Virus record (IMG/VR): IMGVR_UViG_3300026097_000876
Location: 1-64,000 of that record
Direction: 5' to 3' (one strand)
Length of the DNA: 64,000 nucleotides
Shown here: positions 1 through 64,000 of the stretch, one piece after another
Layout of the letters: the number at the start of each line of letters is the position of its first letter
Numbering within the stretch: the stretch's first letter is position 1
Program-made: the position numbers and the translations under genes
The notes under the pieces: generated by a model
Database searches by the model: none
Told to the model about the DNA's origin: nothing
What the model saw: only the letters and a program-made list of their open reading frames with translations

Positions 1-17
1 TACTAAGAGACCAAAAA

Positions 18-93
<76 letters not shown>

Positions 94-97
94 AATA

Positions 98-172
98 TGG
101 TGGAGGATGGGAGGGTCGAACTCCCGACTTCGCCGTGCAAGGGCAATGTTTTCCCAACTATACTAATCCCCC
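98..172 (-). tRNA. tRNA-Ala(UGC)
   Basis: Anticodon loop CTTGCAC; G3:U70 pair; encoded CCA. Confidence 0.95.
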
Positions 173-176
173 AAAG

Positions 177-260
177 TGGTGGAGAGTGATGGATTCGAAC
201 CACCGCGCAGTTACGACCTGATTTACAGTCAGGTGCTTTCGACCACTCAGCCAACTCTCC
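177..260 (-). tRNA. tRNA-Tyr(GUA)
   Basis: CCTGA-CTGTAAA-TCAGG; long variable arm; CCA. Confidence 0.95.
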
Positions 261-302
261 GCAAACTTGGGACTGTCTTTAAGGCGCAGTCATTCCTTTA
301 AA

Positions 303-379
303 TGGCTCCGGATGAGGGACTCGAACCCCCGCAGACGCGGTTTTGGAGACCGCCGCTCTTCCAACTGAGCTAATCCGGA
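303..379 (-). tRNA. tRNA-Trp(CCA)
   Basis: GCGGT-CTCCAAA-ACCGC; CCA end. Confidence 0.95.
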
Positions 380-385
380 ATAAAA

Positions 386-462
386 TGGTCGGGATTGCTG
401 GATTCGAACCAACGACATCATGCTCCCAAAGCATGCACTCTACCAGACTGAGCTAAACCCCG
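386..462 (-). tRNA. tRNA-Pro(UGG)
   Basis: CATGC-TTTGGGA-GCATG; CCA end. Confidence 0.95.
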
Positions 463-466
463 ATAT

Positions 467-542
467 TGGAGCCACGGACAGGAGTTGCACCTGCATAGTA
501 AGGATTTGCAGTCCTCTGCCTAACTGTTCGAGCCACCGTGGC
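467..542 (-). tRNA. tRNA-Cys(GCA)
   Basis: Anticodon loop CTGCAAA; U73 discriminator; variant T-loop TGCAACT. Confidence 0.9.
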
Positions 543-549
543 GTAAATT

Positions 550-634
550 TGGCGACAGCGTGTAGACGGTGCCTCGCTCCACCGTTTCGTGTCGACCGGG
601 TTACCCCACAGTCCAGATCACTACACTTAACCCA
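550..634 (-). ncRNA. CCA-terminated structured non-tRNA RNA between tRNA-Asn and tRNA-Cys
   Basis: Stems GTGTAG/CTACAC, ACGGTG/CACCGT, GGG-GTAA-CCC; ends GTCGCCA; no T-loop or anticodon arm. Confidence 0.55.
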
Positions 635-640
635 CGAAAG

Positions 641-716
641 TGGCTGCCCGAGCAGGACTCGAACCTGCGACCAAGAGATTAACAGTCTCCTGCTCTACCA
701 ACTGAGCTATCAGGCA
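641..716 (-). tRNA. tRNA-Asn(GUU)
   Basis: GGAGA-CTGTTAA-TCTCT; CCA end. Confidence 0.95.
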
Positions 717-725
717 ATAAACTAA

Positions 726-758
726 TGAGCAGTTTCATCCACACTTGCTCAGGTGTGG
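726..758 (-). ncRNA. Small H-type pseudoknot motif, copy A
   Basis: S1 CCACAC/GTGTGG, S2 TGAGCA/TGCTCA, loop ending AAAC. Confidence 0.6.
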
Positions 759-827
759 CCGGCCGGCATTTGTTAATCGTTAAAAGCCATTAGGTCTTAC
801 AAGCCTGATGCCTAAACAGAGCAGGAA

Positions 828-855
828 CAAGCAGTTTAAAATCATACTCAGGATC
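828..855 (-). ncRNA. Small H-type pseudoknot motif, copy B
   Basis: S1 GATC/GATT, S2 TGAGTA/TGCTTG, loop ending AAAC. Confidence 0.55.
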
Positions 856-901
856 ATCACAATAGGGGAACTCTAAGAGCGCAAACCCTAATGCCTATAC
901 T

Positions 902-1074
902 AAAACACATTAGAAAGTGTGCTTATTTTTATTGCCCGATAGCCTAGGATTTGGCAGGGTCTGTCTAATGCGTCTACAAGGTAGCTAATCCTCTACGACG
1001 AGCTAGGACACTTACAGTTCACGCTGGGGTTACCACACTGAACTCAACCCTAAGCACACTTTCTAATGTATTTT
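902..1074 (-). ncRNA. ~170-nt structured element closed by a 24-bp stem
   Basis: Inverted repeat AAAATACATTAGAAAGTGTGCTTA / TAAGCACACTTTCTAATGTGTTTT (one G.U); internal AGTTCA/TGAACT stem; no ORF; promoter directly upstream. Confidence 0.55.
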
Positions 1075-1075
1075 C

Positions 1076-1120
1076 TCTAACTGTTATACACAGTATAAAG
1101 TCGTGTTATTGTTTTGTCAA
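1076..1120 (-). promoter_or_regulatory. Sigma70-type early promoter
   Basis: TTGACA-17 nt-TATACT followed by GTGTATAACAGTTAG. Confidence 0.8.
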
Positions 1121-1121
1121 C

Positions 1122-1221
1122 CTTATTATAAAGCACACTACGGAATCGAACCGTTTTTTGTGTTGTAACACCTATCGCCACGACCTAGTAGCTACTATAG
1201 GCTAGTGTGCTTTATAATAAG
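1122..1221 (-). ncRNA. tRNA-like element lacking a canonical anticodon arm and CCA
   Basis: 19-bp closing stem, TA-GCCT...AGGT D-like arm, ACGG-TTCGATT-CCGT T-arm. Confidence 0.55.
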
Positions 1222-1321
1222 TGCTGGGCTATCCCCAGCTTGACCTATCTTGTAACATCCAGGCCGCCGCCCATTTATTTTTTATAGTGCTTGTAGGTTC
1301 GCGTTACCATTTGCACTTGCA

Positions 1322-1355
1322 TTAAAAAACCCCGGAGTATTTCTACTTCGGGGTT
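1322..1355 (-). terminator. Intrinsic terminator (part of putative attenuator)
   Basis: AACCCCGAAGTA-GAAA-TACTCCGGGGTT followed by U run. Confidence 0.8.
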
Positions 1356-1381
1356 CCGTATAATCTGTTAACTTAACTAAA

Positions 1382-1480
1382 CTATACGGAACTCCCACGA
1401 TCATAAATCCAACCACAGAACATCCCCGCCGGATTCGACTGGACCTCTGTTGTGTTCTTATGCATCGTTTTGTTCATCAT
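1382..1480 (-). CDS. Putative 32-aa leaderless leader peptide MMNKTMHKNTTEVQSNPAGMFCGWIYDRGSSV
   Basis: ATG 6 nt after the -10 hexamer; stop codon lies in the 5' arm of an antiterminator hairpin. Confidence 0.55.
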   Translation of the reverse strand: MMNKTMHKNTTEVQSNPAGMFCGWIYDRGSSV

Positions 1481-1486
1481 AGTGTT

Positions 1487-1516
1487 ATATTAACCTCGTT
1501 GACTCTGTTTGTCAAC
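1487..1516 (-). promoter_or_regulatory. Sigma70-type promoter with overlapping GTTGAC-N7-GTCAAC palindrome
   Basis: TTGACA-17 nt-TAATAT; dyad at 1498-1516. Confidence 0.65.
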
Positions 1517-1546
1517 CTCTTTTTACCTTTTTATTTATCTTTTTTC

Positions 1547-1621
1547 TGGAGCGGGTAGCGAGAATCGAACTCGCATCTAAGCGTTGGCAACGCTTTGTAA
1601 TAACCATTATACGATACCCGC
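1547..1621 (-). tRNA. tRNA-Gly(GCC)
   Basis: AAGCG-TTGCCAA-CGCTT; U73; CCA. Confidence 0.95.
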
Positions 1622-1628
1622 AATATTT

Positions 1629-1937
1629 TTAAATACGCTGTCCTGGTTCATAAAACTGAAATGTCTTGCCAGCGGCAAACACACAGGCTATGTCATTATC
1701 TTTATTCACAACTATAAAGCTCCAAGACTGTGTTTCTGTGTTTATCCACAGTGACGAATACAGTAAGCTGTCATTTCCCTCAGCAATGCCTTCACTTAGA
1801 AATATTAGTTCTTCGTTGTACTCTTGTTTTATAAAGTCAAGTACTATCTCTGTTTTAGCGCAATCAACTGGAACGTCATATACTTCTGCTTTTGCTGGTG
1901 AGGCGATGAGCAAAAACATCGCCAATAGGTATTTCAT
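1629..1937 (-). CDS. Small secreted hypothetical protein inside the tRNA cluster
   Basis: GGAGAG RBS before ATG 1937; signal peptide MKYLLAMFLLIASPAKA. Confidence 0.7.
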   Translation of the reverse strand: MKYLLAMFLLIASPAKAEVYDVPVDCAKTEIVLDFIKQEYNEELIFLSEGIAEGNDSLLYSSLWINTETQSWSFIVVNKDNDIACVFAAGKTFQFYEPGQRI

Positions 1938-1950
1938 TTTTCTCTCCAAA

Positions 1951-1978
1951 TGAGTAGTTTTAAAACTTACTCAGGTTT
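1951..1978 (-). ncRNA. Small H-type pseudoknot motif, copy C
   Basis: S1 AAAC/GTTT, S2 TGAGTA/TACTCA; ends 3 nt before the RBS of the next gene. Confidence 0.55.
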
Positions 1979-2200
1979 ACCTTTCCTGGGCACCATTTGC
2001 TCAATTGTTTTACAAGGGGAACAAAACCCTTAAAAATTTTTACACAATGCAAAGAGTGAGTGGTTAACCAATGCATCGACCTAGCTACTTGATAAACTAT
2101 GTCTATCTTTCACTACTTTCAGGCGGTTCAGGCCTTTATCGCCGTCTCCCTAAGGAGCTTGTGTCTAGGTCTTTTTATAGTAGTACCGAATCTACATATT

Positions 2201-2277
2201 TGGTGCCGCTGGAGGGAGTCGAACCCCCAACCTTCTGGACCTAAACCAGACGCCTCTGCCAATTGGGCTACAGCGGC
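2201..2277 (-). tRNA. tRNA-Leu(UAG) with short variable loop
   Basis: TCTGG-TTTAGGT-CCAGA; A73; 77 nt; 5-nt variable region. Confidence 0.85.
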
Positions 2278-2291
2278 AAATATCATATTTA

Positions 2292-2382
2292 TGGCGGAGA
2301 TGGAGGGATTCGAACCCTCGATACGCTATTAACGTATACTCCCTTAGCAGGGGAGCGCGATCGACCACTCTGCCACATCTCC
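2292..2382 (-). tRNA. tRNA-Ser(GCU)
   Basis: CTCCC-CTGCTAA-GGGAG; long variable arm; G73; CCA. Confidence 0.95.
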
Positions 2383-2424
2383 ATGTTCCTTTAAATAACG
2401 TTGTAAACTTTTTAGCTTACTTAA

Positions 2425-2456
2425 TTATAATAGCAATTTATTTAGTATTTGTCAAC
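2425..2456 (-). promoter_or_regulatory. Sigma70-type promoter for tRNA-Ser/Leu
   Basis: TTGACA-17 nt-TATTAT. Confidence 0.7.
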
Positions 2457-2481
2457 TACTATTTTTAGTTTTTTCTAAAAA

Positions 2482-3078
2482 CTACCTCATTAAAGTAGAA
2501 ACATCAATATATGATTGGTCTAATGTGTTAAAACTAATAGTGTATCTTTCGTCACTAGAGTTTCTTTGAGTCTCATGATAAAGATAACTAGGCCAAATTA
2601 TTAATTTTCCTGCTTTAGTTGGTATTGCAACATTTTCTATATTATATTCTGTATCATGCTGTTTGGTTTCTGACATCTTAAAAACTGTAGTAGGATTTTC
2701 AATTATTAACGCACAATCATCTGGATCACTAGTTGGATAGTATGCTCCACTTAATACACTCTTTTCATGTCGATGTCTTTTAACTTTGCCGCCTTCTTTG
2801 AGAACATTACACCAACTGTTTACAATAGTGTTTTGTTGTATTCCTGCCTGATCGCAATACACACGCAAACAAGCATCAATTGATTGTCGTAAATCAGCCA
2901 TCGCTAACCTTGTAAGAGCACAATCATATCCTCCAATATAGCTGCTAAGTCCTTTCTCTAAGACTCCGTGCATCTGTAGTCCGCTAATTTGAATTTTCTT
3001 CATAATCACATCGTTATCGACTTGATCAGAAAGATCAAACTCTGCTACAAGAGTAGGAAATAGATTGTGCATTAACAC
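2482..3078 (-). CDS. Putative 2OG-Fe(II) oxygenase (TIGR02466-like)
   Basis: HRHE...SGAYY...IIWPSYLYHET...RYTISFN. Confidence 0.8.
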   Translation of the reverse strand: MLMHNLFPTLVAEFDLSDQVDNDVIMKKIQISGLQMHGVLEKGLSSYIGGYDCALTRLAMADLRQSIDACLRVYCDQAGIQQNTIVNSWCNVLKEGGKVKRHRHEKSVLSGAYYPTSDPDDCALIIENPTTVFKMSETKQHDTEYNIENVAIPTKAGKLIIWPSYLYHETQRNSSDERYTISFNTLDQSYIDVSTLMR

Positions 3079-3437
3079 TATTGCACATCCTCTGGTGATT
3101 TAATTTTTACTTCCTGCACTCGGTCATATCGAAAGCTTCGCCATCCCTTGGCATTAATGTCCCAAACCGAGCATGTTTTATCAGACGTCTTGCGAGTTTT
3201 AGATGATTCTTTATTTTCTACAACAGGCTTAATAGAATCCATTAATGTGCATGTCATTACACGTTTGTCGCCGTCTAATTTTAGAAAAGTAACTTCAACT
3301 AGTTCTTCACGAAGTATCTTTTCTAGATCCTCTTTGGTCGGAATCCCTTTTAGACTTGCTACTGTTTCGCTCACCAAAGATTCGTTCGTAGTTGTCTCTG
3401 TACTTTGCATCGTCTGCACCTTTTCGTTTTCCATCAC
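3078..3437 (-). CDS. DUF2693/WYL_2-like SH3-fold phage protein
   Basis: EVTFLKLDGDKRVMTCTL...VWDINAKGWRSFRYD. Confidence 0.7.
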   Translation of the reverse strand: MMENEKVQTMQSTETTTNESLVSETVASLKGIPTKEDLEKILREELVEVTFLKLDGDKRVMTCTLMDSIKPVVENKESSKTRKTSDKTCSVWDINAKGWRSFRYDRVQEVKIKSPEDVQ

Positions 3438-3461
3438 CTTTACCTCCGTGCCATTCGCTCA

Positions 3462-4079
3462 TTAACGTGCTTCTGCCACTTTATCAGCAAGACCATATTC
3501 TACAGCTTCTTCTGCTGTTAAGAATGTATCAAACTTCATTGTTTCAAATAGCTCTTCGTAGCCTTTGCCTGCTGTGTTGTGTTTTACATACAGTTCGGTT
3601 AGGCGTTTGTTAATCTTTTTACTTTCTTCAAATGCACGTTTTGCATCTTCAAACTCAAGTTCTTGTACATGTACGCTACCGCTTGTGCCACGTGTACCTG
3701 AACTTACACGGTGAATCATTGTGCGGCTTTCTGGCAACACTACACGCTTGCCTGCTGTACCTGCTTGTGCTAGGAAACTACCCATTGAACATGCTTGGCC
3801 CATTACAATAGTTTGCACATCGCATTTGATATACTGCATTGTGTCGTAGATAGCAAGTCCTGCTGTTACAGCACCGCCTGGGCTATTAATATACAGATTA
3901 ATTGTTTTCTCTGGATTTTGTGATTCAAGAAAAAGTAACTGTGCTACAATTACATTGGCCATGTGATCTTCAACTGGACCGTTTAACATCACAATACGAT
4001 CCTTTAGCAACCGACTATAAATGTCGTATGCTCGTTCGCCTTTTGCTTCTTTTTCAACCACCATTGGAATTAGTGCCAT
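3462..4079 (-). CDS. clpP: ATP-dependent Clp protease proteolytic subunit
   Basis: [27 protein letters not shown] (Ser), MIH (His), [15 protein letters not shown]. Confidence 0.95.
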
Positions 4080-4312
4080 TAACGTTGTCTCCCTTGTTTT
4101 ACATCATAATATTTTGGGCCATCGGAAACGAATTCCATGCCTAGTGCTTTACCAAAGTATTCACCTGTTTTATTGTTATACTTCAATACAATTTTATTAC
4201 CAGCAACGCTTACTGTCAACCCGTCTTCTACTCTAAAATTCATAACTTCAGCGTCGACTTCTATATTAGTGTCTACGTTTTTTAATTTGCACGTGTCTTC
4301 GTGTTTAATCAT
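4079..4312 (-). CDS. Hypothetical protein
   Basis: Tightly packed ORF in the operon. Confidence 0.6.
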
Positions 4313-4496
4313 TTTCAGATTCGTCCCATTTAAGAATTTTCATATCTTTTCCTTTGCCTTGAGTTTTAAGATACCCTTTTTCAATCAATGCATCAATAAC
4401 AGCTCCAGCATCGTTAGTAGATTTAATGTACCAGCCAAACGCAGTACCAATAATATATGCAATAAAAATCCAAAATTCGTTTACCCACATTTCCAT
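4305..4496 (-). CDS. Small membrane protein
   Basis: One hydrophobic helix FWIFIAYIIGTAFGWYI. Confidence 0.6.
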   Translation of the reverse strand: MEMWVNEFWIFIAYIIGTAFGWYIKSTNDAGAVIDALIEKGYLKTQGKGKDMKILKWDESEND

Positions 4497-4507
4497 TAGT
4501 TGTTTCC

Positions 4508-4783
4508 TTAATTTTCGTATAAGTCAGATCGATCGTCGCCGTTAAGGTTACGCATCAGTTCTTGGTTTTCCCGCTCGACTTTCTGTTTAGCATCACGCCA
4601 CATGTCGCGAATTAGAAAAGCAAAAAAAGGAAGAATCATAAATATCAGTGCTGTAATAATAGCGCCGCCTTCATAAACGTTTTTTTCAATATAAACTGCT
4701 AATGCTATTACACTCCAAACGTATACAGCAACACCTACTGGGACTGCAAGATTTTTAAGAAAGTGTTTCCATACTCTAGGCAT
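4508..4783 (-). CDS. Two-TM membrane protein
   Basis: Two hydrophobic helices; GGAG RBS. Confidence 0.6.
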   Translation of the reverse strand: MPRVWKHFLKNLAVPVGVAVYVWSVIALAVYIEKNVYEGGAIITALIFMILPFFAFLIRDMWRDAKQKVERENQELMRNLNGDDRSDLYEN

Positions 4784-4793
4784 TTTAATCTCC

Positions 4794-5588
4794 TTATACC
4801 TTGTATAGTTTTACATAGTTAAGACGTGTTTCGTCTGCGCTGAACATACGATTCTTTGTATGCGACTTTACTTTAGCTTTAAGACGCTTGCGAGCACCTA
4901 CAGCGTGTTCGTACTTGTTCATGAAGCTAACTAGGTTGCCGTCAACTACACCTACGTAGTTGTAGCTCTCCCACTGACTGCTGTAACGCTTGTCCAGTAT
5001 TTCAATTACACCTTCTACAGTTGCGCCAACAGGCTCAATGTGACGGCTGTCACGGTACTCAATACGGATAGTTTTTGTAAGACTTGCCTCGTGCTGATCA
5101 CGTGCGATAAACTCCGGAGCAAACGCAATACGGCCCATGCTCTTAACCGCTACTTGGTCTTGCGACAGTTCTTTAACCATATCTACCTTGAAGCTGTCCA
5201 GCTCACCCAAGCCCAGCATCACATAACGCTTCATCCACTTGCGAGCCTCTTCTACACTAGCATAGTCTGCTTCAGTAGGTTCAAACATTTCAAAGTCTGT
5301 AGGAAGATACTTTGCGTCAGCAGTGTCCAACTTCTTAGCCCAGTAGAAACGCACAAGACTCTTATTGTCAAACTGTGTCTTGTTGTCTTCTGAGAAGCGA
5401 CGAGTGTCTTTGGTGTAAGTGTTGCCGTTGATGCGATATACTGCATACGCTACAGCAAGTGCGTCTGCTAGACTTACCGTTTTCAAAGGAACAGTTCTGT
5501 AAGATTTGTTGTGACTGTGCTTTAGAGCTTCGTCTTCGTGACGTAGTTCAAATGCAATTTCATCTTTTTTGAATTGTGAAAGTGCCAT
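4794..5588 (-). CDS. Hypothetical early protein
   Basis: Own TTGACA/TATACT promoter at ~5614-5640 and AGAGG RBS. Confidence 0.7.
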   Translation of the reverse strand: MALSQFKKDEIAFELRHEDEALKHSHNKSYRTVPLKTVSLADALAVAYAVYRINGNTYTKDTRRFSEDNKTQFDNKSLVRFYWAKKLDTADAKYLPTDFEMFEPTEADYASVEEARKWMKRYVMLGLGELDSFKVDMVKELSQDQVAVKSMGRIAFAPEFIARDQHEASLTKTIRIEYRDSRHIEPVGATVEGVIEILDKRYSSQWESYNYVGVVDGNLVSFMNKYEHAVGARKRLKAKVKSHTKNRMFSADETRLNYVKLYKV

Positions 5589-5630
5589 GTGTGCCTCTAT
5601 ATTTGCCTAACTGTTATATAAAGTATAGTG

Positions 5631-6101
5631 TCAGAATACAAGATTGTCAAGTGTTTCTTTTAGAAATTCAATTTCTTCTTTGTTGTGCTTCCAAGCAAAT
5701 CCGCGGCTTTTAAATAGTCCGAGGCTAGTGTCTATATCATAAACCTTGCCAAAGCTATTGGTCATATTTTCGCTACTAGTTGCTAGGATAGTGGTATCGT
5801 TGGCACGATAGAACTGCCACCATTCGTTGCACTCCATCAATGGACCATCTAGCATAGTAGTATAAGTTTTATGTCGATCTACCAAATGACTACGGTTGAT
5901 ACCCATGCGACTTACTTTCTTATAACCATGTTCAGCAAACACACGTAGGGCATCTTCGGTAATTCCTATCACTTGCCAATGGTCAGGACATAGCGACAAT
6001 AGCTCTCCTAGCATACGAGCCCGTTTACTAGTTGGTGCTCGCATATTGCGAATTAGCAAGTAATCGTGATATAAATCTTCTTTGTTCACTTTTGTGTCCA
6101 C
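5631..6101 (-). CDS. Hypothetical protein
   Basis: 156-aa ORF in the operon. Confidence 0.6.
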   Translation of the reverse strand: MDTKVNKEDLYHDYLLIRNMRAPTSKRARMLGELLSLCPDHWQVIGITEDALRVFAEHGYKKVSRMGINRSHLVDRHKTYTTMLDGPLMECNEWWQFYRANDTTILATSSENMTNSFGKVYDIDTSLGLFKSRGFAWKHNKEEIEFLKETLDNLVF

Positions 6102-6496
6102 TTCAAATGGCTAAGACGTTCTTGTTCGCACCAACGTATAAACAAACCTGTTTCACGCCCGTGTGCTTCAATCTCACTTGGCTTATCCCAATAGTCATAT
6201 TCGCTTTCGCTGCCTTGGTCAAGTTCGCCTAGCACGTATTGCTTTACGTGTACCATTTCGTGTGCTAGTGTAGTGAGCATATCACGCATGCCTAGTGTAC
6301 GCTTGAGTTCAACTTCAAACTCGCGATCATCTACGTGACAGCAATAACCGTAGGTTTCATCTTTGCTCATCAGGCGAAGATTGATTTCTACAGTAAGATT
6401 CTTGTGTCGAGGAAGGAATTTGTTAACACAAAAGAGTGCCATGCTTTCTGCATACTTCTTTTGATTGCGTGAACCGCCTGATACAATAATTTCCAT
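6086..6496 (-). CDS. HExxH zinc metallopeptidase-like protein
   Basis: TLAHEMVHVKQY...EIEAHG; own promoter at ~6530-6558. Confidence 0.75.
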   Translation of the reverse strand: MEIIVSGGSRNQKKYAESMALFCVNKFLPRHKNLTVEINLRLMSKDETYGYCCHVDDREFEVELKRTLGMRDMLTTLAHEMVHVKQYVLGELDQGSESEYDYWDKPSEIEAHGRETGLFIRWCEQERLSHLKWTQK

Positions 6497-6554
6497 GTGC
6501 GTCTCTGTGTTTGCCTAACTGTTATATACAGTATAAATTCGTCCGGCAAAAATG

Positions 6555-7712
6555 TCAAGACTTTTTAAATATATAAATGCCTTCACTTTTGTATGCGTTT
6601 TTTAATTTGTTGTTGCCAGTTCCAGGACGGACGTTTAGTAACATATCTATCTGTTCTACATAGTCAAATCCAATTTTTTTACTAACATCCTTCCAGCGAT
6701 CTACAATTTTAAATTCTTCCTTGCCGTCCTTGTAGTCTGCAATATTAACAGCATACAGGCTTTCTTTTGCAAGAGCTGTGTGTAACATCTTAACAGTTGG
6801 CTCTACGTAATTATCAAACCATTCGTCTATTGTGCTACAATTGTTCATACATTGTGTATCTTCATCTGTGTATGTTTCTAAGTTAAAGTAAGGGGGACTA
6901 CTAAATGCGGCATCAAAAGAGCCCGGCTCTGGATCAAAGTCTTCACTAGGCATATGATTCATATCATACCCAGATCCAAGTCCTAATTCTTTCATTAGTT
7001 CGCCTAACGCAACTAACCCGTTGTAAGTTTTTGTATTCGGATCAATTCCTGTATAATGATAACGCATGTTACTAGTAAGAGATCCAATCATTCTTCCACC
7101 GTAGCCAGAGCTAAAATCTAGAACATTACCAAACATTTGAGGACAGATATACTCATACACAGCTCTAGCATTCATAGGTTTAAAGTTTGCAATAGTGCCT
7201 CCGCTTACAAGATCTAATGCTCGACGTATGTTTTGAGGTAATACACTTTTTTCGCCTTCATCTCTATACTTGTAGCAAAAGCTAATAGCACGTTTCAAAC
7301 GAGTGTCATCATAAAATCTTGCTCGCATACTAACCATTTTATCTTTACGAGTGTACGCTTCCTGCATATTAGGAAACCAAAAACGACTGAAAGTTTGTCC
7401 TGCGGTATTTCCTACAGCTATCTTTTTGTCTTTTACTTCGTGTGATTTTTGACTAATTGCTGTTAGTTCTTTTTTACAGCCTTCGAGTGTAAAGTAAGTA
7501 ATAGGAATAACGTTTACGCTTCTGTAAATATTAAAAACATCTTGTACAATTTGATCTCGACCGTTGTCATCTGCTTTGTTCCAGCGATCTTTAGTATAAG
7601 TCTTTAATTGTTCTTCCACACTTTCATAACCAGAATAAGAATCATTAGTCGGTGTCACATTCCATTCTTTACAGATATGATTGTAGTAATTTTCAATTAA
7701 AGTGTTTTGCAT
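6555..7712 (-). CDS. SAM-dependent amino-DNA methyltransferase (SPPY, N4-mC-like)
   Basis: Motif I VLDFSSGYGGR, GIDP, motif IV FSSPPYF. Confidence 0.85.
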   Translation of the reverse strand: MQNTLIENYYNHICKEWNVTPTNDSYSGYESVEEQLKTYTKDRWNKADDNGRDQIVQDVFNIYRSVNVIPITYFTLEGCKKELTAISQKSHEVKDKKIAVGNTAGQTFSRFWFPNMQEAYTRKDKMVSMRARFYDDTRLKRAISFCYKYRDEGEKSVLPQNIRRALDLVSGGTIANFKPMNARAVYEYICPQMFGNVLDFSSGYGGRMIGSLTSNMRYHYTGIDPNTKTYNGLVALGELMKELGLGSGYDMNHMPSEDFDPEPGSFDAAFSSPPYFNLETYTDEDTQCMNNCSTIDEWFDNYVEPTVKMLHTALAKESLYAVNIADYKDGKEEFKIVDRWKDVSKKIGFDYVEQIDMLLNVRPGTGNNKLKNAYKSEGIYIFKKS

Positions 7713-8868
7713 ATATTTCTTTTACCTGTTCCTTGTGCTTGTAATGTGGAATTTTTGACCAAAACCCTGTGCCGTTTGCCGGACTAGTTTCATTTAGACT
7801 TAGCACTAATCTTGTAATTTCTTTGCTATTGTAGTAATTAATTATTTCTTCTGCTTCTTGTTTGTCTTCAACCTGAATCCAAATTGCATTATGTCCAGTT
7901 CCGTATTCTGGACTAGCATATTTTAGTGTGCTCTTAGTATTTCGATTACCATTCTTACTGATAACAACTTTGTGTACACCAACGCCTTCACGGGGTGTAA
8001 TAATGCTTTTGTCTACACCAACTGTTTTCCTAAAGTCAGCGCCTTCAGTTCCTACTTGATAGATTAGTTGCACATCGCCGGGATTGTTAATAATTTTTTT
8101 ATCGTTGATATAATATGATCCATAATTTGCTGTAAATGTTTCAAAATTCTGTTCGAACAGTTCTTTCGCAAACATATAGGTCTTCAAATCAAATGCTGGA
8201 AGATATGTAGGATTATCAACAATAACACTAGTGTCATCCGTAATAAACTCTACACTATTATTTGTTTTTGCTGTGAAATACATAGCACAAATCGGTGTGG
8301 TAGTTTTAGTTACTCCTAAGAATCTATATTTTGTAATTTCTCTTATGTGTTGTTTCTTGGTGTAACGATTTTTATTCGGACGGGTAAGGACCAGTACGTG
8401 GTCGCATGTTTCTTTAAACTTGGATACAAAACTATTTGTTGTTAAAAAGTCTATAGCACTTAATACTACAGTATGTGAAGATTGAACGTCAATATAATCT
8501 TGTTGCAAAACATTCACATTAAATGTTTTATTGTTTAGTGCTTTTTTAAAATTAGTCTTACAAACTAATGTTTGTAAATTATCAATATCACTTGCATATA
8601 ATTGGTTACTAAAAATATGTTCGATACGTTCAATTTCGTCTGGAATAGCTGGCGATAGCGTAGACATTAAACGTTGAGCAAGATACATTAGTAATGTTCC
8701 ACTACCACACTGTGGATCAAAATATGTAGTAGCAGGATCCGAAAGTAAACTATTGTCCAATAAGTCAATTGCATTCTTAGCAAATTGTTCTTCAATAATA
8801 GTTTGTGATCCGCTACTGTCGTATGCTTTTAATTGTGCAAGACGATTGTTTATATTATTGATGGTCAA
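7693..8868 (-). CDS. N6-adenine methyltransferase-like protein with degenerate catalytic motif
   Basis: Motif I FDPQCGSGTLL and YASDID; expected NPPY position reads SAIDF. Confidence 0.65.
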   Translation of the reverse strand: MTINNINNRLAQLKAYDSSGSQTIIEEQFAKNAIDLLDNSLLSDPATTYFDPQCGSGTLLMYLAQRLMSTLSPAIPDEIERIEHIFSNQLYASDIDNLQTLVCKTNFKKALNNKTFNVNVLQQDYIDVQSSHTVVLSAIDFLTTNSFVSKFKETCDHVLVLTRPNKNRYTKKQHIREITKYRFLGVTKTTTPICAMYFTAKTNNSVEFITDDTSVIVDNPTYLPAFDLKTYMFAKELFEQNFETFTANYGSYYINDKKIINNPGDVQLIYQVGTEGADFRKTVGVDKSIITPREGVGVHKVVISKNGNRNTKSTLKYASPEYGTGHNAIWIQVEDKQEAEEIINYYNSKEITRLVLSLNETSPANGTGFWSKIPHYKHKEQVKEIYAKHFN

Positions 8869-11011
8869 AGTATTGTCCTAACGCTCGATTTGCTGAAACA
8901 GTGTTTATAGTATTCATTATACTTGACCATTCGTCAGTTGTCAATCCCGTAACTTGTGCTACAATGCCATTGTCTATATTTGTTACATCTTGTATCTTGT
9001 CAAATTCAAAGTCATTAGCCCAAGCAATGTCTGCTAGTTTATAAATCTGTTTTAAACTATAGCGAATACGTTGCATAGTTACATTTAACTCATCCTCATC
9101 TCTAGCTTCAGGTTGAGCCGAATTTGTCTTAGAACGTGTTTTATTTTTGCCTTCTTCAATATCGTTAGCATTAAATTGTGTTCTGCTACTATTACTATTA
9201 GCGTCTTTGTTTTTATCTTGTAACAGTGCAATAATGTTATCATCAATTTCATTTTGTTTAATACAAGATCCAATGCGATCAATATGGTTGGTAATATCTG
9301 ACAGGAAACGTTTTGAAATTTCTGCACCTGACATAATGTTCCATGCATTACCGTCATAATCATATACATCGCTTACTTCTAACCATTCACTAATTACTGA
9401 TTCAGCGGTACGTCCTGTAGTGTCTGCAACACGCTCGCAATAATCGTACACTACACTAACAAAACGTTCAGGCGCATAATCAAATACTACTACACTTTCT
9501 TTTCCGTCTGCCGGCGACTTACAACGGAAACTACCTTGAAAGTAATCTGCCGCACTCTTGTCGTTATTAATTTGATGTACACTCCACCATTCAGGTACAG
9601 TAGTGCCTTCTAAGAAGCGTCCGCATGTGAGTGTAATAGTGCCGGCGCCACCGTCATGGTCGTTGCGAGAAATTATATCTTTTACTTTTTGTATATTCTT
9701 AACGCCTTTTCCACTTGCATTAATAATCTTACGTTTACAAAAGAACGGATGTGCTTCTAATGCTTGTGCAAATAACCCAATTGCTTCCACGTTATCAGGC
9801 AATACAAATAGTGTATGACGGCTAAGTTTGTCAGCAACATTACTAAATCTTGATGGTGGTTTTTTAAAGTTTTTCATAATAAATGTAATAAACTCATTTA
9901 CACCCATTACATTTTTAAAAGAACCATTTTCAGTTGCAAACAATTTAGAAAATGTAAATCCTTCGTCGCCGAGTAGCTGTTTTACTTTTTCCGGAACATT
10001 AACTAATGCATAGTTGATGTCAGCACGTTTGCGAAACTGATCTGTTAAGAAGTTGTCTTCGTTTGCTTCTAAAAGTTCTTTCCGTATATTTTGTTCGTCG
10101 ATATAATCAAAATTATATGTATCTTCTGAAGCGTATCGTCCACTTAGCATAGTCTTGTACGGAGTTCCGCTTAATTCAACTTTAAGTTTAAATTTTAGAT
10201 TACTCCAAAGACGTTGTGTGTTGTCGGTTGATGTAGCATAATGTTGTTCATCAAAAAATACACTGTCCCATTGTGTGTCAAACATTTGTTTTAAGAACTT
10301 ATTATTACTACCAAAATGTTTATTGATAAACTGTAAACTAACAAACACAACATCAGTGCCTGTAAATTCCAAAGACTTAGTTGTTTTATAGTTGTGGTAT
10401 TTCCAGCCAGCATAGTCAATGTGGTTCTCTTCTCCACCCGGCAATAAACTTGCCCAACTATCATTAACACCTACTTTTGCTGTAACTACTAAAATTTTCT
10501 TAGCACCAAGTGCTCGTGCAATTTCATAGCTAATACGACACTTACCGGCTCGCATAATAGCATTTATAAGCAAGTCACTAGATACCGAACTACGAGTTAC
10601 GGCCCAGTCGATAATGTCTTGTTGATAATCAAAACTATTCCAATCTTCTAGAGCTTCTACGCCATTAATAAGACCGTTGAGTACTTCTCGAACTGTTTTA
10701 CTAGCATCCTTTGCTGTTATGCTGTCAGGAAAATCAAACCATTCACGGTTCTTATCGTCGCGACTTTTAAAATAACCTTTGCGTTGGAGAGTTTTATGTA
10801 ATGCAATATCAGTAATATGCGTAGGAACTTGTCTTGAATAAATTATTTCTAATTTTTCAGAATTCGATGTGCTATCTTGTTGCTCAACCCGTTCTTCTGC
10901 TGTAAGCATAGTCTGTCCAACTTTAAGTTTTACATTGAAAACTTCACCGTCGACTGTTGCTACGCTTTGTTTGCTTTGACTTTTTGTAGTGTAAAGATAG
11001 ATTGTGTTCAT
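8855..11011 (-). CDS. T5orf172/GIY-YIG-like domain fused to SF2 (Res-type) helicase
   Basis: IYLY...KVGQT...REWF N-terminus; MRAGK, FFDEQH, LSGTPY, FLEGTTVPEW. Confidence 0.8.
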   Translation of the reverse strand: MNTIYLYTTKSQSKQSVATVDGEVFNVKLKVGQTMLTAEERVEQQDSTSNSEKLEIIYSRQVPTHITDIALHKTLQRKGYFKSRDDKNREWFDFPDSITAKDASKTVREVLNGLINGVEALEDWNSFDYQQDIIDWAVTRSSVSSDLLINAIMRAGKCRISYEIARALGAKKILVVTAKVGVNDSWASLLPGGEENHIDYAGWKYHNYKTTKSLEFTGTDVVFVSLQFINKHFGSNNKFLKQMFDTQWDSVFFDEQHYATSTDNTQRLWSNLKFKLKVELSGTPYKTMLSGRYASEDTYNFDYIDEQNIRKELLEANEDNFLTDQFRKRADINYALVNVPEKVKQLLGDEGFTFSKLFATENGSFKNVMGVNEFITFIMKNFKKPPSRFSNVADKLSRHTLFVLPDNVEAIGLFAQALEAHPFFCKRKIINASGKGVKNIQKVKDIISRNDHDGGAGTITLTCGRFLEGTTVPEWWSVHQINNDKSAADYFQGSFRCKSPADGKESVVVFDYAPERFVSVVYDYCERVADTTGRTAESVISEWLEVSDVYDYDGNAWNIMSGAEISKRFLSDITNHIDRIGSCIKQNEIDDNIIALLQDKNKDANSNSSRTQFNANDIEEGKNKTRSKTNSAQPEARDEDELNVTMQRIRYSLKQIYKLADIAWANDFEFDKIQDVTNIDNGIVAQVTGLTTDEWSSIMNTINTVSANRALGQYFDHQ

Positions 11012-11031
11012 TTTATTGCCTTACAAATGAA

Positions 11032-11079
11032 TGTGCCTGATTACTCTACTATAATATAATCAGGCACACGGTTTGTCAA
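11032..11079 (-). promoter_or_regulatory. Sigma70 promoter with -10 enclosed by a 12-bp inverted repeat
   Basis: TTGACA-17-TATTAT; arms TGTGCCTGATTA / TAATCAGGCACA. Confidence 0.75.
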
Positions 11080-11101
11080 TCTATTTTTTGTAATTTAAAA
11101 A

Positions 11102-11662
11102 TTAAATGTTTTGCAAATATTTTAATACTTTCTTTGGATCTGTTTCTCCGTAAGGATCGTCATCGTCACCGCAATCATTAATGCCTGGCTCTTCGAACCA
11201 TTTCTCCACTACACCGTCCTTGATTACTGCGGCATATCGCCAAGAGCGATTACCAAAGCCGACATGATCTTTGCATACTAACATGCCCATGCGCTGAGTA
11301 AGTTGACCCGAGCCGTCTGGAATAAATTTAATATGCTGAATACCTTGATCAATCATCCACTTGCGCATAACAAAAGTGTCGTTTACTGAAACAACATATA
11401 TTTCGTCAACGTCACAGTTGCGAATGTCATCGTACAATTCTTCAAATCCGGGTACTTGATACGTACTGCAGGTCGGAGTAAATGCTCCGGGTAGCGAAAA
11501 AACAACGATTCTCTTGTTGTTAAAAATTTCGTCAGTTGTAACTTCTTTCCAGTCAAATGGGTTTTCACTTCCATTGTTATTGTTTACATATGTTATAGGG
11601 TGTCCGTCTGTACGAACACGATAATGAAAAGTAACTGGTGGTACTTTTACGCCTTCTTTCAT
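11102..11662 (-). CDS. Peroxiredoxin (Prx5 family)
   Basis: FSLPGAFTPTCS, VSVNDTFVM, RSWRYA. Confidence 0.9.
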   Translation of the reverse strand: MKEGVKVPPVTFHYRVRTDGHPITYVNNNNGSENPFDWKEVTTDEIFNNKRIVVFSLPGAFTPTCSTYQVPGFEELYDDIRNCDVDEIYVVSVNDTFVMRKWMIDQGIQHIKFIPDGSGQLTQRMGMLVCKDHVGFGNRSWRYAAVIKDGVVEKWFEEPGINDCGDDDDPYGETDPKKVLKYLQNI

Positions 11663-11905
11663 TTATTTCTCCATTTTAAATAGTTTTCGCCCTAATGGCG
11701 ATATTGGTTCTTGTGGAACCGGTTTCTTCCCTGTTTGTTCTTCTACCATCATTAACAGTCTGGTAGCATGCCCGTGCTTTCTATACACGGGATTTACAAA
11801 AATATATTCTATTTCCGCTTGTTCATCGTATCTCACAAACGCAATAGTAGTATTAGTGTTCTTGAAAGTGATGACGCCATCACCATAGATGACGTCCCAC
11901 ATCAT
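11663..11905 (-). CDS. Small GNAT acetyltransferase
   Basis: IEYIFVNPVYRKHGHATRLL acetyl-CoA motif A. Confidence 0.7.
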   Translation of the reverse strand: MMWDVIYGDGVITFKNTNTTIAFVRYDEQAEIEYIFVNPVYRKHGHATRLLMMVEEQTGKKPVPQEPISPLGRKLFKMEK

Positions 11906-12609
11906 GATGCTCGTGCTAACAGCATGTCGCGAATGTGTCCAATTGCTCTAGTAGGATTAAGTCCTTTAGGACACACACTCACACAGTTCATAATACCTCT
12001 GCAACGAAACACCGAGAATGGATCTTCAAGGTTTGTTAATCGTTCTTCGGTGGCATCGTCTCTGGTATCTGCCAAGAAACGATAACTGGTGAGCAGTGCC
12101 TGTGGTCCAAGAAACTTGTCTGGATTCCACCAATAACTGGGACAGCTGGTTGAGCAACATGCACACATGATACACTCGTATAAGCCATCCAGTTTGGCAC
12201 GATCCTCTGGGCTCTGTAGCCTTTCCTGCGTGGGTGCTACAGTGCTGTTGGTAAGAGTGGGCATTACTTTTGCATAGCTCTTGTAGAACTGTGTCATGTC
12301 CACAACCAAGTCGCGAATAACTGGCATACCTGGAAGCGGACGAATAACCAACTTCTTGCCGTTAGGAGCAATCTCCGACACTGGAGTAATGCAAGCCAGT
12401 CCGTTCTTACCGTTCATGTTCACACCGTCACTACCACAAACACCCTCCCTGCAACTCCTACGGAAGGTGAGGGTTTGGTCCTGTTCTTTGGCACGAATCA
12501 TAACATCCAGCACCATTAAGTCCTTGTCTGCAGGGACATCTACTTCGACTTCCTGCATCCACGGTGCTCGATCCGTTTCCGGATTATAACGATAAACACT
12601 AACTTGCAT
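11902..12609 (-). CDS. sdhB: Succinate dehydrogenase iron-sulfur subunit
   Basis: RRSCREGVCGSD, CIMCACCSTSCPSYWW, FRCRGIMNCVSVCPKGL. Confidence 0.95.
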   Translation of the reverse strand: MQVSVYRYNPETDRAPWMQEVEVDVPADKDLMVLDVMIRAKEQDQTLTFRRSCREGVCGSDGVNMNGKNGLACITPVSEIAPNGKKLVIRPLPGMPVIRDLVVDMTQFYKSYAKVMPTLTNSTVAPTQERLQSPEDRAKLDGLYECIMCACCSTSCPSYWWNPDKFLGPQALLTSYRFLADTRDDATEERLTNLEDPFSVFRCRGIMNCVSVCPKGLNPTRAIGHIRDMLLARAS

Positions 12610-12619
12610 TGTGTTCTCC

Positions 12620-13054
12620 TTAGGCGTTTTCTTCTCGGTATGCGTCTAAAGTTTTCTTGAACTTGTTAGCATGCGAGCGTTCTGCTTTGGCTAGGGTTTC
12701 AAACCAATCAGCGATTTCATCATATCCTTCGTCGCGAGCAGTTTTAGCCATTCCCGGGTACATATCTGTGTATTCATGTGTTTCACCAGCAATCGCTGAC
12801 TCCAGTGCTTCTTCCACTGTCTTAGCGGCAAGCCCTGTCTCCGGATCACCTGAACCACCTTCGATTAGATATTCCATATGTCCATGTGCGTGTCCAGTTT
12901 CGCCTTCCGCAGTATTACGGAATACATTGGCTACATCTGGTGCACCTTGAATGTCTGCTTCGTTTGCGAAGTAGAGATAACGACGGTTTGCTTTTGACTC
13001 ACCTGCGAAAGCATCTTGCAATGCTTTTTCTGTTCCTGTTCCTTTCAATGACAT
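12620..13054 (-). CDS. Short-chain rubrerythrin (ferritin-like di-iron)
   Basis: AFAGES...ETGHAHGH...[15 protein letters not shown]...AERSH. Confidence 0.9.
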
Positions 13055-13200
13055 ATTTGTCTCCTTGTATCTTAAAAAGAATGTTGATCCTTCAACTTGT
13101 GAATAATCCTTCATTGTGTTATTGTATAGGTATTTACAATATAAATCAACCTAAAAATAGGTCAAGTCTATGTTATTTTTCAATGGATACAATAGATATT

Positions 13201-13737
13201 TTAAATTGGTGATTCGCGGCGGATGCCTAATGCTTTGTATGCAGGATATAGTTCTACGTTTACTTTGTTGTTTTGATTACCGCCGAGTATTTTATAATAA
13301 GTTATATCGCCTACATTAACAGTACCGAAGTAAAAACCTACATGTCCTTGCCACTGTGAGCCGCCTCTTGGAAATACTATAATATCTCCAGGCTGCGGCT
13401 CACCTGTGACTTTCTCGCCCCAGTCAAGAAAACTGCGAGCCAAGAGAGGATAATCACTTACACTTTCTGATCCTGGGGTATTGCTGTCTCTAAGAACAGC
13501 ATTAACAAATGCTGCGCACCATTCTGTACGTACAGGATCAACACCTGTAAGTTGTTTTAGCTCTGCCCTATGCGTTTGTTCTCCATAGTTTAGATACTGA
13601 AACGCAATCATTGTTGTCATAGCTGCAGGTTTAGGTTTCTCAAACAAACTTTCAATAGCTGGTTTCCTGTCAATACCTTGTACATCAGTACAACCAGCTA
13701 TTGCTGTTAGCAACAACAAAAAAGCTACAAACCGCAT
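13201..13737 (-). CDS. TIGR02594-family NlpC/P60-CHAP amidase, lipoprotein-like
   Basis: EWCAAFVN, GDIIVFPRG...GHVGFY...LGGNQ; IAGC lipobox. Confidence 0.85.
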   Translation of the reverse strand: MRFVAFLLLLTAIAGCTDVQGIDRKPAIESLFEKPKPAAMTTMIAFQYLNYGEQTHRAELKQLTGVDPVRTEWCAAFVNAVLRDSNTPGSESVSDYPLLARSFLDWGEKVTGEPQPGDIIVFPRGGSQWQGHVGFYFGTVNVGDITYYKILGGNQNNKVNVELYPAYKALGIRRESPI

Positions 13738-14339
13738 CAGTTAGCCAACGGATTGTCCAGCGCACGTTGTAGGCGTCTGTTTAAACGATCTTCAAGTTCT
13801 TTTAGATCGCGAGCAACCCCGTCTTCAAGATCAATAATACGATTGTCATTACGCTCTGCTAAACGATTTGCTTTTTCGTCATAGTCGTTTTGTAGTGCGT
13901 CACGCTTGTTTTCAAAACGCTCTTCTGCATTAGAAATAACTGCACGGTTCTCGTCTTCTTGCTCACGCAACTTGTCTTCCATACGGTCAACACTCTTTTC
14001 AATTGATAGAATGTCATCACGTAGTCCGCTCTTGATATCACGAGTATAATCTACTGCTTCTTCGAGTTTTAGTTCAATTACTTCCATACGCTGATCGTAA
14101 TCTGCAATCTTTTGCTCATACTCTTGTTGTTGGTCAACAAACGCAATTGCTTCTTCTATTTTTTGATACATCAAGAAGCCTCCGTATAGTGAACCAATTA
14201 CGGCACCTACTACACTTAACATTGCTGTTGCACTTACGAATGTTACTTTTATTCCAAGGATACGAAACTCTTTGTTTTTGAGATCTTCGATGCCTTGCTC
14301 CATATTTTCTAGGCCTTCACCTAAATCCTTATCACTCAT
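13737..14339 (-). CDS. Single-TM coiled-coil protein
   Basis: TM near the N-terminus followed by long heptad-rich helix. Confidence 0.65.
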   Translation of the reverse strand: MSDKDLGEGLENMEQGIEDLKNKEFRILGIKVTFVSATAMLSVVGAVIGSLYGGFLMYQKIEEAIAFVDQQQEYEQKIADYDQRMEVIELKLEEAVDYTRDIKSGLRDDILSIEKSVDRMEDKLREQEDENRAVISNAEERFENKRDALQNDYDEKANRLAERNDNRIIDLEDGVARDLKELEDRLNRRLQRALDNPLAN

Positions 14340-14492
14340 TGTCCTCTCCTATAACTGTGGTTGATAATACGTCAGTTCTGTCTTCTTCGACTGTTTCTTC
14401 TGCGGTTTCTTGTATTTTGTCATACTGCTTGTGAGCAAACTCACCTATCTCTGTGCCAAAATAAGCAAAAAATCCAAATACTATTGCTTCAA

Positions 14493-17024
14493 TCATTTCA
14501 TTTTCTCATATTGTAAATCTACCATTTCTTGGTGTAATAACTGTTGTGCAAGTCCGTTGCGTAGCCCTCGTTGATTCTCCGGAACTTTCTCGTCTGCGTA
14601 AAATGCTTGATCAGCATATATATCACCGCCCGGTATACCTACCTGTCCGTAAGCATTAAATCCTGGCACAAAGTTAATCAGTGCCGCTATCTGTGCCTGT
14701 AAGGCCTGCTGTGCTTCTAGTGTTGCGGCTGCACCCATTGTCTCTGCAAGTGCCATTGCACGTTTAGTAGCAATTTCTTTCATTTTCTTGCGTTTGGCTT
14801 TTTGTTTTTCTTCGGCCGTCATTTCTTTCTTTTTTCCAGATTCTTGAGATCCTTCTTCTTTTGAATCATCTCCGCTATCCGACTCTCCTGATTTATCATC
14901 CCCTTCGCTATCAGATTTGGAATCTTCTTTGCTTGGTTCTTTTCGTTCGTCGCTAGTTTTGTCCCCTGCTGAATCCATTCGCTCGTCCACATTATCACGG
15001 GACTCTGATACTTCTTTTTCATTGCCGTCTTTCCCTTCTGTTTCTACCAAGGCAACCAGTTCTTGTTCCATTTGCTCTTCTTGGGATTCTTCTTTTGTTG
15101 TTCTTTCTTGTGTTGCTCTGGGTGTGTTCGTCGCCACAGTTCTTTCTGTTTGCGGTGCAGGTATAGATATTGCAGGTCCTCTATCCACCACTTGATTTGT
15201 TGTAGCATTGTTAGTCCCCCTCAATACTTCATCAACCGTGCTATCGCCTGTAGCACTTGGTTGTGTTAGTGCCGCAACAGGATCTTCTGCTGTTTGAGCA
15301 TCTACTGTGGTGTTAGTTGCTGTGCTTGACGCATCATCATTGCTAACTCCTGCTGCCTGTTCTGCCTGTTTGTCTAATCCTGGTTTGATATATTTGTCGT
15401 AGTATGCGGCTTGATACCCCGAGCAACCTGCATCATAAAGTGCGTCTAACCCACATTGCTGATCGTAGTAAGCCACCGCATAGCCTGGGCACTGTGTGTC
15501 GTACAGTGCATCTAAACCACACTGCTGGGCGTAGAATGCGTCTGCGTAGCCATTACAGCCAGTATCATACAGTGGATTTAAACTACACTGATTGTCGTAG
15601 TATGCTTGTTCATAGCCAGGACAGCCTGAATCATATAGTGCATTAACTGAACACTGTTGATCATAATATGCTGATTGATATCCAGGGCAACCACTGTCAT
15701 ATAATGGATCAATACCGCATTGTTGATCATAATATGCTGATTGATATCCAGGGCAACCACTGTCATATAATGGATCAATACCGCATTGTTGATCATAATA
15801 TGCTGACTGATATCCAGGACAACCACTGTCATATAACGGATCGGCACTACACTGCTGATCGTAGTACGCACTAGCATATCCTGGACAATTTGTATCATAG
15901 AAAGGATCTGCACTACACTGTTGGTCATAGTAGGCTTGTTCGTATCCTGGGCAACCTGAATCATATAACGGATCAGCACTACATTGTTGTTCATAATATG
16001 CTTGTTGGTAGCCCGAACAACTCGGTGAGTACAACGGATCGGCATTACATTGCTGTTGTTCGTAGGCTTGTTGATATCCAGGACAACCTGGATCGTACAT
16101 TGGATCAGCTGTACAATTATTATTGTACTCTTGTTCAGCGTATGCTTCGCCATATCCTTCACAACTTGGATCGTATAGAGGATTAGCCGCACAAGGATCA
16201 GCACGATAGATAAACTGTAGATTTACATCTTTAACTTCAGGTCCGTAGTATCCGCCCCAATATCCGCCATCTTGCCCTGTAATACGAATACTAGCACTAC
16301 TAGGGTCAAGATATGATGTCCCAAATGCCTGTAGGAATTCTTCTGTTGTCCATTGGTCTGTTGTGCCGTAGCCTGATCCATCGCTACGATCATATGAATA
16401 TCGTTCTACAACTGCGCCGGAACTGTCTTTTACTTCAACATCAAATTGAAGTATATCACCGTCTCTGCCATTGTTGCCTATGCGTCTCCAAGTCCAGCCA
16501 TAGCTGAGTCCATCTAGTTGTATTCCACTTTGTGCTAGTGCTTGGTTAATAGCAATAGTCTGTGCAAGGATATCTCGACCATATGAGAACATAATGGTAT
16601 CAGTGGACTGATCGTATAGAGCACCATTACCGCTTATACTTGAACAACACCCACCTGGATCGTTACCGTAAGTAGCGCCGTCCCAAGCATTGTTGTCGAT
16701 TACATTCGGTGATAGTGTGTTACTACCGTCGTATTCTAACATAGTATAACCAGGGGCGATTTCATCACAGTCAAGTCCAAACCCAGTAACAGTCATATTA
16801 ACATCGTCACGTAGACAGATGCCACTACCATCAGGTCTGTATGAATAACTTTCTACGCCTGCTCCAGGTAATGACATGTAGAAGTCTTGGACTGCCTGAT
16901 ATTCAGGTTGACTCCACGTTTTGTTGTCGAATCTTTGCTGTGCGTTAGAAGGCGACGCCGCCGGTAGCAACACCAATAATAATAGCACCGAGTATACCCA
17001 GTCCAATACCTTTAATTGTGTCAT
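14493..17024 (-). CDS. Secreted protein with 12 Cys/Tyr-rich 22-aa repeats and a charged C-terminal region
   Basis: Signal peptide; repeat CxxDPLYDSGCPGYQxAYYDQQ. Confidence 0.8.
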   Translation of the reverse strand: MTQLKVLDWVYSVLLLLVLLPAASPSNAQQRFDNKTWSQPEYQAVQDFYMSLPGAGVESYSYRPDGSGICLRDDVNMTVTGFGLDCDEIAPGYTMLEYDGSNTLSPNVIDNNAWDGATYGNDPGGCCSSISGNGALYDQSTDTIMFSYGRDILAQTIAINQALAQSGIQLDGLSYGWTWRRIGNNGRDGDILQFDVEVKDSSGAVVERYSYDRSDGSGYGTTDQWTTEEFLQAFGTSYLDPSSASIRITGQDGGYWGGYYGPEVKDVNLQFIYRADPCAANPLYDPSCEGYGEAYAEQEYNNNCTADPMYDPGCPGYQQAYEQQQCNADPLYSPSCSGYQQAYYEQQCSADPLYDSGCPGYEQAYYDQQCSADPFYDTNCPGYASAYYDQQCSADPLYDSGCPGYQSAYYDQQCGIDPLYDSGCPGYQSAYYDQQCGIDPLYDSGCPGYQSAYYDQQCSVNALYDSGCPGYEQAYYDNQCSLNPLYDTGCNGYADAFYAQQCGLDALYDTQCPGYAVAYYDQQCGLDALYDAGCSGYQAAYYDKYIKPGLDKQAEQAAGVSNDDASSTATNTTVDAQTAEDPVAALTQPSATGDSTVDEVLRGTNNATTNQVVDRGPAISIPAPQTERTVATNTPRATQERTTKEESQEEQMEQELVALVETEGKDGNEKEVSESRDNVDERMDSAGDKTSDERKEPSKEDSKSDSEGDDKSGESDSGDDSKEEGSQESGKKKEMTAEEKQKAKRKKMKEIATKRAMALAETMGAAATLEAQQALQAQIAALINFVPGFNAYGQVGIPGGDIYADQAFYADEKVPENQRGLRNGLAQQLLHQEMVDLQYEKMK
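15405..16200 (-). repeat. 66-nt coding tandem repeat, 12 units
   Basis: Near-identical units at ~15655-15845 indicate recent duplication. Confidence 0.85.
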
Positions 17025-17514
17025 CTGAGCGTTTCTCCATTTCTTGTGCTTGTGGCCACTTGTCTACGTTCTGTGCCCATAGTTCAGCGGCCTCAGCACC
17101 GATCTTGCCGTCAAACGGACAAGGTGTTCCTGCAAACATCATTGCATTGAATACTCTTGAGTCTTGACACATCACACTCACTGCCGCAACTTTCATACCC
17201 ATATCGTACAACACTTTGGCATTCTTTAGTCGCTCACAGTTCATATCACGAACAGTATTGCCTGAACTGATACCCAGTATCTGTGTTTGAACAGCACCTG
17301 ACACACCAACAGTACATAGGTCACTGTTGCTAGAGTTTATGCTTGGACTAATAGCACTAGCAGGTGGCGATTTAACGGTGGTTTCTGTTTTACCAGTAGT
17401 AGTTACTGTTGAATTTGAAGTTGAGTCTGTTACAATCGGGTCCGATGCAGAGGCTTGTGGCACTGCATTTATAGCCAGCACTATGAATAATACTGCTGTA
17501 ATTCGTTTGATCAT
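16945..17514 (-). CDS. Secreted Cys-containing protein with C-terminal membrane anchor
   Basis: Signal peptide; SDLC...MNCERLK...VMCQD...TPCP; hydrophobic tail. Confidence 0.75.
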   Translation of the reverse strand: MIKRITAVLFIVLAINAVPQASASDPIVTDSTSNSTVTTTGKTETTVKSPPASAISPSINSSNSDLCTVGVSGAVQTQILGISSGNTVRDMNCERLKNAKVLYDMGMKVAAVSVMCQDSRVFNAMMFAGTPCPFDGKIGAEAAELWAQNVDKWPQAQEMEKRSDDTIKGIGLGILGAIIIGVATGGVAF

Positions 17515-17613
17515 TTTAATCCCCTCTGTTTGTATAATTAACAAACAATTATTGTAAAGCCCTCACGCTCTACAATACTATTTATCGTGATTTGGGGGAT
17601 TTTATAAGGTCAG

Positions 17614-18975
17614 TTATTTCTTAATATTAGATCTTACTTTTGTAACATCTTTCATCACTGGTCCTTTTTGAATAATATGTCTCAGTGTTTTAGTTGCTGA
17701 GCTACCTTCTATTTTAGGACGAATTGACATAAATGTATTTTGTTTAGATTTCTTTTTGTTAAAAATATGTAGTACTGGCCAACCATTAGATTGTTTCTGC
17801 ACTTTAGCATCAAGATCAAACTCATCTCGATTCATTATTTTAGTTAATTTTTTAAAATCTAATAGATAATATTTGTTTTCTTCGAATTGTAAAAGTTTAA
17901 CATTGTCATCATTGAGGGTAGCATGTCGTTTAATACCGTCAATAAATTTTTTCATAAACTCTGCTTCATTTTCAACATCGGCACCGGATAACTTAGTTTT
18001 AAGATCTTTGGATGCGGCTACAAATGCCTTAGTTAGAGCGGATGCATAGTTTTTACTTTTTAAATAGTCTTGTTGAGTCGAGCTAATATCAACTCCAAAT
18101 ACTTCAAATAACGATGTAGTTTTTTCCCAATTACTCTCGCTAGGTTTTTCTAAACTAGAACCTCCTCCTGATTGACCAAACTGAGGGGTAGTTCCTGATT
18201 TAAGACTTAGATCAAAATGTTTAATTTTACGTTCATTATTTTCATCTAGATAAACCATATAAATGTCAGTTTTTCTGCCTTTGTTATCAGATATTCCGTC
18301 ACTTATAATTTCAACAACATCAGGTCTTTGATTTTGTTCAAAAAACTTTGCATATGCTTCTACAGTTCTAGCATCATTACAAAATGCTACAATCTGATTC
18401 ATTGTTTTAAACATTTTATTGTCTGATTTTAACAACTCAGTATTTAAAAAACTTTCCATAGCTGCTTTATTCAATCTAACAGTTAATTTAAAAACATCTG
18501 TAATGTTTTCTTTGCCTTTTGCTTTAAATTCTACTGTGCCGCCGTCGGCAGGCGTTGAATTAATTAAATTTATAACATTATCTAATGTAATGTCTGCTCC
18601 AGGACGTTGCATTAATCTTGCAACTGTTGCCGCTCCTAGCACACCTTCAGTAACATCACCTCTGTTGGAAATTTTATCTCTTTTTTCTCCTGCTACAGTT
18701 GCTTGGCCGCCGTATTCGCCTGTTTTTGTAAGCTCCTTTAAAGATATATCATTGCCATCAATGTCTTTAATAAAATAATTATTAGGTGCTCGTTTACCAG
18801 AATTTAAATCACTTTCTAATCTATCTGCTTCCTGGGGATCTAAAATAATCGAACCCCCTGTTTCTAAAGTATGGGGTTGTTTGTTGCGAACTTTATTAAC
18901 AAAGATCTCGATATTATCGCGTTTTCTTAGTTCTGAAAATTTTAATTGTCCTTCAATTAAATGTTGATAGCGCAT
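17614..18975 (-). CDS. PD-(D/E)xK-like endonuclease, probable virion protein
   Basis: GDVTEG...KTDI...LSLKS motif; N-terminus MRYQHLIEG. Confidence 0.55.
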   Translation of the reverse strand: MRYQHLIEGQLKFSELRKRDNIEIFVNKVRNKQPHTLETGGSIILDPQEADRLESDLNSGKRAPNNYFIKDIDGNDISLKELTKTGEYGGQATVAGEKRDKISNRGDVTEGVLGAATVARLMQRPGADITLDNVINLINSTPADGGTVEFKAKGKENITDVFKLTVRLNKAAMESFLNTELLKSDNKMFKTMNQIVAFCNDARTVEAYAKFFEQNQRPDVVEIISDGISDNKGRKTDIYMVYLDENNERKIKHFDLSLKSGTTPQFGQSGGGSSLEKPSESNWEKTTSLFEVFGVDISSTQQDYLKSKNYASALTKAFVAASKDLKTKLSGADVENEAEFMKKFIDGIKRHATLNDDNVKLLQFEENKYYLLDFKKLTKIMNRDEFDLDAKVQKQSNGWPVLHIFNKKKSKQNTFMSIRPKIEGSSATKTLRHIIQKGPVMKDVTKVRSNIKK

Positions 18976-19002
18976 TAACGTATTCCTTAAATGTTTAAAT
19001 AT

Positions 19003-19686
19003 TTATGCCAGTTTAGGAAATAACATATCTGTGCAGAACTTATCAACATCGTCTTCGGCAAGACCTAAACTTTTCATAACCCTAGGAGTATGAGGATTTT
19101 GTTGCTGATTATGACAGTAATAATTTTGTCCGGCTGTAACTAATTCTTGAATTCCATATCCATTAAACTCACCAACTTGGTCAAGATACTCGTGTAAGTT
19201 AGAAAGTGCAATGTCAATAATAACACCAGCTTCGTCTTCTTTCACATTGCTTGCTGCAATCATACTAGGCGTAAAGATATTAGTAGCCCATTCAGGTAGT
19301 TGTCGTTTTTTCTCTGGAATAAATTCTTTTACAGTTTCTTCGTACCATTGAACCATAGGATGGTCTAGTTCGCAACTGGGCGAAAAGTCGTGAAATGCAC
19401 CTGTCATTTTAGATTTACCTGAAATTACATCAAATCCATATATTGGTGCTGTGTTGTGAAGTTGTGGGAAGACACAAACATGCATCATCCACAATCCTTT
19501 TGTGTCTCGAGCATCAACTACATCAATGTGAGCTCTTCGAACATCTTCATTTTCCCAAACTCTATTAATCCAACCACCATCGGGTTGATTGAAGTGTGCC
19601 ATTCCTGGTTCTTCAACTTCAACCCCATGATGATCAAACGCTTGAATGATTTGATCTTTACAATCAATAAGTTGATCCCAGATCAT
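19003..19686 (-). CDS. Ferredoxin-dependent bilin reductase (PcyA/PcyX-like)
   Basis: MMHVCVFP, GAFHDFSP, LPEWATNIF, QNYYCHNQQQNPHT; adjacent to heme oxygenase. Confidence 0.85.
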   Translation of the reverse strand: MIWDQLIDCKDQIIQAFDHHGVEVEEPGMAHFNQPDGGWINRVWENEDVRRAHIDVVDARDTKGLWMMHVCVFPQLHNTAPIYGFDVISGKSKMTGAFHDFSPSCELDHPMVQWYEETVKEFIPEKKRQLPEWATNIFTPSMIAASNVKEDEAGVIIDIALSNLHEYLDQVGEFNGYGIQELVTAGQNYYCHNQQQNPHTPRVMKSLGLAEDDVDKFCTDMLFPKLA

Positions 19687-19687
19687 A

Positions 19688-20278
19688 CTAGGAATATTCT
19701 AAATCGTTTAATTGCTCAAAAACTTTAACGGCAAATTCAAATGCTTTATTAGCTTCGTCTGCCATTCCGTCATGTGTGCGTCTGCGGATCATTTCCTTCA
19801 TTTCTTCAACCGAATGAGTCATTTCTTCAAATGCATACATTTTCCCAGAACCTGGAACTTTGCTTCTAATCATCTGTCCGCCTGACAAATCACCCATGTG
19901 TCTTACATAAATGTGTGCAAATAATTTGTCTGGATCATGCTGACACTGTGTGACAATATGTGATCTATACTCATGTACAGCATCAACTTCTGTTGGAGGA
20001 TTTTCTGGATCCCCACCTAACTCTACAAAGTCGGCCATAATATCGTCTGCCTGAATCAACCCGTCTAGTGGAAGATCATCATCTGGCATACTTAAATCTT
20101 GTGGGCCAAAACAACCCATACTTAATGCAACATCTTCTAGAACATCATACATTAACCACATGTTCCATAAGTATGTTTTATATTCTTCAGTGCTCATATT
20201 ACCAGACATCATTTTTCTTGCAAATTCCTGACGTTCTGCGTTCTGATGAGCTACTTGTGTTAAACTTGCTAAACTCAT
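19688..20278 (-). CDS. Heme oxygenase (HemO/Ho1-like)
   Basis: AHQNAE proximal His; HIYVRHMGDLSGGQMI. Confidence 0.9.
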   Translation of the reverse strand: MSLASLTQVAHQNAERQEFARKMMSGNMSTEEYKTYLWNMWLMYDVLEDVALSMGCFGPQDLSMPDDDLPLDGLIQADDIMADFVELGGDPENPPTEVDAVHEYRSHIVTQCQHDPDKLFAHIYVRHMGDLSGGQMIRSKVPGSGKMYAFEEMTHSVEEMKEMIRRRTHDGMADEANKAFEFAVKVFEQLNDLEYS

Positions 20279-20324
20279 TGTTTACTCCTCGTAAAAGTTA
20301 ATCATTCAATACAGTGTATTTATA

Positions 20325-20636
20325 CTATTCTTTTTCAATTGCCACTTGCAACGGAAACCCATTTTCCCTAGATAATTTAGTTGCTTCTAAAGATTTTTGT
20401 TCTGCTAATTCATAATTATAAAGACCAACTACAGAACTTCCGTTTTCATGAATTTCCATAGTAATGTTTCTTGCAACAATTTCCGAGTGTTTGAAAATTT
20501 CTATTAAAATTTCAACTACAAAATCCATCGGCGTAACGTCGTCGTTGAGCATAAGAACCTTGTACTTTCCTGGTTCAAGCATGATTTCTTTAGTAGATTC
20601 GTCTATGTTAATTTGTGTATCTAATTCTACGCTCAT
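20325..20636 (-). CDS. clpS: N-end rule adaptor ClpS
   Basis: YKVLMLNDDVTPMDFVV...MEIHENG. Confidence 0.9.
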   Translation of the reverse strand: MSVELDTQINIDESTKEIMLEPGKYKVLMLNDDVTPMDFVVEILIEIFKHSEIVARNITMEIHENGSSVVGLYNYELAEQKSLEATKLSRENGFPLQVAIEKE

Positions 20637-20653
20637 TTGTTTCTCCTAAAATA

Positions 20654-20682
20654 AAAATGGGGGAGATATCTCACTCCCCCTA
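20654..20682 (-). terminator. Intrinsic terminator after hsp20
   Basis: GGGGGAG-N9-CTCCCCC followed by T run. Confidence 0.65.
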
Positions 20683-20689
20683 GACTGTG

Positions 20690-21154
20690 TTACTCGCTGT
20701 CAATAGCGTCTTGCACATGACCGTTATAGTCTGTGATTTCAATACGCTTAGGCTGTAGTTCTTCTGGAACTTCACGCTTTAGATGTACGTTAAGCATGCC
20801 GTTTTCAAGGCCTGCACTTACTACTTCTACGTGATCAGCAAGTGTAAACTCTCTACGGAAATTGCGTTCGCCAATTCCTTTGTGCAGATAGTTTACGTTT
20901 TCACCCCCTTTAGGAGATGTACCTTCTACACGCAAGATATTCTTGTCCTTAGTAATGTCTAAGTTATCCATACCGAAGCCAGCGACTGCGAGAGTAATCA
21001 TAAACTCATCTTCGTCGATCTGTGCAATGTTGTATGGAGGATATCCTGTGCTCTGACTATTAGCAAATGATCTGTCTAGTTCATCAAATAGTCTGTCAAA
21101 GCCAATAGTAGCTCTGTGTAGGTTAGGTAGGTCTAGAGTTGTTAGTCTTGTCAT
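20690..21154 (-). CDS. Small heat shock protein (IbpA-like Hsp20)
   Basis: GFDRLFD, YPPYNI, YLHKGIGERNFRREFTLA. Confidence 0.95.
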   Translation of the reverse strand: MTRLTTLDLPNLHRATIGFDRLFDELDRSFANSQSTGYPPYNIAQIDEDEFMITLAVAGFGMDNLDITKDKNILRVEGTSPKGGENVNYLHKGIGERNFRREFTLADHVEVVSAGLENGMLNVHLKREVPEELQPKRIEITDYNGHVQDAIDSE

Positions 21155-21209
21155 TTTGTTTCTCCTTTAATAAGCAAGATTTTAATGTACCCATTTAATG
21201 GCGTACATT
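21155..21209 (-). promoter_or_regulatory. ROSE-like RNA thermometer in the hsp20 5' UTR
   Basis: UCUUGCU pairs with SD AGGAGA leaving a bulged G; preceded by an AATGTAC/GTACATT hairpin and a late promoter ATAAATA. Confidence 0.6.
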
Positions 21210-21224
21210 TTTATTTATCATCTG

Positions 21225-22385
21225 TTAGTAACCAACAGTTGATTTTTCGTACACAGCATTATGTGTCTGTGTACATCTAACAAATGTAGTACATTTGCTA
21301 AGATTCTTTAGTTTTACTGCGCCAGCGTAAGTACAAGTACTACGCAACCCACCAAGAATACCTTGAACAGTATTACCCACTGTTCCTCGGTAAGGCACAA
21401 GAACTTCTCTTCCTTCACTGCTTCTATACTCCTTAAGTCCGCCAAAGTGTTTGTCATTGGCTGCTGTTGAGCTCATGCCATAGAACTGTACAAACTTCTT
21501 TTCTTCAATAACACGACGACCTTCATCCCAGTCAGTTCCGCTCATCTTAGGAACAGGACGTAGCTCATCTGTGGCATAGCGTTTGACAATTACTTCTCCA
21601 CCACCTTCATCGTGTCCGGCAAGCATGCCGCCCAGCATTACAAAGTCAGCGCCAGCGGCAAATGCTTTGGCTACGTCACCAGGGCAAGTGCAACCCCCAT
21701 CAGCAATAATATGGCCGCCGAGTCCGTGAGCCGCATCGGCACACTCAATAACAGCCGAGAGTTGAGGATAACCAACACCTGTCTGAATGCGAGTAGTACA
21801 CACACTACCAGGACCAATCCCAACTTTAACAATATCTGCTCCTGCAAGAATTAACTCCTCTGTCATTTCACCAGTAACTACATTACCGGCGATGATTACA
21901 ATATTTGGATACGTCTTACGCATCTCTGACACAAAGTCACGAAAGCGATTTGAATATCCATTTGCTACATCAATGCAAACATATTTTAGATTGCCGTCTG
22001 CACGATCATATACGTCTTTAAACTTGTTCCAGTCACTGTCATTAATACCAATGCTCATTGCTACATGATTAGTGCGTAGATATTCGTCTGTGTCAAAAAA
22101 GTCTACAAGCTCGTCTGCCGTGTATGTTTTTACAAGACAGGTAAACATACCCAAACGTGCAAGTTCATCTGCCATTTCAAACGTACCAACACCGTCCATA
22201 TTGGCCGCCATAATAGGAATTCCTTTATAGTGAGCATTTAAAACATTGTCAGGAAATTCTATTTCGGAGTTACGAAATGTATATTCACGCACCAACTCAA
22301 CTTCTTTACGACTACCAAGTGTGCTACGTTTAGGACGTATCAGCACATCTTTGTAATCTAGTTTGCTTTCGGTTTCGATTCTCAT
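21225..22385 (-). CDS. guaC: GMP reductase
   Basis: [39 protein letters not shown]. Confidence 0.95.
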
Positions 22386-22957
22386 CTTTTTACGCCATAA
22401 TTAAAACTAATTGAAATTCTGTCTTCATTAGTTACATTTGGTTGTACGCTATGTTTCATCCAACCAGGAAAAATATAAATTGCATCAGTCATAGCTTTGT
22501 ATGTTGTAGCTGTGCTAGTGAAATAATTAGGCTGTTCCATTGGAGGCAGAAAATACTCTGCGTTATCACTCCTTTCAAAAAACAAGTTTCCCTGCTCCGG
22601 AGTACTCTTTACGTAATAAACACCACTTAATATTGCACCTGCGTGATTATGTAAATGATTATATGCTCCGGGCTTATTGATATTAATCCAAATATTTTGT
22701 ATTTCCAACTCAGGAAGTTCAGACTGAACAGAACAATTAATCATCTCAGTATTGATAACTTTTACTAACTCATCAAACGCTTTGTTGTCGCCTTCCTTAA
22801 TTGAATTACTTTGCCAGCCAATATAATTAGAGACAGTAACACCGTCATCTGTTAACTGTCTGTCATATGCAAACGTAGACAATGCATCATTATCTACACC
22901 AGACAATAGTCCGGACCAGATTACACTAGGAAACCATTGTTCTGCCTGCAACGCCAT
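22382..22957 (-). CDS. Putative 2OG-Fe(II) oxygenase (TIGR02466-like)
   Basis: HLHNH...SGVYYV...FPGWMKHSV...RISISFN. Confidence 0.85.
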
Positions 22958-22958
22958 A

Positions 22959-23234
22959 TTAATAACCTCGTTCTGCTTGTTTTTTCTCAACAGTTTTGAG
23001 CCAACGTTTACGTCCAGCTGCTTTTGCTCTTGCACGTTTTTCGCTTGGTTTAATATATTCTCGACGTTCTTTTACTTCTTGTAATCTACCGTCTTCTTGA
23101 ACTTTCTTTTTGAACAATCGAAGAGCTTTACCTACATCGTCATTTCTTACTTCTACAGTAAGACCTTGTTTTTCTGTTTCGTTAGGACGAAACTGTTTTT
23201 TATTATTTCGATTGTTGTTATTGTGATATGCCAA
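22959..23234 (-). CDS. rpsU: Ribosomal protein bS21 homolog
   Basis: VEVRNDDVGKALRLFKKKV...REYIKPSEKR. Confidence 0.85.
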   Translation of the reverse strand: MAYHNNNNRNNKKQFRPNETEKQGLTVEVRNDDVGKALRLFKKKVQEDGRLQEVKERREYIKPSEKRARAKAAGRKRWLKTVEKKQAERGY

Positions 23235-23610
23235 AATGATTTACTCCTTCCATAAATTGACTTAACTCGTATATTCTATTAACATTAACTATATTGTACA
23301 CTGGATGTGCTTCTGTTGTCAAGTAAAAAGTCTTGTCAAGACCTAATAAGTAACCTATTATCCATGTATTATTTTTAGTATTGTCAATATCAATTACAAT
23401 ATAATCTACACTCTGTGACACATCAAGTAACCAAGGCAAGTTTAAATCTTCTTCATACAAATAAAGATTAATTGTGTGTTCAAAATATTTTGCATGTTCG
23501 TTGAAACTTGTTTTGATATCATCACTAGGATTTATCAATAATAAACTTGGATTGTTATTAAATAGTTTGTCAGGTGAGGTTATTAAATTAATAATTGTGT
23601 CAGACATCAA
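23218..23610 (-). CDS. Hypothetical protein
   Basis: Tightly packed ORF. Confidence 0.6.
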   Translation of the reverse strand: MMSDTIINLITSPDKLFNNNPSLLLINPSDDIKTSFNEHAKYFEHTINLYLYEEDLNLPWLLDVSQSVDYIVIDIDNTKNNTWIIGYLLGLDKTFYLTTEAHPVYNIVNVNRIYELSQFMEGVNHFGISQ

Positions 23611-23612
23611 TA

Positions 23613-25457
23613 TTACTTATTGTTTTGGTTATGTATTTTTTGCCAAACTGAACTTTCATTTTGTTCACTGTTTTGAACATATCCGTCTGGTTCGATTACT
23701 TGTGTAAGATCGGGCTTAGGACGCACATTCTCAGCCCAAGGTAATTCATCAATGGTTCCTGTAAGGTATGCATGTTTCCAATCTTTAATATTTTGTTCTG
23801 GATTTTCTTTTTTCCATTGGCGTTTTGCATCGACCCAATCTGCATCTCTGTCATAGTCTTCTAATTTTTCAGCTTTTTCTTGTATAGACGTTTTGTTTGA
23901 TTCTTCCGACGATTCTAGTTCTTTTTTTTCGACGGTGGTATAAGTAGAAGCAATTTGTTCTTTTAGTTGATCAACTTCGTTATAATGTAGACCATCGTTA
24001 CCATTTTGACCGATAATGTCCATACGCTCGTCATTTTCTTCGTACCATTGATCTTCTTTGCTTACGGGTGCTTCCTCATTGTAAAAATCATCTACTAGCC
24101 CTTCAGTTTCTTTTTGTGTGGCTTCGTCCCAGTCTTCTATTTCTTTTTGTGTTTGCTGAGGATCTTGGTCTTGTTCCACTGGAACTCCTGCCTCACTTTC
24201 TCTATCCGGTCCATCAGTAGGTCCGTTTGGGTTAGGATCCTCTGGTCCGGGTCCATCATCGTCGGACTCATCTTCTTCCTCGGTGGTAACATAGTCTTTG
24301 CCCTCTCTGCTCCAGTTGAATGTGTATTGACTTGCAATCAATAACAATACAGCCAGTGGATCAAATACCACAATGATAACAATAATAACCCAACGAACTG
24401 CTTCCTCTAGTAAATTCTTGTCGGCTTGATCACCGTAGATAAACTCAGCGATGTATTTGATAGGACCAACTTCTGCTTCCAGTTTGCGATACTCTGCTTC
24501 TAGCGTGAACTTCTCTTCGGTGAGTGTGTCAAGCTCTGTGTTTGCCTGTTTGATTTTGGCTGACTGTTCTGCTATAATAGTGTCAATGTCTTCGCCTGTG
24601 GTTTGTCCTAGTTGTCCTCTCAGTCTTGCGATAAGAGTATTGCTGTCGTCGATTTCACTTTCAGCACGACTGCGTAGTCTAGCAATCTCTTCCTGTGCCG
24701 TGGACTTTAGTTCTTCTACTTTGTTAAAGATATCAGCACGTTCTGCTTCTAGGCTTTCTTTATAAGCCTTTACTGCTCGAGCGGTTCCGCCACCGTATGC
24801 TCCGTCTGGTCTAGCACCTACTAGTGCTTGTAGTCGCTTGACTGCTTCTTCGTTTTCTGTGTTGATGTTTGTGGCAATTGCCAGTTGCTCTAGTCGTTCG
24901 TCAATCTTGGGCAACTGGTCTAGGTAAAACTGTTTGTCTGTTTCAATACGTTCATTAGTTGCGTCAATGGCAGGTTGCACTCGATCGTAGGCGGTATCAA
25001 TGCGTTCTTGTTCGCGATCGATTTGTGCTTGTATGTTTTGATCTGCGCCTGTACCAGATGTCTGTGTCTTTTCAATAGCCTGTTCAGCACGAACAACAAT
25101 TGCCTGTTGTCTAGCAATCTCTGCATCAATCTGTTCTATTTGTGCAACGCCTTCGCCTGCGGCGGCAGTCTGTTCTATATGTGCCTTTGACAGGAAGCCA
25201 AAGATACCCATTGACGTAATGAACATTAGGATAATAACTGCGGCACCTAGATAACTCTTAAGCCACCATGTAGCACGATCCCAATACTTGTGTAGCCATA
25301 CTGCTGTGACTAATTTGCCTACTTCAAGCACACCACCCATGATGATAATGGGAACGGCAGCTGCGGCAAAGATAGCCACAAGTCCTGCTACTGAGTAGTA
25401 AATAGCAACAGCACTGATTGACAGTGCTGTGATAAGTGTTAAGATTCCTAAAAACAA
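23613..25457 (-). CDS. Multi-TM inner-membrane protein with periplasmic coiled coil and peptidoglycan-binding domain
   Basis: Three N-terminal TMs, AVKRLQALVGARPDGAYGGGT PG-binding-like motif, fourth TM, acidic tail. Confidence 0.7.
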   Translation of the reverse strand: MFLGILTLITALSISAVAIYYSVAGLVAIFAAAAVPIIIMGGVLEVGKLVTAVWLHKYWDRATWWLKSYLGAAVIILMFITSMGIFGFLSKAHIEQTAAAGEGVAQIEQIDAEIARQQAIVVRAEQAIEKTQTSGTGADQNIQAQIDREQERIDTAYDRVQPAIDATNERIETDKQFYLDQLPKIDERLEQLAIATNINTENEEAVKRLQALVGARPDGAYGGGTARAVKAYKESLEAERADIFNKVEELKSTAQEEIARLRSRAESEIDDSNTLIARLRGQLGQTTGEDIDTIIAEQSAKIKQANTELDTLTEEKFTLEAEYRKLEAEVGPIKYIAEFIYGDQADKNLLEEAVRWVIIVIIVVFDPLAVLLLIASQYTFNWSREGKDYVTTEEEDESDDDGPGPEDPNPNGPTDGPDRESEAGVPVEQDQDPQQTQKEIEDWDEATQKETEGLVDDFYNEEAPVSKEDQWYEENDERMDIIGQNGNDGLHYNEVDQLKEQIASTYTTVEKKELESSEESNKTSIQEKAEKLEDYDRDADWVDAKRQWKKENPEQNIKDWKHAYLTGTIDELPWAENVRPKPDLTQVIEPDGYVQNSEQNESSVWQKIHNQNNK

Positions 25458-25476
25458 TTTTTTCTCCGCAACATAT

Positions 25477-25917
25477 TTATCTTACAAACCGCCAAGTATT
25501 GTCCACGCTGTTTACACAGGCTGTCTCAGAAAAGTCTCTTTGATTGCCATTGTATACTATTTGGCTCATTAATACTTTGCAGTATCCACTTCCTTGTGGA
25601 TAAGTCATAGCAACTTGTACCGCGCCATGGGCGCCAGTATTTCCGTTGTACCATTTAGTCATTTCGCCCGGAGCAAGGGTGTTTAACGCAAAAAACACAG
25701 CCTGTTCCTGTTGTTTCCTATCGTTTGCATTCATTCTATTAACAGACCACTTTGTGTAGTTTGCTAACAGCCCTAGTGTACTAGAAGGAGACTTATAGTC
25801 TGAGACTGTACTAGCATATGTACTATGGCTGTTATAAGTCATAGTCTTATTGGAAGTGCAACCACTTAAAAGCCCAACACTAATTGTAAGGGTGATTAAT
25901 AACTTCCCAGGTTCCAT
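25477..25917 (-). CDS. Lipoprotein, 17-kDa surface antigen (RT0821/Lpp0805)-like
   Basis: LLSGC lipobox; ALNTLAPGEMTKWYN...YCKVL. Confidence 0.7.
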   Translation of the reverse strand: MEPGKLLITLTISVGLLSGCTSNKTMTYNSHSTYASTVSDYKSPSSTLGLLANYTKWSVNRMNANDRKQQEQAVFFALNTLAPGEMTKWYNGNTGAHGAVQVAMTYPQGSGYCKVLMSQIVYNGNQRDFSETACVNSVDNTWRFVR

Positions 25918-26212
25918 CAAGTTTTTGACAAACGAACCCACGTTGCTTCTGTTTTTTTCCATGATACCATACATCATAATAGTGCTCTCGACACTTTTTA
26001 GCCATACCGCTGAAGGCTAAAAAGTGTTTGTTGTTAGGATTATCTGAACATTCTGTCACGTCTTGACTAGAAATCTCATTACCGTTTTTAGTTTCAATCT
26101 TAGTAGTTTGATAACAATACTGTGGTTGAAACTGTGCCATTACAGGAGTTTGATTATGTGAGGAGCATGCAGTTAAACACGCACATACTCCTAGCAAAGT
26201 TAACACTCGCAT
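25880..26212 (-). CDS. Lipoprotein
   Basis: CLTAC lipobox. Confidence 0.65.
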   Translation of the reverse strand: MRVLTLLGVCACLTACSSHNQTPVMAQFQPQYCYQTTKIETKNGNEISSQDVTECSDNPNNKHFLAFSGMAKKCREHYYDVWYHGKKQKQRGFVCQKLDGTWEVINHPYN

Positions 26213-26213
26213 G

Positions 26214-26729
26214 TCATTGTACCTGTGTAGGTTTTTCTTTTGCTTCAGCTAACAACTGATTAAACACATCTAAAGGCATCTTGATGCGTACATATGTGTG
26301 TACACGGTTTGTAGATGCAAGTTCATATGCGTAACGTTTAACTTCAAGGTGCTCGCGGATTGCTGTGTTGTTTACAGAGTGTTCAACAAATGTTCGTGTC
26401 TCTCGATTTTCGTTGTTACCGTTGCCTGTGATATCAACTACAGTACTAGAGTTGACTTCGCCATTAATACGTTCTGCAAATGCTTTCACAGCAAATGCGT
26501 ATGCTTGTGCTTCGCTTGCTTGTTCAAATCGACTCTCACCCATGCCACATGCGTATGCATAATCTTGTCGATTAAAAAAGATAAAACCTTCTGTTCCGAT
26601 CTGTTCGCAATCTACATACCAATTAGGATGTGCTTTATTATCACGTACTGTAATTTCTTGCATGCTAGAACAGCCTGCGAGGGTTGCAATTGTGGCTCCG
26701 ATAGCCAATGCCTTAAGTGTGCCTTTCAT
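26214..26729 (-). CDS. Lipoprotein (LPP20-like)
   Basis: TLAGC lipobox; own TTGACA/TATACT promoter at ~26763-26791. Confidence 0.65.
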   Translation of the reverse strand: MKGTLKALAIGATIATLAGCSSMQEITVRDNKAHPNWYVDCEQIGTEGFIFFNRQDYAYACGMGESRFEQASEAQAYAFAVKAFAERINGEVNSSTVVDITGNGNNENRETRTFVEHSVNNTAIREHLEVKRYAYELASTNRVHTYVRIKMPLDVFNQLLAEAKEKPTQVQ

Positions 26730-26795
26730 TGTATTGCTCCAGTTGTTTAACAATGTTTATATAGTATAGAATACTTTTATCGTTTTGTCAACCAT

Positions 26796-27287
26796 TTAAT
26801 TCCAGCGATAAAAGATGTGTACGCCAATGCGTCCTACCAGTTGCAAACTGCTGGCCCAACGTGGATTTACATAGTCTGCATGATAGTGTGTAGCACCTTC
26901 GGTGAGTCCACGTCCATTATTATTTTTTAGCATGTTGTATGCGATCATCTGTGCGTTAACCCACGAATCGTCGTCAACTGGCCAATCACTTTTGCCGTCA
27001 CAGTACCATGAGAACTGACAAGCGTTGCGTTTCATACCGCCGTCTGCGTTCTTCTTGCCTTGCTTAACTACCTCGCATACAGTATTAGGGTAACGAGTGT
27101 CTTGCACACGATTGAGCACTACGTCTGCAACAGCAATTTGATCTGCATAATTAGATCCGCGAGCTTCGTAGTAGATGTTCTGCGCTAGGCACCAAGCCAC
27201 AGGTTGTTGTTCTGCTGTGAACAGACCTTTTGCCTGTGCGCTAGACGCAGACACTATCAGCACAAGTGCTGTAATAAACTTTTTCAT
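26796..27287 (-). CDS. SleB-like cell wall hydrolase (Hydrolase_2)
   Basis: CLAQNIYYEARG, VLNRV, CQFSWYCDG, GATHYHA. Confidence 0.9.
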   Translation of the reverse strand: MKKFITALVLIVSASSAQAKGLFTAEQQPVAWCLAQNIYYEARGSNYADQIAVADVVLNRVQDTRYPNTVCEVVKQGKKNADGGMKRNACQFSWYCDGKSDWPVDDDSWVNAQMIAYNMLKNNNGRGLTEGATHYHADYVNPRWASSLQLVGRIGVHIFYRWN

Positions 27288-27306
27288 TAAATTGCCCTCT
27301 ATATAT

Positions 27307-27753
27307 TTAGTTGCGACGCATTTGCGCAATTTCTTTGGCTTGTTCTTTGTTGTCTTCGAAGATTGGAACCATGTTGCTCTTGTGCATTGTGGCTATTCCG
27401 AGGAGTCGTCTTTCTCCTGAGTAGACTTGGGTTTCTCTTTTGGCTGCGACTCCTGGGACTTGATTCGACGTTTCGAGGCTTCGATGCTTCTCTGTGTTGC
27501 GGACATACGATTGGGTTGGCGCATAGGTTTTAAACTCCTTTTCTTCCTTACGCTTTGGTGGGTTGCCTTGTGTATATGCTACGTAATCTTCAAACACATC
27601 GTACTGTAAACTGTGCATATTCTTTTGGCGCATACGTTTGTTGTATTGACGCCATTCAACTCGAAGAGCTTCGAGCTGTTTATTTGTAGGCTTCTTAGCT
27701 TTGCGCTTCTTAGTACTAATTGTAGATAGCCCGCGGGCTAAATGCATAGTCAT
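27307..27753 (-). CDS. Conserved T4-like phage hypothetical protein
   Basis: GIATMHKSNMVPIF C-terminal motif; own promoter at 27788-27816. Confidence 0.7.
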   Translation of the reverse strand: MTMHLARGLSTISTKKRKAKKPTNKQLEALRVEWRQYNKRMRQKNMHSLQYDVFEDYVAYTQGNPPKRKEEKEFKTYAPTQSYVRNTEKHRSLETSNQVPGVAAKRETQVYSGERRLLGIATMHKSNMVPIFEDNKEQAKEIAQMRRN

Positions 27754-27822
27754 AAAAAAACTCCTGCTTGTTTAACTTAATGTAAACACTATAGCAGGAG
27801 TCTAGTAGGTTGTCAAGTATTT

Positions 27823-28029
27823 TTATTCGTCTTTTTTGCTGCCACCGATATAACCAGCAATTACACCAATCATACCAGTAATCGACATCTTCATCAATAC
27901 AATAATTTCACTGTCGATTGGACGATTTTCAGCTAGTGCTATATAATAATCGCCTACAATAATAACTCCGAGCAATATTAGTACACCCGTTGTTATTATT
28001 AAAATTACAGTGTCTTTGAAGTTTCTCAT
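27823..28029 (-). CDS. Small two-TM protein
   Basis: Two hydrophobic helices. Confidence 0.6.
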   Translation of the reverse strand: MRNFKDTVILIITTGVLILLGVIIVGDYYIALAENRPIDSEIIVLMKMSITGMIGVIAGYIGGSKKDE

Positions 28030-28037
28030 AACAGTAT

Positions 28038-28520
28038 TTATTTGTCTGCCATTTTAGCAACTGCGGCATCGTAGTCTTCACGACTTACTACACCTTCAGT
28101 TAGCAAACGCTTGCGGTTTACTTCGTGTGCTGCTTGAGTGTCTTCTTTTGATCCGCCGAAGTATGGAACGCAATGTCCTTCTTCTTCCATGATCTTAGTG
28201 ACTGTTTTCATTTCGCCATTGTATTCTACTTTGAAGTCACCTAGGATACGTCCGAACTTGCCTTTCATGTCTTCGCCGTGTTTGTTTTCTGTGGTGATGA
28301 GCTTTGCTCCGTCTGACATAAGTTCTTTGAGTCTCGCTTTGGCTGCTTCTCCAAAGAGGTCCTCCACTTTGTCTCTAGTTCTGCTCTCTGGAGTGTCAAT
28401 GCCCATAATTCTAACTCGTTCATCTTTTAGTGTTACTCCAAATCCTAGATCAATATCTACGTCTACTGTGTCGCCGTCAACTACTTTAACGACAGTTACG
28501 TCGTATTCATTTGTATTCAT
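28038..28520 (-). CDS. Thermonuclease (SNase-like)
   Basis: KVVDGDTV, RVRIMGIDTPE, KFGRILG. Confidence 0.9.
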   Translation of the reverse strand: MNTNEYDVTVVKVVDGDTVDVDIDLGFGVTLKDERVRIMGIDTPESRTRDKVEDLFGEAAKARLKELMSDGAKLITTENKHGEDMKGKFGRILGDFKVEYNGEMKTVTKIMEEEGHCVPYFGGSKEDTQAAHEVNRKRLLTEGVVSREDYDAAVAKMADK

Positions 28521-28552
28521 ATTAAAGCCCTCTATTAATATGAATATTTATC

Positions 28553-28804
28553 TTAAATATCTGTTCCTTCTTGATACGGACGAACACCGTGTTCTTCGAG
28601 TTTGTCTTCACGGATACACACAGAGTCATGTATCTCCCATCCCGCAGGATAGATGTAGTTCAGTGTTTGAATGATTCTCACAGGATTGTTCTCTGCCCAC
28701 GAAACACACTGTTGTTCTGTTTCGAACACAGGATCATACCATAAGAACCCTTCGTGCATGCCTTGGCTAATCTGTGTGACGAGAATCATCACATACCAAG
28801 GCAT
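28553..28804 (-). CDS. Hypothetical protein
   Basis: ORF in operon with CxxW motif. Confidence 0.55.
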   Translation of the reverse strand: MPWYVMILVTQISQGMHEGFLWYDPVFETEQQCVSWAENNPVRIIQTLNYIYPAGWEIHDSVCIREDKLEEHGVRPYQEGTDI

Positions 28805-28941
28805 TAACCTTGTCCTCTATATGTTTTCTTTTTGGCGTGTTTGCCTTTGTAAGAACTATTGTGTGATTTGCCTATTGACGTTCTTTTTGGTGTCCGTCTT
28901 TCTTGAATAAGATTAGATAATGCTGAAGAGTTTCCTGCCAT
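28804..28941 (-). CDS. 45-aa basic peptide ending KKKTYRGQG (missing from ORF track)
   Basis: AGGAG RBS; KRTSIG...YRGQG motif seen in T4-like phage small proteins. Confidence 0.6.
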   Translation of the reverse strand: MAGNSSALSNLIQERRTPKRTSIGKSHNSSYKGKHAKKKTYRGQG

Positions 28942-28994
28942 GTGATGCTCCTTTAAGTGCGTACTTTTTATTTATCTTATTCAATATTTATAGC

Positions 28995-29576
28995 TCAATC
29001 CCATAAATTTTCGTAGTATTTTCCAAAAAGTCTAAAACCGTTTGATATGCGTTCTTGTTCTGCGTTCATTGCGTCTCTTTCTTCGACATCAAAACGCATG
29101 TACACATCGTCTTTGTTTGCCTTACAATCAAATGCATAAATCATTTCGTCCAACACCCAATCCCAGCGTTCAAAGAACTTAGGATCTGTGTCACCAGTTT
29201 TAGTATATTCTAATAATTCTTTTTTAGATGGCCATAGTTTTTTAGGAACATCTTCTAGATCCACTTGCGGTGCTCCGTGTTTAGTTTTCTTTAGTTGTTT
29301 AAGCATGGGCAAGATAATTGGAGCAAGAGTATGATCCATACTCCAAGTGTCCCACGGATCGATGTGTATCCTTTGCTTTTGTCCTGTGCGTCTATCAAAC
29401 CACAGCCAGTTGAACACATTGTAAAAGTCTTGCACACGATCTTCTAGCCATTCAAGACTGTGTTCGAATCGTGTTTGTTCGTCAGGCCAGCTTATGCAGC
29501 CATGCTTACTATCCATATAACGTGTATGTACTCTACACATCAATCTGTTTCTGTAGTTTGATATTTTAATCTTCAT
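28995..29576 (-). CDS. Conserved phage hypothetical protein
   Basis: IHIDPWDTWSMDHTLAPIILPMLKQLK motif. Confidence 0.7.
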   Translation of the reverse strand: MKIKISNYRNRLMCRVHTRYMDSKHGCISWPDEQTRFEHSLEWLEDRVQDFYNVFNWLWFDRRTGQKQRIHIDPWDTWSMDHTLAPIILPMLKQLKKTKHGAPQVDLEDVPKKLWPSKKELLEYTKTGDTDPKFFERWDWVLDEMIYAFDCKANKDDVYMRFDVEERDAMNAEQERISNGFRLFGKYYENLWD

Positions 29577-30557
29577 AATAATCTACCACCATTACATTTT
29601 CAGGCTTGTCAGGATGTTGAAACGTTTGTGCAAACGTCATTGCTTCTTGTGCATCATTGAAAGTCTGTACTTTAAGATTCCACATATCACACTTGTCTGT
29701 GTTTTCTGTAACATAAATCCAATCGTCTTTGCCATCTAGACAAACCATTACAGCATATTTCATGTGTTATCTCCTTCTCTATCTAATGTTTCACAAAAAA
29801 TTCTAGGAAAGTTACCCCAATGACGTTCGGTAATCTCTTCGCCAATATAGGTATCTTTTTCTATGCATACCCATCCCAGATTGTTTAGTTTTTTTTCAAT
29901 TATAGGATGAACATATCCTTCGTAGCCCGAGCAATACCAGTCAATATAATCTCCTTCATTACGTAGATCTGCAATAATACTGCCTACAGCTCTCCAAGTA
30001 GCACTCCACGTTTCATTTTTGAGAACGTTTATTATATCGATAGGTTGCCATACTGTATTACATAATGCTGAATACAACTTATGTGCATACTCAGGATTCT
30101 TTACTTGTTCTAGTATTTCAGCATCACTTTTTATGTCTTGATACAAATCGCGATCATTCATCCTTTAAACCAGCAATAAGTCGTTCAGCGTCTGGATATC
30201 TTTCCATATGTTTTAACGCAACTTCGATAGCCTCTAACATATCTGGACTATCGTAAACTGTTTGTTTTGGATGCAATCCCCAACTGTATGTAGGATAGTC
30301 TGTGCATGACCATTTACGTTTATTATTGTCCCATTGCCAATTTGCTTTACTCATTTAATAAACCTCAGTGTACAATCATCCATAATAGGTTGTATTTGTT
30401 GTACTGTTTTTATTTTAGTCCATGTATCAAACTCAGTTTTATATTTTTCAAAAAAATTAAATAATAATCTTTTTGCTACTTCAAACTGTTGATAGTTTTC
30501 ACAACTTTTAAAAACAGTTTTTACTTTTTCAAAATCGTGTAACATTGATGCATTCAT
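29566..30557 (-). CDS. Four small overlapping hypothetical ORFs (29566-29763, 29760-30161, 30154-30354, 30351-30557)
   Basis: Overlapping start/stop junctions downstream of a TTGACT/TACAAT promoter at ~30592-30620. Confidence 0.6.
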
Positions 30558-30626
30558 GATAATTAATCACCATACTTTAATGTACTTATATTGTAATGTC
30601 TAAAATTTAGAAAGTCAACTAGTGTT

Positions 30627-30842
30627 TTAAGGAGTGTGTATGACAGAGATATTAGTTGCTACTGGTTTTCCGTTATGGTCTTCAATAGTATACTCTACAG
30701 TCATACCTTCAATTACTTTTTTGATTCCGTTTTTTCGAAATTCTGAAATATGTACAAATAGGTCCGGTTGATCATTTTCTCTAGATATAAATCCATAACC
30801 TTTTACATGATTATAAAATTTTACGTTGCCCTGATATGTCAT
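30627..30842 (-). CDS. cspA: Cold-shock domain protein
   Basis: GNVKFYNHVKGYGFI, LFVHISEF. Confidence 0.9.
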   Translation of the reverse strand: MTYQGNVKFYNHVKGYGFISRENDQPDLFVHISEFRKNGIKKVIEGMTVEYTIEDHNGKPVATNISVIHTP

Positions 30843-30893
30843 ACTCTTGTCCTAAAAAAACTGCAGAGTATTTAAACTCTGCAGTATTATTTA

Positions 30894-31070
30894 TTACATA
30901 TTGTTTTTCTTGTCTTGAATTTCAGCTCGGCGTGCCTTGCCTAGCTTACCAATTTCACCAAGTGCTTTACGAGCTCGAGCTGCTGATGCCTTTACTCCTT
31001 TTGATTCAAACGCTTCGTGCTCTTTTAGATATGTTTCGTATTGTGCAATAATTTCTTCATGTAGTGTCAT
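30894..31070 (-). CDS. 58-aa histone-H1/Hc1-like small protein (missing from ORF track)
   Basis: AAGG RBS; KGVKASAARARKALGEIGKLGKARRAEIQ. Confidence 0.65.
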   Translation of the reverse strand: MTLHEEIIAQYETYLKEHEAFESKGVKASAARARKALGEIGKLGKARRAEIQDKKNNM

Positions 31071-31085
31071 TGTTTTTTTTCCTTG

Positions 31086-31358
31086 TTATGGTCCTACAAA
31101 GACCGTGTTTAATCCTGCGGCTCTAGGATGTCCGCAAGAGTCTGCATCACCTTTACTGTTTATCGGTATACCTTCAGCATAAACTGTTGTATCACCATTT
31201 GCTGTAACAGGCGATGCATGTTCGCCTACACCGTGTCCTGCTACCGGACTTCCGTCTACCGCAACTAATTCTCCTCCAGCGTAAACTGTTGATTGTAGAG
31301 AGCTAGTAACTGGAGCGTCGGCTGTGTTCGGATCTGTAACACGATGTATTTCTGTCAT
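31086..31358 (-). CDS. PAAR-like spike tip protein (gp5.4-like)
   Basis: GSPVAGH...H...TVYAEGIP...GDADSCGH. Confidence 0.8.
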   Translation of the reverse strand: MTEIHRVTDPNTADAPVTSSLQSTVYAGGELVAVDGSPVAGHGVGEHASPVTANGDTTVYAEGIPINSKGDADSCGHPRAAGLNTVFVGP

Positions 31359-31645
31359 TACAGTGCTATTCCGCTTGTTTGTGATGTGTATTGCTTACTA
31401 ATTTCATTTTCAGTTTTAGCAACACAACTCACTGCGTGTGATTGAAGTACAAATTTGGCTTCTGGAGATACCCCAAACATAAATGGTGCTAGTCCTAATC
31501 CTTGCTGTTGCGCAATTAGTACCATTGGTTTATGTAATGTATAGCCTTTAGCATCTTCTGCATCTAATCTTCCGATTAGTTCTTCTCCTGAGTTTAATTT
31601 AAAGCTAACGTTGTCGCCAACTTTATATGGTGCTTCTATTAACAT
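31358..31645 (-). CDS. Small beta-rich (Sm-like) hypothetical protein
   Basis: VSFKLNSGEELIGRL...LHKPMVL. Confidence 0.55.
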   Translation of the reverse strand: MLIEAPYKVGDNVSFKLNSGEELIGRLDAEDAKGYTLHKPMVLIAQQQGLGLAPFMFGVSPEAKFVLQSHAVSCVAKTENEISKQYTSQTSGIAL

Positions 31646-31917
31646 TATAATGTGTGTCCTGTTCCGTTGTATCCTGTTTCTTCTAAATATGCTGTCAGCT
31701 GATCATAGCCTCCAATATATGTACCTTGTAAGAAAATTTGAGGAGCCGTTCTAGGCTGTGGTAGCCCTTTTGCTTCAAATAAATCAAACAATTCTTGTGG
31801 TTGAATGTCTTCACCAAGTTCTTTAACTACATAAGTCAATTCGCGATCGTCTAATAGTTTTTTTGCTTTTACACAATTAGGACACGAAGGCTTACTGTAT
31901 ACAATATTCTCACTCAT
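31645..31917 (-). CDS. Glutaredoxin
   Basis: CPNC active site; TAPQIF; YIGGY. Confidence 0.9.
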   Translation of the reverse strand: MSENIVYSKPSCPNCVKAKKLLDDRELTYVVKELGEDIQPQELFDLFEAKGLPQPRTAPQIFLQGTYIGGYDQLTAYLEETGYNGTGHTL

Positions 31918-33017
31918 AGTGAGAATCCCTTCAAACTGTTTTCGTCTACATCCTGTTTAATACCGCCAATGATATATGATTCAACTTCTGTTTCTTGAGG
32001 AGCAACCTGCAAGCCTGAACTCGACAACCAGTGCTGTGTCCACGGTAGCGGATTAGTGTTGATTGGACGATCGTAAATAGTGTTGTATCCTAGCGCCTTG
32101 AGTCGTTTGTTAGCAATAAATTCTACGTAATGATGCAAAAGTTCTTCATTAAGTCCGATAATCGCACCATCTTTGAATAGATAGTTAGCCCAAGATTTTT
32201 CTTCGTTGACACAAGTCTTCCACATTTCGTATACTTCGTCTTCGCATTCTTTGGCAATCTCGGCCATTTCTGCATCGTCTTTGTTCTTAATCCAATTTTT
32301 AAGAATTTGTGTACTTAGGTTCAAGTGTGTTGCTTCGTCACGGGCAATAAGGCTAATAATCTTAGCAGACCCTTCCATCATCTTAGATTCGGCAAAAGAA
32401 AACGTACAAGCAAAACTAACATAAAATCTTAGTCCTTCTAAGATATTAACATTCATCATTGCAAGGAATAATTTTTTCTTTACGTCTCTTAAACTACCTT
32501 CTTTCCTATGGAACCAACCGTCAGCTGCCTGCGTAAATGCATCGTAATTTTTAGTTACACTTACCGCACGTTCAATAATCTTTTCATCGTCTAGGATAGT
32601 ATCGAATACTTCTGCAGGGTCAGCATACACGTTCTTCATAATGTGTGTGTAGCTGCGTGAGTGAATTGTTTCAAAGAAGTCCCAAGTAACAATACAGCCT
32701 TCTAACTCAGGTAAACTTACATAAGGAAGGAACGCTAAACTAGGGCCGCGACCTTGTACTGAGTCTAACAGTGTTTGATACTTTAGGTTAGCGGTAAAGA
32801 TATGCTTCTGCTCTGGACGGAAGTTGGCAAAATCTGATCGATCCTTTTGCAGACTTACTTCTTCCGGGCGCCAAAAATAGCCCAGCATAGTTTGATTAAG
32901 TTTATCAAACTCCGGAAATTTAAACGTGTCATAACGCTGTGTATTTTGATCTGCTCCGAAGAACATGTTCTGTTTAGTAAAGTCTACTTTATCTTGATTG
33001 AATACGGTTTTTGCCAT
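31914..33017 (-). CDS. nrdB: Ribonucleotide reductase class Ia beta subunit
   Basis: FWRPEEV, ETIHSRSY, LEGLRFYVSF, RDEATH; internal TTGACA/TATAAT promoter at ~33039-33067. Confidence 0.97.
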   Translation of the reverse strand: MAKTVFNQDKVDFTKQNMFFGADQNTQRYDTFKFPEFDKLNQTMLGYFWRPEEVSLQKDRSDFANFRPEQKHIFTANLKYQTLLDSVQGRGPSLAFLPYVSLPELEGCIVTWDFFETIHSRSYTHIMKNVYADPAEVFDTILDDEKIIERAVSVTKNYDAFTQAADGWFHRKEGSLRDVKKKLFLAMMNVNILEGLRFYVSFACTFSFAESKMMEGSAKIISLIARDEATHLNLSTQILKNWIKNKDDAEMAEIAKECEDEVYEMWKTCVNEEKSWANYLFKDGAIIGLNEELLHHYVEFIANKRLKALGYNTIYDRPINTNPLPWTQHWLSSSGLQVAPQETEVESYIIGGIKQDVDENSLKGFSL

Positions 33018-33068
33018 TATATTTTCCTTATGTCCTATATTATATCTTACTTTGTATTATTTGTCAAG

Positions 33069-35375
33069 TCAGATTGCACAACTATCGCAAACTTCATCAT
33101 CGTCTGTATCAATTGTTTCTGTTACAGCAAGAGGTTCTTGTGTTGGTTCTTCGGCTATTTCACCGTCTGTCTTATAATCATATGTGTTTTGATAGTAACT
33201 TGTCTTCCAACCAAACTTGTAAGTATTCAGTAAGTCTTTTATCATAACACTCATTGGCACTTCGTTGTTTTCAAAGTGCGTTGGATTATAACTCCAGTTG
33301 CCTGAAATTGCTTGGTCAAAGAACTTTTGCATTACAGCTACAATATTAATGTAACCTTCGTTACTAGGCATATCCCATAGTAAAGTGTAATGTTGCTTGA
33401 GGCTTTGATATTGCGGGACAACTTGTTTCAAAGGACCTTTCTTTGATTTCTTAACACTTAGATATCCCCTAGGCGGCTCAATTCCATTTGTTGCGTTAGA
33501 TACAACACTTGAACTTTCTGACGGCATCTGTGCAGACAACGTGCTGTGTCTAAGACCGTGCGTTTTAATATCATTTCGCAAACTTTCCCAGTCATAGTTT
33601 AACTTGTTTTCTACGATAGTATCAACATCTTTTTTATAAGTATCAATTGGTAAAATACCGTCTGAATACTTTGTGCGATCAAAATATTCGCAAGCGCCTC
33701 GCTCTTGCGCTAACTTATTTGACGCTTTTAGCAAGTAATACTGGAATGCTTCTGTAAGATCGTGTACTAACTTCCATGACTGTTTATCGCTATACTGTAC
33801 TTGATTTTTAGCTAGATAATGAGCAAGTCCGATATACCCTACACCAAGTGAACGTCTTGCTTTAGTCGACTTTTCAGCCGCTAAGATTGGATATCTTTGA
33901 TAATCAATAATTTCTTCTAGAGCACGAACAGCAAGTTCACACAGCTCGTCTAAGTCATTCAAATCTTTAATTATGCCTACATTAATGGCACTTAGAATGC
34001 ACAGTGCAATCTCGCCCTCTGGATCATCAATATGATTTAATGGTTTAGTAGGCAATGTAATTTCTTGACACAAGTTACTCATGTACACTGTGTCTTTGAA
34101 CGAACTGTGTGTGTTAGCGTGGTCTACGTTCATGATGTAGATACGTCCTGTCTCTGCACGTTCTTTGACCAATGCGGAAAACAACTCCATCGCTGGTATA
34201 CGTCTCTTTTTAATACTTGTAGCACGTTCATACTTTTCGTATAGTTCTTGGAATTTGTCTGCATCGCCAAAGTATGCTTCATACAAACCAGGAACATCAT
34301 GTGGCGAGAAAAGAGTAATATCTCCCCCAGATAACAATCTTTCATACATTGTTTTGTTAAGTTGGATTGAATAGTCTAGCTTGCGCACACGGTTGTCTTC
34401 TGTGCCTTTGTTGTTCTTTAGCACAAGGATGTCTTCAATCTCTTGATGCCAAAACGGGAAGTGTGTTGTAGCTGATCCGCCACGTACACCGTTTTGTGTA
34501 CAGCAACGTACTGTACTTTCGAATTTTTTAAGGAACGGAATGATTCCTGTGTGCGCTACTTCTCCGCCTCTGATTTTTGAGTTGACGCCTCTGATGCGGC
34601 CTGCATTGATGCCGATACCCGCTCGCTGTGCAGTGTATCTACCAATCGACATATCGCTAGCGAAGATACTATCAAGGGTGTCGTCACTGTCAACAAGGAC
34701 GCAACTAGCAAACTGTCGCACAGGCGTTCTGACCCCGGCCATGACTGGTGTCGGGATATTGATTTTAAAAAGTGAGGTCGCATCATAGTATCTCCTTACA
34801 TAATGCATACGTGTTTCTGCAGGATAGTTTGCAAACAACGTAGCTGCGATCATCATGTACATGTGCTGAGGAGTTTCAAATATTTCGCCTGAGGAACGAT
34901 CTTGACATAGGTACTTGTCTACTACTTGGCGAAGTCCAGCATAGGTAAAGTTTTCATCACGCTTGTGACGAATATAACCATCAAGTGTTGCAAGTTCTTC
35001 TGCGGTGTACTTCTCGAGAATTTCTGCATCATACACGCCGCGTTCGATATTTCTAGAAATCATTTCAGCTAGAGATAGCTTTTCAAACCCGCCAAACACT
35101 TCCTTGTACACTCCGTACAGCAACAATCTTGAAGCGGCATATTGATAATTAGGAGTTTCTAAACTGATTAGATCATTTGCTGACCTAACTAATAAATCTT
35201 GAATTTCCTTAGTTGTCATTCCGTCCGAAAATTGAATTCCAGCATTCATTTGGATCAAACTACTACTAACGTTAGCTAGTCCCTCACATGCAAAATTAAC
35301 TACTTTATGGATTTTTTGGATATCTAGGCGTACCCTATCGCCATGACGTTTTACAATGCTAAGGTCTTGTTTCAT
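33069..35375 (-). CDS. nrdA: Ribonucleotide reductase class Ia alpha subunit with ATP cone
   Basis: PTPVMAG, FASCVL, SNLCQEI, ALCILSA; uninterrupted. Confidence 0.97.
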   Translation of the reverse strand: MKQDLSIVKRHGDRVRLDIQKIHKVVNFACEGLANVSSSLIQMNAGIQFSDGMTTKEIQDLLVRSANDLISLETPNYQYAASRLLLYGVYKEVFGGFEKLSLAEMISRNIERGVYDAEILEKYTAEELATLDGYIRHKRDENFTYAGLRQVVDKYLCQDRSSGEIFETPQHMYMMIAATLFANYPAETRMHYVRRYYDATSLFKINIPTPVMAGVRTPVRQFASCVLVDSDDTLDSIFASDMSIGRYTAQRAGIGINAGRIRGVNSKIRGGEVAHTGIIPFLKKFESTVRCCTQNGVRGGSATTHFPFWHQEIEDILVLKNNKGTEDNRVRKLDYSIQLNKTMYERLLSGGDITLFSPHDVPGLYEAYFGDADKFQELYEKYERATSIKKRRIPAMELFSALVKERAETGRIYIMNVDHANTHSSFKDTVYMSNLCQEITLPTKPLNHIDDPEGEIALCILSAINVGIIKDLNDLDELCELAVRALEEIIDYQRYPILAAEKSTKARRSLGVGYIGLAHYLAKNQVQYSDKQSWKLVHDLTEAFQYYLLKASNKLAQERGACEYFDRTKYSDGILPIDTYKKDVDTIVENKLNYDWESLRNDIKTHGLRHSTLSAQMPSESSSVVSNATNGIEPPRGYLSVKKSKKGPLKQVVPQYQSLKQHYTLLWDMPSNEGYINIVAVMQKFFDQAISGNWSYNPTHFENNEVPMSVMIKDLLNTYKFGWKTSYYQNTYDYKTDGEIAEEPTQEPLAVTETIDTDDDEVCDSCAI

Positions 35376-35406
35376 TCTTTTCTTTTTCCTTTTTATCAAA
35401 AAATAT

Positions 35407-35832
35407 TTAGTGAAGCGGCGGCATGTGATATATCTTTTGTGATATTACACTTTGTGGAAGTTCGTCGATGGAAACTGCTTCTGTATCGTATCCCAAGACC
35501 ATACTCCTGTCCAAATATACTAGGTACATTACTTGTTCTTTTTCAATGTCCTTACTGATATGTATCTCTACCTGTGACTCACTAAACCTATCGGTTAATT
35601 GTAACGTATACGCACAAAGTTGTGCGATTTCATACTCAGTAAATGAACTGTTTTCAATTAGATTCCAAGGTCCTAATTGTGTATTTGGATCAAACGGATT
35701 GCATTTGCGACTACTAATCGGCAAGTCGTTTAAAAATTTTTGTAACAAAGAAAATGGCCGCGGATGTGTTTCTAATGTGTTCCGAAGATCTCTCCATACT
35801 TTGACTTTATCTTCAAATTTTAATTTGTACAT
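35407..35832 (-). CDS. Hypothetical protein
   Basis: 141-aa ORF abutting its neighbours. Confidence 0.6.
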   Translation of the reverse strand: MYKLKFEDKVKVWRDLRNTLETHPRPFSLLQKFLNDLPISSRKCNPFDPNTQLGPWNLIENSSFTEYEIAQLCAYTLQLTDRFSESQVEIHISKDIEKEQVMYLVYLDRSMVLGYDTEAVSIDELPQSVISQKIYHMPPLH

Positions 35833-37454
35833 TAACTTATGACTTTGATTTTAAAATTAAATTCGCCCTGATCATTTGTTGTAGAGTTTAACATGCTGAT
35901 AATAAGTGTGTCAACCCCTGATGCACCATCGGTGTCTACCATAGCAGCTTGGAACTGTAGATTGCTTTCGTATGCAACATCACCTTGGTAACTATGATCG
36001 TCTATAAAATTAATTGCATTACTGTTAGACTTGTCTAACTGAAATGTCATTACACCTGTTCTTTGTGCATTTACAATAGCACTATAATAAGAATATTCAA
36101 CTTCATAGGTTCTATTATAATCGCCTGGCAATCTAAACAAATAGGTATAAGAACTTGCTTCGGACATTTCTAGACTATGCCAGCCTCCGATAGTCGAAAT
36201 TACTTTACCTTTGATTTCTGAAACATATTTGCTGTTTGTAATGTATGTTTGGTTGTAGGACAAGTCAGCTGTTCTAGCAAAGTAATCTTCAACACTACTG
36301 TTTCCTGATTGTACAAAGTCAATCACACTGTATTGTGCGTTGCCTTCGTTGCCGCCGACGTTACCGACTCCTTCATAATTGTTGTGAGAACTAATATTAT
36401 TAGTTCCGTTTGTAATTGCAATTGCTTCTCTATCAATGTTTGTAAAGGCAGATTGACTGATCGTGTTCTTGCACGGTCCTGTGCTTTGTCCAGCTGAACC
36501 AATTGCTGTGTTTTCGCCAAACACAACTCCTTGGCCAATATCTTGGAAATAACAACAATGCCAGTGATTATTGTACACATCATCATCACTTGAAATAGCA
36601 ACACTTAATCCGCTAACCATAACATGATCAAACTTGTTTTTTTGAGTGCCTACTAGCGAACTTAGCGAGTTTAATTTAAACCCTGCGTTAGTTGAAGTAA
36701 TAGTATCTCCAGTTGTCCAAGGACCTGTGATTTTAATTTCTTTAAAATGACTATTCTTACAACTATCTAATACAATAGCCGGCTGTGTTGTACTTACGGT
36801 ACTAACAGTTATTCCTTCTATATGAATATTAGTTGGTTGATTATCTGCTGTATTACTACTTCCGTCAGTATATGCTCCCGGAGTACTTGATCCATTTACT
36901 GTTGAAAATGCTAAATTATCCCCAGTCATAGTAAACTTTGTCTTGTCCATTCCTGCTCCGATAATACTAGCGTATGGAGGAATTTTAATAGTGTCACTGA
37001 TTGTATACACACCTGCAGGAAAATAAAGTTTAACTCTGCTTTGTTCTGTGCCTTTGGTTGAGTTATTAATAAACAGTTGGTCAATGGCTCGTTGAATTGC
37101 CACAGTTTGATCTGTTCCGTCGCCGTTACCGCCAAAGGATCTAATGCTTACGATTTCGTCTAGTCTAGATTGTAATGTTCTTTTGATAGGGGATGTTGCA
37201 CTAGCACCTGTCTGTACTGTGACTCCGTTTAGATAGGCATACGTGTTTGCAAGAGTAAAAAGATCGTCGTGCTCAGTAATTACTTTAGTGTTACCAACTG
37301 CCGGAGCACCTTCAGCAACACTACCGTTACCAATGTACAGTTCTCTCGAATCAACAGCCCAACCAAGTTCGCCGCCTGCAAGTTGTGGTATTCCCGAACC
37401 TTGATTTTTTTGTCCTCTACGTACCTGTATCCTGGAGATCTGCACCACGGCCAT
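35832..37454 (-). CDS. Virion tail/baseplate protein with pectate-lyase-3 beta-helix
   Basis: IQVRRG...QLAGGELGW N-terminus; GDGTDQT..AIQRAID..LYFPAGVY. Confidence 0.75.
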   Translation of the reverse strand: MAVVQISRIQVRRGQKNQGSGIPQLAGGELGWAVDSRELYIGNGSVAEGAPAVGNTKVITEHDDLFTLANTYAYLNGVTVQTGASATSPIKRTLQSRLDEIVSIRSFGGNGDGTDQTVAIQRAIDQLFINNSTKGTEQSRVKLYFPAGVYTISDTIKIPPYASIIGAGMDKTKFTMTGDNLAFSTVNGSSTPGAYTDGSSNTADNQPTNIHIEGITVSTVSTTQPAIVLDSCKNSHFKEIKITGPWTTGDTITSTNAGFKLNSLSSLVGTQKNKFDHVMVSGLSVAISSDDDVYNNHWHCCYFQDIGQGVVFGENTAIGSAGQSTGPCKNTISQSAFTNIDREAIAITNGTNNISSHNNYEGVGNVGGNEGNAQYSVIDFVQSGNSSVEDYFARTADLSYNQTYITNSKYVSEIKGKVISTIGGWHSLEMSEASSYTYLFRLPGDYNRTYEVEYSYYSAIVNAQRTGVMTFQLDKSNSNAINFIDDHSYQGDVAYESNLQFQAAMVDTDGASGVDTLIISMLNSTTNDQGEFNFKIKVIS

Positions 37455-37484
37455 ATCTCATCCTCCTAAATTTATTACTAGTAT

Positions 37485-38189
37485 TTATGCGTGTTGCTCG
37501 TAGAATTGATAGACCCTGTTGTACCACTCGTTGCGCCATTCGTCATATTCGTGTGGCCAAAGATCAAATTGTAGATATTGTTCGCCGCCTAGCGCCATTG
37601 AATCATCGCCACGAGTACACATAAACACGTGTCCTTCTCGAATATCTGTACCATATATTTCGTTGTGTGCTTCTGCATATGCAACCATTTGTAGGTAATA
37701 GTCCACTACCCACTCTGGTTTCTTAACTTTGTTTGATTGCTTAAAATCCATGATAGCAGGATTGCCTTTGTATTGACCAACTAAATCTGTTGTGCCAGCA
37801 TACATTTGCGGCATGTATAAGTTAATTTCACTACCCCAAATTTCATCTACATCAATCATAGCACAGTCACGAATTTGTTCCGCCATACGATGTGCTTTGA
37901 TTGCAAAAGGATTACTTCCAGGAGTAGGCCATTCACCAAACTCAATATAATCTTCAAGATACTTGTGCATGCGTGTACCAACGCCTGCGGCTTCTGTAGT
38001 AATTTCTTGTGCTTTCTTTTCGCCTACACGCTTGCGCCATGCAATAAGATGTGTTTTATCTTTAGTGGCATCAAGAATAGTTGTTACGCTTGCAACTGCT
38101 CCGCCGTCTGGAGTAGCATACAATCTCTTGCCGTTTATTTCTTTACGTGATATTGGTTGGTAATCAAACTTTTCTGTAATTAAACTCAT
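37485..38189 (-). CDS. PD-(D/E)xK exonuclease (MGME1/Cas4-like phage exonuclease)
   Basis: SVTTIL, GTRMH, YAGTTDL, IMDFKQS, LQMVAYA. Confidence 0.85.
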   Translation of the reverse strand: MSLITEKFDYQPISRKEINGKRLYATPDGGAVASVTTILDATKDKTHLIAWRKRVGEKKAQEITTEAAGVGTRMHKYLEDYIEFGEWPTPGSNPFAIKAHRMAEQIRDCAMIDVDEIWGSEINLYMPQMYAGTTDLVGQYKGNPAIMDFKQSNKVKKPEWVVDYYLQMVAYAEAHNEIYGTDIREGHVFMCTRGDDSMALGGEQYLQFDLWPHEYDEWRNEWYNRVYQFYEQHA

Positions 38190-38193
38190 ATTC

Positions 38194-38793
38194 TCACTTT
38201 ATGTTAAAGTCCCAAACTAGGGCTCGTCTGTTATCTTCTGTTGGGTATGCACCGTGCCATACCCTATCATCCATTATAACCACTCTGCCGGGTGCAGGAT
38301 GGAACTTGTGATCGTATGTATATCCATTTTGATCTTGCAAAACAGTATACAAGCATCCGTTGAAGCGATTATCTTTGGTAGGAACAATGTTATCAAAGAA
38401 CATTACACTAGATGCAAATCTTTTATTTGTCTGTCCTACTTTATCTGTTGAATGAAAATGACCAGCTTGCCAGCCTCCTGGAAAATAATTAAGTGTCCAG
38501 GCTTTGTGAGCTTGCTCGTCTGTTCTTTCTTCTAGTTGTGTTATAGGCATATTCAACTGAGAAAAGATGTCCAACAACCATTCTTTGTATTCTTTTCTTT
38601 CTCTAGACCATTCTTCATTTTGCAAAGGTTTTTGTATGCCATTGACCGTACAAGATCCAGTAGAGATATCTGCTGACGTAAAATCAAATAATTTTTCCAT
38701 ATCTTTGTAATAAGGATAAATTGCAGATACTACCCAGTGCTGATTTGGAACAGCATAGAATTCGATGTCATTTATTTGTTTTAATAGACTCAA
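38194..38793 (-). CDS. Putative 2OG-Fe(II) oxygenase
   Basis: AWTLNY...GHFH...VWHGAYP...RRALVWD. Confidence 0.65.
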   Translation of the reverse strand: MSLLKQINDIEFYAVPNQHWVVSAIYPYYKDMEKLFDFTSADISTGSCTVNGIQKPLQNEEWSRERKEYKEWLLDIFSQLNMPITQLEERTDEQAHKAWTLNYFPGGWQAGHFHSTDKVGQTNKRFASSVMFFDNIVPTKDNRFNGCLYTVLQDQNGYTYDHKFHPAPGRVVIMDDRVWHGAYPTEDNRRALVWDFNIK

Positions 38794-38845
38794 TGGAAAC
38801 TCCTATTCTTTAAGTATATAACAAAAGTCTTAGGAAGTCAACAGT

Positions 38846-39109
38846 TTATTTGAGTGCGGCTTTGGTTGCTCTGTCAGCCATTTGGTCAACGGTCTTGTCG
38901 TCGTCTGGTTCTCTAGGAGTTTCTGCGCCAGCGAGAACAACACCGTCTTGATCAAAGTTATTAACAAGATCTTTTACTCTTGTGTCGTTGTTATATGCCT
39001 GAACAAAACTGTCTTTGTCGAAGTGTTCGCTGCCTACATTTGAAAGAATGTCGTTGAGTTTTTCCCAACTAATTTTTGTTGAGCCTTGTTCTAACTCTAG
39101 ATAGAGCAC
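38846..39109 (-). CDS. Hypothetical late protein
   Basis: ORF in the late cluster; start may lie slightly upstream. Confidence 0.5.
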   Translation of the reverse strand: MLYLELEQGSTKISWEKLNDILSNVGSEHFDKDSFVQAYNNDTRVKDLVNNFDQDGVVLAGAETPREPDDDKTVDQMADRATKAALK

Positions 39110-39141
39110 TTGTGATAGTTTATCGTAACTTTCAGACTCGT

Positions 39142-40062
39142 TTACTTTTTTTTTGAATCTGATAGCATCTTGCCTAGACGTCTACTTAGATCGATACTTT
39201 CTCTTTTCTCTCTATCTGCTGGCTCGTCTCCTCCAGCGGATGCATCTGCTGTTGCAAATTCATCTTCGTCGTCTTCAGGGGCGTCATCTTCTGCATCGAC
39301 TGGCTCCATTTCTAGATCCATTTCGTCGTCTACTTCATCGCCCATTGTTTGAGGTGCACCTTCGCCTGTTAAAGTAGCTACGCCACCTGTCAAAGCATCT
39401 CTAGTACTTTCCAATGATGTAAACAGTTCTTCTAGCGCAGGTTTAACTGCGGCAATAAACTGTTCAGATTTTTCAATACCTAGTTCGTCTTTAATTTTAT
39501 CGCCTAGTTCTAACATTGATTCGGTTTGCATTTCTGCTGTGTCTTCCATCCAACTAGTAACACGATCAACCATATCTTTAGCTGCCATTACTAGTGTTGC
39601 CTCTTGTTCAGCACCTTCACGTACAACAGATTCTTTCTTGGCTCCTACGTTAGGGTCCTCGTCGTCTTTGTCTGCCCACGGTGGAACTCCGTCGCCATCT
39701 CCGTCTGGCATACTACCTTTGCCTGACTTAGCTTTTTTATCTTCTGGCTTCTTGCTTTTATTCTTTTCTTGATATGCTTTAAGACCTGCTGGAACTTCAC
39801 CTTCTGCCATCTCACGCTCTGCAATCTCTGCATTTACAACATCAAGGAACATTTTACTTTTTTGATACGTATCACTTGTAGAAACGCTGTCAAAACTTTC
39901 ATTAGTTTCAACTTGAAAAAGTTTTGTTCTCAATTTGTTACGAACGTCTTCTAACTGTTCTGTAGTAAATGCATCTACATTAACTGTTTGTCCGAATCTC
40001 TTAGCCAAACTTTCATTTAGTGTCTTGACCGTAATAGGTTTTGAAAATTCTGAAATAAGCAT
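39142..40062 (-). CDS. Acidic head core/scaffold-like protein
   Basis: Very acidic; several L/I-x-E sites; MLISEF N-terminus. Confidence 0.55.
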   Translation of the reverse strand: MLISEFSKPITVKTLNESLAKRFGQTVNVDAFTTEQLEDVRNKLRTKLFQVETNESFDSVSTSDTYQKSKMFLDVVNAEIAEREMAEGEVPAGLKAYQEKNKSKKPEDKKAKSGKGSMPDGDGDGVPPWADKDDEDPNVGAKKESVVREGAEQEATLVMAAKDMVDRVTSWMEDTAEMQTESMLELGDKIKDELGIEKSEQFIAAVKPALEELFTSLESTRDALTGGVATLTGEGAPQTMGDEVDDEMDLEMEPVDAEDDAPEDDEDEFATADASAGGDEPADREKRESIDLSRRLGKMLSDSKKK

Positions 40063-40089
40063 TACTGTATGTTCCTTGTCATTATAGTT

Positions 40090-41094
40090 TTATTTATCAA
40101 ATATAAATGTTTCTATTGCTTCTAAAGCGGTCCAACACTTCTCCATAGCAATATCAAACTGTATTTCTGCGGTGTCTTTTTTAATATTGTTTTTTGAATT
40201 CTCGTATGATCTTTTGGCAAATACAGCATCCATGTAGTATTTACTCGCTCGGTCGTCAAAATTCATTACACTATTAATGTGTTCTTGTTTTTGTTCTATT
40301 GTTAGTTTTGCTATAGCAAGAGCTGCCGCTTTAGTAAATGTTGTAACTATGTGGGAGTTTGTTTTACAATCAAAAAGTTTATAACCTTTTTTGTGTTTTC
40401 GAATTGCAATATGCTTTAGACGAATGCTGTTGCCTTTTTCGTAAGGAATCGCCACTCGATCTAAACCAGTAGTTATTACACGATCTAATTCTTCTGCTAA
40501 TTGTTCATTGAAGATCATTTGCTACAACCAATACAGTCCCGTTATTCACTATTTTACTTAATAAACATTTACGAATCAAAGATTCAATTATGAATCTGTC
40601 TCGTTCTGAAAAACTATGTATTGGTCGTACCGAACTACATTTTTTCAACACTTGTTTCTCCTCATTGGAAGTTTGAATGTCGAAACTTGATAGTAGTTCG
40701 TTTAATTTCATTTTTGGATTAGCTGTTGCACAGCGCCTTTAATTTGGTCTGAGTCCTTTTGATAAACTATCTTTGGTCCTTTTTTGTTTTTAGGATCAGC
40801 TATTGTGATTTCGTTTCCTGCTACTTTATCAACTACAGTTTCTTGATCACCTATGTTGAGTTTTGCACCTGGCTTTAACAATTTATTAGCTGCCATAGTG
40901 TTTGTTTTTTGTGCTACTTTTTGTGCGGCTTTCTCCTGTGCTGTTTTAGGAGGATTAGCTGCGTTAGTTGCTGATTTTACGGCATTTCCCATTGCCTTTC
41001 CAACTCTGCCAACAGCCGAAGAAACTACTTTGCCAACTTGACCCACTGTAGGAATCGCTTCATTAGTATTTTGGCTAAACTCATAAAACCTCAT
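40090..41094 (-). CDS. Three late hypothetical ORFs (40090-40518, 40505-40711, 40708-41094)
   Basis: Overlapping junctions; capsid-targeting-like N-termini. Confidence 0.6.
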
Positions 41095-41683
41095 TTCATT
41101 CTCCTACGTTTTGTACTACGCTTGGTTGGTTTCATTCTAGTTTTATTTAACTTTGAAACTAACTTTGAACTTGGATTGGTCCTTTTAGTAAATCTCGACT
41201 TGATCTTAATTAAAGGTGACTTCTTTGCCTTTGTTTTTTTAAGAGCTTGTTTACTAGCAACGTTAACCGGAGTCGAGCACGTTTGTGCTTTGGCAACAAT
41301 ACGACCTTTCTTTTGTCCTGAGTTACAGCGATACTTGCGAACAAGTTTACCACCTTGGCGACTAAAGATTTGCGTTGCGCCTTCTGTGATGTCGGTAATA
41401 TTCATCTAGCACTCTTGTTTAATCTTGCAAGTGCAACTGATGCTGGATTAGTTCTTTTGGTTTTGCGAGCTTTCCTAGCAATTCTCGGCCCTAGTCTTGC
41501 ACGAGTTTTCTTGAGGGTCATGCGGGCTTTTAAATTAGGCGATGCAAAACACTGTGCCATGTTAGACACAATACGGCCTTTTCTCTGACCCATAGAACAT
41601 TTGTATTTGCGGACGAGTTTTTTACCTTTGCGGCCCCAAACTTGTTTTTCTTGTATTTTTGATGTTATTTCTGTGATCTGCAT
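41091..41683 (-). CDS. Tandem paralogous basic proteins (41091-41405 and 41402-41683)
   Basis: Both carry KLVRKY(R/K)C..GQ(K/R)KGRIV...C. Confidence 0.75.
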
Positions 41684-41702
41684 ATGGTATTTATGCAGGA
41701 TG

Positions 41703-41939
41703 TTATTGAAAGGATATTAATAGAACTACGATAGTAGATAATAGGCCTGCAACAATAGTACCGGTTGCACCAATCAAGACTTTCATCATAGACTTGTTGC
41801 CTTCTTGAATATCATTGTGTATATCTTCAACTTTAAGCTCAATCTTGTTAAGACGTGACTCAAGATTTTGATATCTCTGCTCGCACAAATCAACATGTGC
41901 TTCTAAACTTTCTCTTTCTAGTTTGGTGGCTCTTGCCAT
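41703..41939 (-). CDS. Coiled-coil plus C-terminal TM protein (holin/XhlA-like)
   Basis: LEAHVDLCEQRY...; single TM. Confidence 0.55.
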   Translation of the reverse strand: MARATKLERESLEAHVDLCEQRYQNLESRLNKIELKVEDIHNDIQEGNKSMMKVLIGATGTIVAGLLSTIVVLLISFQ

Positions 41940-42010
41940 AACCGAATCTCCGTTCCTATTTTCTCTGGAAGGGGCCTTACTTTGTACCTAAATGATTATG
42001 TGATGTTTGC

Positions 42011-42403
42011 CTATTCTATTACTATGTTTTGTTGTTTGCCTTGTGCTCTAAACACATTATTATTTATCTTAATGGTTTCATTTAGACCCGAAACAACCGG
42101 AACTAGGTCGAAATCTTTTAATAAGTCAATAGGATTAGGAAATTCTTGACCTTCATCTATCTTGCATTCCAGTGTCCAAACATGATGGCTTCCTTTGTAG
42201 TCTTCGCCAAAGCCTAGCTTTTTTAATTTTGCTGTTGATATTTTTTCAACAGTAGGAGACTGATCAAAATAAATGTTAGTCCTTAGAGTTAAGGTTTGTA
42301 CAAAAGTCATAAAGTTTGCTTGTTGATTGATCGCAATATTATCCATGCTATTACTTTTATGTTGTTTAGTTTCTGTGATATCAATCAAGGTATAGACTTT
42401 CAT
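42011..42403 (-). CDS. Hypothetical protein
   Basis: ORF after a terminator. Confidence 0.55.
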   Translation of the reverse strand: MKVYTLIDITETKQHKSNSMDNIAINQQANFMTFVQTLTLRTNIYFDQSPTVEKISTAKLKKLGFGEDYKGSHHVWTLECKIDEGQEFPNPIDLLKDFDLVPVVSGLNETIKINNNVFRAQGKQQNIVIE

Positions 42404-42420
42404 AAACTTACTTATTGCTG

Positions 42421-42452
42421 ATAAAAAAAGAGCCACTTAAAAAGTGGCTCTT
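42421..42452 (-). terminator. Intrinsic terminator
   Basis: AAAGAGCCACT-TTTTA-AGTGGCTCTTT followed by T run. Confidence 0.75.
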
Positions 42453-42498
42453 TAGTGTGACGCCTTCCGTTGTCACGGTTCCTAAGGTAGTAGGAATC

Positions 42499-42894
42499 TT
42501 ATGCTGCGTTAAGACCGATGAATGTGCCTGGCTCAGTTACTGTTACAACTGCGTTTCCGCCTGCTGCATCTTTCCAAATACCTGCACCTTCAATAAGACC
42601 TGTGTCTTCGATGATGTGGCCTAGACGTGCTGCAATTGAAGTAATGTCATTTGCATGACCGTCCATTACAACTACTAGTTCTTCACCGTCTGCTGCAAAC
42701 TCAGCTAATAGTGGGCTTAGTGCTCTTAGCATTCCACGTGCTGTACCTTCGGTGATTGCTGTGCCTGCGCCGCCTGCTTGTGTGTCAGCTGTTGCTGCTG
42801 TTTCTAGTACGATTTTAAAAACTTTTAGTTGAGCTGTGCTTACTAAATCTTCTAGTGCGATTAAATCGCTGTTTACTCTTGTTACTCCTGCCAT
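42499..42894 (-). CDS. Probable abundant late structural protein
   Basis: CTAAATA late promoter, 5' hairpin, AAGGAG RBS, own terminator; Ala/Gly/Thr-rich. Confidence 0.6.
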   Translation of the reverse strand: MAGVTRVNSDLIALEDLVSTAQLKVFKIVLETAATADTQAGGAGTAITEGTARGMLRALSPLLAEFAADGEELVVVMDGHANDITSIAARLGHIIEDTGLIEGAGIWKDAAGGNAVVTVTEPGTFIGLNAA

Positions 42895-42972
42895 TTTCTT
42901 TCTCCTTTTCTTGAAATGACACTTCGTTACTCTACGAAGTTGTTATAAGTATTTAGCTTAGAAGAAAAAAAA

Positions 42973-44236
42973 CTACTTTTTAGGTTCTTTTTTGGCTCGA
43001 TTTTCTAAATTTCTTAACTGTTGGGCAAATCCTGGTCCAGCTTTAACTATGTTGTCTATAACTTGTATTGCAGGCAAGTATCCCTGAACTACACTTGAAG
43101 GGATGCTCTTGCCGTCCTTAGCTAATTCTAAAAACTTTTTAGTCATCATTAAGTTTTTGGTTCCTACAAGATATCTATACGACAACATATCTTGTCCTGT
43201 TACAGCAATGTCCGGAACACTAACTTTTGGTTCTGAATCACTTACTGTGCTAGTTTCTAAATTTTTATCAGCGGCTAACTTTTCTAAGTTGTCAATAATA
43301 TCACTTGAACGTAGTTTTGCTCGTGATGCGAATAATAACCTGGTTACTATTGCTTTACGATTTACTCGGTTTAGACTTGCCCAATTGAATACAGACCTGC
43401 GGATTGCCTTGTAGTCTGAATTAGTAATACTCAGTGCGGCTTCTATTTTAATAAAAGTTTCTGCATCAGATCTATCAACAGCACTTCCGTTTGATAGTTT
43501 AGACATATAACCGTTAAATCGCATTGTAGGAAAGTTTGTGCGTTGTCTTAGAGTCATTGCAGCGCCAGGATCTTTTAGTTTATTTAGAGCAACTTCGTCA
43601 CCATTTACAAAATAAACAAAATTATGCAGGTCAGTCCCGTTCATTTTAAACTGGGAATAATCACTATCTTTAGTTTTCTTTGCATAGTTTACAGCCGAAA
43701 CACTGTGTGTAGGATATTTTCTTAGCAATTCAAGAACCAGCATCGTGAGATACAGACGCTGACCACAATCGGTATAGGTCAGCGATCTTACATTGTTTTG
43801 ATCACGGGTCAATCTCGCTTCGTGTAGTTCCTGTAAAAACTTCATCTTATTTCATATATTTTTGAACAAAGTTTTGTACAATTTGTTTTGGATTGTCTGA
43901 AAGAACATCTTCTAATCCTACTGAACTTTGAATATCTTTTTGGAACTGAGCGCGGATAGTGCTTTTAACATTGTCTGTTCTTGCTAGCATACCTAAAGTT
44001 TTAGCTTGTTCTGGACTTATGTTAAATGTTTTGCCGTCGTCAGTCTTGACCGAACGAACAGGATCTTTAATATCATCTCCCTGACTTTGAACAATTTTTT
44101 CTAACTGGTCTGTCATAGGATCTTCATCGTATCCTTTACCCATAGTTGCATCATCATCTTGATCTAGTTCTGACCCTACTCCGCCTAGTTCTAAATCATC
44201 AAATTCACTTTCATTAAGCAAATCAATTAATTTCAT
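42973..44236 (-). CDS. Two late hypothetical proteins (42973-43845, 43847-44236)
   Basis: N-termini MKFLQELHEA and MKLIDLLNES. Confidence 0.65.
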
Positions 44237-44245
44237 TTGTTTCTC

Positions 44246-46627
44246 CTATCGTTCTATAGCTCTGTTCGCAGCACTAAATCCTGCTCTGTTAACTAATTTA
44301 ATATCGCCTTCGGGATGTGCTAGTACATAGCCTTCGCCGCCTGACTTTCCAGCTGTTTTTGCTTTAACGGTTCCTGGTCTGCTGTCTAAATCAGAAATAA
44401 TACTATCTTTAACTTTCATTATTCCTGATATAACTTCAAACAACGATGTCCATGCACTCATGTTCTGTTTAATATATTCGATAATCTTTTGTTTCTTACC
44501 TTGGCTGATGTCTTTTTTAGTATCTAACCATTTAATAAAGTCGCGCCCAAGATTATCAAGACCTGTGTCTACTTTGCTGTTCATATACTTATAAATGATT
44601 TTAGGAAAGTCTTTCATTTTCATTTGTGTAAGTTTGTTTACATCTAATAAACTATCAATATCAGCAGAGTCTTTTTTAATAATTTGTGCAAGTCTATTAA
44701 TTTCTGAATTATCAACTTGTGCAGGCTCTTCAATAGTCACAGGCGGTACCACTAATAAATCATTGCCTTGGAATATGTCTAAGTCTTTTAATGGCTGTTC
44801 ACTGCCGTCTGCATTTACCATTCTGTGTACAACTACACCGGCGGTTGATCTAGCAATCTTTTTACCTAGATCGCTTTCAACATCTATAGCATATTCAACA
44901 ATATTTGGTTTGAACACAAAGTTTTTATCTTGTACTGGCGGAGTATCATAGTATAACAGATCACCTTTGAAGTATCCTCTATACTCTTCAGGAACTGCCT
45001 TTTCAAACACACCGAATGCTTGTGCCATGTTGTTCGCAAATGCAATACGTTTAGGATCGTCTTTGTTTTTACCACCGCTTCGATTGAGAAGTTCTTGTTT
45101 AAGTGCTTCTGGATCAGTTGTTCTGCCAACTCCGCCTGACTTAATAAACCCTCCTTTGTCTGTGAATACAAATTCGCCATTATCATTTCGTCCAAAAACA
45201 ACCGCTGGTGATCCATCCCATTTTAGTGTTACATTGTTTTTGCCTTCTTGTGCCATATTACGTAAACTTTTTAAAGCTCTAAGTGCTCCTTGTGACCCTT
45301 GTAGATACACTAGGTCTTCTGCATGATCAATGCGAGCACCTTCTGTAAGTTGTATGCTTTCTGTAAATTTATTGTAAAATTTTAGACCGCGTTTTTTATC
45401 TATTGTTTTTATCTTGTCATTTTGAACGCTAGTCCAAATTTTTCTTTTGTCGTCATAGGTCCAAATGTTTTTTTGCTTGTCAACAAAAGAACTTCCTGAT
45501 TTAATATCTTTAGTGTCTTTGCTGTCGCTAGCTTTTCCTACTACTGGATCACTGGTAATGCCAGCTGTCTTTTTAACAGCATCAACTCCTTTTGATATTT
45601 TATCGCCAACTTGGCCCGGGATTGTTTTTGCTCCGCCTGCTTTTTTATATTCTCCTGGCATATCTTTTAATTCACCGCCTGGAGAAAATGTTGATCGGCC
45701 TGCTTTGTATCCTGCATATCCCGATTTTGCCGCGTCTCGCCCTATCATGTACGCCTTGCCAGCTGTTTTAGCGGCAAGTTTTCCTGCTCCTTTGATTGCT
45801 TTCCCTACAAACTCGTCTGTGCGTTTTCTCTCAGCTATTCTAATTCCTGCCCTAAGAGCATTAGTATGTTCGGGTACCAATTTACCCTGCTTTTCCATAT
45901 TCTCTTTCCAAGGAGCAATTAGTTCATCGTAGTTAGGATCACCTTTTAACTTTGCCAACATACTTTCAACAGTATGGGTATCTGGTTCTTTAGCACCTTT
46001 GCCCAATAGTATCTCTGCAATCTCATCCCAGTTGTCTGCAACAACAGCATCACCGTTGTTAGGATCAACTATGCCCTTTGTAGGACTAAACTTGTAACCT
46101 CTGCCTCTTGCGAGACTAGACAGTAGTACAGCTCTGTCTGCTCCAGTATAGTTTTCTGTGCCGCCACGCTTTGCACCTTTTTGTAGTGCAGGATTGTCTG
46201 TCAGCATAAAGTCTGTTTGTACAAAACCGTTTTTAGGATTGCCTTTTATAGGTGTGCGGAAGTGTACTTGATTTCCAGCATCTTTGATCCATCCTGCTTC
46301 GAAGGTCCTGCCCTTATTCATAATCTCTAAATCAGGGATGCCTTGCTTTTGACACCACGCACTAAGTTTTGCTATTATTTCTTCTTTAGGCAATTCCCTA
46401 GTATCTGTGTTTAGATCTAAATCACCAGATGAGTTCTTTTTAAATGTTCCATCTGGATCTGTTTTTGTACCTGTAGTTCCTAGAAATTCTTTTTTAGTAA
46501 ACTTAAATCCGAATGTACTATTAAGCCAATCTATTGTTGGTTGTACATCAGCTGTAGCAATTCTTGATGCAATTAATTCCTTTTCAGGTTCTGTCTTAAA
46601 AACATTGCCGCTTTCTTTAAGAATCAT
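44246..46627 (-). CDS. Pol-beta-like nucleotidyltransferase fused to an ATP-dependent ligase-like (KxDG) domain
   Basis: SSGDLD...VQTDF; TLKWDGSP...FKGDLLY...GEGYVL...KLV. Confidence 0.65.
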   Translation of the reverse strand: MILKESGNVFKTEPEKELIASRIATADVQPTIDWLNSTFGFKFTKKEFLGTTGTKTDPDGTFKKNSSGDLDLNTDTRELPKEEIIAKLSAWCQKQGIPDLEIMNKGRTFEAGWIKDAGNQVHFRTPIKGNPKNGFVQTDFMLTDNPALQKGAKRGGTENYTGADRAVLLSSLARGRGYKFSPTKGIVDPNNGDAVVADNWDEIAEILLGKGAKEPDTHTVESMLAKLKGDPNYDELIAPWKENMEKQGKLVPEHTNALRAGIRIAERKRTDEFVGKAIKGAGKLAAKTAGKAYMIGRDAAKSGYAGYKAGRSTFSPGGELKDMPGEYKKAGGAKTIPGQVGDKISKGVDAVKKTAGITSDPVVGKASDSKDTKDIKSGSSFVDKQKNIWTYDDKRKIWTSVQNDKIKTIDKKRGLKFYNKFTESIQLTEGARIDHAEDLVYLQGSQGALRALKSLRNMAQEGKNNVTLKWDGSPAVVFGRNDNGEFVFTDKGGFIKSGGVGRTTDPEALKQELLNRSGGKNKDDPKRIAFANNMAQAFGVFEKAVPEEYRGYFKGDLLYYDTPPVQDKNFVFKPNIVEYAIDVESDLGKKIARSTAGVVVHRMVNADGSEQPLKDLDIFQGNDLLVVPPVTIEEPAQVDNSEINRLAQIIKKDSADIDSLLDVNKLTQMKMKDFPKIIYKYMNSKVDTGLDNLGRDFIKWLDTKKDISQGKKQKIIEYIKQNMSAWTSLFEVISGIMKVKDSIISDLDSRPGTVKAKTAGKSGGEGYVLAHPEGDIKLVNRAGFSAANRAIER

Positions 46628-46877
46628 TTTTCTTTGCCTCGTTTATTTTATTAATGCCACGCTTAAACTTGCGAGGATCGGAACTTTTAACACTATTAAT
46701 AAACCGTCTTTCTAATTCTAGTGCTTCCTCCGGATCATAATGGTCGGAAATCTTTTCAAATAGATTGATAACACTTTCAATTAAATTTTGACCAGTTGTC
46801 TCGATAAGATGTGCATTATCGCGATTCAAATTTAAATTGTTTAGCTCTTCTAATATCGATCGAGTATGTTTTTTCAT
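46617..46877 (-). CDS. Hypothetical protein
   Basis: Downstream of a CTAAATA late promoter. Confidence 0.6.
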   Translation of the reverse strand: MKKHTRSILEELNNLNLNRDNAHLIETTGQNLIESVINLFEKISDHYDPEEALELERRFINSVKSSDPRKFKRGINKINEAKKNDS

Positions 46878-46946
46878 TTATTACGGCTCCGTAATGTATT
46901 TAGCGTAGTGTTACGGTAAATATGCATATAGATGAAGGAGGGCATC

Positions 46947-47708
46947 ATGTCTATTATTAACCTTACTCTCGCTCAGAGAGGACTGTTGTTTGCTAAACTT
47001 GCTAGTATTGCGTATTTTAATGCTAAAGAAGCAAAAAGTCAAGCAAAAAAATTAGGATTTACTACAGTAGAGTTTTATGATAAAGCAGGGGCACAGGCTT
47101 ATCGCTTTATGAACAAAGTCGATCTTGTTATTATTTGTCGCGGTACGGAGCCAACAGAATGGAATGACATCAAAGCAGACCTAGACGCTGTACCTGTAAT
47201 GGCAGAGACTGTTAGTCGTGTACACAGAGGTTTCAAAGCAGAAGTTGACGAGCTATGGCCAATGGTTATGGAAGATGTTCAAAGAGAAGGTGACGAACGA
47301 GATGTTTGGTTCTGTGGGCACAGTCTAGGAGCAGCAATGACTACTATTATGGCAAGTCGTTGTTTCCACGATCCAGACTTACCAAATCCTGTGGAAGTAC
47401 ACACCTATGGTTCGCCTCGTGTAGGATGGCCAGGATATGTTAAGGGGTTAGGCATGACACATCATCGTTGGGTAAACAACAATGATATCGTAACCAAAGT
47501 TCCAATGGCTATCATGGGTTATCGTCATCACGGTATCGAACATTACATTGATTCAGAAGGTGATGTTGATCAAGAAAAGGGCTTTGCTCGCTTCTGGGAT
47601 GGCTTCCAAGGGTTCTGGAGAGGACTTGTTTCAGGTAAGGTTGATCAAATCGACGATCACAATATGAGTAACTATATTGCTCACTTGGAGCGTTTTGCTA
47701 ACAAGTAA
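46947..47708 (+). CDS. Class 3 lipase (alpha/beta hydrolase)
   Basis: CRGTE, VHRGF, GHSLGAA, YGSPRVG, DIVTKVP, DDHNM. Confidence 0.9.
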   Translation: MSIINLTLAQRGLLFAKLASIAYFNAKEAKSQAKKLGFTTVEFYDKAGAQAYRFMNKVDLVIICRGTEPTEWNDIKADLDAVPVMAETVSRVHRGFKAEVDELWPMVMEDVQREGDERDVWFCGHSLGAAMTTIMASRCFHDPDLPNPVEVHTYGSPRVGWPGYVKGLGMTHHRWVNNNDIVTKVPMAIMGYRHHGIEHYIDSEGDVDQEKGFARFWDGFQGFWRGLVSGKVDQIDDHNMSNYIAHLERFANK

Positions 47709-47883
47709 CGAATGACCGTTGCCACTGACAGTATGCCTGCCCAACACAGATATACTGTCAGTCCACTTCCGCCTGTGAGTTCTAAGAGCTCAGTTCTACT
47801 AAAAAACGATCCTGCTACACCTAGGCTTACCAGCATAAAAGCAAATGCCACAGCCCAACAAATTAATAAGTTCAATAACAGTT

Positions 47884-48258
47884 TCAATCCAGTATCCCCT
47901 TAATAACAAAACTCGGACGCTCGTCGTATTCCTCTCTGAAGTATGGAGGTATCTTGATGTCACTGGAGAAATACCAATGACTGCCATTTGCAGGATCTCC
48001 CACACTCTTGTTGCTTATTCTGCACACACAGGGCAAATGAGTCCAACCCATTAGAGGCATCATATACACACGATGATTGCCACTGTCTAATCTTATGGTT
48101 CGTTCAATAATGTTTACCCAGATAATGATAGGATCCTTCACACCATTGCGATCCACGTCTCTACCCAGCTCAACCATGTCCAGTGCATCTACAGGTGTAG
48201 GAGGCATCGCGGCCCATTGTAATAGTTTTTTGATTGATATCTGCTCAATTACATCCAT
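47884..48258 (-). CDS. ParB/Srx N-terminal-like domain protein
   Basis: NGVKDPII...LDSGNHRV. Confidence 0.6.
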   Translation of the reverse strand: MDVIEQISIKKLLQWAAMPPTPVDALDMVELGRDVDRNGVKDPIIIWVNIIERTIRLDSGNHRVYMMPLMGWTHLPCVCRISNKSVGDPANGSHWYFSSDIKIPPYFREEYDERPSFVIKGILD

Positions 48259-48259
48259 G

Positions 48260-48973
48260 TCAGTCCCAGTATTTGTCTCCGTCTATGTTGTCCCAGTATT
48301 CTTCGTTGTTGCGATTCCAAAAGTTCTTTATCAAATACCATGCCATGCCAAAGTATCCCATCTTCTGAAAACGTCTGCTGTCCTGTCCGAAGTGATGATT
48401 AATTAACTTGAACTTTTCTGGCTTGTACTGCTTGCTTAGGAAGAAATCTTCGGAAGTAACATAACGGCAAGGAAAGCCTCCCAGTTCTTCAAAGCGGTCT
48501 CTGCGTGTGAGCATGAACGCACCCACCGCAAACGGCACTGAATACTGCATGAAGCTGTTGACGATGTTGAACAGGGTAAATCCTATTCTTGCTCGAATGT
48601 CTCCGTCATAGCATTTGATATACATGCCCAGCAAATCCAAGTCGTGCGACTCAAAGATGCACACACTGTCTGCTATTTCTGTGTGGGTAAAGAAACGCAC
48701 GTCAGCATCTATGAACAGGATGTATGGTGTTGTCGCATGCTTTGCACCATTGTTCTTGGCTTCTGAAACAGGTCCGCCTTCAACCACTTTGATGTTGAGT
48801 TTGTGCTGTTTCTGTTTGCGTTCGATAACCTTGCGAGTGTCATCGTCACTGGCATCTGCTATAATGATTTGAGTGTCGGCTACCTGCTTTGCTAGATCGT
48901 CAAGTAGATGTCCAATATAGTCCTCCTCGTTCTTAGAGGGTATGACTATGGTTATCTTGTTCTTCAATGTCAT
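48260..48973 (-). CDS. Glycosyltransferase family 2
   Basis: IVIPSKNEE, IIIADASDD, YILFIDAD, SEDF. Confidence 0.9.
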   Translation of the reverse strand: MTLKNKITIVIPSKNEEDYIGHLLDDLAKQVADTQIIIADASDDDTRKVIERKQKQHKLNIKVVEGGPVSEAKNNGAKHATTPYILFIDADVRFFTHTEIADSVCIFESHDLDLLGMYIKCYDGDIRARIGFTLFNIVNSFMQYSVPFAVGAFMLTRRDRFEELGGFPCRYVTSEDFFLSKQYKPEKFKLINHHFGQDSRRFQKMGYFGMAWYLIKNFWNRNNEEYWDNIDGDKYWD

Positions 48974-49730
48974 CCGGTTTTCCATCGTTGTTGTATTCGT
49001 AAAACAGTATTTCCCAGCGTCCGTCGGTGTGTTCTAACAGAGCTGAACAGCTCTCGACCCAGTCGCCATCGTTCATGTATTCTATGCCGTTTATTTCTTT
49101 TATCTCTGCTGTGTGAATATGTCCACAGATAGCACCATCGTAGCCTTTCTTATAACAATAGTCTGCGACGTGCTCTTCGAATGAGTTGATGTAGTTCACA
49201 GCACCCTTAGTTTTTGATTTGAGAAACTTGCTTAGGCTCCAGTAAGGCATGCCAATCCAGCCGCGAACTGTGTTGAAGTGTGTGTTAAACCATATCAGTG
49301 TGTTGTATGCCGCATCGCCCAAATGCATTATCCACTTCTTGTTTGGCATCATCAAGCCATCAAACATGTCGCCATGAACAACCAAATACTTCTTGCCGTT
49401 CACCGCACGATAATCATAACGGTTTAGTATTCGAATGCGTCCTATGTCGATGTCGTATGACAGGAACTTGCGGATAACTTCATCGTGATTGCCCAGTATG
49501 TAATACACTTTGGTATCACGCTTGGCTGCTGTGAATATGCGTCTAATAACATTGGCGTGGCTTTGTGGGAAATACCAGCGTTTCCTCAGTCGCCAGCCGT
49601 CTATGATATCGCCAACTAGGAATAAGTTATCACAGGTGTTTTCTTTTAGAAAGGCACAAAGAGCATCGGCTTGGCAACCACGAGTGCCTAAATGTATGTC
49701 TGAGATGAAGATGCTCTTATAATGAGCCAT
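48933..49730 (-). CDS. PlcP/LpxH2-type metallophosphoesterase (putative phospholipase C)
   Basis: FISDIHLG, LVGDIIDGWRL..RWYFPQSH, GNHDE, HGDMFD, CGHIH, NDGDWVESCSAL. Confidence 0.8.
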   Translation of the reverse strand: MAHYKSIFISDIHLGTRGCQADALCAFLKENTCDNLFLVGDIIDGWRLRKRWYFPQSHANVIRRIFTAAKRDTKVYYILGNHDEVIRKFLSYDIDIGRIRILNRYDYRAVNGKKYLVVHGDMFDGLMMPNKKWIMHLGDAAYNTLIWFNTHFNTVRGWIGMPYWSLSKFLKSKTKGAVNYINSFEEHVADYCYKKGYDGAICGHIHTAEIKEINGIEYMNDGDWVESCSALLEHTDGRWEILFYEYNNDGKPDDIEEQDNHSHTL

Positions 49731-50122
49731 AGCGTGTGTCCTTCTGCTTACGTATTTATAAGCAGAAAGACTACACCTTTGTTACAATGATTAGAAACCG
49801 TCGGCTAATGTCCACTTGGGATTAAAAGACTTGCCTTTCGCTTTACGGTCTAAGATTTTGGCTAGTTCTAGCTCACGCAGTTTGCGTATCATCTTGCCGT
49901 CGTGGGAAAGAGAAGCCGAATACATTTCTTTTAATAGTTTTGATTGTTTCATGTGCTTTCTCCTTTCTTACTACATATATAGTATATATGCAAATTGTAC
50001 GACTTTTAAATGGTTAGTTTATTCTTTGTATAAATACCGAGGCAAGATACGTTCTCGACCTGACAACTTGGTAAGACAAGTCGCGCTCGCGATAAAAAGC
50101 ATCATTACGATAGGAGACTAAA

Positions 50123-50293
50123 ATGATCAAGATGGCAGAAATGCTTGGTCGTGTAATGATGACTGCGGTCAATCAGCCACGCACCAAGAACAAAGAAGAA
50201 GACCTTTGGAGATACGCAGAAATAGAATATAAGAAAGATGCACTCTTTGCTTATAACAGTTTGATGTCAAGTCGAAAGCCAACAAAACATTAA
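50123..50293 (+). CDS. 56-aa small protein (missing from ORF track)
   Basis: TATAAATA late promoter at ~50029, AGGAG RBS, followed by a terminator. Confidence 0.6.
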   Translation: MIKMAEMLGRVMMTAVNQPRTKNKEEDLWRYAEIEYKKDALFAYNSLMSSRKPTKH

Positions 50294-50299
50294 ACAAGA

Positions 50300-50325
50300 A
50301 AGCATCCCTTAGGGGGTGCTTTTTT
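50300..50325 (+). terminator. Intrinsic terminator
   Basis: AAGCATCCC-TTAG-GGGGTGCTT followed by T run. Confidence 0.75.
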
Positions 50326-50565
50326 ATGCCTTAGAAATTCTAATGACACCCATGCAAAAATAACATGTACGGTATGCACAAATAACAGTTGATTTTTGTC
50401 AACCTTTAAACTATAGTAGTATAAATAAACATGTTGCACAGCAACAAAGCGTCTTCAGCTTGTAAAAAATGAAGGGCATGTCCTATGCCATAAAAAGGTG
50501 ACGCCGGAAGAGACCGGGGTACGTGACGAACCTTAGAAGCACACACACATACAAAGGAAAATAAA

Positions 50566-50814
50566 ATGACTAATATAACAATGGCGGCTGACACAATCGG
50601 CTTACCAGTTATTGCAAACTGGTTCAAAAAACTAAACGCAAAAATGGCTCAGAGAGCAAAAATCCAAACTACAATCAATCAACTATCAGCACTAACCGAT
50701 CGCGAACTACGTGATTTAGGTATTAGCCGCGGTGACATCTATTCAGTTGCACACGGTACAGCCGATATCAAAGAAATTCGTGATGCGAATGCAAATTTGA
50801 AGGGGTGGGTGTAA
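50566..50814 (+). CDS. DUF1127 (YjiS-like) small protein
   Basis: QLSALTDRELRDLGISRGDI. Confidence 0.85.
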   Translation: MTNITMAADTIGLPVIANWFKKLNAKMAQRAKIQTTINQLSALTDRELRDLGISRGDIYSVAHGTADIKEIRDANANLKGWV

Positions 50815-51172
50815 TGGAAGTATCACTAGACGCAAAACGCAATGGTGTTGCATTCAGACGTGCAACTTTTAAAAACCCACTACCAAGTATCCTAAGAGGC
50901 ACAGGCAAAGTATTGCTTAGTGTGCTTATGGGCATTGTCGCATTTGGTGAGTCAGCAGGTAGAGCAAGAGCGGCGGCGGAATTGTCACGTCAGGGCTATC
51001 ACGAAGAAGCAAGAAACTTGATGCTGCGCAAGGATGAAGTATAATGTGGGAACGTTTTATCAAAGCAATGGAATATCGTGCCTACTGTAAAACTATTCTG
51101 CAACTACGTGCGCTTGGACACTACAAAGAAGCACAGCGTATAGCAGATTATAAACACGCATTATATTCTTAA
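50814..51172 (+). CDS. Two DUF1127-like peptides (50814-51044 and 51044-51172)
   Basis: RAAAELSRQGYHEEA and QLRALGHYKEA motifs; TAATG-coupled junctions. Confidence 0.6.
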
Positions 51173-51284
51173 AAACAAAAAAGCGCCAAAAATATAATAG
51201 GCGCTTTTTTCTTGACATAAATAAAAGACTACGTTATATTAATAATGTAGTACACACTACACACAGACACATAGGAGAAATACA

Positions 51285-51611
51285 ATGTCAAAAGTAGAAA
51301 CAACCTACGGGGAAACTATCCTCAAGCAAACGCAAGAACTTGCAGACATGTTCAAGCAGGCAATGCCAAAAGTAAGCACAAATAAAAACGGTTACGAAAT
51401 CCGCACACAAGTATTAGAAATGGCCAAGGACAATGTCTGGAGCGATTATCATGCTAAGTTTGCAGGATGGGAACAGACTGTAACACGTGATCCAGAAACT
51501 GGAGAAGTAGTACAAACTGTTACACTTCCAGAGATTCCTGGAGTGGATCAAGTACTAGAAGCCGCGGACAAGTTCTACGACTTCGTTAACGGTACTACCA
51601 ATAAGAAATAA
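51285..51611 (+). CDS. Conserved phage hypothetical protein
   Basis: KNGYEIRTQVLEMAK; TTGACA/TATATT promoter at ~51212-51240; terminator at ~51686-51722. Confidence 0.65.
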   Translation: MSKVETTYGETILKQTQELADMFKQAMPKVSTNKNGYEIRTQVLEMAKDNVWSDYHAKFAGWEQTVTRDPETGEVVQTVTLPEIPGVDQVLEAADKFYDFVNGTTNKK

Positions 51612-51726
51612 ATAATATTACAAAGAAGTTAATATAACAATTTCACGGACATAGTCCATACAATAATAAGTACATTACACCAAGCAAGCCCTCGTTCTAG
51701 TATCACTAGTTCGGGGGCTTAATCTT

Positions 51727-53805
51727 TTATAGTGCTGTTTGATTGATGTCGACTGCTACAGCCGATGTTGATGGACCAAATCCTGTTGCATCTTCTGCTT
51801 CAAATCTCAATCCTGTGTCAGTGAATGCATAGGCAACTTCTACATAATCGTCTGCGTCAAGAGTCAATGTAAATGCATAACTCAATGTAGTATAGATAAA
51901 GTTGTCAGTGGTTGATGTGCGTTTCATTGAACGAGGCACGTCTGTGCCATTCTTTCTTAGCCACACATGGAAAGTTTCGTCGCCTGTTTCGCCTGCTGAA
52001 TAACACTGGCATTGCACATTAATCGCATACAATCCACTTTGATCCACTACCATTCTACTTGCGGGTGTGCCTAGGCTGATACCACTTGTTTCTACGTAGG
52101 TGTCGTCTAATGCAACTACGTAGGCTGTGTTGGTGCTGTCGGCTGTGACGTTTGTAGTTCTTGCAAAGCGGCCATAGTTCATCTTCTGCTCAATGGTAGG
52201 ACGAACAAATATCTCACCTTCTGTGGCATCTACGTGTAGCACTGCCGCAACTGGAACAACATTGTTAGGTGCTGTGGGTTTGACATTAGTCAACGCACCT
52301 GCTGTTGTAGGGCTTACATACAGTATGTTGCCCACTGCCCAACTCTCGCCACCGCCTGTAGTGTCGATTCCACGAACTTTACCAAACACTGTGATGCGTC
52401 CGCTTTCGCCATCGCTTAATGTGTGAGTGGCAATGCCCAAACCGTATAGGCTTGGAAATGCTCCATCTGCTTCAAACGGTGCTACTTCTAGTCTGTAGCC
52501 ATCAGTGTCGTCTGCACCGTCAAATCTAACCACAGCACCGTTGGCTATTTCACTGCCTGTGTTGTTGATTACATAAGCATACTGTTCTTGTCCAACCTGC
52601 TGAACAACGCCGTCTGCGTGATGTATGTTCAGTGTGCCATCTTCTGCACTCCAGCATACTGTGCCTTCATCAGTGTGATCGTCAACGTGTGAGGTATCAA
52701 AGGTAATAAAGGTTGCGTTAGATACGCCTGCGTCTGTTCTATTTAGAGTAATACCCGTTTCGTCTACGGTAACAACAGTGTCAGTGGCAATCGTCCCATT
52801 AGGCACTGTGTAAAACTCTAGTCTACTGCCTCGTGCTGTGGCTGTATAGTTTTCGTTGGCGACGATTCTTAGTCCGCCTACGCCTAGTCCGCCGAAGCCA
52901 TTGCTGGCCCAACCTGCGGCTGTGACATTGCCCAGTATGTCATCGTCTTGAACTGCGGTAGTAGAAGCATTGGTTCCTCTACCTGTTCTAAATACCAGTT
53001 CACCACCTGTGATGCTTCTGTCTGTGTCTATGCCATAGGTGTCTATCACCAATATGGCTGTTCTGTCATCTCTGCCTGTGAACTGTGCCACACTGCCAGT
53101 GACTACTGCTGGGGTTTTAGTTAGTCCTGCACCGTTGATAGTGACATTTAACGGTGCTGATAATCCCAGGTCCTCTGAGTTTGATATGTTCAGTGTAGTA
53201 GTCGAAGTGTCTCCATCTGCGTTGACGGCAAACACTGGATCTCTATCACCTATGCTACCGTTGGTAGGAAATACATTAAACTCGCCTACAACACTCACAC
53301 TGCCTGTGCCGTTGGCACGAATGACAATAGGCTCGTTTACATTAGTGCTTGATAGTACTGCGGAGGTAGTTGAGTCTACACCTGGCTCTATTGTGGCACT
53401 GAAGTTGCCGAATGTAAAGTCTAGTCCTTCTGAATCAATAACCAGTTGGTTGTTTGCGTTTAGTGTAACGCCGGGACCTAATCTAATACCACCTAAGGCA
53501 TCGGTTGTGGCAGGGTCAAGTGTGAGATTGTTGCTTCCGTCAAATGTGATTCCGTCACCGTCTTTTACTGCGAGAATGCCTAAACTATCAACTTCTAAAC
53601 CTTGTCCTGGCTGAACTCGTCCTGGGCTAGATGCTGTTGCTAGTGCTGTGGAACTGAATGGTGTGCCTCCTGGAGTAACGCCATCTGATATTCTTAAACC
53701 TGTGATACCAGCATCGTCATAAAACAATCTACCAGCGTGACCTACATAGTCATTAACTGTAACTGCTGCTGAGTTTCTACTTAGGAAGAAGTCATAGACT
53801 GCCAT
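51727..53805 (-). CDS. Tail fibre/spike-like virion protein with C1q/BclA-like C-terminus
   Basis: LRISDGVTPGG N-terminal motif; Gly/Thr-rich beta repeats; GLYAINVQ...WLRKNGTDV. Confidence 0.7.
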   Translation of the reverse strand: MAVYDFFLSRNSAAVTVNDYVGHAGRLFYDDAGITGLRISDGVTPGGTPFSSTALATASSPGRVQPGQGLEVDSLGILAVKDGDGITFDGSNNLTLDPATTDALGGIRLGPGVTLNANNQLVIDSEGLDFTFGNFSATIEPGVDSTTSAVLSSTNVNEPIVIRANGTGSVSVVGEFNVFPTNGSIGDRDPVFAVNADGDTSTTTLNISNSEDLGLSAPLNVTINGAGLTKTPAVVTGSVAQFTGRDDRTAILVIDTYGIDTDRSITGGELVFRTGRGTNASTTAVQDDDILGNVTAAGWASNGFGGLGVGGLRIVANENYTATARGSRLEFYTVPNGTIATDTVVTVDETGITLNRTDAGVSNATFITFDTSHVDDHTDEGTVCWSAEDGTLNIHHADGVVQQVGQEQYAYVINNTGSEIANGAVVRFDGADDTDGYRLEVAPFEADGAFPSLYGLGIATHTLSDGESGRITVFGKVRGIDTTGGGESWAVGNILYVSPTTAGALTNVKPTAPNNVVPVAAVLHVDATEGEIFVRPTIEQKMNYGRFARTTNVTADSTNTAYVVALDDTYVETSGISLGTPASRMVVDQSGLYAINVQCQCYSAGETGDETFHVWLRKNGTDVPRSMKRTSTTDNFIYTTLSYAFTLTLDADDYVEVAYAFTDTGLRFEAEDATGFGPSTSAVAVDINQTAL

Positions 53806-53808
53806 TGA

Positions 53809-54371
53809 TTATTCCAGTGGGTCGTCGTCGCTGGCAATGTGAACCACCGCTGGGTTTACACCTGCCATTTTTCTAATATCGTTAAGCTCATTGTCGTCAG
53901 AACCACATGCTGACTCGTCATCGTATTGTGAATCGACACCAACACCTTTTTTCAATAGTTCTAGTTTCTGTTGATTAGGTGTCATCATTGTGGGTTCGTC
54001 GCTTGGTTCTGCATTGTTTGGTGATAAGACAGCAGCATCTGGACTATCAATTGTGTCTAATTTATCTGCTAATTGTCTTAATAATTCTGCTACTGTCATA
54101 ATATAAAGATCCTTTTGAATATTTAGTCGTCTGCGTAGTCTATTTCGCCATTGTCCGGAAACTCTGGCGGCACTGAGCTATCTTCTAGTCCTTGCCTGTA
54201 ATCTTGAACATAGTTTGCCCAAGCTAGTTTAGCGGCGGCTCTTGCTGCTTTTGTTGCCACGCCATTGCCTGTGTCAGTACTGTCTGTGGCGTGAGCAATA
54301 CCGTTAGGATCGTGTGGATCTGTAGGACGGGTTAGTGCTAGTTGATTTGCACCTAGTGTGTCTAATGCCAT
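53809..54371 (-). CDS. Two small late hypothetical proteins (53809-54099, 54123-54371)
   Basis: TAAATA-type late promoters upstream of each. Confidence 0.55.
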
Positions 54372-54410
54372 GATAAAAACTCCTGTAATGTATTTATAAT
54401 AAGTATACAC

Positions 54411-55613
54411 ATGCTAGATATAAAACCGTTTCAAGATATTATAGATCAACTAAAGGGTCAAGGCAACTATCGTGTTTTCAACGACATTGTTAGAGAACGT
54501 GGTAGTTTTCCAGAAGCTATTTGGTATGGTCCATACAATATCAAGAACATAGTTAATTGGTGTTCAAATGATTATCTAGGAATGGGACAACACAAGGTTG
54601 TTATTGACAGTATGTATACAGCCCTTGATCAAACAGGAAGCGGATCAGGCGGCACACGTAACATTGGCGGCACTAGTCATTACCACGTAGCTCTAGAACA
54701 CGAATTAGCAAAGTTACACGCTAAATCAGGTGCTCTATTGTATACCAGTGCCTACGTTGCCAATGAGTGGACACTCATCGCTCTAAGCAAGATCATTCCC
54801 GACATTGTGTTCCTTTCAGACTCAAAGAATCATGCTTCTTTGATACAAGGGATCAAACACAGTGGTGCTGACAAGATGATTTGGCAGCACAATGATATGA
54901 ACGATTTAGAAAAGAAATTACAGGAAGTTTCCGCACAGAACAAAGTCGCCTGCATTGTGTTCGAGTCCGTGTATAGCATGGACGGCGATGTCTCTCCTAT
55001 TTCTTGTGTCTGCGACCTAGCTCAACAATATGGAGCAATGACCTACATTGATGAAGTCCACGCAGTAGGCTTGTACGGGAGTACTGGTGCAGGATATTTA
55101 GAGAAACTGGGTATACAGGATCGGGTAGACATCATCAATGGAACGTTGGGCAAGGCTTTTGGAGTACAAGGCGGCTACATTGCAGGTGAAAGGACTGTCA
55201 TAGACGCAATCCGAAGTGTAGCCAGTGGATTTATATTCACTACCAGTATGAGTCCTGTGATTTGTGCTGGTGCTTTGGCCTCTATAAAGTATCTAAAAGA
55301 TCACAACGAACTAAGAGAGCAACAACAAACGCAGGTACAAAAACTTAAAAACAATTTAATACACGAAGGTATTGAAATACATGCAAGCGCCTGTACTCAT
55401 ATTGTGCCTGTTATGGTACGTGACCCTGTGCGTTGTAAAACTATCAGCGACGAACTATTAAACGAATATGGAATTTATTTACAACCGATTGGCTGGCCTA
55501 CGGTTGCAAAAGGAGAGGAGAGATTGCGCATTGCTCCTACACCCTTTCACACAGACGCTATGATAAGCGATCTAGTAGATGCGCTAGTAAAGGTTTTTAA
55601 AAATGTCAATTAA
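54411..55613 (+). CDS. hemA: 5-aminolevulinate synthase (Shemin/C4 pathway)
   Basis: [39 protein letters not shown] (PLP Lys). Confidence 0.93.
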
Positions 55614-56019
55614 AAAAATGTTATGGTATGTATTGGGCATGGGCTCGTTAGGTATGGCCTATGTAGGATTTGTAGTTCCAGGCATACCATTTTCGATCTT
55701 CCTTGTGTTTGCAGCCTATTGTTTTGCAAAGTCGAGCAAGAAGATGCACGATTGGATATACAATCACAAACACTTTGGTCCGTTCCTTACTAATTGGACA
55801 GAGAAGAAAGTATTTCCTACCAAGATGAAATACATGATGGTTGCTGTAATGAGTTCAAGTGCAGCCTTCCTATGGTTTAGCACCGGCAATATCAAAGCAA
55901 CACTGTGGAGCGCAGGCTTTATGGCGCTGGTCGCTCTATGGGCTTGGAAATTTCCCGGAAGTGTTGCTGAATATGAAAAGCGCAAGAAACTAGGCAAGCG
56001 CATCGGTTGGATACGCTAG
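55603..56019 (+). CDS. ybaN: YbaN/DUF454 membrane protein
   Basis: [24 protein letters not shown]...HKHFGP. Confidence 0.85.
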
Positions 56020-56525
56020 AGGTAAGCTGTCCAGCTAGGATGTGCTATCTGCATAGACAACTGTTTGCGTTTGTTTACTAGATCATAGTAGTCAGGCGCA
56101 TAAGGAGCACGTCTTGGTTTCATATTGGTTTTGTTGCCTTTGCGACTGTTGCACGGTCCGCATGCCGCTACAATATTAGTCCACGACGTCTTGCCGCCTT
56201 TGCTTACAGGAGTCACGTGATCAAGTGTTAGATTACTCCTACCATAGGGTGTCCCGCAATACTGACAGGTATATATATCACGTATAAAAAGATTTTGTTT
56301 AGAAAAACGTGGCCTTGCACGGCGCTTCATCATTTCTTTAAGCATGATTACCGCTGGTACACGAGTCTCCCAGGATGGTGAACTTACTATCCAATCGTCA
56401 TACCATTCAAGCACAGTGCACTTGTCTAACCACATATAGGTGACCGCTTCCTTCCACTGTACAGCACTTAGCGGAAGATACGATACTGGTTGGGCATCAG
56501 CGTTCAAAACTAAAACGTCAGACAC
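56016..56525 (-). CDS. HNH endonuclease
   Basis: RDIYTCQYCG, TLDHVTPVSKGG, NIVAACGPCNSRKG. Confidence 0.9.
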   Translation of the reverse strand: MSDVLVLNADAQPVSYLPLSAVQWKEAVTYMWLDKCTVLEWYDDWIVSSPSWETRVPAVIMLKEMMKRRARPRFSKQNLFIRDIYTCQYCGTPYGRSNLTLDHVTPVSKGGKTSWTNIVAACGPCNSRKGNKTNMKPRRAPYAPDYYDLVNKRKQLSMQIAHPSWTAYL

Positions 56526-56614
56526 TTTTTACTTCTCCAATGTGTCAAAAACTCTTGTTTACTAGTATATTTATAGATTTTTTTGACTGTTAATAATATT
56601 GTAATACTTTACAG

Positions 56615-57181
56615 TCACACCACAGTGTTGTCAATTAACAACTGATCCATCATTTGATCACTGGCCAACTGAATACCCATCTTCCACTGATCTTCTTCAT
56701 CTTCGTTGTAAAAAATTTCGTGATTGGGCTCTACCAACAACCAAGCCTTGTGTTGATACAGTTCTTCCTGAAGCTGTTTGACTCCCCAAGTGCTCATTCC
56801 GGCTATCAGTCTCCAACAGGCAGGTAAGTTGCCATCTACCATCTTGTCCAGCATTAGTTCGTCTGAACTAATACAATTGCCGTGGGTCACAGGAATAGTG
56901 TTTGTGCTGTTCCATTCATCAGTGTGCAGGAGTATTAGGCTCTGTTCACCCACTGGACCGCCTCTGTACACACTGCCAGTGGCACCTGTGTTGTAGATGC
57001 CACGTAGGCCCTGAAGCCTGTCAATGGTGAGATAACTGGGCTTGTTGAGAATCAATCCAAACACTATGAGATCTGTTTGTTCATAAAGATAAACCACAGT
57101 CTGTGCAAAAGTTGGATCTCGCATGGTGCCAGGGCGAGCAATTAATAGCTTGCCTTTGAACTTGGTTTCAACCTTGGTCAT
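56615..57181 (-). CDS. YqgE/AlgH (DUF179) family protein
   Basis: GKLLIARP..RDPTFAQTVVYL, GLILNKP, VYRGGPV, QLQEEL...AWL. Confidence 0.85.
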   Translation of the reverse strand: MTKVETKFKGKLLIARPGTMRDPTFAQTVVYLYEQTDLIVFGLILNKPSYLTIDRLQGLRGIYNTGATGSVYRGGPVGEQSLILLHTDEWNSTNTIPVTHGNCISSDELMLDKMVDGNLPACWRLIAGMSTWGVKQLQEELYQHKAWLLVEPNHEIFYNEDEEDQWKMGIQLASDQMMDQLLIDNTVV

Positions 57182-57426
57182 TAGCTGTAGTCCGGAAGAG
57201 GTCCACCATAGGGTTTACCTTTGATGTGTTTGCCTCCCACAGATACTCTGCGTTTGCCGATCTTGTGGCTCTTTTTGCCCGAACGCTTGCGCAGGCCTTG
57301 ACTTCTACAACTGGCCAAAGCACTAGCACCTAGTTTTGAATTAGGTTTACTGCTCTTGCACAGTTTTTTAGAAGCCTGCCATTCTTCAAGATCATCTGCC
57401 GAGGTTAAAAGTTCATCTATTCGCAT
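57181..57426 (-). CDS. Small basic late protein
   Basis: MRIDELL N-terminus; ATAAATA promoter; Lys/Arg-rich with two Cys. Confidence 0.65.
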   Translation of the reverse strand: MRIDELLTSADDLEEWQASKKLCKSSKPNSKLGASALASCRSQGLRKRSGKKSHKIGKRRVSVGGKHIKGKPYGGPLPDYS

Positions 57427-57427
57427 A

Positions 57428-57646
57428 CTAACGATATTTATCCGCGGCACAGCTTTGATCACTGTGAACAGGTCGAGGACTAAGACTGAACGTAAGCGCA
57501 CTGCGTGTGCCTTCCGTCGTACCGATCACAATTTCGCCTGACTTTTCAAAGAATTCAATCTTGGTGATTTTGGCTGGCTTCTTTGATTTGCCCACAAGAA
57601 TTTCTTGTCCTAATTCTAAACTTACGTCAATTGCTCTTAGTGTCAT
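57428..57646 (-). CDS. Hypothetical protein
   Basis: GGAGAG RBS. Confidence 0.55.
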   Translation of the reverse strand: MTLRAIDVSLELGQEILVGKSKKPAKITKIEFFEKSGEIVIGTTEGTRSALTFSLSPRPVHSDQSCAADKYR

Positions 57647-57710
57647 AGTATTCTCTCCTGTATAAAGTGAACTAGTTCACACAAGTATTTAACTCTGTGC
57701 GTGTCAACGG

Positions 57711-59004
57711 TTGGTAAATATTAGTATGAGATATCAATTACTAGACGACCAAATAGGAAATTTTTTGATTGTGGACACCTGGAAACAACAGGTGATAGGC
57801 AAAGGAACCAAACTGAAGGTGAGTGCTCGCATGTGTCAAAAGCTCAATCGCAGGTTGGGCCACGACAGAGCACGTGAACAATTTTGCCAATACTGGTTGA
57901 CAACTTGATCAATCACGTGTAGTATTAACAGTGTAGAAATTAGAACAGGCACTGACTATGATCAAAATACTAGCGTTAGCCATCACACTCACAGGCTGTG
58001 CAAACACAGCTGAATGGGCGCGAGGCACTAGCTCACACGATCCTCACACAGGTGATTGGATCTTTATTCAGAATGAGCCATTAGCAGCTCAACGACAGGC
58101 TTATCGCGAACAAGGTTGGCGTTGGGGCGATGAAAAACCACCACAGTACTAGGAACACACATGCAGATACAAGATCTAACACCAGGCAACAGCTATGCTT
58201 GCCGCTTTCGAACACAAACCACCTTGGACGATCAAGGACAACCCGCTCCCAATCTCCGCAGGCCCACACAAGGCACAGGTGAATACACAGGCTTGGGTGT
58301 GATCATGCAGAGAGACACAGCACAACAGTTGGTTAGGTTAAGAGATGTAGCCAGCGACGAAGTTTTTGTGGTTGCATGGCAAGACTGTTGGGACGTGGAC
58401 ACTGTGGAATGGAAGGAGCCGTTTGATGCGGGAACTGATTGAATTTTTAGAAGATCTCCACAGCCTGCCACACAGCGAAGCACTGGAAGATCTCATAAAC
58501 AAATATACACAACAACTGGAACACATGGAGACAGCATATGAACAAGAGTTTTTTGCGAGCACATCCCCTCACGACCACACTGAGTGATCAAGACCGTGAG
58601 CGCATAATTCAAAAGCTGCGCACGGACACCGTCCCCACCACAGAAGAATTGGCTGTGTTGGAAGACCTCGTGTTTGACGGTATAGCAGAAAAACTCAGCA
58701 CCCATCCTCCCGCGGACGAGCTACAATGAGCAAGTACACACTGGACGATGACACACGAGAGCTGTTAGAGATCATACTCAACTGGAGTGCACACTACACC
58801 GAACTTCAAGCACACGAAGAAACACAACAGGACATGGCCGCACTGATCCAAGAAACAGCACAAGCATTTGGCATTCCCTACAAAACTGTGCATGTGGAAG
58901 AAATAGAAAACCCAGACGGCACTGTAAAACTGGACGTGACTATCTCTGACAGCGACACAGAGGAAGAAGATTTCCCAGATCCCCCAGAGGATACCCTACA
59001 CTAG
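57711..59004 (+). CDS. Run of small plus-strand ORFs (57711-57908, 57958-58152 lipoprotein, 58161-58442, ~58429-58587, 58538-58729, 58726-59004)
   Basis: TTGACA/TAGTAT promoter at ~57898-57926; overlapping junctions; LTGC lipobox. Confidence 0.55.
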
Positions 59005-59071
59005 TCTTTTGTACAACTGTTAACAAAACTTAAAATATAAATACGTTTAATAAAGTTTAGGAGAGTGCAAA

Positions 59072-60382
59072 ATGGCCTACGGTGGTGTAAAAGGATCTGC
59101 TAATCTACAATCAGATGTTGTTAAAACAGTTGGACAAGTTTTTGCCCTTGGGTCTGCTGTTGTCGAAGTAAGCGTATGCAATAGAAACAGTGACACAACT
59201 GCTCGTATAAAAATGGCGGTTACAAACGCTACAGATCAATTTGACGACGATGCACATTTCATAGAATACGATGCAGAGCTAGGCCCTAGAGGAGTTCTGC
59301 AAAGAACAGGAATTAATATATCTGAAGAACAGTATGTGACTGTGTCAAGTGACACAGACAATGTAACGGCAATGGTATATGGGTTTGAACACGGAGTAGC
59401 AGGTGAGCCTACATATAATACCTTTGCGCTGGATGCAGACAGTTACGACGAAGGCGATACTGTAACAGTAAGCCTAACAACATCCAAGATAGCACCAGGT
59501 ACCACAGTGACCTACAACATAACCGCACCAGACGCAGCTGATGCTTCCGTTACAAGTGGAACTATCACAGTGGGTACGGATCGTGCAGGTTCGGACTCAT
59601 TTACACTAACAAACGACAACACCACCGAAGGCTCAGAAACACTTACGGTTAGACTAGCTTCTACAGACAGTGCCGGTAATGCCACAGGATCTCTGTCGGA
59701 TTCAGCAACTATCAATGATACTAGTTTAGATCCAAGCTATGATACATTCGAGTTAGATGAGACTAGTTACGACGAAGGGGATACTGTAACAGTTGATCTA
59801 ACAACAACTAGTATAGCAGAAAACACAACAGTAACCTATGATATAACCGGAGTCCAATCAAACGATGTAAGCAAGACAAGTGGTACTATTACAATAGGTG
59901 CTGACGGCACAGGCACAGATACATTTACAACTACTACCGGCGGCGGATTAGAAGGCACAGAAACAATCACAGTTACATTAAGAGCTACGGATTCTAGTGG
60001 CAATGCTACAGGATCACTATCTGATTCAGCAACACTTGTTGAACCAGTAACTGCTAGTGTTACAGCAGATAGTGATACTGTTACCGCGGGCAATAGTCTA
60101 GACTTTAGAATAAATCCCAACAACTATCCAACTGGATATCAAGCCACATACAGAGTAGTAAATGGAACCACTAACAGCTCGGACTTCAGTGGCGGCAGTG
60201 GTTTCTATAATACTGGAACTCAATCTGGCATATTCAACACAGGCTTCGGTGGATCTCTCGACATAACAATTAACATAGCAGATGACGCAGATGCTACTAA
60301 CGAAACATTCCAAGTAGAAGTGTTAAAACCAGACAACACTCGTGCAGGTATATCTGGCATAGTTACTATCGTACCATCATAA
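59072..60382 (+). CDS. Virion protein with tandem Ig-like/Calx-beta-like domains
   Basis: TATAAATA late promoter at ~59035; two ~107-aa repeats SYDEGDTVTV...GSLSDSAT. Confidence 0.7.
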   Translation: MAYGGVKGSANLQSDVVKTVGQVFALGSAVVEVSVCNRNSDTTARIKMAVTNATDQFDDDAHFIEYDAELGPRGVLQRTGINISEEQYVTVSSDTDNVTAMVYGFEHGVAGEPTYNTFALDADSYDEGDTVTVSLTTSKIAPGTTVTYNITAPDAADASVTSGTITVGTDRAGSDSFTLTNDNTTEGSETLTVRLASTDSAGNATGSLSDSATINDTSLDPSYDTFELDETSYDEGDTVTVDLTTTSIAENTTVTYDITGVQSNDVSKTSGTITIGADGTGTDTFTTTTGGGLEGTETITVTLRATDSSGNATGSLSDSATLVEPVTASVTADSDTVTAGNSLDFRINPNNYPTGYQATYRVVNGTTNSSDFSGGSGFYNTGTQSGIFNTGFGGSLDITINIADDADATNETFQVEVLKPDNTRAGISGIVTIVPS

Positions 60383-60439
60383 CAGTCCAACAAGCGCGAA
60401 GCGTCCAAAAAAAATTTCACACTCAGTGTAAATATCTAT

Positions 60440-60661
60440 ATGTACATAGAGTTCACACAAGTTAAAAACGCTGGCTTTCATCGACACACACTGCGCAATG
60501 ATATCTTCGACAAGCTGACTAGCATACATACTCCCTATAGTGTAGACAGTGACATTCCTGATGAGCTGGTTGTGTACATGGCAGATCGATACTATACTAT
60601 ATTCTGTATACAATGGAATCCCCACAGTAAGATCTACTATGCATACACAGCACACAAGTAA
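60440..60661 (+). CDS. Small hypothetical protein
   Basis: 73-aa ORF after a GTAAATA motif. Confidence 0.4.
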   Translation: MYIEFTQVKNAGFHRHTLRNDIFDKLTSIHTPYSVDSDIPDELVVYMADRYYTIFCIQWNPHSKIYYAYTAHK

Positions 60662-60664
60662 GAG

Positions 60665-60949
60665 CGCATATACAAAGGCCCCGCACAAGAGAGCTTTATA
60701 TATACTCGCAAGCTCGCATATACAAAGGCCCCGCTGCTAGCTATACACAAAACAAAATTTCCTTGAGGCCCCGCTGCTAGTATCACGGTATCACACACAC
60801 TCTATACAGTGTAGATGCTTGCCGTAGAAAGACTGTGTGTCTAGGTTGATTTTATAGTGTGACTAGGTTGAATCTAGCGTGGGAAGAACCGTAAAAAGCG
60901 TTTGAAAGAAAGGTAAAAAGTATTTGAGAGAAAGGTAAAAAGTATTTGA
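60665..60949. repeat. Direct repeats: CGCATATACAAAGGCCCCGC x2, AGGCCCCGCTGCTAG x2, GAAAGGTAAAAAGTATTTGA x2
   Basis: Positions 60665/60715, 60726/60766, 60908/60930. Confidence 0.85.
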
Positions 60950-61355
60950 ACTATGCCTCTCGTCACCACGGTCAAGAAATTTTTTTTTGGCTATAGATCG
61001 TGCCAGAACCGTAATGCGAATAATTCTTATTTAACATTAGGCCTACAGTATTGGCACCGTAAACCCACCATTAAACTGTCTGAGAACTCGGCCTCTGTGG
61101 GGATAGATCTCTTACTAGCTATACAGTATACAGAGTGTGTGTATAGTATAGTGTAGCATGTTATACAATGTGACCGTTAGCGTAGTGTACGGTGTGTAGT
61201 GTATGGTATAGTGTGTATAGCTACTATAGTGCATAGTGACTTATTGCATACTGTGTGTTTGGCTGTGTGATCTAAATGCGAATTATTTGCATTTAGGCCT
61301 CTGCACTTTTTGTGTATAACTTGTGTATAAGTGTGTGCGAGAATATTGTGTGTAA

Positions 61356-61712
61356 AATCAAACACTTAGCAAATCTTGTGTAAAATCAAGCACTTAGCTC
61401 TGTGCATAAGTCCGCCGTTCGCCGCCTCGTTTGCGTTCGTCCCGTGTAAGTTATTGTTTTTGTTGAGGATTTTGTGTTCGTTTTGTTCTTTCTAAACAAG
61501 CACTTATGTGTTGTGGATAAGCTGTGGATAACTTTTGCGAGGGGTGCGCATAATGTGTATTATGTTAAATGAGAATTGGATGAGGAACGTGCGCTAAGTG
61601 TTTGATATTGTTGAGGTGGGGCCGTGCGCATTTAACATAATACCGGCCGTGTGCGCATATAATATATTATGTTAAATGAAGGTGGGGCGACTTGTGGACA
61701 AGCTGTGGATAA
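61356..61712. promoter_or_regulatory. Cluster of DnaA boxes and IHF consensus sites
   Basis: TGTGGATAA at 61512, 61523 and 61704, TGTGGACAA at 61693; WATCAANNNNTTR at 61356, 61384 and 61595 (minus strand). Confidence 0.75.
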
Positions 61713-61782
61713 CTTTCGGTTCGCGCACCCTCCCTCCTTGTACTCCGGTCTCTTCGTTCCCGCTTGTATGTTTTGTGCCTTT

Positions 61783-61828
61783 GCCCTAACTGTTATATAC
61801 AGTATACGGCCTCGCCGCCAAAAAGTCA
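61783..61828 (-). promoter_or_regulatory. Leftward sigma70 promoter pointing into the DnaA-box cluster
   Basis: TTGACT-17-TATACT-GTATATAACAGTTAGG; no convincing downstream ORF. Confidence 0.7.
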
Positions 61829-62002
61829 ACCTTCTGAGGTCTTGTAAGTCATTGTTTCGTAAGGGAAAAATAAATTAAAAAAAGTTTTTTTCCTCTGTGT
61901 TTTCAATAGCTTACAAAAAAAATAATGCTTGCTTTTTTGCGCAAACGAGGCTATACTGCTTATACAGTAAAAAATTAACTTAAACTATATAGAGGGCTAT
62001 AT

Positions 62003-62368
62003 ATGCAAAACTTTACACAAGCAGCACTTGCAGACGTGCAAGCACTAGTTAACACTTACGCTAATATTGCGGGCGATTACGAAGCAACGCTGTTATGCGG
62101 CGTATGGCACTACATGTGCGACAGCGGCATATACACAGACGCATTTAGCGAAGCAGATGCGGAGTATGTAGAAGCGCACTACGACAACAATGTGCAATAC
62201 TACAACGACGACGATTGCGGCTACACAGACGCATTTTATGCTGTAATATTTGACGACGATAAATTGCAATGCAATGCAGTGTTACAAGCACAAGATGCAA
62301 TTGCAAACAAGCATAATTTGCATAACGAAGATGTTGCACGTATGTGTATGCAACTAGAAGCAAGTTAA
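62003..62368 (+). CDS. Acidic early protein
   Basis: TTGCTT/TATACT promoter, AGAGGG RBS; 21 D/E versus 3 K/R. Confidence 0.75.
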   Translation: MQNFTQAALADVQALVNTYANIAGDYEATLLCGVWHYMCDSGIYTDAFSEADAEYVEAHYDNNVQYYNDDDCGYTDAFYAVIFDDDKLQCNAVLQAQDAIANKHNLHNEDVARMCMQLEAS

Positions 62369-62448
62369 TTGTAAAAAACACTTGACAGCAGCATGCTTTT
62401 GTAGTATGCTGCTGCATATACACTAAAAAATTGCAAAGAGGGCAAACT

Positions 62449-62901
62449 ATGCAATACAACAAGATTTTTACAAACTGCGCTGTAGTAAGCGACGAGAATT
62501 TTGACTTGCTTACAGCAGAACAGCTAGAAGCATTTACACAAGCGGAACGTGCTTTTGTGCTTGTGTTTTTAGCAGACACACTTGCAAACTTGACACAGGT
62601 TAACGCAGACTGTGCAGTAGAAAACGACAACTACTTTGTGCGACTAGCGGATGCGCAGGAGGTTATGCAAAATTTGCAAATGCTGTACGACACACTAGAC
62701 GACAGCGACGACTGTACAAATATACAGTTTACGCTAGCGGATGCGGGTGCTGCGCTGTGTAGTTACGACACAGAATACAGGGAATGCATAGCGGAGCAAT
62801 TTGAAGACGCATGCGACAACGCTGCTAAACTTGCAAAGCAAACTGGCAACACAAACGCAGACTACAGCACACTTGCTGTGCGTGTGCTGTGTAGTTATTA
62901 A
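62449..62901 (+). CDS. Acidic early protein
   Basis: TTGACA/TATGCT promoter 62382-62410, AGAGGG RBS; 26 D/E versus 7 K/R. Confidence 0.75.
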   Translation: MQYNKIFTNCAVVSDENFDLLTAEQLEAFTQAERAFVLVFLADTLANLTQVNADCAVENDNYFVRLADAQEVMQNLQMLYDTLDDSDDCTNIQFTLADAGAALCSYDTEYRECIAEQFEDACDNAAKLAKQTGNTNADYSTLAVRVLCSY

Positions 62902-62973
62902 AAAGGGGTTGACAAATGTGTTTATGTGTGCTACTATGTACACATAAACAATTAATTGCAAAGAGGGCACGCT

Positions 62974-63177
62974 ATGCAAAAACTAAACGAAAAAGCACTA
63001 CAGCAGTGGAACGCAACACGGCGTTTTATGCGTACACTAGACGAAGCGCAGCTGCATTTATTAATAGCGGCGCTAGACGGCGACAACAAGTTGCAAGTTA
63101 CGCAAACGCTAGTAGACAGCGCATATGACGCAATAGACGACAACATGCGCAAACAATATGCACAACACTTAAAATAG
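62974..63177 (+). CDS. Small early protein
   Basis: TTGACA/TACTAT promoter 62909-62937, AGAGGG RBS. Confidence 0.75.
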   Translation: MQKLNEKALQQWNATRRFMRTLDEAQLHLLIAALDGDNKLQVTQTLVDSAYDAIDDNMRKQYAQHLK

Positions 63178-63241
63178 GGGTTGACAACTGTGCATATTGT
63201 GTTATACTGTATGCACAGTTAAACAATATAGAGGGCACTAT

Positions 63242-63502
63242 ATGCAAAACACTACATACTATCCTGCCGCAGTCGCAAACGTTATAACACATTACGCACA
63301 AGCAATTGCACGTGCTAGTTATGACAGCGTAGTGGAAGCAGGCGACTACAGCATAACAGACAACTGTGCAAAAATACAGTACCTGTTGTCTGCTAGTGCG
63401 CAACACACCTCAGTTAAAAGTCTAGCAGTTGCCGCACTAAACAGCGCAGAGGATACAGTGCTGCGCGAATGCATGTACACACAATTAATGCAACACGCAT
63501 AA
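63242..63502 (+). CDS. Small early protein
   Basis: TTGACA/TG-TATACT promoter 63181-63208, AGAGGG RBS. Confidence 0.75.
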   Translation: MQNTTYYPAAVANVITHYAQAIARASYDSVVEAGDYSITDNCAKIQYLLSASAQHTSVKSLAVAALNSAEDTVLRECMYTQLMQHA

Positions 63503-63635
63503 TCTAAATAAGAATCATTTGCATTTAGGAGGCTGTAAATAATTACAGTCTTCTTTTTGCAAATTAGGGGTTGACAGGCGCAACCTTTGAGACTATACTG
63601 TATAAACAATGAAGCATTAGAGAGAGGGTTTTGAA

Positions 63636-63920
63636 ATGCGAGTAGTTGAGCAATATGGCATGTTTACCGACGCTGGTGACAAGATGGTAGACCGCATAGT
63701 ACGTGCCGCACTCCAGTTGGGGCAAGAGCAGGCAGCTACCAATGCCGATGTGTGGGGATTTGCATATCGCGAGTTGGAGAAGCTCCAGACCAGCTTAGAG
63801 TTCTCGGAAGCAACAGACACCGTAGTACGTGAGGAAGTGTTCTCAGCACTGTGGGACAACCTTCCAGGATTTAATCTAACAGAAGAAGAGTACTGGTTCT
63901 TTGTTGAGGAGACAGCGTAA
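63636..63920 (+). CDS. Small early protein
   Basis: TTGACA-17-TATACT promoter at ~63571-63599, AGAGGG RBS. Confidence 0.75.
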   Translation: MRVVEQYGMFTDAGDKMVDRIVRAALQLGQEQAATNADVWGFAYRELEKLQTSLEFSEATDTVVREEVFSALWDNLPGFNLTEEEYWFFVEETA

Positions 63921-64000
63921 TGATGAATCAATATTTCGTTTACTATGATGGTCGGTTCCAAGGAACTGTGATGGCACTGAGTGAACAGAGTGCAAAGCAA

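What the first reader, a model, noticed from the sequence alone, without database searches (positions are those of the whole stretch)
6555..11011. Phage-borne R-M-like trio with a catalytically degenerate methyltransferase
Seen: one promoter drives three overlapping AT-rich genes: a GIY-YIG/T5orf172-SF2 helicase, an MTase-fold protein that keeps the SAM-binding motif (DPQCGSG) but reads SAIDF where NPPY is expected, and an intact SPPY methyltransferase. Known: Type ISP enzymes join nuclease, helicase, MTase and TRD in one chain. Inference: a split ISP-like system in which a dead MTase supplies specificity or senses SAM while a separate MTase protects self. It could be used against co-infecting phages or host DNA.
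Basis: partly seen in the sequence, partly recalled or inferred. Interest (0 to 1): 0.7.

Follow-up and report, generated by a model that had tools for sequence, protein, structure and literature searches.

The report
Phage helicase-nuclease with dead methyltransferase partner
A jumbo phage carries an optional two-gene cassette, a nuclease-helicase and a DNA-methyltransferase look-alike that has lost its catalytic motif, placed just upstream of the phage's own conserved methyltransferase; it looks like a split restriction-type system, but its function is untested.

Summary
Three overlapping minus-strand genes lie at 6555-11011.

- **A** (718 aa) has a T5orf172-like N-terminus and an intact SF2 helicase.
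- **B** (391 aa) has the full M.TaqI/CamA/Type ISP methyltransferase-plus-TRD fold. It keeps SAM motifs I and II but reads SAIDF exactly where relatives read NPPY.
- **C** (385 aa) is an intact methyltransferase with an invariant SPPY.

New findings:
- A-B-C occurs in the same order in all 25 related loci found through A or B.
- C is a core gene that usually stands alone (36 of 51 informative loci, and a complete Bacteroides phage).
- A-B is an accessory cassette, gained or lost at least 4-5 times on the C tree.
- A's conserved C-terminal tail is predicted to bind B (ipSAE 0.66, best control 0.00).
- Distant phages pair A-like helicases with B-like methyltransferases that keep NPPY, usually followed by another methyltransferase gene.
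- A second, perfect sigma70-like promoter lies inside A, upstream of B.

Best reading: this is a split Type ISP / YeeABC-like restriction-type module. B serves as a non-catalytic DNA-recognition subunit and C is the likely self-marking enzyme. The function itself is inferred, not shown.

The parts
8855..11011 (-). Gene A, 718 aa: T5orf172-like N-domain, SF2 (ResIII-type) helicase and a C-terminal tail
   Evidence: At least 199 homologues; motifs are invariant in the 21-sequence alignment A4.
10697..11011 (-). A residues 1-105: T5orf172/MUG113-like (GIY-YIG clan) putative nuclease domain. Conserved Y5, R41, H72, E90, W91. It is the fastest-evolving part of A.
9512..10633 (-). A residues 127-500: helicase core with RAGKC (Walker A), DEQH, SGTPY and QGSFRC
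8951..9301 (-). A residues 571-687: predicted B-binding tail, including the conserved RIRYSLKQIYKLADIAWA (648-665)
7693..8868 (-). Gene B, 391 aa: M.TaqI/Eco57I-like methyltransferase-plus-TRD fold with a degenerate catalytic motif
8698..8718 (-). B motif I, DPQCGSG (51-57), the SAM-binding loop. G55 is invariant; D51 is invariant in alignment A1 (N in two more divergent copies); D94 of motif II (8581-8598) is also invariant.
8446..8460 (-). B SAIDF (137-141), in the structural position of motif IV (NPPY in relatives)
7696..8271 (-). B residues 200-391: TaqI-like target-recognition domain. DNPTYLP (8197-8217) lies here and is not catalytic.
6555..7712 (-). Gene C, 385 aa: intact amino-methyltransferase with motif I LDFSSGYGG (7095-7121) and SPPY (6888-6899). 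It is a core gene of the phage group.
11051..11079 (-). Sigma70-like promoter upstream of A (TTGACA-17-TATTAT). Its -10 box sits inside a 12-bp inverted repeat (11032-11068).
8916..8944 (-). Perfect sigma70-like promoter (TTGACA-17-TATAAT) inside the 3' end of A, 48 nt upstream of B. It is kept at the same place in L010 and L012.

Best explanation
A and B form a two-subunit, ATP-dependent, restriction-type DNA-targeting module. It is in effect a Type ISP enzyme split into two chains, with a T5orf172/GIY-YIG-type nuclease in place of the Mrr-type one.

The proposed mechanism is as follows. B descends from an Eco57I/TaqI-like N6-adenine methyltransferase. It has lost the catalytic tetrapeptide but keeps the SAM pocket, the base-stacking aromatic residue and the TRD. 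It therefore acts as the site-recognition subunit, and probably also reads methylation state and binds SAM. A docks on B through its C-terminal tail, translocates on DNA and nicks or cuts it. Self DNA would be marked by C, the only intact nucleic-acid amino-methyltransferase recognisable in the genome. C is translationally coupled to B and shares an A-independent internal promoter with it. Unmarked DNA, meaning the host chromosome or competing elements, would be the target early in infection.

Shown here: the fold and motif states, synteny, the accessory status of A-B, and sigma70-like promoter motifs enriched far above chance. Predicted: the A-B complex. Inferred: nuclease action, the target, and protection by C.
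For: - B has the complete M.TaqI, CamA, LlaGI/LlaBIII, MmeI and PglX methyltransferase-TRD fold.
- Motif IV is replaced by [ASGN][ILV][DQ..][FY] in all 18 distinct B copies that sit next to C. Its first position varies, which is incompatible with catalysis. Motif I G55 and motif II D94 are invariant, and motif I D51 nearly so.
- B is full-length in all 72 close homologues.
- A-B complex: score 0.66, best of 3 controls 0.00. That mark was reached by 58 of 80 solved complexes and 2 of 110 mismatched pairs. Runs agree in at least 85% of contacts and partner pLDDT is at least 87. My own alignments were used, so the counts hold only roughly. The interface falls on family-invariant residues of both proteins.
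- A-like helicases pair with B-like methyltransferases in distant phages: with NPPY in L007, L112 (helicase one gene further upstream) and the gut phage PV036449 (also L008, whose 763-aa upstream protein matched neither A nor any helicase family), and with degenerate motifs in L009 and L114. So the pairing does not depend on B's catalysis.
- In 5 of 6 informative distant loci another methyltransferase-type gene follows B.
- A-B is patchy on the C tree, with at least 4-5 changes. Closest relatives have o136-C where others have o136-A-B-C.
- No other DNA methyltransferase family is found in the 262-kb record.
- Promoters.
- Cellular analogue: the YeeA/DnmA-YeeB-YeeC cluster, predicted to be an R-M system by Morgan et al. 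2009 (PMC2731913) and located in defence islands (PMC9973331).
Against: - No biochemical or genetic test exists.
- The T5orf172 assignment for the window's own A is below Pfam's threshold, and whether T5orf172 domains cut DNA is itself unsettled.
- C is conserved and autonomous. It occurs without A-B in about 70% of loci, so the adjacency could come from one old insertion rather than functional coupling.
- C's nearest solved folds are tRNA m2G methyltransferases, so a DNA substrate is not proven.
- No known defence model (PADLOC) matches the system.
- If C marks all related phages, A-B cannot exclude them.
- The record is only about 73% complete.
Confidence: 0.45

Rival explanations
1. A-B is a DNA-transaction machine for the phage's own replication, recombination or repair: a helicase-nuclease with a sequence-binding accessory protein. 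It has no role in telling self from non-self, and its place next to C is historical accident.
For: T5orf172 proteins of jumbo phages have been proposed to act in recombination (PMC7824862). C is independent of A-B. The A+B and C trees are largely congruent, as expected from plain vertical linkage.
Against: Close relatives do without A-B, which is unusual for a replication or repair core function. The partner is specifically a methyltransferase-TRD protein of the family used by R-M enzymes. A methyltransferase-type third gene recurs in distant loci.
Confidence: 0.2
2. B is still an enzyme, either a non-canonical methyltransferase or another SAM-dependent transferase. The trio is then a helicase-assisted double-modification module that protects phage DNA from host restriction, loosely like P1 DarB.
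For: SAM motifs I and II are conserved. The aromatic residue of motif IV is always F or Y, with an adjacent Asp in most copies, and some lineages read NLDY or NVDF. Erm/KsgA-type enzymes tolerate N-[IL]-P-Y (my own knowledge, not tested here).
Against: The first motif IV position is A, S, G or N, and both prolines are gone in every copy. Related helicase-linked copies have lost motif I altogether (L009/P0322, P0317, P0318). B evolves faster than A and C.
Confidence: 0.15
3. A-B is modification-dependent (Type IV-like). The degenerate pocket of B reads a modified base on foreign DNA and licenses A against it.
For: A pocket that keeps the stacking aromatic and binds a flipped base without catalysis could read either state. 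The N-domain of A evolves fast, which fits an arms race.
Against: The phage itself carries methyltransferase C next door, expressed with B, so it would have to avoid its own mark. Relatives with intact NPPY imply an ancestral logic in which modification protects.
Confidence: 0.1
4. B is a decaying remnant with no function of its own.
For: It has lost the catalytic motif and is the least conserved of the three (mean pairwise identity 46%, against 57% for A and 66% for C).
Against: B is full-length and uninterrupted in all 72 homologues and in all 25 loci. It has about 50 invariant residues, including the SAM-binding ones, and is predicted to bind A through conserved residues.
Confidence: 0.05

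Closest known systems
[quoted passage not shown]
   Same: Same domain order: nuclease, SF2 helicase-like ATPase, then a gamma-class methyltransferase and TRD. B's model aligns to their methyltransferase-TRD part at Z 15.7. Their architecture is described in PMC4666363.
   Different: Here the system is split into two genes. The nuclease is T5orf172/GIY-YIG-like rather than Mrr. The methyltransferase motif IV is destroyed, and a separate, unrelated methyltransferase lies downstream. The system is carried by a jumbo phage, not a bacterium or plasmid.
YeeA(DnmA)-YeeB-YeeC cluster of Bacillus subtilis and relatives
   Same: Same three parts: an MmeI/Eco57I-type methyltransferase with TRD, an SF2 helicase and a T5orf172/GIY-YIG protein. 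It was proposed to act as an R-M system (PMC2731913) and is enriched in defence islands (PMC9973331).
   Different: In the cellular cluster the helicase and T5orf172 are separate genes and the methyltransferase is active (m6A at GACGAG). Here they are fused in A and the methyltransferase is dead. Direct homology of A to YeeB or YeeC was not tested.
M.TaqI / CamA / M.BseCI (stand-alone gamma-class N6-adenine DNA methyltransferases)
   Same: B shares their whole two-domain fold: Z 19.6 over 314 residues with M.TaqI, and Foldseek E 1e-15 with CamA.
   Different: They carry NPPY and methylate DNA alone. B reads SAIDF and is tied to a helicase.
Eco57I-type (Type IIG) systems with a bifunctional R-M protein plus a separate methyltransferase
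   Same: The logic of a recognition/methyltransferase-fold protein joined to the cutting function, plus a second stand-alone methyltransferase for full protection. Pfam Eco57I matches B's NPPY-bearing relatives.
   Different: They have no helicase, and the methyltransferase domain of the R-M protein is active (my own knowledge).
Virus-borne R-M systems (phage P1 EcoP1I Type III; chlorovirus R-M used against host DNA)
   Same: Precedent for a virus carrying restriction plus a self-marking methyltransferase (my own knowledge, not tested here).
   Different: They use different enzyme families, with active methyltransferases as the specificity subunits.

Membership tests
Type ISP R-M | Single polypeptide carrying nuclease, helicase, coupler, methyltransferase and TRD | tested here: not met
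   Two ORFs, A and B, with a 14-nt overlap. They are also split in all relatives.
Type ISP R-M | Mrr/PD-(D/E)xK nuclease domain | tested here: not met
   The N-domain matches the T5orf172/MUG113 (GIY-YIG) clan instead.
Type ISP R-M | SF2 helicase-like ATPase with intact motifs | tested here: met
   ResIII E 3e-8. GKC, DEQH, SGTP and QxxxR are invariant in A4.
Type ISP R-M | Active gamma-class N6-adenine methyltransferase (NPPY/F) | tested here: not met
   SAIDF sits at the motif IV position.
Type ISP R-M | TRD following the methyltransferase domain | tested here: met
   The model aligns through the TRD of LlaGI, LlaBIII and M.TaqI.
YeeA/DnmA-YeeB-YeeC cluster | Co-located MmeI/Eco57I-type methyltransferase-TRD, SF2 helicase and T5orf172 protein | tested here: met
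   All three domain types are present, with helicase and T5orf172 fused. Orthology to YeeB or YeeC was not tested.
YeeA/DnmA-YeeB-YeeC cluster | Active methyltransferase that modifies the host genome | tested here: not met
   Motif IV is degenerate in B.
Gamma-class N6-adenine DNA methyltransferase (B) | Class I fold with motif I (xxGxG) and the motif II acidic residue | tested here: met
   DPQCGSG and D94 are invariant in alignment A1 (D51 reads N in two more divergent copies). Strand order is canonical in the pLDDT-92 model.
Gamma-class N6-adenine DNA methyltransferase (B) | (D/N/S)PP(Y/F/W) after strand beta-4 | tested here: not met
   The only NPxY-like string (DNPTYLP) lies in the TRD.
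Gamma-class N6-adenine DNA methyltransferase (B) | Methyl transfer to DNA | not testable with these tools
   Needs an enzyme assay or a methylome.
T5orf172 / GIY-YIG clan (A N-domain) | Pfam PF10544 match above the cut-off | tested here: inconclusive
   The window's A scores below threshold. 5 of 21 relatives match at E<=0.01. The L007 homologue scores 27 bits against a 20-bit cut-off.
Exocyclic-amine (N4-C / N6-A) DNA methyltransferase (C) | Motif I plus an intact (S/D/N)PP(Y/F) | tested here: met
   LDFSSGYGG and SPPY are invariant.
Exocyclic-amine (N4-C / N6-A) DNA methyltransferase (C) | DNA rather than RNA as substrate | tested here: inconclusive
   The full-length fold equals an AFDB cluster auto-named N4-cytosine DNA methyltransferase (TM 0.82). 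However, the best solved folds are the tRNA m2G enzymes Trm11 and TrmN.
Known anti-phage defence systems (PADLOC) | Match to a system's protein models | tested here: not met
   Only weak domain-level hits: PDC-S57, mad2, PglX, MTase_II.

The most novel reading that the evidence does not exclude
B is a methyltransferase turned 'reader'. It flips a base into a pocket that can no longer methylate, senses whether C's mark is present, and licenses the A translocase-nuclease to destroy unmarked DNA. This would be a restriction-type weapon that a virulent jumbo phage uses offensively against the host chromosome or rival elements, with writer and reader split between two unrelated methyltransferase folds.
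Probability: 0.3. Interest if true: 0.75.

Novelty: new variant of a known kind. Interest (0 to 1): 0.55.

Why it matters
If the reading is right, it shows how an R-M enzyme can be taken apart. Catalysis moves to a separate methyltransferase, while the old methyltransferase-TRD body survives as a pure recognition or sensing subunit for a helicase-nuclease. It would also give a phage-side example of restriction used during infection.

The comparative series found here is a natural set of intermediates for testing how methyltransferase pseudoenzymes arise. It includes NPPY-bearing, motif-IV-dead and motif-I-dead B relatives, all next to helicases, often followed by a 160-aa 'half-methyltransferase'.

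Practically, the A-B pair is a compact, uncharacterised, sequence-guided translocase-nuclease candidate.

Tried and rejected
- **Hidden motif IV.** DNPTYLP (218-224; DNPPFLP in some homologues) looked like NPPY. The model puts it after the Rossmann core, in the TRD, and relatives with a real NPPY have unrelated residues there. Rejected.
- **Nucleotide search** of the trio against 50,697 phage records found no match.
- **The search for related loci with B alone** in IMG/VR found nothing. The alignments of A and of C did work.
- **A in 185,579 prokaryote genomes**: no relative found by the two patterns used. This is no evidence of absence.
- **Sequence searches of the PDB** with profiles of A, B and C gave nothing useful. 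NCBIfam gave nothing.
- **PF10544 in the phage's own genome** via the genome search did not register.
- **Hma** (helicase, m5C methylase, ATPase) was considered and set aside because its parts differ.
- **B as the specificity subunit for C** is unlikely to be required, because C occurs alone in most loci and in the complete Bacteroides phage DAC16, which has neither A nor B. A B-C complex was not folded because only one job was available.
- **An error corrected.** My first identity table was wrong because insert columns were mishandled. It was redone.


Full report
**What is there**

The window is the first 64 kb of a 261.8-kb IMG/VR virus record, a jumbo phage estimated at 73% complete. Three minus-strand ORFs fill 6555-11011: A (8855-11011, 718 aa), B (7693-8868, 391 aa, TTG start) and C (6555-7712, 385 aa). 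A and B overlap by 14 nt, and B and C by 20 nt. This is the most AT-rich 4.5-kb stretch of the window, at 35.1% GC against a mean of 40.0%.

**Gene A**

Pfam finds ResIII at residues 127-285 (E 3e-8). In an alignment of 21 homologues of 44-100% identity, the helicase motifs are invariant: G156-K157-C158, D254-E-Q-H257, S281-G-T-P284 and Q492..R496. So is a C-terminal block, RIRY.LKQIYKL.DIAW at 648-665.

The N-terminal 105 residues are T5orf172/MUG113-like, but only weakly by sequence:
- MUG113 scores E 0.008.
- PF10544 matches 5 of 21 members, best E 1e-4.
- PADLOC PDC-S57 scores E 6e-5.
- 96 of 100 named language-model neighbours are T5orf172/MUG113 clusters.
- A full-length homologue in a distant phage (L007, 30% identity over 1-711) passes the Pfam cut-off, 27 bits against 20, across the whole domain.

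Y5, R41, H72 and E90 are conserved. They match positions that are catalytic in GIY-YIG enzymes; that correspondence rests on my own knowledge and not on a test here.

**Gene B**

There are 72 homologues of 40-100% identity, all about 390 aa and uninterrupted. AlphaFold gives a confident model (pLDDT 92.2, pTM 0.88) with a canonical class I methyltransferase strand order followed by a second domain.

The whole two-domain fold matches:
- M.TaqI (VIA Z 19.6, 314 residues)
- CamA (Z 18; Foldseek E 1e-15)
- M.BseCI
- the methyltransferase-TRD parts of Type ISP LlaGI/LlaBIII (Z 15.7), MmeI, PglX and DrdV

Viral and AFDB neighbours are 'M.TaqI-like' or 'Eco57I' adenine methyltransferases.

Motif I (D51-P-Q-C-G55-S-G) and the motif II acid D94 are invariant in the 27-sequence alignment; two more divergent copies read N at position 51. 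SAIDF (137-141) directly follows strand beta-4 (134-138), which is the motif IV position. A profile search of 1.84 billion proteins found remote relatives. When aligned, P0316, P0338, P0398, P0336, P0329, P0369 and P0378 read GNPPY in exactly these columns.

Across the 18 distinct B copies that sit beside C, the tetrapeptide is [A/S/G/N][I/L/V][D/Q][F/Y]. Both prolines are gone and the first, normally catalytic, position varies freely. Only the aromatic residue is kept. DNPTYLP at 218-224 looked like a candidate hidden NPPY. It lies in the second domain and aligns to unrelated residues in the NPPY-bearing relatives.

So B is a TaqI/Eco57I-type adenine methyltransferase whose catalytic motif is lost while the SAM pocket and TRD are kept. 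Loss of methyl transfer is an inference from the motif, not a measurement.

**Gene C**

C has more than 749 homologues and is extremely conserved: 61-86% identity among the 120 listed. LDFSSGYGGRM, YTGIDPN and FSSPPYFNLE are invariant.

The model (pLDDT 84) matches, over its full length, an AFDB cluster auto-named N4-cytosine DNA methyltransferase (TM 0.82, 26% identity). The best solved structures are the m2G tRNA methyltransferases Trm11, TrmN and Trm14, through the catalytic domain only. C is therefore an intact exocyclic-amine methyltransferase. A DNA substrate is likely but not proven.

No N6_Mtase, N6_N4_Mtase, Dam-type or C5 methyltransferase family was found elsewhere in the 262-kb record.

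**Co-occurrence**

Searching IMG/VR with the A alignment gave 22 loci, and all carry A-B-C in the same order with overlapping or abutting genes. Three further metagenome contigs do as well. B there is as low as 31% identical to the window's copy.

Searching with C gave 80 loci. Of the 51 with at least 3.5 kb upstream, 15 have A-B-C and 36 have C alone. The complete 178-kb Bacteroides phage DAC16 has C (36% identity) but neither A nor B.

Close relatives differ by a clean indel:
- L034 and L041 (C 77-79% identical) read peroxiredoxin ... o136 - C.
- L036 reads o136 - A - B - C.

On a 67-sequence tree of C, the presence of A-B needs at least 5 changes, 4 of them forced by well-supported branches. 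Trees of A+B and of C agree for the shallow clades and disagree at some deeper nodes.

So C is a core gene of this phage group. A-B is an accessory cassette that has long travelled next to C and has been lost, or exchanged, repeatedly. B evolves fastest: mean pairwise identity is 57% for A, 46% for B and 66% for C. Within A, the N-terminal domain is fastest, at 17-37% where the helicase core is 50-67%.

**The A-B pair beyond this clade**

- In L007, an A-like T5orf172-helicase (702 aa) is followed, stop overlapping start, by a B relative with intact NPPY.
- In L114/L115, a close A relative (E 3e-188) is followed by a B relative reading NVPF.
- In L112, L008 and L009, large upstream proteins precede B relatives reading NPPY, NPPY and NSDF; those of L112 and L009 are ResIII/DEAD helicases (in L112 one gene further upstream), while L008's 763-aa protein matched neither A nor any Pfam family. 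The L009 copy has also lost motif I.
- In a complete gut phage (PV036449), an Eco57I-like methyltransferase with GNPPYQ lies directly upstream of a 974-aa A-like protein. That methyltransferase shares B's characteristic IPD..ERL.HIF..QL block.
- In five of six informative distant loci, the gene after B is a conserved 156-164-aa 'half-methyltransferase'. It has motifs X and I-III, then [S/T][D/P]PY, then a stop, and is 50-75% identical between loci. It is absent from the window's genome.

The association of this helicase with this methyltransferase subfamily is therefore old and does not depend on B being catalytic. A third methyltransferase-type gene is the rule.

**Physical link**

A(120-718) plus B were folded with controls. 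The score was 0.66 and the best of three controls was 0.00. That mark was reached by 58 of 80 solved complexes and 2 of 110 mismatched pairs. The three runs share at least 85% of contacts, and the partner's pLDDT is at least 87. My own alignments were used, so those counts hold only roughly.

The interface joins A residues 571-577, 651-667 and 682-687 to B helices 8-20 and 98-114. On both sides these are family-conserved residues. This supports binding but does not show it.

**Expression signals**

TTGACA-17-TATAAT with at most one mismatch occurs 12 times in the window against 1.09 expected, and 10 of the 12 are on the gene-bearing minus strand. One lies upstream of A (11079-11051). A perfect one (8944-8916) lies inside the 3' end of A, 48 nt before B. 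A third (6558-6530) follows C and serves the next gene.

The internal site is kept at the same place in the closest relatives. Another clade has one 143-149 nt before B. Many relatives also have a promoter before A. So B and C can be made without A, as expected if the recognition and marking functions must precede or exceed the nuclease. That last point is inference.

**Interpretation**

The best-supported model is a split Type ISP-like, or fused YeeB/YeeC plus YeeA-like, restriction-type module. In it B is the non-catalytic recognition subunit and C the probable self-marking enzyme.

Morgan et al. proposed the same logic for the cellular YeeA-type MmeI homologues flanked by a DEAD helicase and a GIY-YIG protein (PMC2731913). 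Those clusters sit in defence islands (PMC9973331). The Type ISP architecture is described in PMC4666363.

Rival models are laid out in the Rival explanations section with what would refute each:
- a recombination or repair machine with accidental synteny
- a still-active, non-canonical B in a double-modification module
- a modification-dependent reader
- simple decay

The trio is not one unit, the promoter count was wrong, and every functional step beyond fold, motif state, synteny and predicted binding remains to be tested.

**Novelty**

The kind is known: R-M-like nuclease-helicase plus methyltransferase-TRD. The variant does not match any characterised system that I could find in PADLOC, Pfam, NCBIfam, the PDB or the paper library. 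It combines a T5orf172-helicase fusion, a pseudo-methyltransferase specificity subunit, an unrelated stand-alone methyltransferase, and carriage as an optional cassette in jumbo phages.

Noticed in passing
L007:7392-7835, L008:7136-7615, L009:3808-4302, L112:6089-6571, L114:6241-6711, L113:1243-1443: A conserved 156-164-aa 'half-methyltransferase' is encoded right after B-like genes in distant phages. It has motif X FTPTPLV, motif I DPSCGDGQFL, YGVDL and NIVCAD, then [S/T][D/P]PY and a stop. It is 50-75% identical between loci and too short for a full Rossmann fold, so it may complement B-like proteins that lost their own N-half motifs.
   Followed up: partly
L007:7392-8623: A 147-aa N-half (motifs X-III) is followed by a 263-aa ORF that begins MKFDCVIGNPPYQ (motif IV plus TRD, Pfam Eco57I). 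This looks like a split or frameshifted Eco57I-like methyltransferase. A Dam-type methyltransferase also lies upstream of the A-like gene in the same locus.
   Followed up: partly
window 11032-11068: A perfect 12-bp inverted repeat (TGTGCCTGATTA / TAATCAGGCACA) brackets the -10 box of the promoter upstream of A and is unique in the window. The closest relative with A-B (L012) has an imperfect version whose two mismatches would be G-U pairs. It could be an operator or an RNA hairpin.
   Followed up: partly
window, 12 sites (e.g. 1092-1120, 2427-2455, 5622-5650, 26763-26791, 33039-33067): Near-consensus sigma70-type promoters (TTGACA-17-TATAAT, at most 1 mismatch) occur 12 times against 1.09 expected, and 10 are on the minus strand ahead of genes. 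This is an early-gene region read by host RNA polymerase.
   Followed up: partly
window 11102-13114 and 21225-22385, 3462-4079: The trio is surrounded by host-like metabolic and stress genes: a peroxiredoxin (Redoxin, E 2e-22), a succinate dehydrogenase/fumarate reductase-type Fe-S subunit (Fer2_3 plus 4Fe-4S), and an IMPDH/GMP-reductase. A rubrerythrin-like ORF (12620-13114) and a ClpP-like ORF (3462-4079) were judged by eye only.
   Followed up: partly
window 6086-6496: A 136-aa ORF has an HExxH-like LAHEMVH motif (weak Peptidase_M30 hit). It lies downstream of C here but immediately upstream of C, or of A-B-C, in relatives L034, L041 and L036. This indicates a local rearrangement around the cassette.
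   Followed up: no
L080:997-3410: One IMG/VR contig carries two C-family genes in tandem (419 aa and 384 aa).
   Followed up: no
window 6555-11011: The only public run holding this stretch is labelled a soil metagenome. At least one homologue cluster of A and one of C (P0203, P0085) also carry Tara Oceans records, which suggests marine relatives. The habitat and host of this phage were not established.
   Followed up: no

Follow-up and report, generated by a model that had tools for sequence, protein, structure and literature searches.

The sdhB gene carried by a marine jumbo phage is probably a functional AMG of host origin, the product of which would form a hybrid complex II with the subunits of the host and sustain respiration during infection. 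The window analyzed here, a stretch of 64,000 nt, comprises positions 1 to 64,000 of the 261,806-bp record IMGVR_UViG_3300026097_000876, which has a CheckV completeness of 73%, with 27% of the phage genome located outside the record. Four tightly packed minus-strand ORFs, spanning positions 11102-13054, were found exactly where the first-pass annotation had placed a rubrerythrin-sdhB-GNAT-peroxiredoxin gene order, and promoter-like sites are present in both intergenic gaps that flank this cassette:

13138..13165, minus strand: promoter-like site, TTGACC, 16-nt spacer, TATATT (10/12 matches; consensus match only)
12620..13054, minus strand: rubrerythrin without rubredoxin (erythrin/sulerythrin type), di-iron four-helix bundle, 144 aa (Pfam PF02915, 97.7 bits)
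11902..12609, minus strand: sdhB, succinate dehydrogenase iron-sulfur subunit, full-length, 235 aa (family and structure matches)
11663..11905, minus strand: GNAT-like mini-protein, 80 aa, acetyl-CoA-binding motif A region only (Acetyltransf_1, 24.9 bits; cut-off, 20.7)
11102..11662, minus strand: Prx5-type peroxiredoxin, 186 aa, PGAFTPTC active-site motif (Pfam Redoxin, 80 bits)
11051..11079, minus strand: promoter-like site, TTGACA, 17-nt spacer, TATTAT (11/12 matches), with an overlapping inverted repeat

Starting from the rubrerythrin gene, sdhB follows after 10 bp, the GNAT-like ORF overlaps sdhB by 4 bp, and the peroxiredoxin gene comes directly thereafter (0 bp). The 146-bp upstream gap contains the promoter-like site at 13138..13165, and the site at 11051..11079 is the downstream boundary of the cassette and probably serves the next gene, a 718-aa helicase-like ORF; such sites are consensus matches only, 9 of them having been found in the region versus 6.6 expected. 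Neighboring genes in the record encode a CHAP/baseplate-hub lysozyme (phrog_1259), a tail-fiber-like Mtd_N protein, a ribonucleotide reductase, and a 10-tRNA array. With viral genes on its flanks and a phylogenetic position next to cellular Litorivicinaceae (see below), this sdhB has the genomic setting of a phage AMG.

The identity and integrity of the encoded protein, initially described as a full-length SdhB with all cluster ligands, are borne out by family and structure comparisons. It passes the curated threshold of the NCBIfam profile PRK05950 over its full length (351.7 bits; cut-off, 228), matches TIGR00384 (259.4 bits; cut-off, 88), and aligns through residues 2-233 with the Escherichia coli SdhB chain 1nek_B (E value of 1.7e-111); the Pfam matches are Fer2_3 (106 bits, residues 3-109) and the dicluster families Fer4_17, Fer4_8, and Fer4_10. 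Every cluster-ligand position aligns with its E. coli counterpart. With the E. coli ligands taken as in the 1NEK paper, the N-terminal domain, a plant-type 2Fe-2S ferredoxin fold with all four ligands present, would hold its cluster through C53, C58, D61, and C73 (with Asp in the third place, as in E. coli), and the CxxCxxCxxxCP and CxxxxxCxxxCP motifs of the C-terminal domain would supply C146, C149, C152, and C213 to the 4Fe-4S cluster and C156, C203, and C209 to the 3Fe-4S cluster. The residues C146, C149, C152, C156-P157, C203, C209, and C213-P214 are invariant across 14 phage SdhB copies, and the quinone-site residues P157, W161, and I206 are invariant as well. A set of 86 cellular gamma-type SdhBs has 119 positions with a conservation of 95% or more; the phage protein retains 116 of these, the three differences being L37M, L95M, and F159Y.

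The E. coli quinone-site residues used in this comparison were P160, W164, H207, and I209, and the phage protein has an Arg in place of H207. The idea that this Arg is a phage-specific change of the quinone site was abandoned: an Arg-Gly pair is found in all 119 motif-locatable sequences among the best 120 matches, including those from named Litorivicinaceae, so it is a lineage trait rather than a defect. His207 of E. coli SdhB is the residue mutated in PDB entry 2wp9. Residues that are fixed in the phage clade and rare in cells include M37, M148 (located between the 4Fe-4S ligands C146 and C149), Q170, A174, Y178, and D228, along with one extra loop residue at position 83. L148M was also considered as a convergent phage signature and rejected: it is frequent in the gamma-type phage clades, but only a minority of the alpha-type phage group has it, and it is also seen in 3 cellular rows.

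Two of the neighboring genes fit their original names only in part. In the rubrerythrin, the length of which is counted from an ATG preceded by an AAGGAG ribosome-binding site, the di-iron bundle alone is present and the C-terminal Cys4 rubredoxin-like domain of classical rubrerythrin is absent: the NCBIfam profile RuberyRbr is matched only at positions 3-144 of 194 (116.8 bits versus a cut-off of 200), and the best PDB matches, 4di0 (E value of 5.8e-60) and sulerythrin 1j30 (2.7e-49), are rubredoxin-less proteins of 140-144 aa. The GNAT-like ORF, the first 4 bp of which coincide with the end of sdhB, covers positions 45-87 of the 116 in Acetyltransf_1 and had no match in NCBIfam, PHROG, or PDB; while its motif A region is recognizable, at 80 aa it is a fragment of the full GNAT fold (about 150 aa, motifs A-D). 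The peroxiredoxin combines the thioredoxin fold with the PGAFTPTC peroxidatic-Cys motif of the Prx5 type; it matches phrog_2281, “peroxyredoxin antioxidant” (209.9 bits), and the Prx domain of Haemophilus influenzae HI0572 (PDB 1nm3; E value of 1e-46), and has no fused glutaredoxin domain.

The gene is an orphan. Genes for complex II are usually encoded together, sdhB with sdhA and sdhC/D, which is not the case in this record: a search of all 261,806 bp (73% complete) gave no match to FAD_binding_2 (sdhA) or Sdh_cyt (sdhC/D), so the lack of sdhA/C/D first reported for the window extends to the entire record. FAD_binding_2 is likewise absent from all 19 other IMG/VR records with sdhB, one of which is a complete genome of 200,733 bp that has terminal repeats, and the sampled members of the phage clade all lie among phage genes, none of them with sdhA. 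Unlike the cellular sdhCDAB clusters of E. coli (1NEK) and Litorivicinaceae (locus L114, with the gene order gltA-sdhC-sdhD-sdhA-sdhB-sucA-sucB), the phage sdhB has no adjacent sdhC, sdhD, or sdhA, is surrounded by phage genes, and carries the signature substitutions listed above.

A chimeric assembly, contamination with cellular DNA, or the recent capture of a nonfunctional passenger gene would each account for an sdhB in this place, and two observations lean in that direction: at 48%, the GC content of sdhB somewhat exceeds the mean for the window (about 40%), and the Logan unitigs from run X1, although exact, break at the sdhB borders, with none spanning the whole cassette. Nevertheless, four contigs, 16.8 to 332 kb long, encode an identical SdhB with the same neighbors, and an exact contig in run X1 bridges the sdhB-rubrerythrin junction, which disposes of the chimera named at first pass as a possible refutation. 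The phage SdhB also falls within a 56-row clade that has no named cellular member and whose sampled members all come from phage contexts, where dS is saturated and dN/dS stays below 0.1. The GC3 of phage sdhB is far lower than in the cellular orthologs used for comparison, the one exception being the Endozoicomonadaceae MAG L033 (GC3 of 0.41). An artifact or passenger is thus so improbable as to be almost negligible. The JGI samples 3300026097 and 3300007609, both of which contain the cassette, have several identical phage contigs in common and are not counted as independent because they are possibly one sample assembled twice. In public runs, the locus was found in one DNA run and in none of the RNA runs.

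In phylogenetic trees, the window SdhB belongs to a clade of 18 rows (support, 100/98), the sister group of which is SdhB of Litorivicinaceae, marine Gammaproteobacteria (support, 99/96). It is 77-79% identical to the SdhBs of named members of this family and has the same length, ligands, and quinone-site residues; judging from the SdhB phylogeny alone, the host would be Litorivicinaceae-like. Pairwise dN/dS values among the phage copies are 0.03-0.09, at saturated dS, the same range as in cellular orthologs, and phage sdhB is maintained by purifying selection. The alpha-type sdhB of T4-like phages has a separate, alphaproteobacterial-type origin. A history of many independent acquisitions was considered and rejected: the maximum-likelihood trees give five phage clades, but the AU test does not reject a single clade for all gamma-type phage copies (P = 0.361). 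By these comparisons, only two origins of sdhB in phages, gamma-type and alpha-type, are robust.

The genes that accompany sdhB as it recurs across phage lineages are mostly not those of peroxide defense. In T4-like phages, the alpha-type sdhB adjoins the genes for IscU, IscA, and cytochrome c, and about 3.6 kb downstream is the gene for a DUF1674 protein with a match to human SDHAF4 (PDB 8dyd_C, E value of 1.5e-8; Pfam, 62 bits); a literature search for a link between DUF1674 and SDHAF4 found nothing, and the link drawn here is that of the PDB match. Near-identical variants of the jumbo phage, with identical SdhB, carry a cyt c-COX1-CtaG-NqrB-cyt b-COQ7 series and SufE immediately upstream. 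In the 262-kb record itself, searches for COX1, cytochrome b, NqrB, COQ7, cytochrome c, IscU, IscA, SufE, DUF1674, and Fer2 returned none. Small ORFs conserved beside sdhB in relatives (112 aa, 84 aa, and others) had no match to assembly-factor families. Rubrerythrin is encoded in 2 and a Redoxin-family peroxiredoxin in 5 of the 20 viral sdhB records, and the complete 200-kb relative has neither. At the phage locus L005, the rubrerythrin (95% identical to that in the window; dN/dS of 0.04), the GNAT-like protein (81%; dN/dS of 0.13), and Prx are encoded in this order as a trio 6 kb away from sdhB, and in four other lineages a Prx gene lies 1-6 kb from sdhB. The oxidative-stress setting described in the first-pass annotation is therefore genuine in the window phage, where sdhB is packed between erythrin and Prx, but it is specific to this phage and not general among viral sdhB records.

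Assembly of the phage SdhB with host SdhA, SdhC, and SdhD is the best reading of these data and has support in silico. The predicted complex of phage SdhB with Litorivicinaceae SdhA scored 0.95, compared to 0.00 for the best of 3 controls, a mark attained by 51 of 78 solved complexes and by 2 of 108 mismatched pairs; the prediction runs had at least 99% of contacts in common, with a partner pLDDT of at least 90. Because the prediction may draw on memory of solved complex II structures, it points to likeness rather than binding. Conservation against Litorivicinaceae did not differ significantly between the predicted SdhA-contact positions and the rest of the protein (82% versus 77%; P = 0.70).

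In the proposed scenario, the jumbo-phage clade would have obtained sdhB in the distant past from a Litorivicinaceae-like member of the marine Gammaproteobacteria and retained it since. Translated during infection, SdhB would have its three Fe-S clusters loaded by the host (or phage) Fe-S machinery and would join host SdhA, SdhC, and SdhD in a hybrid complex II that maintains or raises succinate:quinone oxidoreductase capacity during the shutdown of host gene expression, which, as we propose, would keep up the TCA and respiratory flux and the ATP supply. In the window phage, sdhB would be cotranscribed with the genes for the di-iron erythrin and Prx5, which would reduce peroxide near the newly made Fe-S protein. 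SdhB alone may be supplied as the cofactor-heavy subunit that is limiting for assembly or the most damage-prone. The earlier proposal that the phage resupplies SdhB agrees with purifying selection, the retained cofactor and interface positions, the predicted fit to SdhA, and the Fe-S, SDHAF4, and respiratory neighbors in relatives; a general connection to peroxide genes did not hold up. That SdhB is carried as the ROS-labile subunit is an assumption. The classic targets of superoxide and peroxide are dehydratase clusters and not the buried clusters of respiratory dehydrogenases, which makes this rationale weak. The ALAS gene invoked in the same context is real, but tying sdhB to it and to the succinate from 2OG oxygenases is speculation.

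The same hybrid complex II could be driven by something other than ROS, namely, a bypass of host shutoff or of iron-sparing down-regulation of SDH, with SdhB supply limiting assembly because of Fe-S loading and with the erythrin and Prx being independent stress genes that share an AMG island. The scarcity of rubrerythrin and Redoxin genes in viral sdhB records, including the complete 200-kb genome, speaks for this version, as do the tightest neighbors in relatives, which are IscU, IscA, SufE, and the SDHAF4-like protein rather than peroxidases, and the self-contained trio of L005. It has to contend, however, with the translational packing of sdhB within the peroxidase cassette of the window phage and with the nearby Prx genes of the four other lineages, and we regard it as rather unlikely.

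Readings in which the phage protein does something other than sustain complex II fare worse. By displacing host SdhB, it could rewire or poison the enzyme, with lower respiration or ROS, favored fumarate reduction, or uncoupling of SdhAB from the membrane as variants. The fixed cell-rare residues, the loop insertion, and the recurrence of the L-to-M change at position 148 in several phage clades would fit such a role. Yet the signature changes are all conservative, the cluster ligands and quinone-site residues are those of the donor family, the Arg at the His207 position is shared with the 119 motif-locatable matches described above and is not a phage alteration, and the dN/dS values are no higher than those of cellular orthologs, so this proposal appears quite improbable. 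Still less probable, and in our estimate very unlikely, is a role apart from complex II, in which free SdhB would pass electrons from its Fe-S clusters to redox enzymes of the phage; the proposed clients are the erythrin that lacks rubredoxin, the Prx5 that lacks Grx, heme oxygenase, and a ferredoxin-dependent bilin reductase. The adjacent erythrin lacks the usual rubredoxin electron-entry domain, heme oxygenase and a PcyA-like bilin reductase are encoded in a 262-kb record that has no Fer2 ferredoxin, and the N-terminal domain of SdhB has a plant-type 2Fe-2S ferredoxin fold. Against this role, SdhB is conserved over its full length, with the C-terminal domain, the residues of the quinone site, and the predicted interface to SdhA all included; in other sdhB-carrying phages, the client enzymes are not nearby, and a homolog of SDHAF4, a factor that acts on SdhA, is encoded downstream of the alpha-type sdhB. 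In addition, SdhB is unstable without SdhA.

The hybrid complex II that we favor resembles the case of the cyanophage psbA and psbD genes (D1 and D2 of photosystem II) and the photosystem I cassettes: a host-derived core subunit of a membrane energy complex is encoded while the rest is absent, hybrid phage-host complexes are presumed to keep up the energy flow in infection, and the genes are under purifying selection and form phage-specific clades. In contrast to the photosystem genes, the target of phage SdhB would be the respiratory complex II of heterotrophic bacteria; a fast turnover of the subunit that the phage supplies has been documented for D1 and not for SdhB, and incorporation has been demonstrated experimentally for cyanophage proteins, whereas for phage SdhB it is predicted. 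Among phage AMGs, the Fe-S assembly genes (iscU/nifU, iscA, and sufE), which co-occur with sdhB in relatives, and the peroxiredoxins (phrog_2281), one of which is in the window cassette, belong to the known marine phage repertoire; unlike the former, sdhB supplies a client Fe-S protein and not the machinery alone. Succinate dehydrogenase genes, possibly for several SDH subunits, are also carried by the giant eukaryotic viruses of the Nucleocytoviricota. Viral carriage of complex II genes has been seen at the catalogue level in viromes: sdh is among the gene families of the Pacific Ocean Virome (PMC4053976), and the putative AMGs listed for deep-sea viromes include sdhB (PMC13720004). The literature searched contained no analysis of sdhB-only phages, their phylogeny, or their Fe-S and assembly-factor neighbors.

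The recurrence of sdhB in several unrelated marine phage lineages suggests that phages sustain host respiration by supplying this single subunit. A broader view, attractive if still tentative, is that marine phages with hosts from two or more classes repeatedly took only the Fe-S subunit of complex II, sometimes with an SDHAF4-type factor and Fe-S scaffolds. In strain variants of one jumbo phage, sdhB is next to genes for core subunits of complex III, complex IV, and Na+-NQR and for an enzyme of ubiquinone synthesis. Such a set would be to respiration what the cyanophage photosystem genes are to photosynthesis, with the electron-transport chain of the host rebuilt from hybrid complexes. If so, SdhB and the supply of its Fe-S cofactors would be a bottleneck of the infected cell, and the phage SdhB, because it is sister to that of Litorivicinaceae, could serve as a host-linking marker for the jumbo-phage clade. 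These genes would also provide natural hybrid variants of complex II for studies of subunit compatibility and assembly, including a phage-carried SDHAF4 homolog in a bacterial context. Should phage SdhB join the host subunits, infected cells of abundant marine heterotrophs would respire partly on virus-encoded parts, as is the case for cyanobacterial photosynthesis.

Four minus-strand ORFs with almost no spacing between them lie near the start of the parent IMG/VR virus record, which is linear, 261,806 bp long, 73% complete according to CheckV, and represented in the window by its first 64 kb. These ORFs (11102-13054) and the flanking signals are as follows.

12620-13054, minus strand: rubrerythrin, 144 aa; ATG start with AAGGAG ahead
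11902-12609, minus strand: SdhB, 235 aa; 10 bp downstream of rubrerythrin, with its own Shine-Dalgarno sequence
11663-11905, minus strand: GNAT-like ORF, 80 aa; start overlaps the sdhB stop
11102-11662, minus strand: peroxiredoxin, 186 aa; starts directly after the GNAT stop
13165-13138, minus strand: promoter-like hexamers in the 146-bp gap upstream of the cassette (consensus match only)
11079-11051, minus strand: promoter-like hexamers in the 90-bp gap downstream of the cassette (consensus match only)

The layout is that of a single putative transcription unit, and the downstream promoter-like site probably serves the next gene, which encodes a 718-aa helicase-like protein. A perfect 11-bp inverted repeat (11035-11079, minus strand; GTGCCTGATTA … TAATCAGGCAC) overlaps the -10 element of this strong promoter-like site and could act as an operator or terminate the cassette. 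The gene order and the peroxiredoxin proposed in the first-pass annotation were borne out, but the rubrerythrin is of the rubredoxin-less erythrin/sulerythrin type and the "GNAT" ORF spans only the motif-A segment of that fold. The latter is kept between the rubrerythrin and peroxiredoxin genes of a related 300-kb jumbo phage contig (L005) at 81% identity and a dN/dS of 0.13. The peroxiredoxin is of the Prx5 type, is nearest to the Prx domain of H. influenzae HI0572, and matches the known phage family phrog_2281.

The identity of the second cassette gene is unambiguous from its sequence. Its product matches Fer2_3 (106 bits) and Fer4 dicluster domains in Pfam and PRK05950 in NCBIfam (351.7 bits; cut-off, 228), and its residues 2-233 align with E. 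coli SdhB (1nek_B) with an E value of 1.7e-111. Every ligand position aligns (C53/C58/D61/C73, C146/C149/C152/C213, and C156/C203/C209; we take the E. coli ligand numbering to be that of the 1NEK paper), as expected of the full-length SdhB with all cluster ligands claimed at first pass. Of 119 positions showing at least 95% conservation among 86 cellular sequences, the protein keeps 116, with L37M, L95M, and F159Y as the departures. The fixed signatures of the phage SdhB clade (M37, M148, Q170, A174, Y178, D228, and a one-residue loop insertion) are all conservative; an Arg at the position of E. coli His207 was rejected as a phage change, being a trait of the donor lineage. Residue 148 (window ∼12166-12168) lies between the first two 4Fe-4S cysteines, where 64 of 67 cellular rows read YECI-L-CACC. 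Met is found there in four of the five phage clades, namely, three gamma-type ones and, in part, the alpha-type group, most members of which keep Leu; Met148 may reflect shared ancestry. Pairwise dN/dS values among the phage copies are 0.03 to 0.09 (with dS saturated), similar to those of cellular orthologs. Their GC3 is 0.29 to 0.46, against 0.59 to 0.92 in the cellular orthologs compared (except for 0.41 in an Endozoicomonadaceae MAG), which argues for long residence in phage genomes.

The search of the rest of the record suggested in the first-pass annotation revealed no FAD_binding_2 (sdhA) or Sdh_cyt (sdhC/D) match across the 262 kb (73% complete), and control genomes did match. A chimeric contig, also raised there, was not seen: identical SdhB with the same neighbors is present on four contigs (16.8 kb to 331,644 bp), and in X1, a DNA run and the sole public run with the locus, exact unitigs cover the region, one of them bridging the sdhB-rubrerythrin junction. 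The run also has unitig breaks and loose ends at the sdhB borders, with Logan unitigs ending or branching at 11865-11902, 12293, 12793, and 12962 (sdhB borders and inside rubrerythrin), which fits co-occurring relatives in which sdhB or the rubrerythrin cassette has other surroundings. Relatives from the same JGI samples show 86% (L008/L009) and 80% (L010/L026) identity; the two samples have several identical phages in common and were therefore not counted as independent.

The surroundings are phage-like, with a CHAP/baseplate-hub lysozyme, a tail-fibre-like protein, ribonucleotide reductase, ClpP, ClpS, HSP20, and ten tRNAs. The tRNA array (18-2382, minus strand) opens the record and comprises Thr, Ala, Tyr, Trp, Pro, Cys, Asn, Gly, Leu, and Ser genes. 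Host-like genes near the cassette (2482-3078, 21225-23035, 3462-4079, and 20325-21154) include, besides ClpP, ClpS, and HSP20, GMP reductase (PRK05096, 522.8 bits) and two TIGR02466-family 2OG-Fe(II) oxygenases; the third such oxygenase counted at first pass was not located. The 5-aminolevulinate synthase (ALAS; 54411-55613, plus strand) proved genuine (TIGR01821, 566.7 bits; cut-off, 338.55); Gammaproteobacteria normally use the C5 route, and ALAS is unusual for a gammaproteobacterial phage. With a heme oxygenase (19688-20278, minus strand) and a PcyA-like ferredoxin-dependent bilin reductase (19003-19686, minus strand), the window phage has both an entry to and an exit from heme metabolism; no Fer2 ferredoxin was found in the 262-kb record. 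An 843-aa ORF (14493-17024, minus strand; a 794-aa version in the JGI call) has a signal-like N terminus, about ten tandem Cys-rich repeats of ∼22 aa (…C.ADPLYDSGCPGYQSAYYDQQ…), and an acidic Ser/Lys-rich tail, and matches nothing in Pfam or PHROG.

The best 120 matches in a word search for SdhB relatives all had at least 77% identity. In a 215-row tree, the window SdhB falls inside a 56-row clade (SH-aLRT 99) of 5 sequences already known from phages and 51 unnamed ones, with no named cellular sequences; each member looked up sits among phage-type genes without sdhA. In a 97-row tree under a site-heterogeneous model, the window clade (support 100/98) is sister to the SdhB group (99/96) of Litorivicinaceae, whose sdhB lies in a canonical gltA-sdhC-sdhD-sdhA-sdhB-sucA-sucB operon, so that a Litorivicinaceae-like marine gammaproteobacterium is the likely host, judging from this one gene. 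The trees contain five phage sdhB clades. Grouping all gamma-type phage copies in one clade is not rejected by an AU test (p 0.361), so that the robust minimum is two acquisitions, one of gamma type and one of alpha type. Among named cellular sequences, an Alphaproteobacteria MAG is nearest to the alpha-type copies. The count of viral sdhB proposed at first pass gave at least 19 IMG/VR records beyond that of the window (49 to 86% identity), a lower bound biased to close relatives, as the scan was seeded with peptide patterns from the window SdhB. FAD_binding_2 was found in none of the 19, one of which is a complete genome of 200,733 bp that has direct terminal repeats.

The mechanistic weight rests mostly on the context of sdhB in such relatives. 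Jumbo-phage contigs sharing an identical SdhB (82% to that of the window) vary in a cassette directly ahead of sdhB. In two ENA assemblies (L004:1495-7079 and L006:97-5681), it consists of cytochrome c-COX1-CtaG-NqrB-like-cytochrome b-COQ7 plus SufE and DoxX, all verified by Pfam at 69 to 536 bits and the respiratory genes full-length (COX1, 536; NqrB/RnfD family, 343; cytochrome b, 224; COQ7, 149; CtaG is CtaG/Cox11). L005 shares the flanks and a 100% identical SdhB with these assemblies but does not have the block, which is thus a strain-variable island carrying single core subunits from complexes III and IV and Na+-NQR. In other members, cytochrome c, COQ7, SufE, Prx, and rubrerythrin genes lie within 1 to 3 kb of sdhB. 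The alpha-type sdhB is found in T4-like phage contigs with gp32, gp59, baseplate genes, PhoH, and RNase H, near IscU, IscA, cytochrome c, and Prx. About 3.6 kb from it is encoded a 66-aa DUF1674 protein (Pfam, 62 bits) that matches human SDHAF4 (PDB 8dyd_C; E value, 1.5e-8) via the conserved C-terminal motif. SDHAF4 acts on flavinylated SdhA, promoting its assembly with SdhB, and a phage carrying both genes would have a stake in complex II assembly. In these contigs, the DUF1674 region and the IscU, IscA, cytochrome c, and SoxYZ genes near sdhB map to L113:10147-10529, L113:3861-5501, and L112:6016-6339 and 13598-14002; a zf-CHCC mini-protein, of a family that includes the NDUFS6-type complex I subunit, adjoins DUF1674. 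In two further records (G014:C1:12043-12418 and G013:C1:1011-1386), IscU (NifU_N) lies directly upstream of sdhB as two overlapping profile pieces (positions 1-35 and 33-124) in separate open frames, which suggests a split or frameshifted gene; further short N-terminal iscU copies lie nearby.

Among 20 viral sdhB records, Redoxin was found in 5, IscU in 3, and rubrerythrin and cytochrome c in 2 each, and the complete 200-kb genome had none of the four; the rubrerythrin-GNAT-Prx trio of L005 forms a unit of its own, 6 kb from sdhB. The low rubrerythrin and Redoxin counts indicate that the oxidative-stress setting described at first pass holds for the window phage but not for phage sdhB generally.

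The best-supported model is that phage SdhB would be made during infection, would then receive its Fe-S clusters, and would join the host SdhA, SdhC, and SdhD. The predicted complex with the Litorivicinaceae SdhA scored 0.95 (best of 3 controls, 0.00), with at least 99% of contacts agreeing between runs and a partner pLDDT of at least 90; the complex-prediction mark is attained by 51 of 78 solved complexes and 2 of 108 mismatched pairs. Because complex II structures have already been solved, this prediction indicates likeness rather than binding, and conservation at the predicted SdhA-interface positions does not exceed that of the remaining SdhB residues. The sequence data favor none of the alternatives, in which phage SdhB re-wires or poisons complex II, serves phage redox enzymes as a free electron carrier, or is an artefact. 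SdhB carries nine iron atoms in three clusters and needs maturation before assembly; the reason for carrying it alone is one that we infer. The recurrent Fe-S scaffold neighbors speak for a bottleneck in cofactor supply and assembly no less than for damage by reactive oxygen species, and the erythrin and Prx5 neighbors in the window phage fit a possible protection of the newly made Fe-S protein from peroxide.

Previously, a listing of Pacific Ocean Virome gene families included "sdh" (PMC4053976), and sdhB has been named as a putative auxiliary metabolic gene of deep-sea viruses (PMC13720004). No study analyzing sdhB as an orphan phage gene, its phylogeny, or its neighboring assembly-factor genes turned up in the searchable literature, which leaves out many subscription journals. 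Phage sdhB may be likened to psbA-type auxiliary metabolic genes as a case of subunit supply, and the comparative pattern across phages is of more interest than the window locus alone.

What the first reader, a model, noticed from the sequence alone, without database searches (positions are those of the whole stretch)
39142..46627. A block of late genes shares a capsid-targeting-like leader, pointing to an injected proteome
Seen: N-termini MLISEF..TLNE/S, MKLNELL, MRFYEF..TNE/A, MNITDITE/G, MQITEI..IQE/K, MKFLQELHE/A, MKLIDLLNE/S and MILKE/S; outside the block also MRYQHLIE/G (nuclease at 18975) and MRIDELL..LEE/W (57426). Known: T4 internal proteins carry a ~10-aa CTS (MKTYQEFIAE) removed by prohead protease after Glu. 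Inference: about ten head-packaged proteins are delivered with the DNA and are prime anti-defence candidates.
Basis: partly seen in the sequence, partly recalled or inferred. Interest (0 to 1): 0.65.

Follow-up and report, generated by a model that had tools for sequence, protein, structure and literature searches.

The report
Capsid-targeting leaders on jumbo-phage cargo genes
A marine jumbo phage related to RaK2 and PA5oct has a fast-changing gene block whose otherwise unrelated proteins share a short N-terminal tag ending in a T4-type protease site, so they are most likely proteins packed inside the phage head, as with phage T4's internal proteins.

Summary
The window is the first 64 kb of a 262-kb uncultured jumbo myovirus. 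Its major capsid protein is 66-71% identical to those of the RaK2/PA5oct group, and it encodes a T4 gp21-type prohead protease. Seven of 13 consecutive genes at 38.8-44.2 kb start with M-x-[ILF]-x-[DE]-[ILF] (permutation p = 9e-4).

In 80 related environmental loci, 407 ORFs carry this leader. All lie in the same block upstream of a conserved exonuclease gene, and none of about 920 ORFs downstream has it. They belong to more than 25 unrelated families. The leader is followed by a linker of variable length that ends in [LIV]-x-E directly before the conserved mature domain.

In phage PA5oct, 11 of the 14 genes of the syntenic interval are detected in virions by mass spectrometry (p = 4e-6).

So a T4-like capsid-targeting, protease-removed propeptide is well supported.
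- "Late" is plausible, because T4-type late-promoter-like motifs precede the block.
- "Injected" and "anti-defence" are untested. The cargo looks mixed: protamine-like basic proteins, an acidic protein, a PolX-like nucleotidyltransferase fused to an RNA-ligase-like enzyme, and in relatives peptidoglycan-binding and membrane-active proteins.
- MILKE/S is doubtful, and "nuclease" for the 453-aa protein is unsupported.

The parts
46617..46877 (-). 86-aa conserved protein without a leader; the upstream boundary of the block
   Evidence: phrog_11854 'virion structural protein', E 1.5e-15. Homologous to PA5oct gp225 and to Atu_ph07 gp068, which is annotated as a virion structural protein. 0 of 32 relatives have a leader. 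CTAAATA lies 19 nt upstream of the start.
44246..46627 (-). 793-aa fusion protein: PolX/Pol-beta-like nucleotidyltransferase (aa 20-221), disordered basic linker (aa 256-429), RNA-ligase-like DUF6267 domain (aa 430-793)
   Evidence: Pfam DUF6267, E 2e-36. AF2 model m163eedcc860a. VIA-align Z 9.0, rmsd 3.5 A over 154 residues, to Pol lambda/beta/mu palm and thumb. Weak Foldseek hits to T4 Rnl1 and archaeal RNA ligase, E about 0.05, plus a KWDG motif. It is two separate genes in most relatives.
45338..45349 (-). Internal L-T-E|G junction (E429|G430), the predicted protease site that would release the ligase-like domain; a decayed leader remnant LKFYNKFTESIQ lies just upstream (45341-45385)
   Evidence: In 46 unique relatives the ligase-like domain [GA]ARI.HAED is always preceded by [LIV]-x-E. 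This holds whether a 13-21-aa leader, a 43-53-aa extension or a 400-aa fused protein precedes it.
43847..44236 (-). 129-aa acidic protein; leader MKLIDLLNE|S (44210-44236)
   Evidence: 15 of 20 unique relatives have the strict core, e.g. MKMKDIVKE|G and MRIKEFVE|D. Mature pI 4.3.
42973..43845 (-). 290-aa basic all-alpha protein; leader MKFLQELHE|A (43819-43845)
   Evidence: Relatives read MDFIKELHE|ARMTR, and E9 and R11 are invariant in 31 sequences. Homologues in Atu_ph07 gp064 and in Phosso. AF2 pLDDT 86 with no solved-structure match: Foldseek E > 1, VIA best Z 5.9.
42499..42894 (-). 131-aa acidic protein without a leader
   Evidence: 0 of 6. CTAAATA lies 55 nt upstream of the start.
42011..42403 (-). 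130-aa protein with a conserved N-proximal ..[LV][IV]D[IV]TET.. segment; not the typical leader
   Evidence: 0 of 49 relatives have the core. The conserved DITET may be part of the fold.
41703..41939 (-). 78-aa protein with a C-terminal transmembrane helix; no leader
   Evidence: phrog_1193, E 6.5e-5.
41402..41683 (-). 93-aa basic paralogue A; leader MQITEITSKIQE|K (41648-41683); predicted mature part has pI 12.0, 27 K+R and 0 D+E
   Evidence: 48 of 48 unique relatives have the core. The [ILVFM]xE site sits a fixed 12-15 aa before the RKYRC anchor, while leader length varies from 8 to 23. Charge figures.
41091..41405 (-). 104-aa basic paralogue B; leader MNITDITE|G (41382-41405); predicted mature part has pI 12.0, 32 K+R and 0 D+E
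   Evidence: 45 of 48 relatives have the core..
40708..41094 (-). 128-aa basic Gly/Ala-rich protein; leader MRFYEFSQNTNE|A (41059-41094)
   Evidence: 8 of 8 relatives have the core. A leader-bearing protein in relatives with a similar EQQLDEI..PAIG..A Gly/Ala-rich start gives a sub-threshold SseC-like match.
40505..40711 (-). 68-aa protein; leader MKLNELLSSFDIQTSNEE|K (40658-40711)
   Evidence: 41 of 46 relatives have the strict core, and [ST]NEE is conserved. Weak phrog_16215 'virion structural protein' match.
40090..40518 (-). 142-aa protein without a leader
   Evidence: 0 of 53 relatives have the core.
39142..40062 (-). 306-aa very acidic protein (pI 4.3); leader MLISEFSKPITVKTLNE|S (40012-40062)
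   Evidence: 54 of 61 relatives have the core, and LNE|[ST] is conserved. phrog_14154 'virion structural protein', E 6.7e-13. Homologue of PA5oct gp237, which starts MFLKDVKITES and is detected by MS. GATAAATA lies 28 nt upstream of the start.
38846..39109 (-). 87-aa ORF with a GTG start (MLYLELEQG), probably an N-terminally shortened copy
   Evidence: Some relatives start MRVSDIILE|AEP or MKVYELCE|AGEP. The gene in this position is detected by MS in phAPEC6 (gp182c, MRFRDLTEE|A) and in PA5oct (gp238).
37485..38189 (-). PD-(D/E)XK exonuclease; the downstream synteny anchor, not cargo
   Evidence: Pfam PDDEXK_1. PA5oct gp240, E 5e-51. 562 IMG/VR relatives.
17614..18975 (-). 453-aa protein outside the block with leader MRYQHLIE|G (18952-18975); function unknown
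   Evidence: phrog_3560, unknown function. The single relative starts MKYKNIIVTE|G, and its neighbour starts MKLRQLYE|A. CATAAATA lies 24 nt upstream of the start.
57181..57426 (-). 81-aa protein outside the block; leader MRIDELLTSADDLEE|W (57382-57426); predicted mature pI 11.0
   Evidence: GATAAATA lies 8 nt upstream of the start.

Best explanation
The block is a hypervariable cargo locus for internal head proteins of a RaK2/PA5oct-type jumbo myovirus.

Proposed mechanism:
1. Each cargo protein is made with an 8-20-residue acidic, amphipathic N-terminal propeptide (M-[KRQNL]-[ILFM]-x-[DE]-[ILFV], then a variable linker).
2. By analogy with the T4 capsid targeting sequence, this propeptide binds the scaffolding core while the prohead assembles.
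3. The phage's T4 gp21-family prohead protease then removes it by cutting after the Glu of an [LIV]-x-E site that lies directly in front of the mature domain.
4. The mature proteins stay in the head with the DNA, and some of them probably leave with it at infection.

Shown:
- The shared leader, its confinement to the locus, and its conservation at the peptide level.
- The fixed [LIV]-x-E junction.
- The presence of the protease gene.
- Virion association of the syntenic PA5oct and phAPEC6 proteins.

Inferred:
- Binding of the leader to the core.
- Actual cleavage.
- Location in the head rather than in another part of the virion.
- Ejection into the host.
- What the cargo does in the host.
For: 1. 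Leader on unrelated proteins. Seven block genes have the strict core and MKFLQELHE a one-residue-shifted form; 17614-18975 (loose form), 57181-57426, 175102-175347 and 180496-181227 lie outside the block. In relatives, 95 more leader ORFs fall into 16 families absent from this genome.

2. Confinement. 407 leader ORFs lie upstream of the exonuclease anchor and 0 of about 920 lie downstream. Conserved neighbours have none.

3. Selection acts on the peptide, not the DNA. Codons at each leader position are diverse: GAA/GAG/GAT/GAC at position 5, and at least ten different codons at positions 3 and 6.

4. Propeptide anatomy.
- In 81 unique basic-family sequences, 80 have the core and all have [ILVFM]xE 12-15 aa before the RKYRC anchor, while leader length runs from 8 to 23.
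- The ligase-like domain is always preceded by [LIV]xE|[GA], even when it is fused behind 400 residues.
- The basic paralogues carry every one of their acidic residues in the leader.

5. The protease. Peptidase_S77, 89.8 bits, and phrog_207, E 5.5e-58. It sits in a T4-like order: portal, then an 81-aa protein with a leader, then protease, scaffold and MCP.

6. Virion data in relatives.
- PA5oct syntenic interval gp226-gp239: 11 of 14 detected by MS against 82 of 435 elsewhere, p = 3.8e-6.
- Leader rule in PA5oct: 8 of 93 MS-positive against 7 of 273 MS-negative, OR 3.6, p = 0.017.
- PA5oct gp150, the homologue of G000 175102-175347 (E 1.5e-13), is MS-positive.
- phAPEC6 gp182c is MS-positive.

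7. phAPEC6 and 121Q, which belong to the same capsid lineage, contain a radiation-sensitive inner body whose proteins are unidentified (PMC7247149).

8. T4 precedent. A 10-residue CTS is removed by gp21, and diverse internal proteins share only the CTS (PMC3012670; PMC9026906).
Against: - There is no proteomic, expression or structural datum for this uncultured virus.
- Virion MS in PA5oct cannot tell head from tail, and its published analysis says nothing about N-termini.
- The leader rule separates PA5oct virion from non-virion proteins only moderately. A naive 8-residue PSSM does not separate them at all, and small early ORFs also begin MxIxEI.
- The Atu_ph07 tandem array, whose members all start M[RK]WxQLTE, is not annotated as virion protein, although that study reported more than 112 virion proteins.
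- The core M-x-[LI]-x-E is itself a possible gp21 site, so targeting and cleavage signals cannot be separated by sequence.
- Cultured relatives (RaK2, phAPEC6, Vibrio phage 2.275.O) have only one to three leader genes at this locus.
Confidence: 0.72

Rival explanations
1. The leader does direct packaging and is cleaved. However, the cargo is mainly structural: DNA-condensing or inner-body proteins and envelope-penetration proteins. It would not be a set of anti-defence effectors, so the reader's functional inference would be wrong even though the mechanism is right.
For: - Two paralogues have a mature pI of 12 with no acidic residue, like T4 IPs or protamines.
- There is a very acidic 306-aa partner.
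- An inner body is seen in phAPEC6 and 121Q.
- Relatives carry leader cargo with PG_binding_1 (40 bits against a cut-off of 23) and a Gly/Ala-zipper SseC-like segment.
- The basic family and the 306-aa protein are conserved in nearly all 80 loci. That pattern is unlike fast-turnover effectors.
Against: - The locus also holds enzymes (PolX-like NTase, RNA-ligase-like).
- It holds many patchily distributed families: 16 extra clusters in 80 loci. This is the pattern of T-even IP loci, where IPI* is an anti-restriction protein.
Confidence: 0.45
2. The shared N-terminus is a general start-of-gene bias, either AT-rich codons or favourable translation initiation, or it is a result of paralogy. On this view it is not a targeting signal.
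For: - The core occurs at 5% of gene starts outside the block against 1.1-1.4% internally.
- It is found on small early ORFs of PA5oct that are not in virions.
- Two block genes are true paralogues.
Against: - The leader occurs in 407 ORFs against 0 on the two sides of the anchor, within the same genomes and with the same codon usage.
- The families are unrelated beyond residue 25.
- Linker length varies while the [LIV]xE junction stays fixed.
- Codons are diverse at each position.
- In the fused 793-aa protein the now-internal leader has decayed while the LTE|G site is kept.
Confidence: 0.04
3. The leader targets the proteins somewhere other than the capsid interior. Candidates are the tail, baseplate or 'hairy' fibre structures of this phage group, the membrane, or an intracellular compartment. 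Alternatively, it is an inhibitory pro-sequence removed by another protease.
For: - Virion MS does not localise proteins.
- This phage group has elaborate extra fibres.
- The genomes encode Clp and FtsH-type proteases, as PA5oct does.
- The Atu_ph07 array is not reported in virions.
Against: - The junction matches the specificity known for gp21-type head proteases, which cut after Glu with [LI] at P3.
- The same leader is on the 81-aa gene between portal and protease, the position of T4 gp67.
- The leaders are acidic and amphipathic with no hydrophobic core, so they are not Sec or Tat signals.
Confidence: 0.12

Closest known systems
Phage T4 capsid targeting sequence (CTS) and internal proteins IPI, IPII, IPIII and Alt, processed by the gp21 prohead protease
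   Same: - A short N-terminal leader is shared by otherwise unrelated proteins.
- The leader ends in a Glu that follows an [LI]-x motif.
- A gp21-family protease gene lies in a T4-like head module.
- Some cargo is small and very basic, and one is a large enzyme (compare Alt).
- The locus is hypervariable between related phages.
- The T4 leader MKTYQEFIAE fits the one-residue-shifted form seen here in MKFLQELHE (string confirmed in the literature).
   Different: - The consensus is M-[KR]-[ILFM]-x-[DE]-[ILFV] rather than MKTYQEF.
- A linker of variable length (total 8-23 aa, sometimes about 50) separates the core from the cleavage site.
- There are many more cargo genes per genome (about 10) and per clade (more than 25 families).
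- The host phage is a distant jumbo relative with a 387-aa MCP.
- No experiment exists for this clade.
Inner-body and ejection proteins of phiKZ, 201phi2-1 and SPN3US, with propeptides removed by gp175/gp245-type proteases
   Same: - Jumbo phages in which many head proteins are packaged with the DNA.
- Genes are clustered.
- Cleavage is C-terminal to Glu.
- An inner body is visible by bubblegram, also in the RaK2-like phages 121Q and phAPEC6.
   Different: - The phiKZ group uses S/A/G-x-E-type sites and long propeptides, some with several sites. This is from my own knowledge of Thomas et al. 2012; the logos are only referred to.
- phAPEC6 has no sequence similarity to the phiKZ inner-body proteins (PMC7247149).
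- Here the leader is a short, recognisable N-terminal tag.
Encapsulin cargo-loading peptides and scaffold-mediated cargo incorporation in HK97-fold shells
   Same: A short terminal peptide, found on unrelated proteins, directs them into an HK97-fold shell. This is a functional analogy drawn from my own knowledge.
   Different: Encapsulin targeting peptides are usually C-terminal, bind the shell protein itself and are not removed. No homology is implied, and none was tested.

Membership tests
T4-type CTS-targeted, gp21-processed internal head proteins | The phage encodes a T4 gp21-family (Peptidase_S77) prohead protease within a T4-like head gene module | tested here: met
   PF03420, 89.8 bits (cut-off 27), at G000 172971-173426. 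phrog_207, E 5.5e-58. Portal, scaffold-like gene and MCP lie adjacent.
T4-type CTS-targeted, gp21-processed internal head proteins | A short N-terminal leader is shared by proteins that are otherwise unrelated | tested here: met
   more than 25 families share only the first 6-20 residues. The leader occurs in 407 ORFs on one side of the anchor and 0 on the other.
T4-type CTS-targeted, gp21-processed internal head proteins | The leader ends at a gp21-type site ([LI]-x-E followed by cleavage) directly before the mature domain | tested here: met
   The site is at a fixed distance from the conserved domain while leader length varies. [LIV]xE|[GA]ARI.HAED holds in 46 of 46 ligase-like proteins. This is sequence evidence only.
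T4-type CTS-targeted, gp21-processed internal head proteins | The proteins are found in purified virions or heads | tested here: inconclusive
   Indirect only. PA5oct syntenic interval: 11 of 14 MS-positive. Homologues gp237 and gp150 are MS-positive. phAPEC6 gp182c is MS-positive. The Atu_ph07 array is not annotated as virion protein. There are no data for this virus, and none that localise proteins to the head.
T4-type CTS-targeted, gp21-processed internal head proteins | The mature virion protein lacks the leader (a new N-terminus after Glu) | not testable with these tools
   The peptide tables of the PA5oct paper are not held, and the paper does not discuss N-termini.
T4-type CTS-targeted, gp21-processed internal head proteins | The leader is sufficient to carry a foreign protein into the head | not testable with these tools
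   This needs a bench test such as a leader-GFP fusion.
T4-type CTS-targeted, gp21-processed internal head proteins | The cargo is ejected into the host with the DNA | not testable with these tools
   No data.
Sec/Tat signal peptides (considered and set aside) | A positively charged n-region followed by a hydrophobic h-region of at least 7-10 residues (or a twin-arginine motif) | tested here: not met
   The leaders are 8-20 aa and acidic, with alternating hydrophobic residues and no hydrophobic run.
phiKZ-type inner-body proteins | Sequence membership in the phiKZ inner-body paralogue families | not tested
   Not searched here. PMC7247149 reports that no phAPEC6 protein resembles the phiKZ inner-body proteins.

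The most novel reading that the evidence does not exclude
The leader marks the so far unidentified inner-body and ejection proteome of the whole RaK2/PA5oct/Atu_ph07 lineage of jumbo phages. The locus would then be a plug-in cassette site: any gene that acquires the roughly 10-residue tag is loaded into the head and delivered ahead of gene expression. Many of the more than 25 patchily distributed cargo families would be first-minute counter-defence or takeover effectors. Candidates include a packaged PolX-like nucleotidyltransferase and an RNA-ligase-like end-repair pair. The tag could then be used both to mine such effectors from metagenomes and to load foreign proteins into jumbo-phage heads.
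Probability: 0.3. Interest if true: 0.75.

Novelty: new member of a known kind. Interest (0 to 1): 0.55.

Why it matters
RaK2-like jumbo phages are common in water, soil and clinical isolates. Some of them, such as PA5oct, are candidates for therapy. An inner body has been seen in phAPEC6 and 121Q, but its proteins have not been identified. In the papers I could search, nothing describes proteolytic processing or capsid-targeting leaders for this group.

A simple rule read from sequence gives three things:
- A concrete candidate list for the internal and ejected proteome. The rule is an N-terminal M-[KR]-hydrophobic-x-[DE]-hydrophobic, then a linker, then [LIV]-x-E.
- Exact predicted mature N-termini, which existing mass-spectrometry raw data could confirm or refute.
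- A possible natural tag for loading proteins into very large capsids.

It also shows that T4's CTS strategy reaches far beyond the T-even phages. The principle itself is already known from T4, so the conceptual surprise is moderate.

Tried and rejected
- Megablast of the block against 50,697 phage records found nothing. tblastn of the 306-aa protein also found nothing. HMM-level searches were needed instead.
- Pfam gave no family for 9 of the 10 block proteins. Sequence searches of the PDB with the 793-aa and 453-aa proteins gave nothing useful.
- A position-specific matrix built from six G000 leaders (first 8 residues) did not separate PA5oct virion from non-virion proteins (Mann-Whitney p = 0.66). 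The bare core is therefore not a sufficient predictor. Only the core plus the [ILVFM]xE rule gave an enrichment.
- The exact T4 late promoter TATAAATA does not occur in the block. The looser NATAAATA/CTAAATA motif does.
- The 290-aa protein gave a confident model but no structural relative (Foldseek, VIA-wide), so its function remains open.
- Complex prediction with the prohead protease plus the 93-aa basic protein returned no verdict (score 0.00, controls not run). This is evidence neither for nor against.
- The PA5oct supplementary peptide tables are not held. The Atu_ph07 supplement that is held does not contain the virion table.
- The search for related loci for the 453-aa protein found a single relative.
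- I considered and set aside a Sec/Tat signal, a conserved nucleotide element (the codons are diverse) and simple paralogy (the families are unrelated).
- I did not use the large protein searches or the read-mapping tools. No claim here rests on an absence of relatives, and no sequencing-run data were needed.

Full report
WHAT THE WINDOW IS

The window is the first 64 kb of a 261,806-bp IMG/VR virus record. The record is linear, estimated about 73% complete, and has 37.7% G+C.

The major capsid protein (G000 170554-171717) is 66-71% identical to those of Sinorhizobium phage Phosso, Vibrio phage 2.275.O, Pseudomonas phage PA5oct and the RaK2/GAP32/121Q group. The virus is therefore an uncultured member of the RaK2-like jumbo myoviruses, which are distant relatives of T4.

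The head module runs in T4 order: portal, an 81-aa protein, two further genes, a Peptidase_S77 (T4 gp21-type) prohead protease, a scaffold-like gene, then the MCP.

THE OBSERVATION

All genes from 46877 down to 37485 lie on the minus strand and are tightly packed.

The N-termini read:
- MKLIDLLNE|S
- MKFLQELHE|A
- MQITEITSKIQE|K
- MNITDITE|G
- MRFYEFSQNTNE|A
- MKLNELLSSFDIQTSNEE|K
- MLISEFSKPITVKTLNE|S

Across the whole genome the strict core M-x-[ILFVMYW]-x-[DE]-[ILFVMY] is present at 22 of 301 gene starts. Seven of these lie within 13 consecutive genes, and only 0.09% of 100,000 shuffles reach that density. After internal Met the pattern occurs at 1.1%.

Not every block gene has a leader. 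The 86-, 131-, 130-, 78- and 142-aa genes do not. MILKE/S of the 793-aa protein is not a typical leader, because it runs directly into the conserved GGNVFK of the folded domain.

EVIDENCE FROM RELATIVES

The exonuclease gene at 37485-38189 has 562 relatives in IMG/VR. I fetched 80 loci with 10-kb flanks.

Orthologues of the block genes keep the leader:
- 306-aa protein: 54 of 61
- basic paralogues: 48 of 48 and 45 of 48
- 68-aa protein: 41 of 46
- 129-aa protein: 15 of 20
- 128-aa protein: 8 of 8

Conserved genes without a leader never have it (exonuclease 0/58, RNR 0/55, and so on).

Altogether 407 ORFs of at least 60 aa carry the leader. All lie within 10 kb upstream of the exonuclease gene, and none of about 920 ORFs downstream does. 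Ninety-five of them belong to 16 families that this genome lacks. The locus is therefore a hypervariable array of unrelated genes that share only their first residues.

Codons at each leader position are diverse, so selection acts on the peptide and not on a DNA or RNA element.

PROPEPTIDE ANATOMY

In 81 unique sequences of the basic family, 80 have the core. All have an [ILVFM]-x-E site 12-15 residues before the conserved RKYRC motif, while the length of what precedes the site varies from 8 to 23 residues, and twice reaches about 50. Examples are MLLRELTTSLDE|KRVW.., MLLREFTTTPEIETDLDE|KQIW.. and MNLRELIADPVIESLDETFDLDE|KQIW...

The predicted mature parts of the two G000 paralogues have pI 12.0, 27 and 32 K+R, and no acidic residue at all. 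Every Asp and Glu is in the leader.

The RNA-ligase-like domain always begins [GA]ARI.HAED and is always preceded by [LIV]-x-E. This holds whether the upstream part is a 13-21-residue leader, a 43-53-residue extension or a 400-residue fused protein.

In G000 the 793-aa gene is such a fusion. The former leader is now internal and has decayed (LKFYNKFTESIQ), but the LTE|G junction at E429|G430 is retained.

This pattern has three parts: a recognisable N-terminal core, a linker free to vary, and a site fixed against the mature domain. It is what a protease-removed targeting propeptide should look like. The site matches the Glu-specific [LI]-x-E preference of the gp21 family (PMC9026906). The MCP N-terminus shows the same kind of site..TALLE|G here and ..SALTE|G in PA5oct.

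VIRION EVIDENCE IN CULTURED RELATIVES

The PA5oct GenBank record marks the 93 proteins found in virions by ESI-MS/MS.

Synteny anchors link window 38.2-46.6 kb to PA5oct gp226-gp239. The anchors are the 86-aa protein = gp225, the exonuclease = gp240, and RNR = gp243.

- Eleven of those 14 genes are MS-positive, against 82 of 435 elsewhere (Fisher p = 3.8e-6).
- The only block protein with a detectable PA5oct homologue, the 306-aa acidic protein, matches gp237, which starts MFLKDVKITES and is MS-positive.
- G000 175102-175347 (MILRELFYFDKE|T), which lies next to the portal gene, matches gp150 (MKINDIITE|G), also MS-positive.
- A leader rule defined on the marine clade (core plus [ILVFM]xE within 25 residues) picks 8 of 93 MS-positive and 7 of 273 MS-negative PA5oct proteins (OR 3.6, p = 0.017). 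Two of the seven MS-negative picks lie beside MS-positive leader genes.
- In phAPEC6 the leader-bearing gene just upstream of the exonuclease (gp182c, MRFRDLTEE|A) is MS-positive.
- phAPEC6 and 121Q contain a 91 x 18 nm radiation-sensitive inner body whose proteins are unknown (PMC7247149).

COUNTER-EVIDENCE AND LIMITS

- A simple matrix of the first eight residues does not separate PA5oct virion proteins from the rest, because small early ORFs also begin MxIxEI.
- Atu_ph07 has a striking tandem array of about ten 255-aa paralogues that all start M[RK]W[HEDQ]QL[TIN]E. They are not annotated as virion proteins, although more than 112 virion proteins were reported for that phage.
- Virion MS does not localise proteins to the head.
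- No data exist for this virus itself.
- RaK2, phAPEC6 and Vibrio phage 2.275.O have only one to three leader genes at this locus. The large expansion is thus a feature of the marine clade, partly of PA5oct, and elsewhere in the genome of Atu_ph07.

WHAT THE CARGO IS

- 793-aa protein. The AF2 model has two confident domains joined by a disordered basic linker. Residues 20-221 align to the palm and thumb of family-X polymerases (Z 9.0, rmsd 3.5 A, 154 residues), and the sequence carries a GTTG..GDLDL motif. Residues 430-793 are Pfam DUF6267, carry a KWDG motif, and give weak Foldseek matches to T4 RNA ligase 1 and archaeal RNA ligase (E about 0.05).
- 290-aa protein. It is a confident all-alpha model (pLDDT 86) with no structural relative.
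- 453-aa protein outside the block. It has no recognisable family, so 'nuclease' is unsupported.
- Relatives. They carry leader cargo with a peptidoglycan-binding domain and with a Gly/Ala-zipper segment.

The cargo is therefore mixed: DNA-associated basic proteins, an acidic partner, nucleic-acid enzymes, and probable envelope-active proteins. Anti-defence roles are possible, as for T4 IPI*, but nothing here tests them.

TIMING OF EXPRESSION

Exact TATAAATA is absent from the block. The heptamer ATAAATA, however, lies within -70..-5 of gene starts, in the right orientation, in 41 of its 67 occurrences, where 2.5 would be expected.

Variants precede:
- 46877 (CTAAATA)
- 42894 (CTAAATA)
- 40062 (GATAAATA)
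- 18975 (CATAAATA)
- 175347 (CATAAATA)
- 181227 (TATAAATA)

This resembles the T4-type late promoter, but it also precedes the RNR gene, so 'late' is plausible rather than shown.

COMPARISON WITH WHAT IS KNOWN

The closest system is the T4 CTS. Its first 10 residues (MKTYQEFIAE) target IPIII to the prohead core and are removed by gp21, and T-even internal proteins are diverse but share the CTS.

The present case shares the protease family, the N-terminal position, the Glu junction, the basic cargo and the hypervariable locus. It differs in the consensus, the variable linker, the number and diversity of cargo genes, and the phage lineage.

None of the papers I could search on PA5oct, phAPEC6, phiKp24 or Atu_ph07, nor a 2026 review of jumbo phages, mentions processing or targeting leaders in this lineage. 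The literature I could search is limited to open-access papers.

I therefore file it as a new member of a known kind.

VERDICT

- The capsid-targeting and propeptide reading is well supported by comparative anatomy and by proxy proteomics (confidence about 0.7).
- Injection and anti-defence remain hypotheses.

Noticed in passing
window 44246-46627 (junction at 45338-45349): The 793-aa gene is a fusion of two genes that are separate in most relatives (about 285 aa and about 385 aa). Five other relatives also have the fused form. The internal former leader has decayed, but the LTE|G site is kept, which suggests polyprotein-like processing.
   Followed up: yes
whole genome G000; in the window e.g. 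20317-20324, 28985-28992, 54391-54398, 59036-59043: A T4-type late-promoter-like motif (NATAAATA/CTAAATA) is strongly enriched 5-70 nt upstream of gene starts in the correct orientation: 41 of 67 ATAAATA sites, where 2.5 would be expected.
   Followed up: partly
L003 (Agrobacterium phage Atu_ph07, record 41.8-50.6 kb): A tandem array of about ten 250-490-aa paralogues (gp054-gp063) all begin M[RK]W[HEDQ]QL[TIN]E. Further copies lie elsewhere in that genome (e.g. 290373, 304780, 349666). They are not annotated as virion proteins.
   Followed up: partly
L079:1257-2108 and L055:4397-4882 (related IMG/VR loci): Leader-bearing cargo families that are absent from this genome. One has a PG_binding_1 domain above the Pfam cut-off. 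One has a Gly/Ala-rich segment with a sub-threshold SseC-like match. Both hint at action on the cell envelope.
   Followed up: partly
window 19003-19686 (-): A 227-aa protein matches phrog_7278 'ferredoxin oxidoreductase' (E 1.7e-20), annotated as an auxiliary metabolic gene.
   Followed up: no
window 46947-47708 (+): An esterase/lipase-like gene (phrog_21992, E 1e-22) lies on the opposite strand, directly upstream of the block.
   Followed up: no
window 41703-41939 (-): A 78-aa protein with a C-terminal transmembrane helix and no leader sits in the middle of the cargo block. It is conserved in 58 related ORFs and matches phrog_1193 ('hemolysin').
   Followed up: no
window 38194-38793 (-): A 2OG-Fe(II) oxygenase-like gene lies between the cargo block and the exonuclease gene. 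It is found in only about 12 of the 80 related loci.
   Followed up: no
G000 197045-212005 (+), outside the window: A giant 4,986-aa ORF follows the baseplate and tail genes, comparable to the 3,857-aa virion protein gp128 of PA5oct.
   Followed up: no
L136 (IMGVR_UViG_3300034736_000401) 2213-3376: In the only relative of the 453-aa protein, the next gene starts MKLRQLYE|A and carries a GGFHPFHPGH (HxGH) cytidylyltransferase-like motif. This looks like another enzyme with the leader.
   Followed up: no
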